Assembly (NCBI RefSeq): GCF_040938485.1
Contig: NW_027271601.1
Span: forward strand, 2,790,001 to 2,854,000
Direction of reading: 5' to 3'
Source of the DNA: Diadema antillarum
Lineage: Eukaryota
DNA length: 64,000 nucleotides
A program made the position numbers and the translations under genes. The notes beneath the pieces are model-generated. The model ran no database searches, was not told where the DNA came from, and was given only the letters and a program-made list of their open reading frames with translations. Of the stretch, positions 1 through 64,000 are shown one piece after another (within the stretch, counting starts at the first letter, position 1; each line of letters starts with the position of its first letter).

Positions 1-229
1 GTTCGAATTGATGACTGAATGTGACTCGGTCGATATGACCTTAGGAGAGCTACATACAGTACAATGAATACTAGTATACAGCCAGTGCATGCGAACACAT
101 CACATGCACACAAATTTCAAATCCATGAACGGATAAGATGTTTGTGTGCGCATGCGCTGGCCATGGTATCCAGTGTATAGCTCTCCCAAGGTCCTCTCGA
201 CCGAGTCACATTCAGTCATCAATTCGAAC
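1..229. repeat. Imperfect palindrome/inverted repeat, cut by the window edge
   Basis: 1-52 is the reverse complement of 178-229 with few mismatches; weaker pairing continues inward. Confidence 0.8.
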
Positions 230-1221
230 AGAAAGGGACTATTGGCAGAACCAAACGTTGTTCGAAGCCTGTTTTCAATACTTCAACTTAATTGGTAAGT
301 CTTCAAATCGAAGAAATTTTTGGATTTTAAGTTGACATTTACCCGCGATACTAATTCTGTCATGATCCTGAATGCTACAATGCGAAGCCCCATTACGCTA
401 TGCGTATGGGGCTGCTGGTCGCAGTTAGCTATGCGTACAATGGGCTGCACGCTGCTGGTCGCAGTCAGAGGTTTCGTACAATATTTATCGACGCTGTACA
501 GCGTCGGCTCTGGTACGAAACCATTATTGCATGATTACTAAGACATGAGAGCACTTTGGGGTGAGTAATTCTCACAGACAATGTACTTTAACCTGAAACA
601 CAAACCAAGACAAGGAAATTCAGGGAAGCTTTAGAGGTACCAAAACTTTTTATTATCTTTAAAACGTGATTTGTAAAGATGTAGATATGGATTCGCCACC
701 CGCTCAGTTACGTTTACACACGGGCATGGCGTGTTGAAGCAATTGGGTAATGCATGCACCAATACACACGCACACCATTAGGCTTCAATGCATGCGATTA
801 TCGTATCCGCCATCTTTTGGCACCATCTTACGGATGGGTGATTATAACCTCACATCGCCGTTCGGACATTGTGTTTGAGAAAGAGGTGAATCTTCAAAGC
901 CTGTTTTCTTGTAATATTGTCAGGCTAACAACTTAAAAAAGTGCATTACATTTTGCTTTTTATGCCCACTTACGGTGTTGGAGAATACAGGTGTTTTATA
1001 TCACTGGAACGCTTAGGAAATGGGCAATGTGATTCAATGAAAAAGTGAATTTTCAAAATTCCTGACTTTTGCCTGAAACCGTTGTCGCCGGTCACATATA
1101 TTAGTTGAACACTGACAAAAAGACAGACCATGATGTTAATCTTCCACACAGGTGATGGCAATGGGGTGAGGGGCTATTTACCTCAGTGACAGTTAAATGA
1201 TTTACCTACAGAAATACTCAC

Positions 1222-1339
1222 CAGCAGGGGGCATGACAGGTGGAAGGGGTACCACCTTCTTCTTATTCTTTCCTCCCCAAAACCGGAAGACTCCTTTCTT
1301 TGAGCTTTCCATCGTTGAGTGGCTCAACCCTAGTTCCAG
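1222..1339 (-). CDS. Rho GTPase coding exon 4 (LELGLSH...PLPPVMPPA)
   Basis: Acceptor tcttctttgacag, donor G|gtgagt; phase 0 matches exon 3, giving FDKALELGL then a basic/Pro-rich linker. Confidence 0.8.
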
Positions 1340-3645
1340 CTGTCAAAGAAGATACAGGTAAAGACATTACATCACTATGAGCACACATCACATACAAAAC
1401 AGTCATCTTTGTTCTTCTTCTGATTGCATCAAAGTGAAGTAAAGTTGCTGCATTTGGACTAGAAAGTCCTCCATTTGTGCTCGTACTGAGAATTTCACTT
1501 TAACATGAGAATAACATGCACTGCACTGTCTGCACAATAATGATTTGTTCCTGCATTTGAATGTCACATGCGAATTGAAGAGGTCAGGGATGTACAAAAC
1601 GTAGCTAGAGGAAACGGTATGCTGCTGATGAACTGATCTAAATGCTGGATACAGTAGCTATTGCTCCTTCTTTTCTATGTGATAGTAAGCAAATAATCAA
1701 CGTTGGTGAAGGTGATGGGACACACTATTACTTCTGAGGCGATTTGGATGTACATGTAGCTATCTTTCCGAAGCGCAGCTGAGGAAAGATAGCGTACACA
1801 TTCAGATCGCTGAGGAAGTGATAGTTTGTCTCATTGCCTGAAACTAAAAGTTGATTATTTGCTTTATATTCCACATCTAGGGTCCTAGATATTCCCATTT
1901 TATTCCACACCTGAAACCATTTTAGCTGTCTTACGGTATCCTCAGGGCTTAGGCTACGTAGTTTACTTTAGACGTATGCGCGTAGATGACAAAACAACAA
2001 ATTTGCTCTGCGCCCCGCACGTGGCACCAAAATAAAAGTGCGTACTCAAAATTGTAAGTTATATCATGCGTTAGGACTGTGTGGACTAAGAGATCAGCGA
2101 AACAAAATGACTATTATCACAGAGTGTAACAAACTTTTCTTCTCAGGTGATGTGATGGGCAAAACTACGCTTTATCACGTGATCAGCTCTTGAACAATCC
2201 TACAGCAAGATTCTCAGTATGTGGAATATAACATGACATACATCAAACGAATCGATGGTGTGATCTGAAAGTAGGTGTTGATCAAATATCAAAGAAGAAA
2301 AATATGAAGAAGAAGAAAAGATTCTCAAGATTGTGGCATCACATCACTTTATTTATATAAAGTATGTCACATTATCAGTGTCATTTCATGAGTGTGCACT
2401 GCTAATGGTCTTTGTCTAGTCAATGCATTTCCCATACCACTGCGCAAAAGATTCATAGCATAACTGCGGTGCGTTTGCCAGAAAATCAGAAGGTTGCCCA
2501 ATTTTTTTTTAAAGCAAAGGCTAGTCAAACTCGGTGAGTGTTGCATTATTTGCCCTATAATCTGTGAAGATGGGGCAACTTATAAAATACATGGAATGAA
2601 GAGAGTCTATATTCGTACAGTTGCAATTTACCATTTTAAATAATGATCTTAAAAAAGAAATGATGAAAAAAAATCACTGTCACAGTATACGAACAACTAC
2701 AGAATTCAGATATTATGTATCATATCATAGGCTATTAAATCATATCATCATCAAAGACAACTCATCACCTTATAAATTCTGTCATGGTTTGTCTATGTGC
2801 TGTGTTGAGATGTATTTTGATATCACTTAAAGAGAATTGAACTTCAAAAAAAAAAGAAGTATTACATCAAAGAGCACTTACTGCCTTATCAAAGCACTCT
2901 TTCAAGCCAGAGTGAGTGAGGGAACTTGTTTCTACAAAGGTCAAATTCAGATTCCTTGCAAGCGCCGCTCCCTCATTAAAGGACACAGTCCTATTCTGGT
3001 TTGACGGCGTCCTGAGATCTGCATTGTGTGGCGAAATGAGAGGAAATTTACCTTGAATACCACTGACTAAAACATCAATAGTTGGTGACGGTGAAATAAA
3101 TTACTGCACTGATCATAATTCTGAATATCTCGTATCTGAAAGAAAGAGGTAATACTGGCATGCGGGAAAGAATGACATAATGACATACTGCAACTCCGAT
3201 CAGATACAAACACATCAGCTTGTGAACTTAGGAAGTCACAACAAATCATGTATTAAGGGCATGGCACACATGAACTACATAATAAACCCAATTTCCTGCA
3301 CAATCTGACACTACAGGCTTTGACAGAAAAAAACGAAAATCAAAATGATTTTTTGGACAATTTTTTGTTCCATGCTGAAGGAAGCTTCCTGGGCATTTGC
3401 ACTTTCCTGTCAACATTTGCTACTTTGTACATTAAAATGCAATACCAGTATCGGGAACATTTGACGCACTGTGAAAGTCGGCATACATTGTACATGCATG
3501 TCCTTGGATGAAGATCCAAGGGCCCAGTCCTTGACTAGCTTTGAATATCTTTTCTTCAGTCCTAGTCCTTGACTAGCTCTGAATATCTTTTCTTCAGCCT
3601 TACTCTGCTGATAACTTCACATCCTACATTGAACCCATCACAAAT

Positions 3646-3712
<67 letters not shown>

Positions 3713-4923
3713 ACAAACATAATAGGGCCTACATGTATTGTCCATTCATAGACATAGCAGGTAGTTAACTTCCTTGTCAGTCTTGATAAGCATATCGTCC
3801 CTGCCCTCATTCTACACTGGTCAAACAACTTAGAGAAATTACCTGTTTTCATGGCGACAAGAAGAATGGGAACATTTGGACAAAAGTGCATGACTTCTGG
3901 GTACCACTTTGATGAAATGTTCTCGAATGATGACCGGCTATCCACAGAGTAGCAAATCAAAAAAATGTCAGTCTGAGGATACGACAATGGACGCAGCCGA
4001 TCATAATCCTCCTGCAAGAGTTGAAACAAAATATCTAAAAAGATGAAGTATAAATGTCAAGGTTCTGATGACACCTCCAAGGACCTAACCTTGTGAAGCC
4101 CTCGGAAGAGTACTATGGAGCACATCATGAAAGTAATTACTATTACTATTACACGTACTATTATTATTACTACTATTACTATTACTATCACTGTCAATAT
4201 CATCATATAATTATTAAGAATGACAGCTAGCAAGATAAATGAAAATGGTTATTTGTGTTTGTAAAATGTTATTGGTTGCAATGGTGGGGTGCACTTGGTC
4301 TACAATTTCCCTGTTCAAACAATGTGATGTATAATTTATGAATTTTTATATTCTTTCTTTACAGCTAAGGATATGTCAAAAAGGTATACATATTGTATAA
4401 TGCAAATGTTGCAAACAAGGTATAATTTGATATAAATTCAATAAGCAGAATTATTACAATATCACTCACAGGAAATCTTATGGATCATACAATTATGTAC
4501 AGAGACTTCGCAAGGAATGATGTCAAAATATTTATTTCGACTTTTTGCTTACATTGCTACATGTATTGGACAAAATACTATGTTGTACATCTATTTCTAT
4601 ATCATTCTGAATTCATTGCAGAAAGTGCATTGTACCAAGAAAACATTTCATTCACACTAAAATAACTGTTTCATTTCATACTTCAGTATTGCACCATTAC
4701 ACTCAATGCAGCACAGATGTAATACAACGTATCAACTTACCTGACCTGCTGTGTCCCACAGTGCCAGGCAGCATGGACTGCCATTAAACATTACGTTGGC
4801 AGCATAGTTGTCAAAGACCGTGGGAACATACTCGCTTGGAAAGTTATTTGTGGTGTATGTAATGAGGAGACAACTTTTCCCCACACCACCATCACCAATA
4901 ATGACAAGCTTGATGGTATTCAT
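1222..4923 (-). CDS. RacA/RhoBTB-like Rho-family GTPase, 5' part (4 coding exons, 202 aa; continues beyond exon 4, probably left of the window)
   Basis: Exons 4923-4741, 4011-3843, 3018-2882, 1339-1222 join in frame (phases 0,1,0,1) with GT-AG ends. Motifs [38 protein letters not shown], then basic + Pro-rich [17 protein letters not shown], as recalled for RacA-type RhoBTB proteins. BTB domains not seen in the window. Confidence 0.85.
2882..3018 (-). CDS. Rho GTPase coding exon 3 (DLRTPSN...ECFDKA)
   Basis: Acceptor atgcag, donor GCA|gtaagt; completes G4 (KTD) and carries G5-like ETSSLT. Confidence 0.9.
3524..3599. repeat. Tandem duplication, 38-bp unit x2
   Basis: agtccttgactagct(t/c)tgaatatcttttcttcag repeated. 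Confidence 0.9.
3647..3714. repeat. (CA)n microsatellite
   Basis: Direct reading; source of the spurious HT/CV ORFs. Confidence 0.95.
3843..4011 (-). CDS. Rho GTPase coding exon 2 ([11 protein letters not shown]...LVAMKT)
   Basis: Acceptor ttgcag, donor G|gtaat; 169 nt; Rho switch II sequence. Confidence 0.95.
4741..4923 (-). CDS. Rho GTPase coding exon 1 (MNTIKLV...DTAGQ)
   Basis: ATG at 4923; P-loop and switch I; donor CAG|gtaagt; upstream acceptor ttttccccaatag near 4990 implies a non-coding exon further upstream. Confidence 0.95.
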
Positions 4924-6003
4924 GTTCAAGCCTTTGCAGAACCACCAGCTCCAGACAAGATTAGACTAGCCCCAGTTTCTTGACAGTCCCTATTGGGGAA
5001 AACAAACAAACAGACAAACACTAAACAAATGCAATACCCATCAAATTCAAAAGCTTTGCCAAAAATAAAACATGCATCATGTGTATGACTTTCACTTTTC
5101 TCATGTCCCTGCTCAATTTCAAGAATCTTTCAGTCAAGATTAAACATATAATTCGAATCATTATATATTTGGACTTCAACATGGCCACAAAAATAACTGC
5201 TCCAATCTTCACAGGGGTTTCCATAAAAAAAAAAAAAAATCAGAGGCAGGCCGTAGGCTTGAGATTGCTGAAAGGCAAGTATTATAAGCAAACTGGGTAG
5301 CTATCCCACAGATATTAGGAAGACAACTGGTTCATGCATCATTGCATTGAATGACCAGCCACTATTTACAGGTCTTTCTGATAGTAATTATTTTCACCAT
5401 TCCTTCTTATAAAAAAGTATGTTGTACATACTGGAAAGATATGGGGAAGCACAAATAGAAATCACGCAAGGATCGATGGATGAAATAAAAATAAAAATGA
5501 CTCCACTTCACATGTCTTTACACTAATCTGACATATAAATGAACAAAGAACCGTACTTAAAGATTATCTTGCATACTCCATATATTTAGCGAGTCTAAAT
5601 TTTTGTGAATTGGGACTTCCTGACGATTTCGCGAGTGATTAAATTCGTGATCGTAGAGTACTGTACAGAACGGAGAAGTGTATTTACGCGTGCCTCACAT
5701 TCATATCAGAATCAGAGTAATTATTTTTGCATGTCTTTTATTTTGCAAATAACACCTGGCTCATGAAATTTTTCGGCCCATACAGTACCATAAATCACTT
5801 TTGTCTGTTGGAAGTGATTAGAAAAATGACAAATCAGCTTTGCAGCGAGGGTACAGTTTCAAATACTGACACAGCATACAGCTCAGATTTACAATTTTGC
5901 ACACTAAATATTTCTGGATGAGAGTTACTTTTGTTTCATATGCTTTTGATATCATTAGGTGAAATTTTATTTTATTTAGTAAATGAATTTAGCAAATAAT
6001 ATA

Positions 6004-6847
6004 CAGTACTCTCCGCGTAATCGGGTCTCCGTTCAATTGGGTAGTAATGTCAGAGTCAGTTCCAATGCACATTAAAATTACCTGATAATCGGGTTGCCTT
6101 TCCGCATAAACGGCTAAATAATTCTCTTCTAATCTAATTTCTACCCGAGTATTTTATCACATATAACACTTTAAGAAATCATGCATGTCAAATTTTCCAC
6201 AGCTAATCGCATTCTTTGCTTAATTTACAAAGAAAACCGATCATTTGGGGAGTGATTAAACATGAATACACATGTACATGTACCGACTTGCCACACGTAA
6301 ACGAACATTACACATGTAACTGGCACTCACAATTGCATAGACAGACAGGAGTTGAACACACTAGCACTCCTGTCTTGCTCCGCAATAAACATGCACAATA
6401 TGAAAAGTTTGCAACAAAAATCAGGCCATTCACCAGTTCCATAATTTTGCTTTTCCCCAGTCGATTCTTGAAAAGTAACCCGACGTTCTAGACTTCTACG
6501 TTACTAGTGCACGCAAAGAGACATGTTCATTTCGGGAAACCCCTGCGTGATGGCGAAGAGTCTATACTAAGTCAAACGACAAAGTTTTCTGAAGACATAT
6601 TTGTCCATAAAAAAAAGTGTAAATTATTGCTCGTGACTGAGCAAGTGTATGTATAATGTGCAATGCAAGCACGCGTGTTAAGCATACAGTGTATGTGTTT
6701 GGTGCAGTGTACAATGCATATAAATACACATTGTGTGTGTGTCCATCGTGAATGAGAGGCATGTTCTTCTGTTAATCGGGTACTCCGCTTAATCGGGTAG
6801 GAAACGCTGTGCCCGAGCCAAACCCGATTATGCGGAGAGTACTACTG
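6004..6847. mobile_element. Tc1/mariner-pogo-like non-autonomous DNA transposon
   Basis: TA|CAGTACTCTCCGCgTAATCGGGT ... ACCCGATTAtGCGGAGAGTACTACTG|TA. Confidence 0.75.
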
Positions 6848-6879
6848 TATAACTGACATTATAAGGGCATATCTTACTG

Positions 6880-7290
6880 GAGGAGACTTGTGTGACTCAA
6901 GAGACCAAAAATGGCTTGCGTTCTCACCAAGGAAACTCCAGGGCAAATTCAGAAACACCTCCAAATATAAAGATGATAGTATATTTGTTTGGAAGTCTCG
7001 CAGACATCACTGCAACATCTCTGAGACATTTAAATTTAAAAGCAATATCTCTGGTATGTCACAATGGATATTTGCAAAGTCACAGTGATGTCTCAGAGAC
7101 CTTCAAATAAAATTACTCCTTGCGACCAGCTGGAGACTCTAGTAAGAGTCTCAAAAAAAAAAAAAAATCAAACACAACATTAAATGACTCGGAGACGTCT
7201 CCACGGCCACTCTATGACCAGGAACAGGAAGACTTGAGTTGCCACAGGTTGCCAACAAGAATAGTCTCCAGCCAAATGAGATAATTACCC
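6880..7290. repeat. Dispersed repeat rich in GAGAC/GTCTC motifs, copy 1
   Basis: Similar to about 22220-22680 (gtgactc...aatggcttg...ctcaccaag; tagtctccagcc); ends approximate. Confidence 0.6.
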
Positions 7291-9092
7291 ACTTCAGTGT
7301 TCATAATAAATCCTGAGATTCAAGATTGCTCTGAAATATGGCAGCATCAAACCAGGTTCAATCATGAAAACAGATGTAGGGCCTACCTGGAGCTGGGAAA
7401 TTCTTTGTGTACATACAGAAAACTGGCAGCTGTTGACTAATTTGCTGCCTGTTATTTGTACTACAGCCAGATTAATACTCAAATAACAGAACTCCAGCTC
7501 TGAAACCTCCATGTGATAGATATGACTTTGGTATGAGGCAGTTTAAATATTCATTCTCTGACTTTGTAAGCAGGCATTTTTAGACATTTCGAAGCATTGA
7601 AACTAGTGAAAGTGCAGTGGTCAATACAGGGTCAAGTGTATTGCAGGCTTAACAACAGTTAAAAATTTACATGTAGGATTTACAATTAAGTACAAACTAA
7701 GTTGTACCACAGTAACTTAAAAGTGTGACTGTGTGAGTGTAACTTATATATGCAACTGGAGAAGAATCTGATAATTTGAAACAATGGGCTAGGTTATGTA
7801 TTGACACTTCCAGTCTTACTATCTTGACGAGGTCTAGCCCCGGAGACCACGCCGCTATTTTGGCGCTATGATGCGGCGCTGCACGTTGGGGCTGGTCGCA
7901 GTTAGATGAGGTCTAACAAGTTAGAGCTAACAGTAACACTAGAACGTCGTTAGTCATCGAATGCGAATTCATATTCAAGACGAATAGAACGAGACAACTT
8001 TTATAGACAAAAACAAGATTGAAGAGTGACATCCATCATTAATGTGACAATGATCATCAACCTCAACTCCGTCAAGGTGCACCACTGCCACCAACCAGGT
8101 CAGGTACATGGTGAAGCAAATCTAACGCTAAAACTAACCAAAAGTAAACTAAATAAAAGTTAAGGAAACTCATGTCATTATCTGTTAGTGTATAGACTAG
8201 TGTTGACTGCTTGTGGGGTTAAACTTTACCTGTCTAAGCTAGGCTCTAACTGTTACTTAGGGTTAGGTGTGTGTAATATGTTAGAATCTAAAGTTTATTT
8301 TTAGTGGCATGTGTTGTGTCCGAGGCGAGGAAGACCGACATTGCCGGGCCGTGGCCTTTCATAGACACAATCAATCACTATGTCACACTATCAGGTCTAC
8401 TACAGACAAGTTGAGAGAAGAAAGGAACATTGATAGAGAAAAATTAAATCGGTTAATTTACTCTTCAAACTTCCATGCATAATAATACTTACCAAGGTTG
8501 AAAATCAGGCGGTCGTGAAAACATTCGATGTAACGACGTTAGCTAGATCTGCACTGTGTTGTTCTGTGTGTGTTTTTCATGTACAGTAAATTATGACGGT
8601 CGGCACCGGTTCGGTTCTTCCGCACTCGTTTCGTGTAATTCCTCCTTCACTCGGGATGTACAATCACCGAAGATCACAGCTCTGCTCAGCTTAGCAGCTA
8701 GCACAGCGAGTATGCTGGTGTGGATGTACTTTCACCGTACAGAGTTGACATGTATACACAGGGAGCTTGTCCGTTGGCCGTATGTGTTTCCGCCTGGCTC
8801 TCGAACTCCTTGCCCAACCCTCCGGTAATCTCGTATTTATTGCTCGCTAAGTTTGTACACTACACTGAGCACAGTCAGTGTAGCGCTCGGCTTTGTAATT
8901 ACTCGTAGATTTTTTCAAGCACTCTTTATCTATTTACCACAACTCTGTTGAAGAAAGTAAACAAATCAACATATTTTTGACTACATGATGCCTATTTAAA
9001 TATTTAATAACTAAATAAAATAATTTTAATGTGATAATATACGTTTTTATCCAATTCTAGAAATTTGTTGAAACCAATATATTTTTCTTTAC

Positions 9093-9210
9093 CTGGTAAT
9101 AAAGTCAAACCGCATAAACAAGGGCGTCTGCTACACGCACGTTGTCGAAGATACAGAAATAGAACATGACATCGTGTTTATTTTCAGACCGTGCGGAGAA
9201 AATATATAGG
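9093..9210 (-). promoter_or_regulatory. Candidate TATA-like site and non-coding first exon of the Rho gene
   Basis: TATATA near 9203-9208, CpG-containing segment, donor CAG|gtaaag at 9093. Confidence 0.3.
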
Positions 9211-9406
9211 CCTTGCAGCAAGGCAGAACATGTTACAACCAGCAGGTTTACAGAAGTGATGCATGATAGCCAAAAGATAATGTTACCTTCTTGAAAGGAA
9301 AAGAACAAATCAAGGCAAAAAAGGGTCAAATTTTGAGAAAATGGACTTACATTTATAAGTATAGAATGTTTTTGGAAAACATAGTCCTGTGTGTCACATT
9401 GTTTTG

Positions 9407-9573
9407 CAGTGGCGGATCCAGAAGGGGGTGCATGCACCGGGTGTGTGCCCCCTCTTTATTCGTTGTTAAAACAAAAGAAATAAAAATAAAAAAATTAGAT
9501 GAAACCCAGAGGTAGAACCAGAAATATTGTTTGTGCCCCCCCCCCCTTTACGGAATTCCTGGATCCGCCCCTG
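9407..9573. mobile_element. MITE with CAGTGGCGGATCC-type TIR and 5-bp TSD
   Basis: TSD TTTTG on both sides; relatives at 37678-37847 and 46040-46216. Confidence 0.8.
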
Positions 9574-10822
9574 TTTTGCAGGAACACAGCTTTTAAAATA
9601 TTTATATATTTGTGCAGAACCTCCTTGGGGCAGATCATTCCAGCAAAAAGAGGAGACTGGGGAGCCTGGGGTGCTTGTGGATGAGAAGAATATCTCAGCC
9701 AGAACTTCCTCAAAGTCATGGGTTTTCTTGTATTAGTCTTTTTTTACCTATAATCTAGCTCTTTAAATCCAAAGAAATTTCTTCCCATTCAGATGCAACC
9801 AGGCTTTTGAACTAAGGGTCGAGGCATATAAACTAATGTTTTATGTACTCTCTGAATTATATATCAGAATTTTAGTTACCACAAAGGGGCCCATAACAAT
9901 TACTATTGTAATGGGGACTGGGGGGAGTGTAGACATGATTGCAAGAAAGTTGGTAAAATCAATGGTCCTCCATGAACATCATTCTTTAATCAGATTTACA
10001 TTCAACATATCTGAAACTTTGAATTCAGTAAATTTCAGCCATGTCTTGGATCATTTTGTTGCATCGATTCTATACAAGGTAAACCCTCTCCTTTTCCTCT
10101 TTTTTTTCACTTGAAAGAACAACTTAAAATTCTGTCCTTTGCTTGAATTCTCTTTCAAATTCATAGGCTGAAGTCGTCACATTTTGCAAAAGAAGGGGGA
10201 AAATGGGCAAGTTTAAAGATATAAAAAGGTCAAGAGTTTTATCATGTTCATTGTCATAAAATGCACTATAAGGTGACAGATTGAGTCGATCTTTCAACTG
10301 TTAAATCAATGCTTAGTCACTACATGTTCTTTCCTGTTATTTTACAAAAGTAAATACTGATTTTCATATCATGTGCCTGAATGATGACTAAGTACGGCAA
10401 CTATCTTTCCCTAGCTGTTAGTAGAAAGACTATACATGTACATATGTAGGTCTAATGAATGTTATATCTATATTCTAAGCTATCCATACGTAGAAAACCT
10501 TGTTTATAACACTGTACAAGGATGTAAAATGAGAGAAACTGAAAATATCAAGACAGCTAAATATATCCATATGATGGAATATAGGGCCTACAGCAGCATG
10601 AGTCTATAGTCAGGCTTTTGTTGATTTGATCATTTAACATAACCCTGAAAGAGCCTCCAGACGTGTATGACTGCTATGAGCATTTATATTCTAACGCTGC
10701 ATGTAAGAGATAGGGATGTTCAATAAGCAATATAATGCAGTTCAACAAGGGAGGTGGCAAGAGAGTTCAAACCTACCCCATCTTAACAATGACAAAAAAA
10801 AAACCAAACATACATTGTATGT

Positions 10823-10895
10823 ACACACACAGACACAAGCACACACATACACACACACGCACATGCACACACACACACACACACACACGCACATG

Positions 10896-10926
<31 letters not shown>

Positions 10927-10930
10927 ACAC
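10823..10930. repeat. Compound (CA)n microsatellite
   Basis: Direct reading; another at about 11272-11318. Confidence 0.9.
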
Positions 10931-11016
10931 AATGGCCTGTCTTTCCACCTCTCTGCAAGCACTAAATGGGGAGTCTATGATATCTACACCTAAACCCAAC
11001 ATCACTTCCCTGGTTA

Positions 11017-11190
11017 CAGAGACTCCAACTCTCCCGCTTTCGACAGGATATCTCCAGCCGAAAGCCCATTTTTGCAAAATCTCCCGTTCTCCTGCCCTGG
11101 CTCTGTCTCCCGCTTGAAATGATTTCTTACTTAGTGTCATCATACATTGAAAAATAAGCCTGAGATAGCACAAGAGAGCATCTAGAACCA
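11017..11190 (+). mobile_element. Truncated copy of the CAGAGACTCCAAC MITE
   Basis: Matches about the first 170 nt of 27407-27709; no right TIR. Confidence 0.7.
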
Positions 11191-11272
11191 TGGAGTTTCC
11201 AGGGCCGGTTAAGGGCCCTGGACCCCGGCCGCAAGGAGCTTCGTGCAAACACACAGATGGACAGACAGAAAG

Positions 11273-11313
<41 letters not shown>

Positions 11314-12603
11314 TACACATAGCTACAATAATTTGGAAATAATCTTGCTTTCAGATAAATTGTCAGCACCATTCATTTGTGCATTTAAGGATACAGTGTA
11401 GATTGTACATGCTTGATTTGGTATAGATATGATTAACTTGTGTAATCAAAACAAGCATACATACACTCATGTACATTGCACATCTCTTTGCTAGTCTGGC
11501 AAATGTGTAATCATAATTATATGCTTTCATCCAAACACTTTATCAATCAGTGGGCAAAATGTTATGTGTCAGAAGTAAAGTTGATTAACAAAAAAAACAT
11601 CCATACAAGACTTTACAGTTACCAATATACATTGTAATTAACCAAAACTTCCCACAAATGAAAGCAACAAGCAAGACTAGGAACAATGAGACAAATCATG
11701 AGACTCCTTATGAATTGAATTTACTTAGTTTTTACTGTATTTTACTCTTTTTTTTACATCCACAAAGAGGACAAGAGGACATCTCAAGAATGTCCAGACA
11801 ATACATTTCAGTACTGAAATACACACAAAGAAGTCCCAGTAATGCAGTCAGTCTGTGCTATGCATTATGATGATATGTTGTACAGAAATGACAAAATATA
11901 CAAGCAATATTGCTGATGTATTCAGTATGAGTAATTTTGCATACAGCTGTACATGATACATGTCAAACTAACCCATCTCTCAATTGCCTCCATATGCAGC
12001 CAAGGCGCAAGAAGTGCTAACCAATGGATTTCTCACACACTTTTGTGCCTAGTTGACAAGTGTCACAAATAATTCTGGATATCATGTGGGGAAAAAAACG
12101 CAGGTATAACTGTAAAAGGGATTGATGCATATTTCCTATGATATTTAATATATATATAAGTTACTTTAGTTGCTTACGATATGCAAACATTACAGTGACA
12201 GTACACATAACGCTTACTACAAGTATCTCTCTAGGTGTCTGTAAATTTTCCCAGTATAAATTAAACTGTAGTTTTAACAGACACTCCAAAATGAGACTAT
12301 TGTTGTTTTAGTTTGTTTCCTTTTTGTGTTTCCCATAGATAGATTGGATGGCTCTGAGTTTTATTTAAAGTCTCAATTACGTGAAATGTCAGTAACAGCA
12401 CCTGCCCACTGTGCAACAATGCACAGACAAATTAATCTGCAAGAGTATCATGATAAATGAAGTTCTGAGCAATAATTTAAATGAACTCGGCATTGTATAC
12501 AGTCAATAACTGAAATGCTACACTGTGTATGCAATCATATTTTAAAATATACTGGCTTCACACAATAGAGAAAAAGAAATGAAAAAGTTTTCACTCACTT
12601 TAA

Positions 12604-13170
12604 AGGACAAGTTCACCTTCATAAACATAAGGATTGAGAGAATGCAACAATATTAGTAGAACACATCAGTGAAAATTTGAGGAAAATTGGACAATCGATG
12701 CAAAAGTTATGAATTTTTAAAATTTTTGTGTCGGAACCGCTGGATGAGGAGACTACTACAGCTTGTGAGTCATATGCGTACAACAGTATAAAGAAAATGT
12801 AAAGAAAATTCAACATATTTTCACTTTTTCGTATAATAAAAGAGCACTTGACTTGCCTCTTTCTAAAGGCACGGGGAATAATATTACCCATAACATATGT
12901 CGGTAACGAGTCAGGGGAATGTGTACTTTTTTCAAAAGATGAAATTTTGTGAAATTCTCTTTATATTTTCCTTATATTGTTGTACGCATGTGACATCTAA
13001 GTTATTCATACACTGCAGTAGTCTTCTCATCCAGCGGTTACTGCATAAAAACTTCAAAAATTCATAACTTTTGAACGGATTGTCCGATTTTCCTCAAACT
13101 TTCAATGATGTGTTCTTCTAATATTGCTACATTCTCTCAATCCTTATGTTTATGAAGGTGAACTTGTCCT
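12604..13170. mobile_element. TTAA-flanked, Kolobok-like non-autonomous element (long TIRs), family K1
   Basis: TTAA|AGGACAAGTTCACCTTCATAAAC...GTTTATGAAGGTGAACTTGTCCT|TTAA. Confidence 0.85.
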
Positions 13171-13589
13171 TTAAAGAGCAATGCATACGGAATTTCAATC
13201 AGTCATAGTAAAGGTAAGACTTCCTGAGTCACGCTCTGCCATCAAGTACATGTACTGCAAGTACTGTACATAATTAAGTTATGTTTACAAGACTGGTAAG
13301 CCATTGGCAGAGGAACATCTTTGAAAATTCCTTGATATTTAAGGTTACTTTCATCAAATAATTGAAGATTCTACAAGTATGTGATTTATTCAAATTTATA
13401 GATGTGTATGCACTACATGTAGTAATTCCTACAAACATACCTAGAGGTTAGAGGATATGCATGCTGTACTGATGATAACAATGATAAGATGAGAAAATGT
13501 GCAGTATCGATAGGTTGACTCCTGCAAAGCTATTGTTTCTTCTTTAAAAATCTAGACACACACACAAAAAAAAAAGAGTTTCAGTTTAA

Positions 13590-13971
13590 AGGGATGGTAC
13601 AGTATTGGTGGAGAGAAGAATTGGGCTTTTAACTTTTTTGTGAGACACCAAGAAAACACTTATGAAATGGTACAGAGCATACCATTTTAAGAGGATTTCA
13701 AAGTTTATTTGATGAAAATTGGGTTTGGAATGACTGAAACATCCCAAAACAAAGTAAAACAAAGCGATCATAATAAAATATGGGTCCCACACTTTATTTT
13801 GGATATCTCAGCCATTTCAACAACAAAAAAACAAAAAAAAGAATCATCAAATAAACGTTGAATTCCTCATAAAATTACATGCTCTTTCATATTTCATAAG
13901 AGGTTTCTCCTTATCTCACCAAAAAATGTTAGAAACCTGAAATTAGGTCTCAACCAAAACTATACGATCCT
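13590..13971. mobile_element. TTAA-flanked Kolobok-like element, family K2
   Basis: TTAA|AGGGATGGTACAG...CGATCCT|TTAA. Confidence 0.8.
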
Positions 13972-14754
13972 TTAAGTGGTAAGCAATGTGTGTTCAATCA
14001 GTATCATTCCTCAGTATTAATTCACATGAAATGTACATGTACATGCACCTATCTGCAAGTTGTAAGAAAATCATGCCTTCAAACTTTGACAATAAAATAT
14101 AACTTTTCATTTATGCCAATTTTAGAAATCAAATGTCAGATCTCTTGTACTGCATACCAGACAAACATGTACAACTTTCACTCAAACAGTAGCGAAGAAC
14201 ATATATTCCTTTAAGAAGAAATAGATTGCAATATGCCTTGTAACTTCGGCATCTTTTCTCATGAGTCTGTGTTTGTTGTGCTAAAGCTTAACAAAAAATT
14301 AACAAACAAAAGCATTATATTGCACGTCTGAAGATGATGTATGCACTAGAAATCAAAAAGAGAGTATGTGTATTAAATTTGTTTAAAGAAATAAGAAATA
14401 CCCTTTTGGTAAAACAACATGAAATAACAAAAACAATTTAGGAATAACATTTTAGTAAATTGTACAACTTCTTCATTTGTATTGGATATTCAAACATGCT
14501 TGGAAGGAGGACACCCAGTCTACACACAATACCAATCAAAACATCTTCTCACCAGAAAACATTGCATGCCCTGTTAAAATAGAGATTTGCTTTAGACTAC
14601 GTTGATACACAATGTCTTAAATGCTTTACATACTTTCATAAAATCTATCGTACCATGATGACACACTTATTCAAATCTTTACATCTGACATGGCTGAAAC
14701 TCCAGATGGAATGGCAAATCTCTGTAGTAAGTAGGAAGCATCTGTATCATCCTA

Positions 14755-14784
14755 TCAGCGGAAATCTTCAACACTGAACATACC
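14755..14784 (-). CDS. ATP6V1F: ATP6V1F exon 4 (terminal)
   Basis: Acceptor tttccttcctag; GMFSVEDFR then TGA TAG. Confidence 0.93.
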   Translation of the reverse strand, partial: GMFSVEDFR

Positions 14785-17306
14785 CTAGGAAGGAAATCAG
14801 ATAGGATTGGTGATCAGTAATACAGAATTTTTTTATGAATTTTGTTGGATTTATCATAATTTTATTTACATGCATTGACATCAACAATCTATGCAAAGTA
14901 AAGTACAATGTAGAAACACATGGAGTGCTAATAAGAATTCATTACATTCAATCTGCACAATTGTTTACTTACATGTACCATAAAAACTTGTACTGCATAC
15001 CCTGAATACGAAAAGATTAATGTGAATTTAGAATGAATTTTAAATTAAATCCCTGACAAATAAATTTATGCAATAAGACAAAATATGTGTATGCTAACAT
15101 ATGCCAGGATGGAAAACCAGGTAATAAGACTGAATTCATTACACATGCTACAATTGTAGTTGCTGATGCACTGCTGATGATGATGGCGCTATTAAGGCAG
15201 AACATGATCTGACTGCAATTGATAACCATTTTTTTATCTTTTATTTTTCAAAATCCAAGAAGGTGGAAATACATATAACACATAAAGCAATTTAGCAATT
15301 GGCACTTACCTTTGCTCTCCTTAGAATGGAATCCTTGCTAGGATCATAGGGGCTGTCTTTAGAAGGAATCTCTAGGACAGCTGGAACTGGTTCTGTGTGA
15401 TTGTCAAGGAGATGGCGGATGTGCTCTGCTATGTTCTGGTTGATCAGAATAATGGCTATATCCATGCGAGCAATGAAAGCTCTGAAACATTCTTCGATTT
15501 CATGGACAGAAGTTTCTGCATGTGGTACGACAGAATTGGGAAATGAAAGATTAACCAGTCATATGCAGTGTACATTGTCATACTGTTCACACAATAAATG
15601 TTACTAAATAAAACAGGAAATTAAAAACAAAGTTAAGAGAATAACACACGTATGCTCTTTGCCAGAAGGAACATGGCTACATAGTGGTATTTGATGCTGT
15701 TATTCAGACCAAACAAAAGCAAAGTATCCAACGAAACGCATAGAAAAGTAAATTGAAGTACAGACTACAGTCAAATGTATATCAAATGATTGGACAAACT
15801 CAACCTGATGAAAATCTTTCGGCAAATGTAATATTTAAATTCAACATCCAAACAGCATTCTATTTACATGTACTTGGTCTTTCTACGACATTACCTTTTT
15901 CAACCACCATGAAATTGGGTTGCCGTTTATTGTTAATTTCACCAATTCCACCCAGTAGAAATCCTGTGCATGTGTCCTTGTAGAAGAGAGCAAGAGAAAA
16001 ACACAAGAAATATGAACACAGGCAGTTTGTAAAAGTGCAAAACTTTGCAGACAAAACAAATACTAGCATAGTCTAACAGACAGGTTTAAAGTCAAAAGAT
16101 CTTAATCAAGACCCCTTAATACCTTATGTTGACCTACCTAGATTCTAGTGTCTGGAAAGCAATATTGAAGGCAAGGGGTCAAGGACTCTTGTCAAGGTCG
16201 ACGACAACAATCAACAAGACCAAGCAGATGTCAATATCTGTGGTGGCTATCCTATCCACCACTACCAGTGCAGTACTACTACTAGAACCTCCTAGTAAAT
16301 TTTGAGTAAATTTAATAGCAGTATGGTACAGTTTACTAGTAGAATCTAGTGCAAATAGAAGTATAAGTAAATATGTTAGACTAGTGGTAATATCAAATGC
16401 AAATAAATTGGCATACTCGTGAAATAGGTCCCACCACTGCGTGTCCGTACTTATACTAAGGCGGCCCGCCTATTTATACTTGTGAATTCAGCCCCGTGTG
16501 GCGTTCATGGGTAGGTAAGCACGGCGGTGGGGCTTCCTTCCACAGTATAATACTCGTGCATGCGGCCCCACCAAACAGCGTTTACGCGAAATTGATACAG
16601 CGGTGGGGCCGATTTCCACAGCATAGCATCTTTCGTCCTCTCTTTCTTCTCGGAAGGACTCTCTAATGTCCTTCGACTAATCTAATGGCCAATTTAACCA
16701 TAAATACAACCCTACCTAACCCTAAACCCTAACCCTAACCCTAGGACCAACCCTTGCTTGCTAACGCACGAGTGCACGCGCACTGCGGTGCGGTGGGGCA
16801 TATTTCACGATTTTGCCAATAAATTTACTGCATTAATGTCATCAATCTGATTTGTTAAATGTTAGTTTAAGTTGGTTCAAATTTTATGTGAGTAGGTTAC
16901 CTATCTAAATTTCACATGTATCTTGATGTATATTGCTAGACCTTCAATTTCAAAGTTTCTTATGTAGTTCTGTGCAATTTTGGTACAATTCGGTATGATG
17001 TATTGATATCTGGGCAGAAGGTGAATTCAATATGTTAACTAAATATTAAAATGCTAGTCCTCGCCTCGCCTACATACAAATGTCATAGATTCTGGGGGTG
17101 TGTATAAATTCAGACAAATGTATGGGACTATGATCGGTATAGGCCGTCTACTGCAGTAGGATAGCCTATTTCATCGCATTCAAAATATCTGGTTCTTGAC
17201 AGATTTTCATTATCTTTATTACTTTAAGATAAGAGTGTTGGTACACTAGAATACTTACTTCATCACCTATAACAGCTACAAGTTTCCCTTTGGATAAATG
17301 AGCCAT
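14755..17306 (-). CDS. ATP6V1F: V-type proton ATPase subunit F, complete (121 aa, 4 coding exons)
   Basis: Exons 17306-17259, 15976-15895, 15515-15310, 14784-14755. Translation [29 protein letters not shown]...[59 protein letters not shown]. Confidence 0.97.
15310..15515 (-). CDS. ATP6V1F: ATP6V1F exon 3
   Basis: (E)[10 protein letters not shown]...[22 protein letters not shown], donor AAG|gtaagt. Confidence 0.97.
15895..15976 (-). CDS. ATP6V1F: ATP6V1F exon 2
   Basis: [31 protein letters not shown] ends, phase 0->1. Confidence 0.96.
16404..16828. mobile_element. TIR element with internal (AACCCT)-like array (ATP6V1F intron 1)
   Basis: Inverted ends ttggca..tcgtgaaata.g.cccacc; repeated gtgggg/cccac motifs; ctaaccct array near 16716-16744. 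Confidence 0.6.
17259..17306 (-). CDS. ATP6V1F: ATP6V1F exon 1
   Basis: [16 protein letters not shown], donor GAA|gtaagt. Confidence 0.95.
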
Positions 17307-17560
17307 TTTCCCTCTATTCGTTCGCCCTCAACTCCGCACAGTCGGTCATGAGATCGAGATCACCTGCCAGAATCGAATCACAGTGCAGTATACACCGTAG
17401 TAATGTAGCTAGCTAGCTACAATTGTAGCGCTAGGACGCGTGAGGGAGGCGCGGCGGGTAGGATCCCGATGCTATGCTGGCTGTGGTAGACCATGGATGA
17501 AAGGATATGACTGAAATCACAAGTCGATGTGGACGATTCTATTGTAAAGTAGGGTAAAGG
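17307..17560. promoter_or_regulatory. Probable promoter region between divergent ATP6V1F and TMUB
   Basis: CpG/GC-rich patch directly upstream of the ATP6V1F ATG; the TMUB ATG exon is preceded by an acceptor, so TMUB needs an upstream non-coding exon. Confidence 0.5.
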
Positions 17561-18806
17561 CTGGTACGTGTGGAGCAAATTCGCCGGAAAATAATAGTAA
17601 TTAAAAAAAAAATGTTCTTGCCCATGTAGAGCCCTAGATCTATATGATAATCTTTAGGTCCACATCGATTTTTTATAAGATCATCAGACTGTGTCGAATG
17701 ACTTTCTACATTCCAGTGTGTTTGATAACGATCATCATTTCGTAAAGACAACGTCAACGATAATCACCATCAGGTTGCTGGGTAAGCTGCAGCGAACTCA
17801 CCCCCTACATGCTGGTCCTGTGCCCTCAATCCTCCCTCCCCATTATAGTTGGGTGGTCCCACTGCTCATCGGATATCGTCGGCCGGTGTTGGTTTCGTAT
17901 CGTTGGTGTGCAACCCAATTTGTCAATGTGTCCGTAAGTACGAGATGTTTGTATTTTGGTCATTGATATACAGTCGCATGTCGAGCAGTTGTCCTGATTT
18001 AATGAAATAGTGTTGTACGTTTAAGTGGGCACGTAAACCGTATGGCGTAGAGCTCATAAGAAAAACCTGAATAAGACGAAACTGTCGAAGATTGGTTTGG
18101 TCAATTTACCATACGAAATATTAAACAAGTGGGACCGTGGAAATTGCAGTGGGTGGTGTGAAGTCTGCATGTGAGAAGCCGACCTGAGCTTGAGCTGCAT
18201 GAGCTACATGGGCTGAGTGTTATGTCATAGGGTTTGTCATGAACTGTGTAGTGTGGATATGTATGTAGCTACAATGAAGTGGTGTTACTGGATGGAGATA
18301 GGTTGCAAAACTGACTACTGCGAAACTTGCTTTGTTGTATTTAAAATTTAAGTACTGGACACGTACTTTTTGATATGTGAAACAGCAAATGCAACTGCCA
18401 ACTGATGCAGGATTTTTGTAAAGTTGTAGTTTTTGTTAGCTTTTTCTGTGAAATAGGAAAAAGAAAATAAAGATCACTTTAAAAAGAAATGCCCAATTAT
18501 CTGATAAAAATAACATTCACTGGAAATGTTTCTGAAAGGTGTACATCTTTCAGAGAAGAGAAACGTGGAAAGCTCTCTTGTATGCTCAAAAATGTCTTGA
18601 GACAATTATGACATAATAAAAATGGATTTACTATAAACCCACAAAGACTTTATAAAGACCTGTGGCTGTGCATGGTCTTGATCTAGTAATAATAGGGGGT
18701 ATCTATTCTTTGTCTCAATATTACTCTCTATGGGATGTCTTTGAGAAAAATGCTACATGTATGATAAGGCATTTAACTTCAATATCATATGTTAACCTGC
18801 CTTTAA

Positions 18807-18891
18807 CCCATTTAGGACGGTTTGATTTTGCTACAACACGCATTTCCCATAGACACTTGCCCAAGTATACTCGGAACTCGCCCTCAATGGG
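18807..18891. mobile_element. 85-bp piggyBac-like MITE
   Basis: TTAA|CCCATTTAGG...CCTCAATGGG|TTAA. Confidence 0.7.
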
Positions 18892-20337
18892 TTAAAACTA
18901 CTAACTTTTGTAATTCACCAAAGTGTTTGGGAAAATTAAGGAACTTTGCTACATGCAAATGTATGTTGAGTTGTATGGATTCATATTACCCTGATCATTA
19001 CTTAATTGTTTGTGGCCAAAAGAATGTACGATATGTGATATATATGTGACCCTGCATCACAAAAGGGCAGATTCTGAAAGTGCAGACTCTAAGCTTTAAA
19101 ATGATGTTGAACTCATTTCAAATGGACTCTTCTAACTTATCTAAATATTGGAAAGAAGGCACACACTCTGGAAAAGTGTGAACTGAGGAAAGAGATTCTG
19201 AAATGCAGGGTCTATTCAAGCTCTAAATCTTTACCAAGCCATGCTAGCTGCGTAATGAAAGCAACAAAAAGCAGGATGTAAACCACTCAGAGCAACAACA
19301 ATGAAGGGATTATCAGATTAGGCTGAAATTGAGCAAGCTCTATCAACACATTCTGTCTATATGATTAATGCCAACTCTCAAAGCAGTAGCATTATCCTTT
19401 CAAATATTTTTAGAGTTCAAAGTGAAGAGTTTGCAAAGGATTTTCAAGGAATGAAAGGGGCCTCTGAGACATACTTGATCATACTACTCTCAAAAAAAAA
19501 AAAAAGTTGTAGAAAAACTGCTGAAAACACATTTTCCCATTCATTTTATGATCCTACTTATGCACACTTAGGAATAATGCAGAGGAAGAATAGTTCTTTC
19601 AGAATATATGAAAAAAAAATCAAGATTGACTTGGTTGACCCATTTCACCTTTTTTGACTTTTTGTTGGTTTTGTGATGCATGGTCATATATTGTACAATA
19701 TTTCTGCTGGTTTTCTTAAGATTACTTGAAAACACTTGGAAAAACACCTTACAAACCAAGATTCTGCCAGTGACATCATCTGTCAATCATTGTTTTGAGT
19801 ACCAATATGATTGAAATACGATAATGGAATGAAACTTTCCCTTTAGAGACTGAGCATAACTTGCATGTTTCCATGTTACTGATAGTATTAACAAAAGACT
19901 TTGCACAGAATATTGGTTTGGAAGGTTTTTGTGGGCGTATCCAAGTACTAGTGCATTTGCATGATATACTTCCTGTAAATGTAGGCTCATAATTGCATTT
20001 GACAACTGCCCCATATAAAATCGTATAGACTAATGGATTGGAACTAATAAATATCCATTTTAAGCAGAGATAATCGATTTGGCAATTCCTTTACATTTAG
20101 TTGTGCCCCACATTGTGTTCAAGAAATTGTAGTGATGCTATTGATAGCATTTCTTTAATACAAACTTGTACCTTTGCTGCAACCACTTCTGATTTATTGC
20201 ATATAGGAGCACTGTAATACCAAGTGCTCATATGCAAGGAATTGTGATGGAGAAAGATTGCATAATATATGTCAAAAGTAATTTTCAAATGTTTTCTCCC
20301 ACATAGGCATGATGATCTATTGTAGACATTGGCGACT

Positions 20338-21266
20338 ATGAGTCTGATTGAAGGAATTGGGGATGAGGTCACAGTGCTGGTGACTGTGATTGTAGCCGTG
20401 GCAACAGTAGTGGCTGCCTGGTTCTCCACTTCAGTGCAGGAGCAACATTCCTACTGGCAGGATCGTCCAGGCTCAGTTGTCGACCCAGCGTCTGTTGTGG
20501 ATCCCGAGTCATCAACTTCCGAATCGACTTATTCAGAAGAGGATGGGAGGGACACAGTTTCAGATACGCCCAGTAGCAGAGAGACACACAATGCTGTTGG
20601 TACTGGCGACGAACACAAGCGGGGCAATGAGACTGAAGTGCCAGCCAGTGAGGTGCCCCTTTCACAGAGCCACTCAAATAGAGAGAGTCAGGGTATGCCC
20701 TCTGGCAACTCAAAAGCTTGCTATAGTACTACAGCAGATAACAATTCCACAGGTAGGCAGGAGAACGAGCAAAATATAGCGAGTTCTGGCAGTCAATACT
20801 CAGGCTTTGACCCCTCTGAAGCCACTACAGAAAGTGATAACCAAGACTGCTGCACATCAGACCCTTTTTCTGGAGTGGATGCTTCAGATGGAGTCAGCAT
20901 GCACCATGATCCACCAGAAGTGATTGTGCAGGAGAGAGTTGAAGATGTTCATGTCAGTGCAAGTGAGCAGTGTGTTCGCAAGAGGACTATTCCAGCAAGT
21001 ACTGCCTCCCCGGCCATTGTTTCTGCAGAGGGGCCTGAAGGTGGGCAGGAACCATTGACAAATGAGTCAGAACACTCGAGTGAAAGTCAAAGTACCGGTA
21101 GCCGGTCAGAAACATTTTCACAAGCTGAAACTGGAGCTACTGGGTCATCACAGAGAATAAGGGACCAATCTGCAAGTGGAGTTATTTCAATCAAATTGAA
21201 ATTTCTCGATGAAACTGACAGGATGGTATCAACAAATATGGATGACACACTGGGCAATTTCAGAAG
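20338..21266 (+). CDS. TMUB1: TMUB coding exon 1
   Basis: Acceptor tattgtag just upstream of the ATG; donor AGAAG|gtattc, phase 2. Confidence 0.92.
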
Positions 21267-23206
21267 GTATTCAGACCAAGTTTCATAGTTGTGCTAATTT
21301 GTAGACATTGTGGATGACGTGAAGATAAAATTTGAATAACAAATGGAAGTGTGCCAAAATATGATTGTATGTCTTTTGTATCTGTCACAATGGTGCACCA
21401 TCATTTTCAGTATGAGAACTGTGTATGCATTCATACATCATTTTCAAGAGAGAATGTACCGGGACAAAATACTTGGGGTCCTCAGTCTTTGCTGTTTAAT
21501 TGCCGTCATTTTTATGCTTCCATCACGGAGTGTTGCAAGAGGCATTACCCAGTGTGTCTTCAGGTTGTCTTCTATCCATAATCAATTTTGTGGACAATGA
21601 AACTAATTACTGTTTGAGGTGTCCAATTAAAACTTGGCATATGGATGTGTAGATGAATGGAAGAAACTACATCTATAAACTTGTGGATGTACAGTTTCTA
21701 TGTTAAAGTTTATTGGTGAAGGTCAAATTCTGATATATCACTCTTTCCCAAATATCTCTGGAAGTATTTTCATGAAACTTAGTGCATACATGTGCACTGT
21801 TTTACCAGATGAAGATTCTCCAGAAAAAGATGTAGGCCATGGGGTCAAAGGTCAAATGAAAATGAAAAATGTAACTTTTTTCTCACCATAGTGATATTTT
21901 ATTAGTCTTGTTTTTTTCTTCCTCACTACAAGACCAAATTGAATGGAGGCAAGGGTGCTACATATACAAGGCTATTAGCAAGTATTTGCTGACAGAAGTG
22001 CCAAGTGCATTTGCCCATGTGACCCATAAAATGAAAAGTTCATCCAATTATGCTGCTTAATGCCGTAGCGTAGCTGTTCTTTAAAGATATTCAGTATAAG
22101 AGAAAGAAATTTGCCATAGGCAATTTGAAACAGCTTCCTATGCAAAACATTAATCAAACAGTTAAGGATTGATTGAGGGCATACCTCATGGGAGAATACT
22201 TCGTTGCGACTGCTGCAACTGATCAGTCACTGTGACTTATGTGACTCGAATGACAAAAGAATGGCTTGTACTCTCACCAAGAAGGCGAGTCCACAGCAAC
22301 TTCAGAGACCTCTCCAAATTAGGTGATAATTTATTCATCTTAAAGTCACAAAGACATCTCAGCGACGCCTTCGGTACACAGGTGCGTCTCCACATCTTGG
22401 AGACTGACCTTGCCAATGAATTAGTCTCCACGACTGAAAGGAGATGTCGCAACAACTAGCTGAAGACTGGAAAGAGTCTTCAGAAAAATGGAATATGTTT
22501 GATTCTCTCACAACTACCTAGTGACTCGGCTACGGGTACTCCAGGAGACATTATGGAGACATCACAGAGACGTCTCCATGACCACTCCGTGACCAGGGAG
22601 ACTCGAGTCCCCATCAGGTCACCAACTAGTCTCCAGCCCAGTGAGATTCTCACATTAATCACTTCAGAGATAATTTTGATGACTGTACATGTAGCTTTTG
22701 ATGCTCAGCAAGAAAGTTTTAAAAGATTGATCTATGGTTCACTAGTCATATCTCACTACTGGAGTGATTCTACTATATTTTCATACAGCACCATCAGATG
22801 TATAAGATTTGTTTTGTTTCGTTGTTTTATCTTCTGCAATTAAAGGGAAACTTTTGCAGCTGAGATACGAGCTGGGAAGACTGTGCGGCTAATATCAAAT
22901 GGGCAGCTGCTAACAGACGACAGCCGAACCCTTGCCACCTACGGCATCACTAACCAGCACGTCATTCACTGCCAGGTGTCACAGGCTGGTACCGGGCAGG
23001 GGCACCACAGGCGCCTTCCATCAGACGCAGGGGGCGGGGAGCACGACTTGGGCCGGTACATGGTGCCACTCTTCGCCTGCATCCTGGCCTTTGTGTGGTA
23101 CCTCCGGTTCCAGTACCGCTTCATGTTCAATGCCACCTCCACGTTGTCACTGACGGCCGTCACGGTTGTATTCCTACTGGCGTTACTGGCTGCATGGCGG
23201 GCGTGA
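20338..23206 (+). CDS. TMUB1: Transmembrane and ubiquitin-like domain-containing protein (TMUB1/2 homologue), complete, 429 aa
   Basis: Exons 20338-21266 and 22846-23206. N-terminus MSLIEGIGDEVTVLV...AWFST matches the recalled TMUB start; UBL domain ISIKLKFLDE...VRLISNGQLLTDDSRTLATYGITNQHVIHCQVS; two C-terminal TM segments. Confidence 0.93.
21511..21890 (+). mobile_element. Diverged HINE fragment (TMUB intron)
   Basis: ttttatgcttccatcacg...gaggcatta start and ggggtcaaaggtcaa motif shared with 60394-61534; another end fragment near 37170-37225. Confidence 0.5.
22220..22680. repeat. Dispersed repeat rich in GAGAC/GTCTC motifs, copy 2 (TMUB intron)
   Basis: Diverged homologue of about 6880-7290; ends approximate. 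Confidence 0.6.
22846..23206 (+). CDS. TMUB1: TMUB coding exon 2 (terminal)
   Basis: Pyrimidine tract + aattaaag acceptor, phase 2; ETFAAEIRAGKTVRLISNGQLL...LLAAWRA*. Confidence 0.93.
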
Positions 23207-23737
23207 GATGCTCCTCTAAGCTGCAGCTACTTGTATTCACCCCTTACGTGCACTGGATTTATGAAACTTACCTCCATTGACACTCCACATCATACTGGTA
23301 ACTCATGAGTAAATACGTGAGCTCATGCTTTTCATTAATACCGAGGTACAGCTGATTGCAAATATATGGTATATCAATGTGTCTCTCCTCTTGCTAATCA
23401 ATACCGGTATTAAAGCAATGGACACATGTACGATACACTGAAATTATATTACATTGTTTTCTTGCATTCTAAATGGGATATGTGTGATCTCCAATTATCA
23501 ATATACAATATGACATTACTACAAATCTGCATCTAATGTGAAATATTATTCCATTTAAAATGCATCATGTAGCATCCACCAACAACTTTCAAACATTGTA
23601 AGCTTGTAGCACACTAGGTATGCTGTCAGCCCGTTGAGAAAACAAAAGTAAATCATAGGTTATTGTTAATTGCCATTACATTGCTGCAAGGCAATTTGAT
23701 CTGAAAAATGTCATGTTTTGCTGTGCCCCTCTAATGT

Positions 23738-23743
23738 AATAAA
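23738..23743 (+). promoter_or_regulatory. Candidate polyadenylation signal for TMUB
   Basis: AATAAA about 530 nt after the stop codon. Confidence 0.35.
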
Positions 23744-25011
23744 GGTAGTTCAGATGATCCCCCTAAATTTTAGTAGTGATCTGGAAATTTTTATGGATAT
23801 TATGAAGGATTTTCAATATTTTGGCTGGTAGGGTCAATGAAATCTGGAGTTCAGGCTGTGCATTTTTTAGGTTTTCATACGTGCACTAAAGTGCGTGCTC
23901 TAGTTTCTGCTAGGGCAAGGCACGCCCCGCAGCTGAGGGTTTATGATGTAACAAAGGCTTCTATATTGGGAAATCGGCTGATTTTTCAGCATTCATACAT
24001 ATGGGTAGAAATCACTGATCTCTGTGGAAGAGCAAGATCATCGGTGGAAAGTAGCTGCTTGGCGGAGGTCTGCGTTCTCGGAGTGCTTTTCTCATTTGAA
24101 ATGCACACTATAATGTGAGAGCAATAGATTGATGTAAATCTTTGCAAATATCGCACACCACATTGTTGCCATCCAAACTAATGGCACAGTAAAGTTTACT
24201 GGAATAAATACACCAAGATATTCTGTCCACACATCTTGTCTGTTGTCTTAGACAAAGTTGGTGAGCTTGTGCAACCTTTTTGAATTTCCATTGGTCTACA
24301 TACATATCGTAATCCAGAATATGCAGGAATTTGTGTGATAAAGCTGTCTTATTGTCTCAAAATGCATGCTTCTTTGCAAAGATTTTGGAGCTTAGGTATT
24401 TGTTCCAAGTTCATAGTGTCACTGCCGAGTTTGGGTATTTGTTCCAAGTTCATTGTGTCACTGTCGGCAAACGGGGATAGCGTGGTGGTAGTGTCGCTGC
24501 CCATGAAGCAGTTATGACAGGTTGGTATCCCACAGGTTCCTTTTTTCCGACATGTTTGTTTAATTATAGATAAGCAATTGCGATCTTACAAATTTCATTA
24601 GTAGAGATAGACAAAATTGAAGAAAAACTCACACCTCGACCTTCACCTCTCGGCTTAATAATCTTTTACTTTCAAAGATTTTCTTTCAGAGCTTTATTTG
24701 AACATAATCACGCTGTGTCTCTCTCTTCCTGTTGTGAATCAAGCAGGATGATTGAATTTGTAGTATGTTTTCTCTTGTTTACAATTCTCTTTCATTTTGG
24801 GGTGTTTTGCCCTAAAAAGGAAAACAGTCATTACTATTGTGGGTAAAACATTTATTTATCAGAGGTTGCTGTTCCATATTGTCTGGATGACTAAGTGCTT
24901 CACACATGTAGGACAAGGCTGTAAGCCTCCATGATTTTAATGAGGGGCAGTACGAGCAGTATTTCAACTTTGACAGCTCATTCTCTTCAGAAATTGTCCG
25001 GTGCACACTTG

Positions 25012-25314
25012 CAGAGACTCCAACCCAAAGCACCTTCTGATCTGGAGATTCTCCCGCCTGAAACCCCTAGCAAACGGGAGACTCCAAGTTGATGTGTACG
25101 AAGCGCGAAGTTCCTAGATTTCTAGATGCTCTCTGGTGCTATCTAAGGCTTATTTTTTCAACATACGATAGCAATAAGTAAGAAATCCTTTCCAACGGGA
25201 GACACAGAGCCAGGACGGGAGAAATTTAATCTCAAGTGGAAGAACGGGAGATTTTGCAAAAATGGGTTTTCGGTGGGAGATCTCCCGTCGAAAATGGGAG
25301 AGTTGGAGTCTCTG
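25012..25314 (-). mobile_element. hAT-like MITE, 13-bp TIR CAGAGACTCCAAC, 6-bp TSD
   Basis: TSD CACTTG on both sides; 303 bp. Confidence 0.9.
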
Positions 25315-25509
25315 CACTTGGTTTGCTTTTTTTTTTTTTCATTTTCATTTTCATTTTCATGTTTTGTGCATTAGTATGGAACAAAAAAGTCTGAATTGCC
25401 TACAGGTTGCCAGCTGTGGTACATCATACATGAACTGTATCTCCAGCCAGTGTTTTCTGTCTTGTCCATGTGTTTTGGTGCTATAGAGCCAGCATGGCAG
25501 AAGGGAAAT

Positions 25510-25740
25510 ACATGGTAGTGATGAACATGCTGATTCTAACGATAACAGTGATGATGATGGGGACAGTGATGATGATGATGGAAGTGTCAATGGTAACGAT
25601 TGTGGTTGTGCCAATGGCTTGTGTTGATGGTAATAGTGATGGTGATGGTTACAACGACAATGGTGATAGAGAGATGGTAGTAATGGTGTTGGTGGTGATG
25701 GTGATGTTGATGATGGTGATGACAGTCGTGGCGATGTGAA
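25510..25740. repeat. Degenerate (GAT/GGT)n low-complexity tract
   Basis: Direct reading. Confidence 0.85.
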
Positions 25741-25789
25741 ATAGTGGCCATGCTTAACTGCCAATCACTTACTCTTCAGCAATGTAGCA

Positions 25790-25999
25790 TACTGTAAAGC
25801 AAGAAATTTTCATGGCATGAAATTTATGTGAATTGGAGCTGATGGCCTTTTTTTGCGGCATGAAATTTTCACAAATTGCCACTGGCATTCAGTTCACATA
25901 CAGAAGACAAGAACTTCTGTGTGCACCCCAATTTCACAAATCTTGGCTTGTGAAATTCAGGAAATTAAAATGCATGCAAAAATTTCTGGTTTTGCAGTA
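25790..25999. mobile_element. TACTGTA-type MITE (diverged)
   Basis: tactgtaaagcaagaaatttt...aaaaatttctggttttgcagta. Confidence 0.6.
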
Positions 26000-26857
26000 A
26001 TTGTAAAGAACAGTTAATGTTCAGTACTCATGAAAAGGACCCACAATTGCATCAGAAAGGACATTTTGTGATGAGTAACATACTTCACATGATGACGGTG
26101 GTATACATGATGTCTCTGTATGTGGTACAGACAGATTTGGGCGCTTATTTCATACCAAGTCATAGCAGTTGGAAGCCTTAGTATAGCTTTGGCACTGATT
26201 TTGTGTTACAGTATTGATTACTAGTTATTTCGATACAAATGTAATACATTTTCTCAAGTTACAAATATGTAAGTGACCTGGGAAGAAACAGATTTTATTT
26301 GACATGGTCACCTCTTGAAATTGTTTTACTGCAGAATATACAAAGTGATAGATCCTGCCCTCATTCTTGTACAATGGAAAGTGTACCATACTTCTGTATC
26401 AGTTGGAGTCTAGTGTACTTCATATGTCACATCTTTAATTTCCTTAAGATTTAGTTGCACATGTTATATGTGATGTGAATTTTTAATGTTAGGAGTGTAT
26501 TAGCAAAATAACTTTGGATTGGAGTGTATTGAAACATGAATTATCTTTGGAACTGTGCAATAATCATTGGTCATTGATAGCCATGAAAATGAAAAAAAGT
26601 TTTACTGCTGTTATCATTTGTTTTGTTCTTTACTCATCAAACCTGAGTACTTCAGTCCACTTGCAGTGACCCTGTTTGTTTCACATTTATATATAGTGTA
26701 TGTATGTATGTTACTGATCTATGCCATTCCATTAGGACAAATTATTGATATATTGATGAAAACACTCTTTCGGGGCTGGCTGTTAAACAAGAATTCTGAG
26801 TTCAAGTTTCAAGCAATGAAAGGAAATGAGCAGAAGCAAGTGTGAGAGGTAGAGATG

Positions 26858-26965
26858 AGTAGATAGATAGGTACATATAAAAAGTTATGTCGGATAAGTA
26901 AAATCTGTATTTGAAAGATAGATTGATAGATAGATAGATAGATTGATAGGTAGGTAGATGGATGC
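26858..26965. repeat. Degenerate (GATA)n tract
   Basis: Direct reading. Confidence 0.8.
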
Positions 26966-27406
26966 ATTTAGGTATATTAAACAGACAAGTACTGATGTAC
27001 ATAATAGCGATAATTTTTTTTTTTTTTTTTTTAACTGTGCAGAAGAATAACTGGGATTTACTTGTATAAGACTACAATAATTGCGAGTCTTGGTGATAGA
27101 ACTTCTGAATAGTATTTATTGAATTGCTTAGGCAGCAAAACTGAAAAATCATGACACACCTTATCAGGTGTTGTGTGTGATATGCAATGATGATTGTGAT
27201 TATAGTTGTCAGAGAAATGTAGTTAATGTGGCCAAAATTAGCTACTGGGTTTTATTAATGTGCAGTCTGTCAGGCCTGTTTATGTTTGTTTGTTTTTTAG
27301 TTGATGTATTTATAACTGCCCCTTTGAGGATATGCATGTCACAAAGCTTTGCTTGTGTTTTCACCAATTATTTAGAGGGAGTATCAAACTAGAATGGGTA
27401 TAAATC

Positions 27407-27709
27407 CAGAGACTCCAACTCTCCCGTTTTCGACGGGAGATCTCCCGCCGAAAACCCATTTTTGCAAAATCTCCCGTTCTCCCGTTTGAGATTTAATTTC
27501 TCCCGCCCTGGCTCTTTGTCTCCCGTTGGAAGGGATTTCTTACTTATTTCCATCGTATGTTGAAAAAATAAGCCTCAGATAGCACAAGAGAGCATCTAGA
27601 ACCCTAGGAACTTCGCGCTTCGCACATATCAAGTTGGAGTCTCCCGTTTGCTAGGGGTTTCAGGCGGGAGAATCTCCAGATCAGAAGGTGCTTTGGGTTG
27701 GAGTCTCTG
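27407..27709 (+). mobile_element. hAT-like MITE, inverted copy of 25012-25314
   Basis: TSD TAAATC on both sides; 303 bp. Confidence 0.9.
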
Positions 27710-28049
27710 TAAATCAAAGCTTGGAATACAGATTGTTTTTAAATGAAGGACAAGAGAAGATGGGGGTGGGGAGCAAGCCGATCAGAAGCTTATCTTGTTT
27801 TATAGGTACACGTTGTATACTTCTTTGTCCTGGTGTCAGGGCAAAGTTTGACAAATATTTGTAACTTTGGTTGACTTGTGGGCTACACAAAATCTAATGG
27901 TATATACAGGTTGATGGCTTAAACTGAAAGCTCACGATTCCAGTTTGTAGTTGTAGTTTTTGTTCTAGGCATTAATTTTGATTTGCATGTCCTTATTTTG
28001 TTGCTATAAACTCTTACATGGGAATACGCTCTTGCCACCCAAACGACAT

Positions 28050-29806
28050 GGTAAATTGGCACCTCGTCTACAACCACCCTGTCCACTGTCCACCTAGTCT
28101 AATGCCATCTTGTCTAAACTCACTTCGTCTACTACCAACTCGTCTACCAACCATTTTGTCTATATGCCAATTAGTCTAATTGTCATTTCGTCTACTAGCC
28201 ATTTTATCTAATGTCCAATTTGTCTAAGTCACATTTCGTCTATAAATAAACACCCATTATGTCTATTGACCATTTCGTCTATTAATCATAAGGTCTATGA
28301 ATAAAATAGTCTACAGCTCATTTTGTCTGATAGCCAATTGGTCTACAACTCATTGTCTAATAGTCAATTAGTCTAATAACCAGTCAGTCTACTCCCAACT
28401 GGTCTACTGCCAACTGGTCTACTCCCAATTGGTCTAATCCCAACTGGTCTACACCCAATTGGTCTACTCCCAACTAGTCTACACCCAACTGGTCTACACC
28501 CAACTCGTCTACTGCCAACTCATCTACTGCCAACTCGTCTACTGCCAACTAGTCTACTGCCAACTGGTCTACTACTAGTTATAGTTTTTTTTTTTTTGTT
28601 ATTTAAAGTCTACTTCATCCAGTTTCTTTTTTCCCAGTGAAATAGGTTGAACACTCTTGGTGCCCCATTTGGTTTAAATTTTTATGTTCTAATTATGACA
28701 ATTTTTTAGGAAAAAAAGATAATGTCACAGTGTGAAAAACTTGCTGTGTTATTTTTGTGGTGGATGTGTAATTTAACTAGTGTACCAAATGCAATGAAAA
28801 TCAAATTACACTTGTACTCGATAATTCCTCATTCGGGATCCCGCCAAGATCGCTGCATGCATGCGCACGGAGGTACGGGTGGACTGGGGTGGTCGGTCAA
28901 AATGTAATTCTGTTTCGTATGACTGACAATTCGTTTGTGATGGAGGATTGTAACTGAGCTAGTTTATCATTATTTAGTTATTTTACGGCCAGAATGTAGA
29001 CTGGATAGTCATGTCTCACCATTGATTAGTATGTCTTTATATTCAGCATACTGCGGAATAATTAACAACTAAAATAGTCTAATATTGATTTTTGTGCTAA
29101 TCAAGGGCAGGGTTTAATATGAATAATTCATGACAGTGAGACGGACTGGACACTAGACAAAGTGGTATATTCAGTATTAGCATGACCAGATGGAAATGAT
29201 CAGTTTGGGTAAATTGTTGAGAGTAAAACTATATCAGTTGGGAGTACACCAATTGGGTAAAGACGAGTATAGACCAATTGGGAGTAGACAATTTGGGAGT
29301 AGACCAACTGGGATTAGACCAATTGGGAGTAGACCAGTTGGGAGTAGACCAATTGGGAGTAGACCAGTTGGGAGTAGACCAATTGGGAGTAGATGAGTTG
29401 GGAGTAGACCAGATGGGTATAGACCATATTGGGTATGGACAAACTAAGGGTTGGACGATATGATAACTAGACAAAGTGAATGTAGACTAAATGACTTGTA
29501 GACGAGGTGGGAGTAGACTAACTAGTAGTAGACAAAATAGATATTAGACGACATGGCAAATAGACATTGTGAGTGTAGACGATTTGGCTATTAGATCAAT
29601 TGTTTTGTAGACGAAATGCTCCTTAGACGAGTTGGGTATTAGACAGTATGGGTAGTGGGCAAAGTGACTACAGTATTAGACAATATGGGTACTGGACGAA
29701 ACGAGTTGTAGACCAAATGGGTATTAGATGAATCAGTAATAGACGATATGCCAGTAGACCAATTGGAAAATAGACATAGTGGCTGTAGACGAGGTCACTA
29801 TAAACC
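28050..29806. mobile_element. Foldback-type transposon, 1757 bp, modular long TIRs, 8-bp TSD
   Basis: TSD AACGACAT at 28042-28049 and 29807-29814; arms of about 520 and 660 bp built from GTCTA/TAGAC-cored subrepeats, including about 15-bp ACTCCCAACTGGTCT arrays. Confidence 0.9.
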
Positions 29807-31008
29807 AACGACATCGCCACCTCATAAAAAAAATAAAACAAAACAAAAATACAATTTTGCCATTAAAAAAAAAAAACATTTAAAAAGAGGCATCACACCT
29901 TGGGGATTGAGTTAAGCTACAGACAAGAAAATCAAGTACCAATTTCTGACAATTTTATTACTTGATGTCTGTTGTGTATAAAAACTAATTGCTGTAAGAC
30001 ATAACAAGTCTTGCTGGTCCTGTTTAATGTATTTATTCGTTTACTTTGTATTGGAGTATAGTCTATTTAAGTACATGTATTTTGTTTTACGTAATTGCAG
30101 TAGTCTTTTAAATAGATAAAGAAGAATGATTTTGCACATATGGTCTACTATCTTTTTCTTTGCAAAATTGTAAGTTTTATGCAAACAAAAAGTAATAAAA
30201 AAAGTAAGAGTTGCACAACAGTACATCTGCTTTATTGTCTCAGAGCTTGTACAATTAAATGTTTTTTAAAGGTTTGGCCGATCTTCAATTCATGCTCTCA
30301 AAATAATATAATGTGCATGGCATGCAGGCCCATATTGGCATCTGCAGTGGTTGTATCATGCTGATATGGCAGTACATGTAGTTGCAGGAACCATGTATAC
30401 CACTCGGTTCGAAATTGGAAGTTTTTGTAATACTGGTTCAAGTTTACCAGGGCTTCAGTTGTTCAATGAGAAATGAAGGTCATAAGTTTTCCAGAAAGTA
30501 GTGGCACATATTGATGGAAAACTTGCTAAACTCAGTGAATTATTGCACACACTTGAGTGAACATACACATTTCCTCTCATGTAAAGCATTATTTTAAATC
30601 TTTAAACAATTTTCATCAAGTTGTGTAGATGATATGCACCTTTAAGTATCTCTCTGTATTAAAAGTGAGAGTCATTTTCAGAGTATTTATGTGAAGTACA
30701 GAAATAAATATGATGACATGTAAATGTTGACCCTTATTTGCTGGTGCACGTACTTCTACTGATGTAGTCATGTGTGTGTAATTGGTGTGATCTCTTCATG
30801 CATGGCATGTCAATTTCCTTCCAAAATGTGCAAGAAAGAAAGAAAAAAAGAAGAATAGAAGAGCAGGGCCCTCTTGCATAAAAGTTGAGATCAGACATAA
30901 GTCAGAAAATCAAACATAAGTCTGTGAATACTCAATTCTGATTGGCTGATACCTGACTTACGTTTGATTTACTATGTTTGATTGCATCTTTTCATGCAAC
31001 ATGGCACT

Positions 31009-31009
<1 letters not shown>

Positions 31010-31051
<42 letters not shown>

Positions 31052-31066
31052 CACACACACACACAC
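31010..31066. repeat. (CA)n microsatellite
   Basis: Direct reading. Confidence 0.95.
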
Positions 31067-31443
31067 TTCACACTCATGCATACTTACAGAGAGACACAGA
31101 CACATACGTTAGATTCTACATTTAAGATGATTAGTACATGTAATATGAATTTATGATCCAGATTAAGCACTTCATATCTTAACACAAGGCATTAATAAGG
31201 TATGGCATACTATAACACCAGAAATTTCTGCAAATTTTATGAGGAGCCAAGATTTGTGAGCTAATATGCACACAAAAGTTCTTGTGTACACTATGCATTG
31301 AATGCCAGTGGCAATTTGCGAAACTTTCATGATGCCAAAAAGGCTGATGGCTCCAATTCGTGAAAATTTCACATTTCTGGTTTTACAGTATATTAAATTT
31401 TCTGTAATAATAATGCCTCCTTGCACCCTACCATCCTCCCCAC

Positions 31444-31444
<1 letters not shown>

Positions 31445-31497
<53 letters not shown>
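31445..31497. repeat. (CA)n microsatellite
   Basis: Direct reading. Confidence 0.95.
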
Positions 31498-31501
<4 letters not shown>

Positions 31502-32057
31502 AGGCCACATGTGACAGATCAGGGAGGAGCTAGAGGTGGTGAAGAAACTTATTGCCCTATACATAATACGTGTAGGTTGAAGTCATGCCAAACGCTGCAC
31601 TGCACTGGTACTGGTATGCAATTTGACAAAAGAGACCAAAGGTACTAGTGGACTAGTGCTCCCACAGCAGAAGAGATCCCTCCACTGCAGTTCGCTCTCT
31701 CTTGCAATGTGCTGGCAGCAATGAATATGTGTGCTTTTAAATGGAGCACTAATCAAAATGCAGTGTAATAATTACTTTTTTAACTGCAAAATGTAGAAAT
31801 GCACGCTGGAACATACTTTATGCCAGATTGAAGATAGAAAACTAACATGCACAAGCGTGTGCATCATATCTTTTTTTTTTTGTGTTGTTTTTAAGAGGAC
31901 CTAATTTTCACTTCATTCATATTGATGTGTAAGGAGGTGGCTTCTTTCCCAAACTCCTCTAATCAAATTCAAGTACTTCATTCAAAATTGAATGTTAAAA
32001 TACAGCCTGTAATCTAATGATATGTGATGCTCTTTCTTTGTGTCCAAATGTGGTCAT

Positions 32058-32280
32058 CAGGGCCGGCGGAGCGTTTTCAAAAGTGTGGGAGCCCACTTCC
32101 GGGTTTCATGAGCTAACAAGCAAAAAAAAAGAAAAAAAAAGGTCCTCAGTGGAAAACATAACATAATTTTACCACGCTCACACTTCAAGATCTCTAACTA
32201 TTTCTATTTAGTGCCACTTACATACTTCCGGGTTGAAAAAAAGTGTGGGGGCCCAAGCCCCCACGGTTCCGCCGGCCATG
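32058..32280. mobile_element. MITE with CAGGGCCGGCGGA TIR and 5-bp TSD
   Basis: cagggccggcgga...tccgccggccatg; TSD GTCAT on both sides. Confidence 0.8.
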
Positions 32281-35200
32281 GTCATGGCAATAAAGCAGTG
32301 CTGAGCATGGCTTCAAAGTGCAGAGGAATGTTAGACATCCAAATTGTAATGCTTTATACCTAAAACATGTTTTGCACAGATTATGAAGTGCTGCTACTCC
32401 TCCTATGACATCTCCCTGGTGGACAGACTAGCCTATAATACAGGCAGAGGATGCAGCTAAGGTGTTTATTGTCGCGCTAAACATCTGATACGGTGAGACT
32501 ATTGTCTTTGCTATATTATCGACTGTGAATCGTACGAAAAACTGCCACTAATTCCACAACTGCCATTGATTCATGGTCGATGATAAGAAAACAATGAGTA
32601 AAGCAAAACAAGGGGATATGAATGAAGGCAGTAGATGGTTCCACTGTTCATAGTCTCGCTGCATCAGACGAGTCACTTAGCCAAGACATATAATCTCACT
32701 GCATCAGTTAATCGCAACAGCAAAGACAACAGCTGCATCCTTCACCAAGATCATAGGCTATGGACAGATGGGCTATTTGCTCTCCTGCAAGAACAAACCT
32801 TCACAGACTTTTAAAAGCCAAGCAGGGTGGGAATAAAGAAAGTCAACACACCATGTAGTACAATATTTTGTATTTAGTGAATGTTTGGAGTCTGTTACAC
32901 AAGCTGGTGCCAAAGACGGTCACATTTGTACATGGCTGTTCCTACCAATAATGTGCAGACATACTTTTGTTGAATGCATTTTATTCTAACAAAAAACAAA
33001 ACAAAACAAAAACTACATTTACACATGTATAACTACAGCATAGTGTACAAAATGAATAATTCAATAATACCACCAGTATCTCCCTCCCCCCCCCCCCCCC
33101 CCCACACACACAAAGCTTGTGCAGTCTCTAGCAAAAACTGCACAAACATGTGATCATTTGCACCAAAATTCATTAAAATGTCATTTGCTTGGAAGATACA
33201 ACTTACAGTGTTATAGAATTGTCTGTGATCATGCAGTATGTGTAGATGTTCTTTGATGCTACAGACCTGCAGTCATTTGGCTTACTAGCCTTCATGGTCT
33301 GCAGGTGTTAATTGACTAAAATCTCCACAAATCTACAGAGGAATGGACTATTCCTTCACCTACTGCACATATTTCCACAAAGTTTGACAGCATCCATGAA
33401 AATTGAGCATTCCTGTCCATTTCCCCAACACTGACGCGCCTACACACTTAAAGACAATGTGCACTGAAAGATAATTTTGCTCAGAAGTGAAACTGATAAC
33501 AACCTGCCAAGTCAAAGGTTTTGAAACATTTTGGCCAAAATTCACAAAGGTGGTTAAAACTTAGACCATGGTACAAATCTAGACCATGGTCTAAAATAAG
33601 TGCAAAATAGACATACAAATTGTACCTTTAACACATGCACGTATCAATGTGCATTTGCCACTGGTTGTCTGTTGGCATATGCAATAGATCAATCTTATTT
33701 ATGCAGAAGAAATATGCATAAACCATGATTTAAACTTAAACCATCTTTGTGAATTCTGGCCTTGATGTTTGCACACAGCCATCAGGGTATTCAAACCTGT
33801 CTTATCTTATGATTATACTACAAATGCGCAACACATATTACTCATCCAGGCTCCATTCCATTCTTGGTACATTACGGTGTATATATAAACAATCTCACTG
33901 TTTGCCCAAACCAAAGCTCTTCTACATATAGCATGCACACATCCGATACGAAGTTTGTATATCAAAGCTTCCCCTCTGATTTTGAATGCCATGGTCTAGG
34001 TATGTTTAATGCAAGATGACTGTTCATTGATATACAACATGTGTGTACCATTACTTTACATGTGTGAATATTACATTATAGGCCTAATTTGGAATAAAGG
34101 CTTAAAATCTTGTTTCATTAAGTACATGATGGTTCCAATGTCTAGAGGATACTGCATTCTACACACTTTACCTCAGCATTTTTATCTCCAGATGCAGTCC
34201 TATCAACGTGCAAAGCACTGTACTACACCTGTGTCTATGCCCTTTCCTTTCATATGCCACAACTCTTCTACAAACTGCTTTGGTGATTCATCAAACTTAT
34301 ACTGCCTTAATTTTGGCAGGAATTAATCTCATCGCACTAGAAAAAAGAAAAAAAAGAAGAAAACAATGAATAAAATGAAATAAAATAAGATGTAAAAATT
34401 CCCAAGAAATAATTTGGTCAATGACAAATAGCATGCAGTGTGTATATATACCTCATATCCATATATTTGCTTGATATAGAAATGCAATATACAAGAATTA
34501 GTCATAGAATTGTCATAGAATCTCTCTTAGATATATAAAAATTACAACTTTTGTTGTATTCTGATTTTCTTGGGTTATAAAGGGCAGCTACACTGTCACA
34601 AATTCAACAACTTTTTAGTCCACACGCTAACCCTCCCAGACAATATAACAAAAGGAAAGAAAAAAATGGGTACGCTGGAAAGACTGGAAAGACAGAGATG
34701 AAAGTTTTGTATGAGAGTAAAAGAAATTTCAGTAATTTGGGGGTAATACAAGCATGCCACTGACTAGTAACCCGTGATGGTTGGCTGCTTTGGGAGTTGT
34801 ACCACCTATCTGGCCAGGAATGTACATAACATAGCTCATACTGCTCTCACCTATTATTGTGTGAGCAGATATATATCACAGTGATGGTTTGTGTTCTTCA
34901 TTATGCTAATGAAACTAGATCTGAACCAAAGCACTTCATAAGCTTGTCATGCTGCTTTGCCCTTTCCATAGGGAAAGACCATTAAAAAAAAAACAAACAC
35001 AAAACCAAGAACCCAGAACTATCTACAAATATGTGAAAATGTCCCGCAAAATTCCTTCTATATCATGTATTGCAGATGAGGAAGGTACTATGAAATACAC
35101 ACTACAGGACTACGTGTTGAATCCATGTTTGGCATTGTATGCATAAAATAGCAAGTGTAAATCCTTTTGTCTATATAGCATCATCATAACTACATATATT

Positions 35201-35590
35201 TTTTTTCTTTTTGTTTCTTTGCCAAGGCACTTCTGGTCTTAGCTTGCCAGTGATACACACAGGTGCCGACTTGCTTTCTATCTATATACACAACGAAAGG
35301 TTTTCTTACACGACGGATGATAAAAGTCAAGAAACACAGACTGAGTCCATGGAATCTATTTCTAAGGTAAAAAAAAAAAAGCCAACATCCCTCTTTCTCA
35401 AACATCACCCACTCATGTATTCTTACAGATCTCTTTCACATCATCTGGTATGCATAGGTGCTCCTATATATCAAATATATGTCACTATGTTTTGTAACGT
35501 TGATAATTTTTTTGTCCTTCTATTTTTTTTTCTTTGTCCTCAGAGTGCCTTTAAGCCTTTAATTTTTGAGGGGATTTCCCTTCTGTAATA

Positions 35591-35734
35591 TTATTGCTGC
35601 TCCACGTAGTTTGAGGGCAGCATACCGTGCTCGCCCGTACGCGCCACTGTCCCCGTCATCCAACCGGCATCGATGATCTCCCCATCCAGGATCATGTCAC
35701 CTTCGACGAAGGAAACCTCGTCGCTGTCTGCTGC
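35591..35734 (-). CDS. Lasp: Lasp terminal exon: SH3 (SH3-B)
   Basis: [47 protein letters not shown]. Confidence 0.95.
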
Positions 35735-38700
35735 CTATGAAGCGATGGGTTTAAAGACCAAAAGAGGAAAAAGAAATACATGTAGTTTTTAAACAAAGAT
35801 TGCAAAGGCTACCATTTCACTCAATGCATAGCTACGTGTATAGACCGATCCGACCTGGAAGGAAAATCCGCCATTGCTGCAGTATCCCATTCATGTGTGC
35901 ATATGAGAATGCACGATATACATGGTGCCAGGCTCGCACTCGCCATTAAATATATCAGGCATTCAGCATACACGCGCACAGTTGGGACGCTGCAATTAAT
36001 GGTAGGTGTTTTGACAAGTGGGATTGGTCTATATATACACAAATAAGCAAATATGTAGACCTAGAATGATGTTTTTATATTTAAAGGAAAAACTTACATC
36101 AAGCTAATTTTATGTTTTGCATATCAAATAAAATAGTTTTCAGGGTGCTATAAATATGACTACAGCATAAACCTTTACATGTAACTAAATGTGACCCGCC
36201 ACAACAAAAGGATCCGAAAGTCACTGACGGCTCAGCCGAGAAAATTGAGTTGGAAGTCATATCATCAAATTTCTATTGTTGGCATAATGTTGTAGTCTAA
36301 TGTTTCGTCTTTCATCTGCCAAAATTTCGGAGCTAAATGATCAAAGGAAAGGCAAGAAATCAGCATTTTTCTGGGCCACGATTTTCCGATTATCAACGGA
36401 ACACAAACGTGTCTGGATTTTGCACCACAGATAGACTCCGCGCCTAGCAACGAGGGCGTGATCTTATTGATTAGTGCGCTGCATCCTAGTTACTGAATGG
36501 TCATGCGTAGACAACAGACTGCTGGCGCCAAGCTTGAGTAAATATTGTGGAGGTTGATATGAGCGGACCTTCTATTGTCAAGAGGTGAAAACTGTGTTAC
36601 CTCCCCTTGATCACGATTGCATCGGAAAGAAAACTTTGAAGGCGGTTTTCTCAAAACGCTGATTTCCTAGACAACTAAACATGGTCACATAAAATCATCA
36701 ATATCTCCACATCGGAGTACTTTTATGAGTCATGTTTAATAAGAAATTAAAGCGAAAGAGTAAACGAACAATTTCATGTCATTTTCAGAAAATTGACCTC
36801 CCTCAACTTTCGGATCCTTTTGTTGTAGCGGGTCACAAATGATCTATCAAATCTAAAAACTACATGATCTAAAAGTCTAATTGGTCTCAAATTTACTACT
36901 TTGAGGTACAAATTGTCAGCACAAATATATGCCATATATAGTTGTGTGATAATCTCCCTCACTTTCTATCTACGAAAAAAACTACAATTCCTGAGCATTA
37001 AAACAAAAAAGAAATCTAAATGCATTTCAAGCAGAGAGCAGAATGAACAAGGTGAAGGAGGCTGCTTCATGAATCATAAACTACATGTATGCTAACCCCG
37101 TGTTACAATGTAATTACCCCAAGGGTGAAATGCATGTCAACAAATTATATGAACTTGCCACCAATGCAACACAGACAAAAAAAAACACAATGCCTCCAGC
37201 GACACTTTATGGCAGAGGCATAAAAAGAAGAAACAATAACAAACATACAAAGAATCCTCTGTAGGCCTATAGTGACTACAGAAGTGAACTCACCGTATAA
37301 TCATATATGGCAACATAGCGAGGGCCCGTGGCAGGTGGTGGGGCAACAGGGGCAACCTGTGGGGGCGGTGGCTGGTAGCTTTCCTGTGGTGGTGGCTGGT
37401 ACTGAAATATTCATTACCAAGAAAAATATAGGTTTGCTTAAGTCTATATAATATCAAATTTGTTGAATAAAAAAGAATATTACAATTCATTCAAGACTTT
37501 CTAAATTCATTCTATTTTTTTTTTAATCTATTTCATATTTCCCCCTTTTTTGTGTGAGTTTGGAAAGCAAGAAGGTTTTCAGGAAAGCCTGAATAGATAC
37601 TACAGCAAGCAAGTATTCTAGAAAGCTGAACAACCTGGTTTGATGTCATATAGGCATTCCAAACAAGAAATGGTGTGCAGTGGCAGATCCAGCCAAGGGC
37701 GCACCGGGCGCACGCCCCTCTTAATTTTTTGTTAAAACAAAAAAAAAATAAATAAATAGAAATCGGGGGGGGGGGGGGGGGGACATGCGCCCCCCTTTAA
37801 GTTTGTAAAGGCACCCCCATTTTACAGAATTCCTGGATCTGTCCCTGGTATGCATGTAATAGGGCCACAAGTTGTGTGAAACAGCTTTAATGCAAAGGAT
37901 TTTATGTCTGTTTTGTATTTTGTATCCTGTTGTGGGAGGGGTGGGTGATATGGACTTACCCCCTGCGGCTCAGGTGGCTGGAAAGATGGGCGGTCCATTG
38001 GGCGGTCCATTGGGCGGTCCATTTGATATCCCCCTGCTGTATGGCCCTTGTAAGCAATATTGGAGGCCTGCTCACTTACTGGAGGTAATCAAACATACAA
38101 AACATATGTATATACAGACATAAATAAATAAATAAATGAATAGAAATATAATGCTTTGCTAAACCACTCCTAGTATCTATTCAGCTCTGTTTATTACAAT
38201 TCCAGTTTATTACCTGTTTATTACCTGTTTATTCATTTCCTGTTTATCACAATTCCAGCTCCCTTTGTGAATACATCAAATCTGATATACCACACGCTAG
38301 GGAGTGTTCCAGACTGACCCAACCTCAGGAGCAATTACAGTTTGAATATCATAGGGGGTTGAAATTTCATGAAGTGCTTTGTCTAACAAATTTGTTCTCA
38401 GCCAATCAGATGCAAGGATTTCAGTAGCTTAGAACAGTTTGTCAGGAAAAATGTCTGTCAAAACGCTTCATGAAATCCCCCTCCCTCCGGATAGAGTCAT
38501 TAAACATTGTAGATACTGTATATGCTGTTATTTTCGAGAGGGTTTAATTTTCGCAAATTTCGCGAATCACAGTTGGATCGCGAATTTAACAACACGCTAA
38601 TATGTCTCCATGCGCTTTGTTAATAGAGCATTAACGTAAGCGTTGGCGTCGATTCCCGAAAACAACATCTCGCGAAAATGTCTATGACCTCGTCATTCGT

Positions 38701-41700
38701 GAAAATATCTGTACGCGAAAGTAACAGCGTATACAGTATTAACAATTAGAATGAACTTTGACCTCAAATTGACTTGACAGCAAGAGCTTTCAGGAGAAGG
38801 CATGACACCAAACAAACACAAAGTGATGAAATACGTTTAATCAGAACTCTAAACTTACATGTAAGAAGCTCTTTAAAAACTCTTATGAGAGAAAACACAA
38901 GTTATATTCACAAAGATGAAATGATTGTAAATAAATGTTTAAATGAAACAGCCGTGGAGAAGCCGCAAAGAGCATATTCCCTGTAAACTGGCCATATATT
39001 CTTTTGCAGAAATTGATTTATCTCATCATATTTCCATGCATACAAATACTTTTAAAGGGCTTTTTAAAAGTTCAACTGATGAAAACAGAGGAAATTACAG
39101 TAGAAAAAAAAAAGAGAAAAAAAAGAAGAGAGGCTGAAAAAAAGGGCTGTGGGAAAGAGAGATACAATTCCCTACATTAACAGGAAAGCAACAACAATCA
39201 TTGTAAAACACAAACAAAGCAGAGAAGTGTAAAACAAGGAATGTTTGCATGCATTTCAATTTCGCGAACGTCAACATTCGCAAAATTAAAATGCGCACAA
39301 AAGTTCTTGCCTACATAATGTGCACTGGACGCCAGTGACAATCGTGAAAATTTCATGCCGCGAATATATTGTGTTTTAGAGTAAAACTAATGCCTATTGT
39401 AACCCTGAAAAATTAGTGTGTTTTTTTTTTTAAGATGATACTCTCAACATTTGGTTTTCTACAAAGATGATGAAGTCTACTTTTGAAGCAATCTCTTCAA
39501 CCCTTACTGTGCTCTGTATGCCAATGAGTAGATGCTTGTAAACACGACTGCCAACAAATAAAGATTAGCTGATCCAAGTAATCTCAATATAATCCACCCC
39601 ATACATGGATTTTACGCATTATTACAATTACTACATTTTATGTGGATATATGGACACTTGCCGACTTTTCTCAATGGTGACTGATATGTTTTCCTGTTTG
39701 CTATTATTGCCACATACATTCTTCCCAACTTGGAAATACAGAGAAATATATAATATACATGTTTATAAATATATATCTTTATCTGAATACTATAATCAGT
39801 GTCTGACTTTCGTTGTATGAACTTATCATTGTTTTTATATGTACATAAACTGCATTCCCTCTTTCCTTATTTATATGCTGGGCTTTCCATCTATGTTTCT
39901 CTATTATATTTTTTTCTTTCATTCTATCGAAATATTGGGCCAAGTCTGGAAGAATTTACTGAATGCTGAAGAAAAAGCATACCAAGCTTTTACAGTTCCC
40001 AAGCACGTAAAGGGTTAACATGACACGACAACTTAGGCAGCCTTGTACACTTCTCTCACCTTTCCTCAACCGCATACTCTCAGGATCGTCAGCGACTGCA
40101 GTAAACTTCCCCTTACTCTGATTGAACTCTTTGTGGTAGGTGACCTACGAAATTGGAACAGAATGGGACAGAGGAGGAGAAATGAACACCATCAAATGAA
40201 AAGAGTGATTGTAAAATCGGTTAAGAGCCACCTTTAAACATTTTAAAGCGTTGAGTCCAACATCAGATAGAATTAAATATAAATAAAACCACTCCAATTA
40301 TACTTCATTTATTGCATTACAAAGAATATTCCTGAATTATGGATAAAGATATGCCATGTTTTCTATTAAAGGGTACCAAAACCCCGAAAGAAATGTGGAT
40401 TGAAGGAAAGCAGCAACAGTAGTAGAACACATCAGTGAAGGTTTGAGGAAAATCAGACAATCGATGCAAAAGTTATGAGTTTTGGTGTTGGAACTGCTGG
40501 AAGAGGAGACTACTAGAGGTTATGTGTAGACAACAATACAAAGAAAATATAAAGGGAATTCCACATTTCTCTCTGGGTTTTGGTTTCCTTCAAATCAGTT
40601 TATGTGTTTTCTCCCATTTAATTGCCCCTAGTATCTCAAATTTACAAGAATAGAGTTGACTCATTAAGCGATGAAACTCCTCAAATATGTCAGACCTGTC
40701 CTTAACTGACCAACAATCATGCAATATCAAGGATATGGGGCTCAGTCTAATTCTCTTCAGGTAAACAGGTGTCAGTTTACAAGTCTTGGCAGTTAGCACT
40801 TTTTTTCTTCTTCTCCTTCCAGCAGAGGTTTGTGAGTAGTTTCATTCATGCCATTTTGACCTTTGACCTCTAATTGGGGAAAAGCAACAAAACAAAAACC
40901 TCCTCAAAGACCGGATCTTGGTATCTGGAACAAAGACAGGAGGAACCATCGTCTGCTGCTTGAGTTAAACTGAATCAATAGTGGGTCTGTCAATAGTAAT
41001 ACGGGGCAAGCCAACAAGGAACAAGGACCCGACATGCTACAAGAACTCACTTGGCTCTGATTTTGTGACTGCTTCTTGAGGCGCAGGTTCTCAGGAGTGT
41101 CAGCAACGGCTGTAAATTTTGTGGTTGGGTAATGACTGTAGAAGAGGTGGAGGAGGGAGAAAGAATCATCAAAAGTAACTATGATAGTATCATGACTGAC
41201 CATACTCTCTGTGTGGCCTCAACATATTTTGATTTAACTCCAAATCTCTCATCTGCAACATCATTATTTAGGCTACAATGTAATGCAAAATCCACTTAGA
41301 ATATCCTACACGTCAAGTCTAATGCCTCAGTGGCTCAACTCACGCTCACCCTCCTACCAATTATTTTCTCACACCTCCACCCGAATAATAAAGATAAAGG
41401 GAAAAAAGATTACGGCAATGCACGGCGCGCACTTGGCCGGCAAAGAGCAGTGTGGAGAACGGCTTTGCTGCTTTCCACACTGCTCGTGTTCACGCTGGCG
41501 CTCACCGCTGGCTCAGCACACGCTGCTCTGCTCATGTGCATGCGCTCCCTCCCCGTCCCCGCGCTCACATCGGGAAATCAGAAGTGTCACTCTGGAAATT
41601 GAGAAGTCTCACTCCTTGCAGGTCTCACCTTGATGGCTCTGGAATATCCGCTAGAAAAGTCAATGAATCAGGGAATCTTATATAATGACATGCATGTACA

Positions 41701-43035
41701 GTGTATATCATTTACACATGACACAGGTTTAAAGAACACCCAAACCCAAAGACCAATGTGGATTGAGTGAGAGCAGCAACATTAGTAGAACACATCAGTG
41801 AAGTTTGAGGAAAATCGGACAATCGATGAATTTTCAAAGTTTTGGTGTTGGAACTGCGGGATGACGAGACTACTAGAGGTTATGACATATGTGTGGACAA
41901 CAATACAAAGAAAATATAAAGAAAATTCCACAAAAATTCACTTTTCTAGCATAATGAAAGAGCACTTGACTAACCGCTTTCTGAAAGCAGGGGGAATAAT
42001 TGCTACCCCATATGTCAGTATCAGTTGATGGAATGTGTAATTTTCATGAAATATGAATTTTTGTAGAATTCCCTTTTGTATTTTCTATATATTGTAGTCC
42101 ATACATGACACCATAACCTCTAGTAGTCTCCTCATCCAGCGGTTCCAACACCGAAACTTGAAAAATCCATAACGTATTTTGCGTTGACTGTTTGATTTTC
42201 CTCAAACTTTCACTGATATAACATTCTACTAACACTGCTGCTTTCACTCAATCCACATTTCTCTTTGGGTTTGGGTTCCTTTAATTCCTTCAGGTGGACA
42301 AATTTGATACTTGTGTATTCAAAGTGTGTGTTCTGCTTTTGTTTTTATCACCTAAAGAACTTTGATAACTAAAAGTGAGGATTCATACTGCATAAATCCA
42401 GACCTCCAAACTTTTCTAAAAAAGGGATGATTTAGCTGAAAAGTAGGAAAGAACGAGCAGTCCTTTCCTGTGATGTTAATTTTTTATATAGCAGGTGTCA
42501 AGAGTAGAAATGGATAATTTTTGAAAACCACCCCCCCCCCACAAGAAAATAGAAAATGACAATAAGAAAATAGCAATAATTACAATGATGATTATTACGA
42601 TTCTTGCAGGCTGTTTGTACAGCTTGATGGGACAATATGTTTAAAGATTTCTTCACAAATGGCCGATATTAGCAAACTAAATTATCTTGGTAACAAAGGC
42701 CTGATCTCACTGAAGATATTTACAGGTCTGTCACTTTCATCTTATTAGGTTCAATGGGAATGACTTTTTTTCTTTTTCTCTTAATGTAAAGAAAAGATCT
42801 CCTTTTGTGCTATAAACAGACCACGTACTGGGAGTGAGGAAAGAAGAAACAAACAAGGAGTTTAAGAAAAATGAGTAAAAAAAACCCAAAATTTAGTATT
42901 TGCAACTTGCAGTGTACATGTAACAGCATTTACAACTTACGTGTTACAGTAGGGCAACTTGTTGTAACCTTTGTAGTTTTTCATATTAAGCAGCATGGAG
43001 CAGGTTTCACACTTGAAGCATAACTTGTGCCATGT
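35591..43035 (-). CDS. Lasp: LIM and SH3 domain protein (Lasp): LIM C-terminal part, two nebulin repeats, Pro/Gln linker, SH3; first LIM exon not located
   Basis: Exons 43035-42941, 41135-41051, 40144-40060, 38078-37960, 37401-37294, 35734-35591 join in frame. [35 protein letters not shown]; [25 protein letters not shown]; [23 protein letters not shown]; [17 protein letters not shown]...[24 protein letters not shown]. Confidence 0.95.
36191..36836. mobile_element. TIR element with 4-bp TSD AAAT (Sola1-like by TSD; tentative)
   Basis: GTGACCCGCcACAACAAAAGGATCCGAAAGT and its reverse complement at the right end; AAAT on both sides. Confidence 0.8.
37294..37401 (-). CDS. Lasp: Lasp exon: Pro-rich linker + start of SH3
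   Basis: [36 protein letters not shown], donor ACG|gtgagt. Confidence 0.93.
37678..37847. mobile_element. MITE, same family as 9407-9573
   Basis: cagtggcagatcc...ggatctgtccctg; flanks GTGTG/GTATG. Confidence 0.7.
37960..38078 (-). CDS. Lasp: Lasp exon: end of nebulin repeat 2 + linker
   Basis: [18 protein letters not shown](MDRP)x3SFQPPEPQG, donor GGG|gtaagt. Confidence 0.9.
38514..38738. mobile_element. TACTGTA...TACAGTA palindromic MITE (TA target)
   Basis: Terminal inverted repeats; related copies at 25790-25999, 51229-51471, 56022-56234, fragments near 5570-5700, 31215-31390, 39250-39385. Confidence 0.75.
40060..40144 (-). CDS. Lasp: Lasp exon: nebulin repeat 1/2
   Basis: [28 protein letters not shown], donor G|gtgaga. 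Confidence 0.95.
40370..40589. mobile_element. Internally deleted K1-related element
   Basis: Left TTAA|agggtacc; homologous to the left arm of 41733-42280 fused to a short right end. Confidence 0.65.
41051..41135 (-). CDS. Lasp: Lasp exon: end of LIM + nebulin repeat 1
   Basis: [28 protein letters not shown], donor CAA|gtgagt. Confidence 0.95.
41733..42280. mobile_element. Family K1-related element (Lasp intron)
   Basis: TTAA on both sides; shares agtagaacacatcagtgaa...tttgaggaaaat with K1. Confidence 0.8.
42941..43035 (-). CDS. Lasp: Lasp exon: LIM domain second part
   Basis: Acceptor ttttctttctgacag, donor AC|gtaagt. Confidence 0.95.
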
Positions 43036-43383
43036 CTGTCAGAAAGAAAAAAAGGAGAATTATGACAGCAACGAAAATTATAAACACAACAACAACAATA
43101 ATAATTTAATAATAATAATCACAACAATCATAAAAAATAGCAAGAGAATATTATTAATTTTATCATCATCATCATCATCATCATGATCACAGTTGATAAC
43201 ATTAACTCTCACAATTTGATTTATATCACTCACACAAACACAAATGAGCAATATTTCTTGGTGTGTAACATAATAATCTGTAAAAAACATATGTATATCC
43301 TACACAAACATCACCTATAAATTGGTTGTGAACTCCCTGCCTGAATGGGGGCTGATAATTGCCATTTGACTAAGATAGCATCC

Positions 43384-43554
43384 CTGGGGAGTGTTTCATA
43401 AAGCTGTTCTTAAAGTTACGAACCACTTAAGAATGACTGGTGATCAGTTCTTGTGCTGAATTATTGAAATTCTGATAAGTATAGCCCATCAGAATGTGTT
43501 CCAGTCATTAAGTCATTTGTAACTTTAAGAACAGCTATGTGAAACACCCCCCTG
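43384..43554. mobile_element. Tourist/Harbinger-like MITE
   Basis: ggggagtgtttcataaagctgttcttaaagttac...gtaactttaagaacagctatgtgaaacacccc. Confidence 0.7.
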
Positions 43555-43818
43555 GTCCTGTTTTGGCACTACTCAAGTTTTAGTACTGTACAAGAGACCA
43601 CAGCAACCACTACATATCCAATTAATGGCATTTCCATGACTCAACCAACTGCAACATAATTCTAACAGGAACATATAGATATTTCTTCCTCCTTTTGTTT
43701 ATTGGTCTAAACATTTTTTTCTTCATGTCTGAAGTAAACTAATTCCACTCATGGTAGCCATGATATTCTTTTTTAATGCCAAACTGTGACTGATTTTTGT
43801 TGTAAAGTGCTGTGAAAC

Positions 43819-45240
43819 CAGTCATTGACGGCTTATCTCGAAAGGGTGCGGCGCGGAGTGGAGCACTCAACGCACCCGTTCGAGACAAGCCCCCCCGTTT
43901 GTCTCAAAAGGGTGCGTTGAGCGGAGTATGTTCGATGAACGTACCCATTCGAGACAACGGGGGGGGGGGGGGGGGGGGGGGAGGGGGAGGCTAGTCCCGA
44001 ATGCATGGGTAAGCTAGTCTTGGAGGCCAGCCTTTTTGTGACATCGTATTCATCCACCACTTTTCCATTTTGTATTTACTGTTATTATTTTTTTAACATT
44101 ATTTATTTATTCTCTGGAAAATGTGCATTTGACGTGGCTTAAAAGCCAATTGTTTGGCGGGATGCTTTTACATAATACTTTTAGAGAGGTCTCGTGGCAA
44201 ATTGGGAAATCTTGACAGCACGCGTTTCTTCAATGAAAGGATTCATAATTTCACAAGCTACCTCACATCTGATCACCAGCGGCATCAATCCATGTTTTGG
44301 ATTGGGGGGGGGGGGGGGCTGCAAAAGTTGAAAAAATGTATTTCATGTAAATTTTAGTGGTATGTAGCATTTTTGAAACATATTTTTGCATTGCATTTTA
44401 TGAATTTTTAAGTTGCCAAATTTATTGGGCAAAACAATACTTCTACCCCCCACTGCCCCCCCCCCCAATCGACGCCTCTGCTGCTCACTCATTCTTACAT
44501 ATTTTTAGAGGCAATAATAGACACCATGACCACAACGAGTCTTAACACCGTTGACCACACCGCCAAATATATTGTTTTATATTGTTTGTTTTGGTACTTT
44601 TTTTTTTTTTGGGGGGGGGGGGGAATATAAACAAATACAACACAATTTCATAAGTGATTCAGCAAATTACACGGGGCGTTTGTCCCCTCCGTGTAGATCC
44701 CATGACAGACATAAATTTGCATAAATTAACGTAATTAATTAAAAATTCTGTGTAGATCTTTGCTAGCTCCTACAATGTCCTATCAGACAAAACAAATAGA
44801 ATGAAAATCCACTGTAAAATGTCTTGAGAAGAAGCATTTTCATGTTTTTGGAGAAATGTTCATAAGGCCTAATAAATTTCAGAATTATGAGTTAAGTTTG
44901 GTAGCTCCCAGCAAGCCCTATCAGATAAACAATCAGAATCAATTAGAAGTAGCATTTGTGCGTGTGTGTGTGTGTTTGAAGAAATTGCCACACACATGTC
45001 TGCGTATGGAGCCTGTTTCATATAGTCCCCTCGCGAACTATGACAGGGACAAAAAGGTCTGGCCACTAAGACTAGCTTACGCGTACATTCGAGCCCCCCC
45101 ATTGTCTCGAATGGGTGCGTTCATCGAACATACTCCACCCAATGCACCCTTTCGAGACAAACAGGGGGGCTTGTCTCGAACAGGTGCGTTGAGCGCTCCA
45201 CTCCGCGCCGCACCCTTCCGAGATAAGCCGTCGTTGACTG
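43819..45240. mobile_element. Long-TIR (about 200 bp) non-autonomous element with a nested MITE at 44277-44480
   Basis: About 43819-44040 is the reverse complement of about 45045-45240; repeated TTCGAGACAA/TTGTCTCGAA motifs; no clear TSD. Confidence 0.75.
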
Positions 45241-46039
45241 TGTAAGAGCGCTATATAAACGATCCGATTGCATTGTATTGTATCGTATGATATCTCATAC
45301 ATCATAAACAGGTGTTACGTTCACACACCAAGCATACGACACCTAGGCCCATGAATTCACACTTAATTACACAAACTCTACGCATCATTTAAAGTAAACA
45401 CTAACGTACAACACAACAAACAGCCATGCACATACATATGCAAAGATGGACCCAGACAGTTATAAGGCATGAGACCAAACACCCAAGTACAACTGTACAC
45501 ATAGTTTACAACTGGGTAGAAATGTGCTTTATTTGTGTTTCTACAATACATGATTCTTACAGCAATTTCTTGTTTCCATCACTGGATGGACACGAAATGG
45601 TGATATTAAAATAGAGACGGTACATAGTATACGTAAACTAAACAGCTATATATCATTTGATATGTTGTGTACCTCAGGAAAGCTTGAAAGGCATTATTTT
45701 CTTCTTTTTATACTTTGTAATATATATGATTTTCTCACTAAGGCAAGATATCTGGGGTTTTTTAATATGTGAATGCTATTTCTACTGGGGAAAATGAAAA
45801 AGTAATGTAAGATATACCACTCATAACTAATGCTTGCATTGACCGCATATCAACAATCTGGATGCTTCTTTATCCACTCTGGTTTAAATCATGTGCATTC
45901 GGTGACCTTCTCCTTTTCATGCAATCTTCCGCTGAATGTGTGTATGTCACGGGAGAGGATGGTTACAGAACTGATGATTCAACTCAACAAACGTGTCGAC
46001 ACATTTTTCATAACGGATACACGATTGGGTATGTTACAT

Positions 46040-46216
46040 CAGGGGCAGATCCAGGAATTCCGTAAAGGGGAGGCGCCTTTACAAAATTAAAGGGGAGTGC
46101 ACACGCCCCCTCCCCCATTTTTTTCTTTTTATTTCTTCTGTTCTAACAAAAAAAAAAGAAAAAGAAAAAAAGAGAGGGGCGCATGCCCGTTGAGCCCCCC
46201 TCTGGATCCACCATTG
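46040..46216. mobile_element. MITE, same family as 9407-9573
   Basis: caggggcagatcc...ggatccaccattg; flanks TACAT/TACAC. Confidence 0.7.
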
Positions 46217-46842
46217 TACACAAACGCCCTATAGAGCACAAGACATCACAGCAGTACATGCAACGTAAGAGCTTGATAGATACATATCATACATACATGG
46301 TACCTTGTCATCTGACAAAGACAGTCCAAATCAACAAAAAATAGGGCAATCTCTGATTCTGAAGAGGAGTAAAGGGTTTGGGCAGTTTCTAAACCCTCAC
46401 TTCCTTAAGTCTAACTGAAATATGAAATGTAGACAGGTGAGCCAGCACTGGTTGAGTTGTGTTTTTGAGGACCAGTTTCATCTCTGTCTACCTGTACTCT
46501 CAATCTGGTGTCTGTAAATGTTCCTGCCATTCCAACCTTAGCTTCACAGGAGATACTCATATTCTAAGACTATCCATACAACATACTCTTGAGAGACGTG
46601 ATTCATATACAGTACATCAATTTCTTGTCACAACTCTAATTTGTCTGTTCATTTCTGTTCAAATTGATTTCACATAAGAAACTGGTGCTTGTATCCAAGA
46701 AGTGCAGGGAGGTGTTTTGCAAAAATAATCATCAGGGCAGTTTTCATTCTTCTTCTTTAATATGCAAGTTTAGTAATTTCACACACACATACATAGGCAG
46801 ACAAAATTAGATCAGCAACCGATACCTTTTTCTAATGCAAAC

Positions 46843-46988
46843 CAGGGGGGTGTTTCATCAGCATTTGTCAGCGCTGACAACTTTAATCACCATAGTAACA
46901 GTTAGTGACCAGAGCATCTCAGCCAATCAAAACCAAGGATTTTGCTGAAATTGTTGGCACTGACAAACGTTGATGAAACACCCCCCTG
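46843..46988. mobile_element. Tourist/Harbinger-like MITE (GGGGTGTTTCAT TIR)
   Basis: ggggtgtttcatca...tgatgaaacacccc; relatives at about 43384-43554 and 38352-38481. Confidence 0.7.
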
Positions 46989-48872
46989 ATTGGTACTTCC
47001 AATCTTTTGTTGTTGCTGTTGTTGTTATTGTGTGTGTGTGTTATTGTGTTGGACAGAGGAAATGACAAGTTAAGATCTGCTTCACATGAAGATATGACCT
47101 TAGCCACAACTTGTCCCAATACAACCTTTATAACAATACTTTGAAAGCACAAACAAACAAGACAATTACATTAAAATTGAAGAAAATATTTTCACTGTGG
47201 GTATTCCATAAATTGTGCAAAAGACATCAAATATTTGCAATTGACATCACATATTCAAAATTGCTTATATCAACCAAATATCATAAAAAGAAGCTGTAGT
47301 GTCCGCACACACGTGGAAGCAGTGATAATGGTAAGACAGTGATAACTTTAAAAAGTTCAGCCTTCATTGTTCTTCCTCACTCTGTATTACAAGATTTAGT
47401 CTCCAAATTCATCCTCAATAGGCTCCACTAGCAACTTCAAGAGATCTGCTAATTCATGCTCAGTGGTATCATGGACTTTAACACTAAGGATTCTGAAGAA
47501 TTGCATCAAAGCATGGCAACAGCCAAGATGGCTATTCAAGAAGGATTCAGCAGTACTTCAGTGCATATAACAAAACCCTGACATACCTACAGCCTAACGC
47601 AGATGCCTATTTCGAACACTGGGATACCCTGTGTCACAAACATTTTATTATCACAAACACAAAAACACAACGTGTTGTGTCCTTATGCAAGGAACAGCAC
47701 AAGAAGAAAGGTATGATATTGACCATTTTAAAAGATCGTGTTCTACTCCTCTCTACCCACGGCTAATGGAAAAATCACTTGCTGAACTTGTTATCAATTG
47801 TCATGGAAATTATCAGGTATTTGTTGAGGTCAAAAGCACAAAACAAGCCTGTACAATCCAAGTTCATGAGACATATGAGAAAGTACAAAATATTGAACAC
47901 AGGCTCGCCCGTACTTGTCATATCCAGTATCAAGTTGCATAATAGCAATCCTAACATATCATTAAACATGTATTTCAAAAAATAAAACTGAAAAAATCAC
48001 CCTAGTGACATGTAGATAGTTTTAGCAATATTTCTGGTTGAGACATTTTGATTCTCAATGTTCAGACACCTTCATTGAAACTGATGTGAGGCCACACAGG
48101 GACAAGTTTAATCTTCTACACATGCCTGCATTGGCAGTGGGCTACGACAACAATAGTGTAATGACTGAGATATAAAAAGTGGCATATTATACAACATGAC
48201 AAATTAGACCTCTGTTTCTTCTTTCAATTTCCTGGCAAGACGGACAAAAAACAAAAAGAATCACAAGTATCACATCAAAAAAGTATGCTGAGTTGTTACA
48301 TCTACAATGAGCTGTTCATGCCACTTTGGAACTGACGCTCCAAAATAATGTGTGTTGTATGAAGACTCATTTGTTCATTCTTCATTTATGCATGTCTGTG
48401 CATAAATAGTGCCATAACGACTTCTTTTTTTTTTACATGGGAAGTTTCCTTTGTTCCTGGCAATATATAAATACAATTTTTTAAAACACACCACATGAAG
48501 GAAAAAAAAATAGGATAATACACATTTCATACCATTGCTTTTCATGACCACCTAGTGTCATAATCAGACCAGATTTCCTTCATACTGTTTTTTGGAACGA
48601 TTAATGCTGCCAACGAGGCCTACCATGATGTAGTTTGGGAAGCCAATGTATCACATGCACTAGGCCATTCGCATCAGGGACTTGCATCGTATACATCCCC
48701 AAAAGAGTAAGAAACAAAAAGAAGCAGATTCAATTGAATTGATTCATTGACAATGTATGTTGGACCAGGAGCCACCATTCACAGAGTGTCTTCTTTTCAA
48801 AGCTTCAATATATCTAATGCCGATGCAGTAAAATAAAAAAACGTTGTGGGTCGTCTAACGCTATGAAGTCGT

Positions 48873-49109
48873 CTATACGAGCTCGACGTAGTTCGAGGGT
48901 AGCATTCCTGTCTGCCCAGTCCTCTCCACGGTTCCCGTCATCCAGCCCTCGTCGATGTGCTGCCAGTTGACGACCAAGTCGCCCTCCTTAAATGAGACCT
49001 CGTCGCTGTCTGCGGCGTTGTAGTCGTACATGGCGCGGTACTTCTGCTGCCTGCCGCCCCCATAGTTCTGAGGAGGAGCCTGCTGTGGGGGCGGAGCCGG
49101 TTGCCTCTG
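48873..49109 (-). CDS. Terminal exon encoding a second nebulin/Lasp-type SH3 domain (SH3-A)
   Basis: Acceptor catttgacag; [78 protein letters not shown]; strongly GC3-biased codons. Confidence 0.93.
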
Positions 49110-49542
49110 CTGTCAAATGAAAACAAGAAATATGCAACTACTCAGAGAAAGCTATCTTCAAAGTCAAGCGCAGTCATACATTTAACTTGTGTGCAAATCT
49201 GTGAAGGGGATCTCTAATACCCTTCATCAAAAGGAAAGAAAAGATGGCAGATGAAATTGGTCAGCAAAAGCATGTTAATATACAACTCAAGCTGAAATTT
49301 TTTCTTAATTCTGTATCTGTTGCAGTCACAATTCCCAAGAGAAATATTTTCAGTTTCAAATCAGCATGCCATATGAGATGTATTTCTAATTCTAGTCCAT
49401 GGCAACATACTGGTAATCATAAAAAAACCACTTTTACCACTCTAGAACAAAACCAAAACAAGTCTTCACTATAATTTCAGTATCAATCAACTATCACTCT
49501 AAATTACTACAGCACATGGTATTAAAGCTTTCACATCTTTAA

Positions 49543-49927
49543 AGGGACTGTACAGTGCTGGTTGAGGTGGGGATTCATGTTGTAAACATTCCTAAGTGAG
49601 ATAATGAGACACCTCTTATGAAATATAAAAGAGTATGTAATTTCAAGTAGGATTCAACATTTATTTGATGAAAATTGGTTTTCAAATGGCTGAGATATCC
49701 AAAAAAAGTGATAGAAATAAAAGGCAACAGGCCACGCCTTTTATTAGGATTTCTTTGTTTCACTTTGTTTTTGGATATCTCAGCCATTTCAAAACCAATT
49801 TTCATCAAATAAACTTTTGATACACCTTAGAATTGCATGCTCTTTGACATCTCATAGAGTGGCTTCTGAATATCTTGCAAAACATTAAAAGCTAAATCCT
49901 CACCTCGACAAGAACTGTACACACCCT
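49543..49927. mobile_element. Family K2 copy
   Basis: TTAA|AGGGACTGTACAG...CTGTACACACCCT|TTAA; internal identity with 13590-13971. Confidence 0.8.
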
Positions 49928-50204
49928 TTAAGCTGTTTAGAGATTAACATCAAGTATAAAAGATAAGTAACTATGTACTTTTAGTCTTTTTGAATAAAGT
50001 GGGCAAATACAAGTGTTAAGCATAAAGTGCTCCCAGGAAAAGGGGGGGGGGTATCTTTAATTCTGTCACCTGTTTGATTCTACAGCCTTTCCAATCATAC
50101 AATACACATGGCAAACAAAGCACACACATGTATATCTTTACAAGATCATTTCCCTACACCTCTTTTTTTTCCCCTTATTTTTGTTCTCTTAAATAATCAC
50201 TTAC

Positions 50205-50260
50205 CATCTGAGGATCAAATAGTGATCCTACAGCTTGTCTGGGCTGGTTGCCAGAGTAGG
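50205..50260 (-). CDS. Linker exon upstream of SH3-A (YSGNQPRQAVGSLFDPQM)
   Basis: Pyrimidine-rich acceptor ...caataacag, donor ATG|gtaagt; phase 0 end fits the SH3-A exon; GSLFD resembles the GSIFD linker motif of Lasp/nebulette. Confidence 0.75.
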
Positions 50261-62945: not shown

Positions 62946-64000
62946 CTGCACGTTAATCACGTACTGCACTAATCTCTTTAAAGTCTAGCATTTGAATTTC
63001 ATTCAAACACTTGGAAAACTGGTTGCACTTTTGAAGGAAAAAAAAAGAAGAAGAAGGAAGAACCAGTCATGTTGCTTAAGAAGCTCAGTCTAGAAATCAT
63101 AATTGCGCTATCAATGGACACTACAAAACTCAGTATTTGATCCCATACTGATTGTTTTTCTTCAAAATTTGGCCAATGTTGGCCATGATACACTAGTGTG
63201 GCAGATCTTTGTACTGAAAGGTATCACGCTAATTCCCCCTATTGACTGCATTACACATGGTCATTTCACAAGGATCAACCAGTACTAATGTATGTAGGCC
63301 CCTATATTATGATGCCAAAGTTGAATGGGCAATTTACAGTATACTCCCCCTGATGTCCACCAACTACCATAGTCACCCCCCCCCCCCCAATACCTGAAAG
63401 TGATTTACATCAAACACATCGAAAACACTTCATATCTACTTCATATCTGACTACCAATACAGATGAAGTTTGATGAAACGTTGCATATCTCTATGAGATT
63501 TACTGGTCTCACATATCACTTTAAACCACTCAGCATGCCAATGGACCGAGCTGAAATTTCATCTTTTTCCAATAAAATGTAAATTTGTTTGTGCAGTAGT
63601 AATGCTCCACAGTATAGGGTTAAGGAGCAAATCAAAATCCAATTTACTTGTACCATCAATAGCCTTACATTCCAAGCCAATATGGTGATACATAAATAAA
63701 CCCACGTAATTTGTAAAGTGCATACCACCCTCATACATCGATTATTTGATTGATACAGACTTTAACTTGTGTGCAAGTTAATACATAAAATGTGCTCTGA
63801 GGTCAATGACTTGGTAAACCTGACAGTGACCTGTAAATGGTTTGTTTCTATGCAGTATTCCAGGTTTAGTATAATACATCTTTGCACTGAGCTGTGTCTA
63901 GGACCTAGGTAATACACATGGTCTGAGTACTGACCAGAAAATATTTTCCAGAGAAATAACTATCTCCCTCCATGCTTTAAAAACATATTTCCAGTCCAAA

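Follow-up and report, generated by a model that had tools for sequence, protein, structure and literature searches.

In the cholinergic locus, VAChT is nested in the first intron of ChAT, and the two genes, which are unrelated, share non-coding 5′ exons. The Lasp locus of the sea urchin Diadema antillarum resembles this arrangement in that an inner gene lies in the first intron of an outer one, on the same strand and with what appears to be a common 5′ exon and promoter zone. The shared Diadema exon, however, codes for half a zinc-finger domain, and host and nested gene are paralogs. Within the nebulin family, the NEBL locus yields both nebulette and LASP2 (PMC3305314; PMC2359764), and, as in Diadema, alternative 5′ and 3′ exon sets lead to different LIM/nebulin/SH3 proteins; whereas the NEBL isoforms share one SH3 exon, the Diadema bodies each have their own SH3 and the part they share would be the LIM start. 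Nematostella has three tandem LASP genes (PMC3305314), and there, too, paralogs adjoin on one strand, but those genes are complete as reported, whereas in Diadema the downstream copy lacks its own first exon, the two that exist being located upstream of either body. In reviews, a single ancestral Lasp is assumed for invertebrates (PMC2359764; PMC3305314); Diadema instead has two coexisting old paralogs, which do not appear to be separate transcription units.

The two Diadema bodies, A and B, encode proteins of the build known from vertebrate LASP1 and LASP2 (LIM-nebulette), Drosophila Lasp and Ciona LASP, in which a LIM domain starting at residue 5 is followed by two nebulin repeats, a proline-rich linker and a C-terminal SH3. 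The phase-0 split between exon 1 and exon 2, at CLDK/xWHK, is common to Diadema, Saccoglossus, Lingula and the sea cucumber.

Layout of the locus

The stretch of DNA analyzed here (the window; 64,000 nucleotides, C713:2790001-2854000) probably covers the 3′ two-thirds of a compound Lasp locus. In the direction of transcription, the locus runs E1a, ~8.6 kb, E1b, 1.4 kb, body A, a 5.8-kb spacer and body B. Body A begins with exons 2-4 and a microexon; after an intron of ~33 kb come its linker exon and an SH3 terminal exon that carries its own stop. Body B is made up of exons 2-7, the last of which closes it with a second SH3. The minus strand of the window contains the last two exons of gene A, the spacer and then gene B exons 2-7 (43035-35591), as follows:

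50261-64000, minus strand: distal part of the large intron of gene A (exon 4 to linker exon); free of coding exons from the RefSeq A isoforms examined
50205-50260, minus strand: gene A linker exon, starting in phase 1 and encoding (A/P)YSGNQPRQAVGSLFDPQM; AG acceptor, GTAAGT donor
48873-49109, minus strand: gene A terminal exon, proline/glutamine-rich linker and complete SH3; stop 48875-48873
47644-48872, minus strand: gene A 3′ UTR (probable); ATTAAA (48112-48107) and AATAAA (47649-47644) are candidate poly(A) signals from a hexamer scan only
43036-47643, minus strand: spacer from the 3′ end of A to B exon 2, read as the last part of a ~52-kb intron 1 of the E1a-B unit; no LIM exon 1
42941-43035, minus strand: gene B exon 2, second LIM half; phase-0 ctgacag acceptor, gtaagt donor after 2 nt of a codon
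41051-41135, minus strand: gene B exon 3, end of the LIM (last His ligand) and nebulin repeat 1; PF00880 match, cag/ and /gtgagt splice sites
40060-40144, minus strand: gene B exon 4, nebulin repeat 2; donor G/gtgaaa
37960-38078, minus strand: gene B exon 5, linker; donor gtaagt
37294-37401, minus strand: gene B exon 6, proline-rich linker and first SH3 strand (RYVAIYDYT)
35591-35734, minus strand: gene B exon 7, remainder of the SH3; stop 35593-35591; SH3_1 positions 8-48, 2.5e-07

Contig C713 ends 9.3 kb beyond the window, and the primary assembly breaks inside the large intron of gene A, where C713 and C848 meet. The haplotig C1308 (96.5-98.4% identical) is contiguous and carries, on one strand, E1a, E1b, E2A, E3A, E4A, SH3-A, E2B, E3B and SH3-B in that order. 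E1a and E1b are also present on C848, so that in the primary assembly both of them and exons 2-4 of A fall outside the window. They lie ~52 kb (E1a) and ~43 kb (E1b) upstream of B exon 2, beyond the window and the end of C713. Each encodes the first 23 residues of the protein and with them the first zinc-finger half of its LIM, and each ends in phase 0, the phase in which E2B starts. On C1308 and in D. setosum, intron 1 of the E1a-B unit encloses the whole of gene A, with both on one strand, a nesting of the cholinergic-locus type. The preliminary description of this DNA had considered an SH3 module nested in Lasp intron 1; the nesting is borne out, but what is nested is the whole A gene and not only its SH3 module. 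No tandem repeats were found in 35000-51000.

That description had also placed a linker exon and a stop-bearing SH3 exon (50260-48873), both on the minus strand, upstream of the LIM half-exon at 43035, and all of these elements lie there. In the window, the A proteins P0388 and P0383 match only 50260-50205 and 49109-48873, and exons 1-4 of A and its GFSFT microexon are on C848 and C1308. The linker peptide YSGNQPRQAVGSLFDPQM is found in the D. antillarum RefSeq isoforms X1-X3 and X5, and the VGSLF motif of the same exon is common to the linker exon of the sea cucumber Lasp. The SH3-A exon matches the Pfam profiles SH3_1 (5.9e-15) and SH3_9 (6.1e-16) and is identical to the C-terminus of P0388, P0391 and P0383. 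Its acceptor is a NAGNAG (49112/49109/49106), and isoform X3 is one Q short, as a NAGNAG predicts. The LIM match of P0388 spans residues 5-58 (Pfam 2.2e-11).

The exons of B were searched singly, with D. setosum P0318 as a full-length stand-in for the B protein. P0318 has a LIM match over residues 5-58 (Pfam 1.7e-11), and PF00880 matches two stretches each in P0318 and P0388. Exon 2B by itself matches positions 21-51 of the Pfam LIM profile (5.7e-06), and the zinc ligands H, C, C, C, C and H are all retained in exons 2B and 3B, the first CxxC being that of E1a or E1b. So completed, B has the features of a Lasp protein, namely an N-terminal LIM with all eight zinc ligands, two nebulin repeats and a C-terminal SH3. 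The boundary of exon 4B was set by P0318 (...RLRK/VSEQ...) together with a codon check, and residues 145-181 of P0318, the exon 6B stretch, match the D. setosum locus at 100%. The nebulin exons (41135, 40144) and the second SH3 (35734-35591) are where they had first been described, except that the first strand of this SH3 proved to lie on a separate exon (37401-37294). The SH3 of B is split by the intron between exons 6B and 7B, which the SH3 of A lacks. The identity of 38/55 between the two SH3 domains, originally a manual count, was reproduced by alignment together with the flanking residues.

Bodies A and B are old paralogs under purifying selection

Between A and B, synonymous sites are saturated (pS 0.86) and pN is 0.20. 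Between D. antillarum and D. setosum, the B exons differ at a dS of 0.17 and a dN of 0.020 (dN/dS 0.12). Exons E2B-E4B show seven synonymous and zero nonsynonymous differences, none of the latter in exon 2B, whereas exon 5B is the most variable between the two species (six nonsynonymous differences and an indel in the MDRP repeat). The two bodies are old paralogs, and purifying selection acts on both.

These figures bear on whether B might be a 5′-truncated duplicate whose expression has ceased and which is on its way to becoming a pseudogene. The lack of an adjacent exon 1 and of a D. antillarum B protein in the collection would fit such a copy. However, B has kept its introns, all six of its exons have open frames and canonical splice sites, in D. 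setosum as well as in both haplotypes, and its dN/dS is 0.12 while A-B synonymous sites are saturated. Because a dead copy of that age would be unrecognizable, we regard a silent B as very improbable.

No first LIM exon adjoins body B

The preliminary description reported no first LIM exon in 43036-64000 and noted that a conventional one between 43036 and about 48000 would make A and B ordinary tandem paralogs. A CxxC pattern scan of the window detected no LIM first exon, and tblastn with 12 Lasp N-termini against 43036-73322 (to the contig end) returned only chance short fragments (best E 0.038), so the earlier observation now extends to the end of the contig. As a positive control, the same 12 N-termini match two first exons on haplotig C1308 with E values of 1e-9 to 1e-23. 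The comparison with a related genome that had been proposed showed the same exon order and the same exon-1 gap in D. setosum; in neither species does B have its own first coding exon directly upstream of exon 2. We found no point in favor of ordinary tandem paralogs, each with a conventional LIM exon 1 and that of B overlooked, and the searches and the D. setosum gap make this account barely credible.

The spacer itself is 82-90% identical to that of D. setosum, the same as the introns, and conservation between these two species therefore cannot reveal hidden exons. As an indirect promoter proxy, CpG observed/expected is 0.30-0.69 in the spacer versus ~1.0 over the E1a-E1b zone, and the sole zone with a ratio near 1 is the 10 kb containing E1a and E1b.

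B could still be independent of these exons, with an unrecognized promoter of its own and a first exon in the spacer that is non-coding or encodes no LIM. Its product would then start inside or before exon 2 and lack a complete LIM, comparable to nebulette relative to LASP2. Exon 2B does contain internal Met codons, a candidate poly(A) site of A lies between the shared exons and B, and the collection holds no B-type protein of D. antillarum, all of which such a promoter would accommodate. Against it, the spacer has no CpG-rich promoter-like zone, exons 2B and 3B retain every zinc ligand and no amino acid of exon 2B differs between the two Diadema species; a half finger without a partner would have no reason to be retained. 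An E1a-type start is, moreover, joined to a B-type body in a D. setosum model and in Logan contig P0300 (below). We therefore consider an own promoter unlikely. The preliminary description had allowed for a truncated or re-promotered duplicate, and purifying selection, the retained zinc ligands and the CpG-poor spacer together disfavor both forms of that proposal.

Annotated starts of the two bodies

Among the D. antillarum RefSeq models (XP_071477615-620), X1-X3 join E1b to A and X5 joins E1a to A. In D. setosum, XP_072173655, a Gnomon model, joins E1a to B, and XP_072173654 joins E1b to A. At the D. setosum locus (L017), the B gene (10001-83724, 73.7 kb) encloses the A gene (20070-61855), both on the plus strand and with the exon order of D. 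antillarum. The Lytechinus pictus models X3 and X4 place an E1b-type and an E1a-type first exon, respectively, on A. The same 5′ exon is thus used with both bodies (E1a+A in D. antillarum and L. pictus, E1a+B in D. setosum), in each case in annotation models. The automatic annotation already models the arrangement, and our literature search found no paper describing a shared-start Lasp locus of this kind.

A Logan contig (SRR3402056_29851, here P0300; 1371 nt) has an ORF that stays open over 246 codons, in keeping with a spliced message. It encodes an E1a-type N-terminus (22/23 identical) on a B-type body and groups as sister to D. setosum B (support 98/94). In the protein collection searched, we found no B orthologue of camarodont urchins and no B-type protein of D. 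antillarum, although the D. setosum set has one; in D. antillarum, B may thus have escaped annotation or be expressed only weakly. Gene callers can miss B or call a fragment of it because there is no start exon nearby and two primary contigs divide the locus between them.

The models also bear on whether B is fed mainly from E1b, or from E1a and E1b equally as a 2 x 2 combinatorial unit. E1b ends in phase 0, lies upstream of B within the CpG-rich zone of E1a, and the use of E1a with both bodies indicates that promiscuity exists. Yet none of the proteins in the collection, from whatever species, combines E1b with B, and B-type bodies elsewhere have E1a-type starts, which leaves a main or equal role for E1b decidedly improbable.

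Shared distant first exons probably serve both bodies

Our favored explanation, which we hold with good confidence, is that two alternative gene bodies share distant LIM first exons and that B borrows its start by splicing over A. It corresponds to the first alternative of the preliminary description, two 3′ cassettes with a distant first exon, and agrees with the position of E1a and E1b upstream and with the RefSeq pairings E1a+A in D. antillarum and E1a+B in D. setosum. For D. antillarum, we infer the E1a-to-B junction from the Gnomon model in its sister species. Transcripts would start at E1a, and perhaps also at E1b, and then take one of two routes. By the first, they would splice to A exon 2 and end at the A poly(A) site. 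By the second, they would read through A and splice across ~52 kb to B exon 2, so that the shared first exon would complete the LIM domain of the resulting B protein. Use of one body would exclude the other because the SH3 exon of A is terminal and has no donor. A ~52-kb splice over a functional poly(A) site is demanding, and this counts against the explanation. A comparison of the introns after E1a and E1b with those before exons 2A and 2B yielded only chance matches of 10-14 nt and no bridging complementarity.

On this explanation, two nebulin-SH3 bodies appear to draw the first half of their LIM zinc finger from a common pool of two exons. With pooled starts, a single promoter zone could give rise to as many as four proteins, and the choice between paralogs would be tied to read-through of a poly(A) site. 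The locus is a curiosity of gene structure rather than a new kind of system, and it offers a compact natural setting for long-range splice choice and the fate of tandem duplicates.

Relation to other Lasp genes

The presence of two Lasp paralogs in Diadema questions the textbook view of one invertebrate Lasp gene. In a tree built from all alignment columns, A falls in a clade (98/99) with the protostome, Saccoglossus and sea cucumber Lasps from which B is excluded, and the backbone of this tree collapses when only the core domains are used. Lasp and RPL23 are head-to-head neighbors in Saccoglossus and Lingula, but RPL23 is on other contigs in Diadema, so microsynteny does not help to name the ancestral first exon.

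A and B may, tentatively and against our expectation, be relics of a much older tandem Lasp pair rather than of a sea-urchin duplication. One member could then be a long type, with a third half-repeat, an E..RRP helix and a VGS(I/L)xDYDP linker motif, and the other a short LASP1-like type. These long-type features resemble most protostome Lasps and are also like vertebrate LASP2. If the pair is indeed that old and still coupled by a shared LIM exon, the split between LASP1 and LASP2 types would predate vertebrates, contrary to the reviews, and separate Lasp genes would have arisen from an ancestral locus with shared exons.

Two Lasp gene bodies on the minus strand

An exon-by-exon re-check found every feature named by the preliminary description on the minus strand, where the window holds part of one Lasp gene body (A) and exons 2–7 of a second (B; exons 2B–7B). 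All exon junctions of A and B in the window are canonical and in phase, and the window contains no N stretches.

Lasp features in the window
50260-50205, minus: A linker exon, 56 nt, listed previously and confirmed
49109-48873, minus: A terminal exon (SH3-A exon), with a proline-rich stretch, a complete SH3 and its own stop; Pfam match
A terminal exon to exon 2B: spacer, 5.8 kb
43035-42941, minus: exon 2B, second half of the Lasp LIM domain; Pfam match
41135-41051 and 40144-40060, minus: two B nebulin-repeat exons
38078-37960 and 37401-37294, minus: two B linker exons
35734-35591, minus: last B exon, ending in the second SH3

The SH3 domains of A and B are identical at 38 of 55 positions, as first counted. 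The initial reading of two complete SH3 termini holds for A, whose SH3 lies whole on one exon, but the SH3 of B is split over two: the terminal exon spans only positions 8–48 of Pfam SH3_1, and the first SH3 strand sits on exon 6B. The SH3-A exon has a NAGNAG acceptor (cag/cag/ag; 49106-49112, minus strand), which predicts a one-glutamine difference, exactly that separating RefSeq A isoforms X2 and X3. A 162-aa open reading frame at 52978-53466 (minus strand), in the stretch 52499-53086 (a candidate transposon-borne exon), had no Pfam match and is not part of the RefSeq A isoforms compared. Downstream of B, a 154-aa open frame at 3562-4026 (minus strand) matches positions 58–114 of the Pfam Ras family profile (6.4e-13) and probably belongs, as one exon, to a small GTPase gene on the same strand as Lasp B.

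The first LIM exons lie upstream of A

The first LIM exon had been reported missing, and a permissive tblastn search with 12 Lasp N-termini bore this out: no LIM exon 1 was found in 43036-73322 (best E 0.038), whereas the same 12 sequences, as a positive control, matched two alternative first exons elsewhere, E1a and E1b, at 1e-9 to 1e-23. This result argues against a conventional exon 1 beside B. Both first exons are on another primary contig (C848:585021-585089 and 593344-593412). The window occupies C713:2790001-2854000. Its contig stops only 9.3 kb beyond the window, and the contig end (2863322) and that of C848 (616046) meet within the large intron of A, so the locus is cut in two in the primary assembly and exon 1 is absent from the window's contig.

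The other haplotype is contiguous where the primary assembly breaks. Its copy of the region (C1308), 96.5–98.4% identical, is unbroken over the whole locus and carries, on one strand and along the direction of transcription, the 23-residue first LIM exon E1a, then E1b (MNKRCPRCQKTVYPVEELKCLDK) 8.6 kb downstream, exon 2A beginning 1.4 kb past E1b, exons 3 and 4 of A, a ~33-kb intron, the linker exon, the SH3-A exon and B. The D. antillarum assembly comprises 1,754,659,819 bases in 2,963 contigs (a preprint gives 1.73 Gb and 2,964 scaffolds), roughly double the 886 Mb of D. setosum, as would fit haplotigs that were retained rather than purged.

An annotation model joins E1a to B in a sister species

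RefSeq A proteins of D. antillarum are identical to the exon translations from the locus and use both first exons, with X1–X3 joining E1b to A and X5 joining E1a to A. In the D. setosum annotation, XP_072173654 is E1b joined to A and XP_072173655 is E1a joined to B. Exon order there is the same, and the B gene is called at 10001-83724 of the extracted locus with the A gene (20070-61855) enclosed on the same strand; automatic annotation of D. setosum already models the arrangement. We found no paper describing the sea urchin Lasp arrangement. The Lytechinus pictus annotation has first exons of both types, each joined to an A body. Searches with the D. setosum B protein, which served as the full-length proxy for B while the B exons were searched individually, found neither a D. 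antillarum B-type protein nor a camarodont urchin B orthologue. A 1371-nt Logan contig (SRR3402056_29851), likely a spliced message, holds an uninterrupted 246-codon reading frame with an E1a-type start (22 of 23 residues identical) on a B-type body, and is sister to D. setosum B in the tree (support 98/94).

The large intron of A contains a 17-nt microexon (GFSFT; C1308:419653-419669, haplotig positions 48653-48669; C848 ~604790-604804), which explains why isoforms X1 and X5 are 244 aa long. The GFSFT exon of L. pictus, followed by RKFGMKKKF, terminates a 158-aa isoform without SH3.

B is constrained

Synonymous sites have reached saturation between A and B (pS 0.86) and pN is 0.20, indicating an old duplication with both copies constrained since. 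Across the B exons of D. antillarum and D. setosum, dS is 0.17 and dN 0.020 (ratio 0.12); exons 2B–4B (LIM and nebulin) show no amino-acid changes and seven silent ones, and exons 2B and 3B retain every zinc ligand that they encode. So well kept a half LIM finger implies a need for its other half, for which E1a and E1b are the only possible suppliers. Amino-acid changes in B between the two species concentrate in linker exon 5B. At ~37975-38020 (minus strand) this exon, the least constrained of B, carries three copies of MDRP (12-nt unit) against a single SDRP in D. setosum, so that the repeat has expanded in frame.

Proposed splicing of the shared locus

Both first exons are phase-compatible with both second exons. 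The SH3-A exon is terminal, having a stop and no donor, and poly(A) hexamers lie 0.8 and 1.2 kb downstream of it. CpG observed/expected is near 1 in a single 10-kb zone (C848:584001-594000; haplotig ~58500-71500); elsewhere in the locus, spacer included, it is depleted (0.2–0.7; background median 0.39). Since both E1a and E1b fall within it, this stretch probably represents the locus's unmethylated promoter zone.

We propose that transcription would start inside this zone. A transcript pairing a first exon with exon 2A would finish at A's poly(A) site; in a transcript that reads through A and pairs E1a with exon 2B, a 51.8-kb intron that includes all of A would be spliced out to yield the B protein. 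On this model the 3′ splice sites would compete with one another, and their choice would be coupled to the use of poly(A) sites. For D. antillarum, we infer the E1a–2B junction from the sister-species model, selection and exon phases. A search for complementary intronic sequences able to assist the long splice found none.

At the cholinergic locus, the first intron of one gene houses a second gene, and the two have a 5′ exon in common. Diadema A would likewise lie in the first intron of the B unit and share a 5′ exon with it, an arrangement already known in kind. What sets the proposed Diadema locus apart is that host and nested gene are paralogues and that the exon they would share codes for half a zinc-finger domain.

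Age of the A/B split

Invertebrates have been assigned an ancestral Lasp gene, with the LASP1/LASP2 split placed on the vertebrate lineage (PMC2359764), and three tandem Lasp genes are reported in Nematostella (PMC3305314). A single ordinary Lasp gene, its exon 1 near exon 2, is present in Saccoglossus, in Lingula and in the sea cucumber Apostichopus. The Apostichopus gene has in common with A its compact exons 1–4, ~34-kb intron and VGSLF linker exon, so in structure A corresponds to the usual Lasp of ambulacrarians.

A and B are not sisters in maximum-likelihood trees. The all-column tree groups A with protostome, Saccoglossus and sea cucumber proteins in a clade that has 98/99 support and leaves B outside. 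Constraining A and B to group lowers the log-likelihood by 43 units (AU p 0.0036) with all columns, a result influenced by alternatively spliced linker exons, and by 19 units (p 0.019) when only the core domains, without exon 1, are used; the tested group was named after the tree was seen, and the backbone is weak. These sequence comparisons give only a hint that the split is older than sea urchins.

In Saccoglossus and Lingula, Lasp has a head-to-head neighbour of the ribosomal protein L14/RPL23 type (L015:1-4508 and L016:132-3912 of the extracted loci); RPL23 is also a neighbour of LASP1 in human. RPL23-like matches in Diadema are on contigs other than those of Lasp, and the gene upstream of Lasp in the sea cucumber is PSMD3-like.
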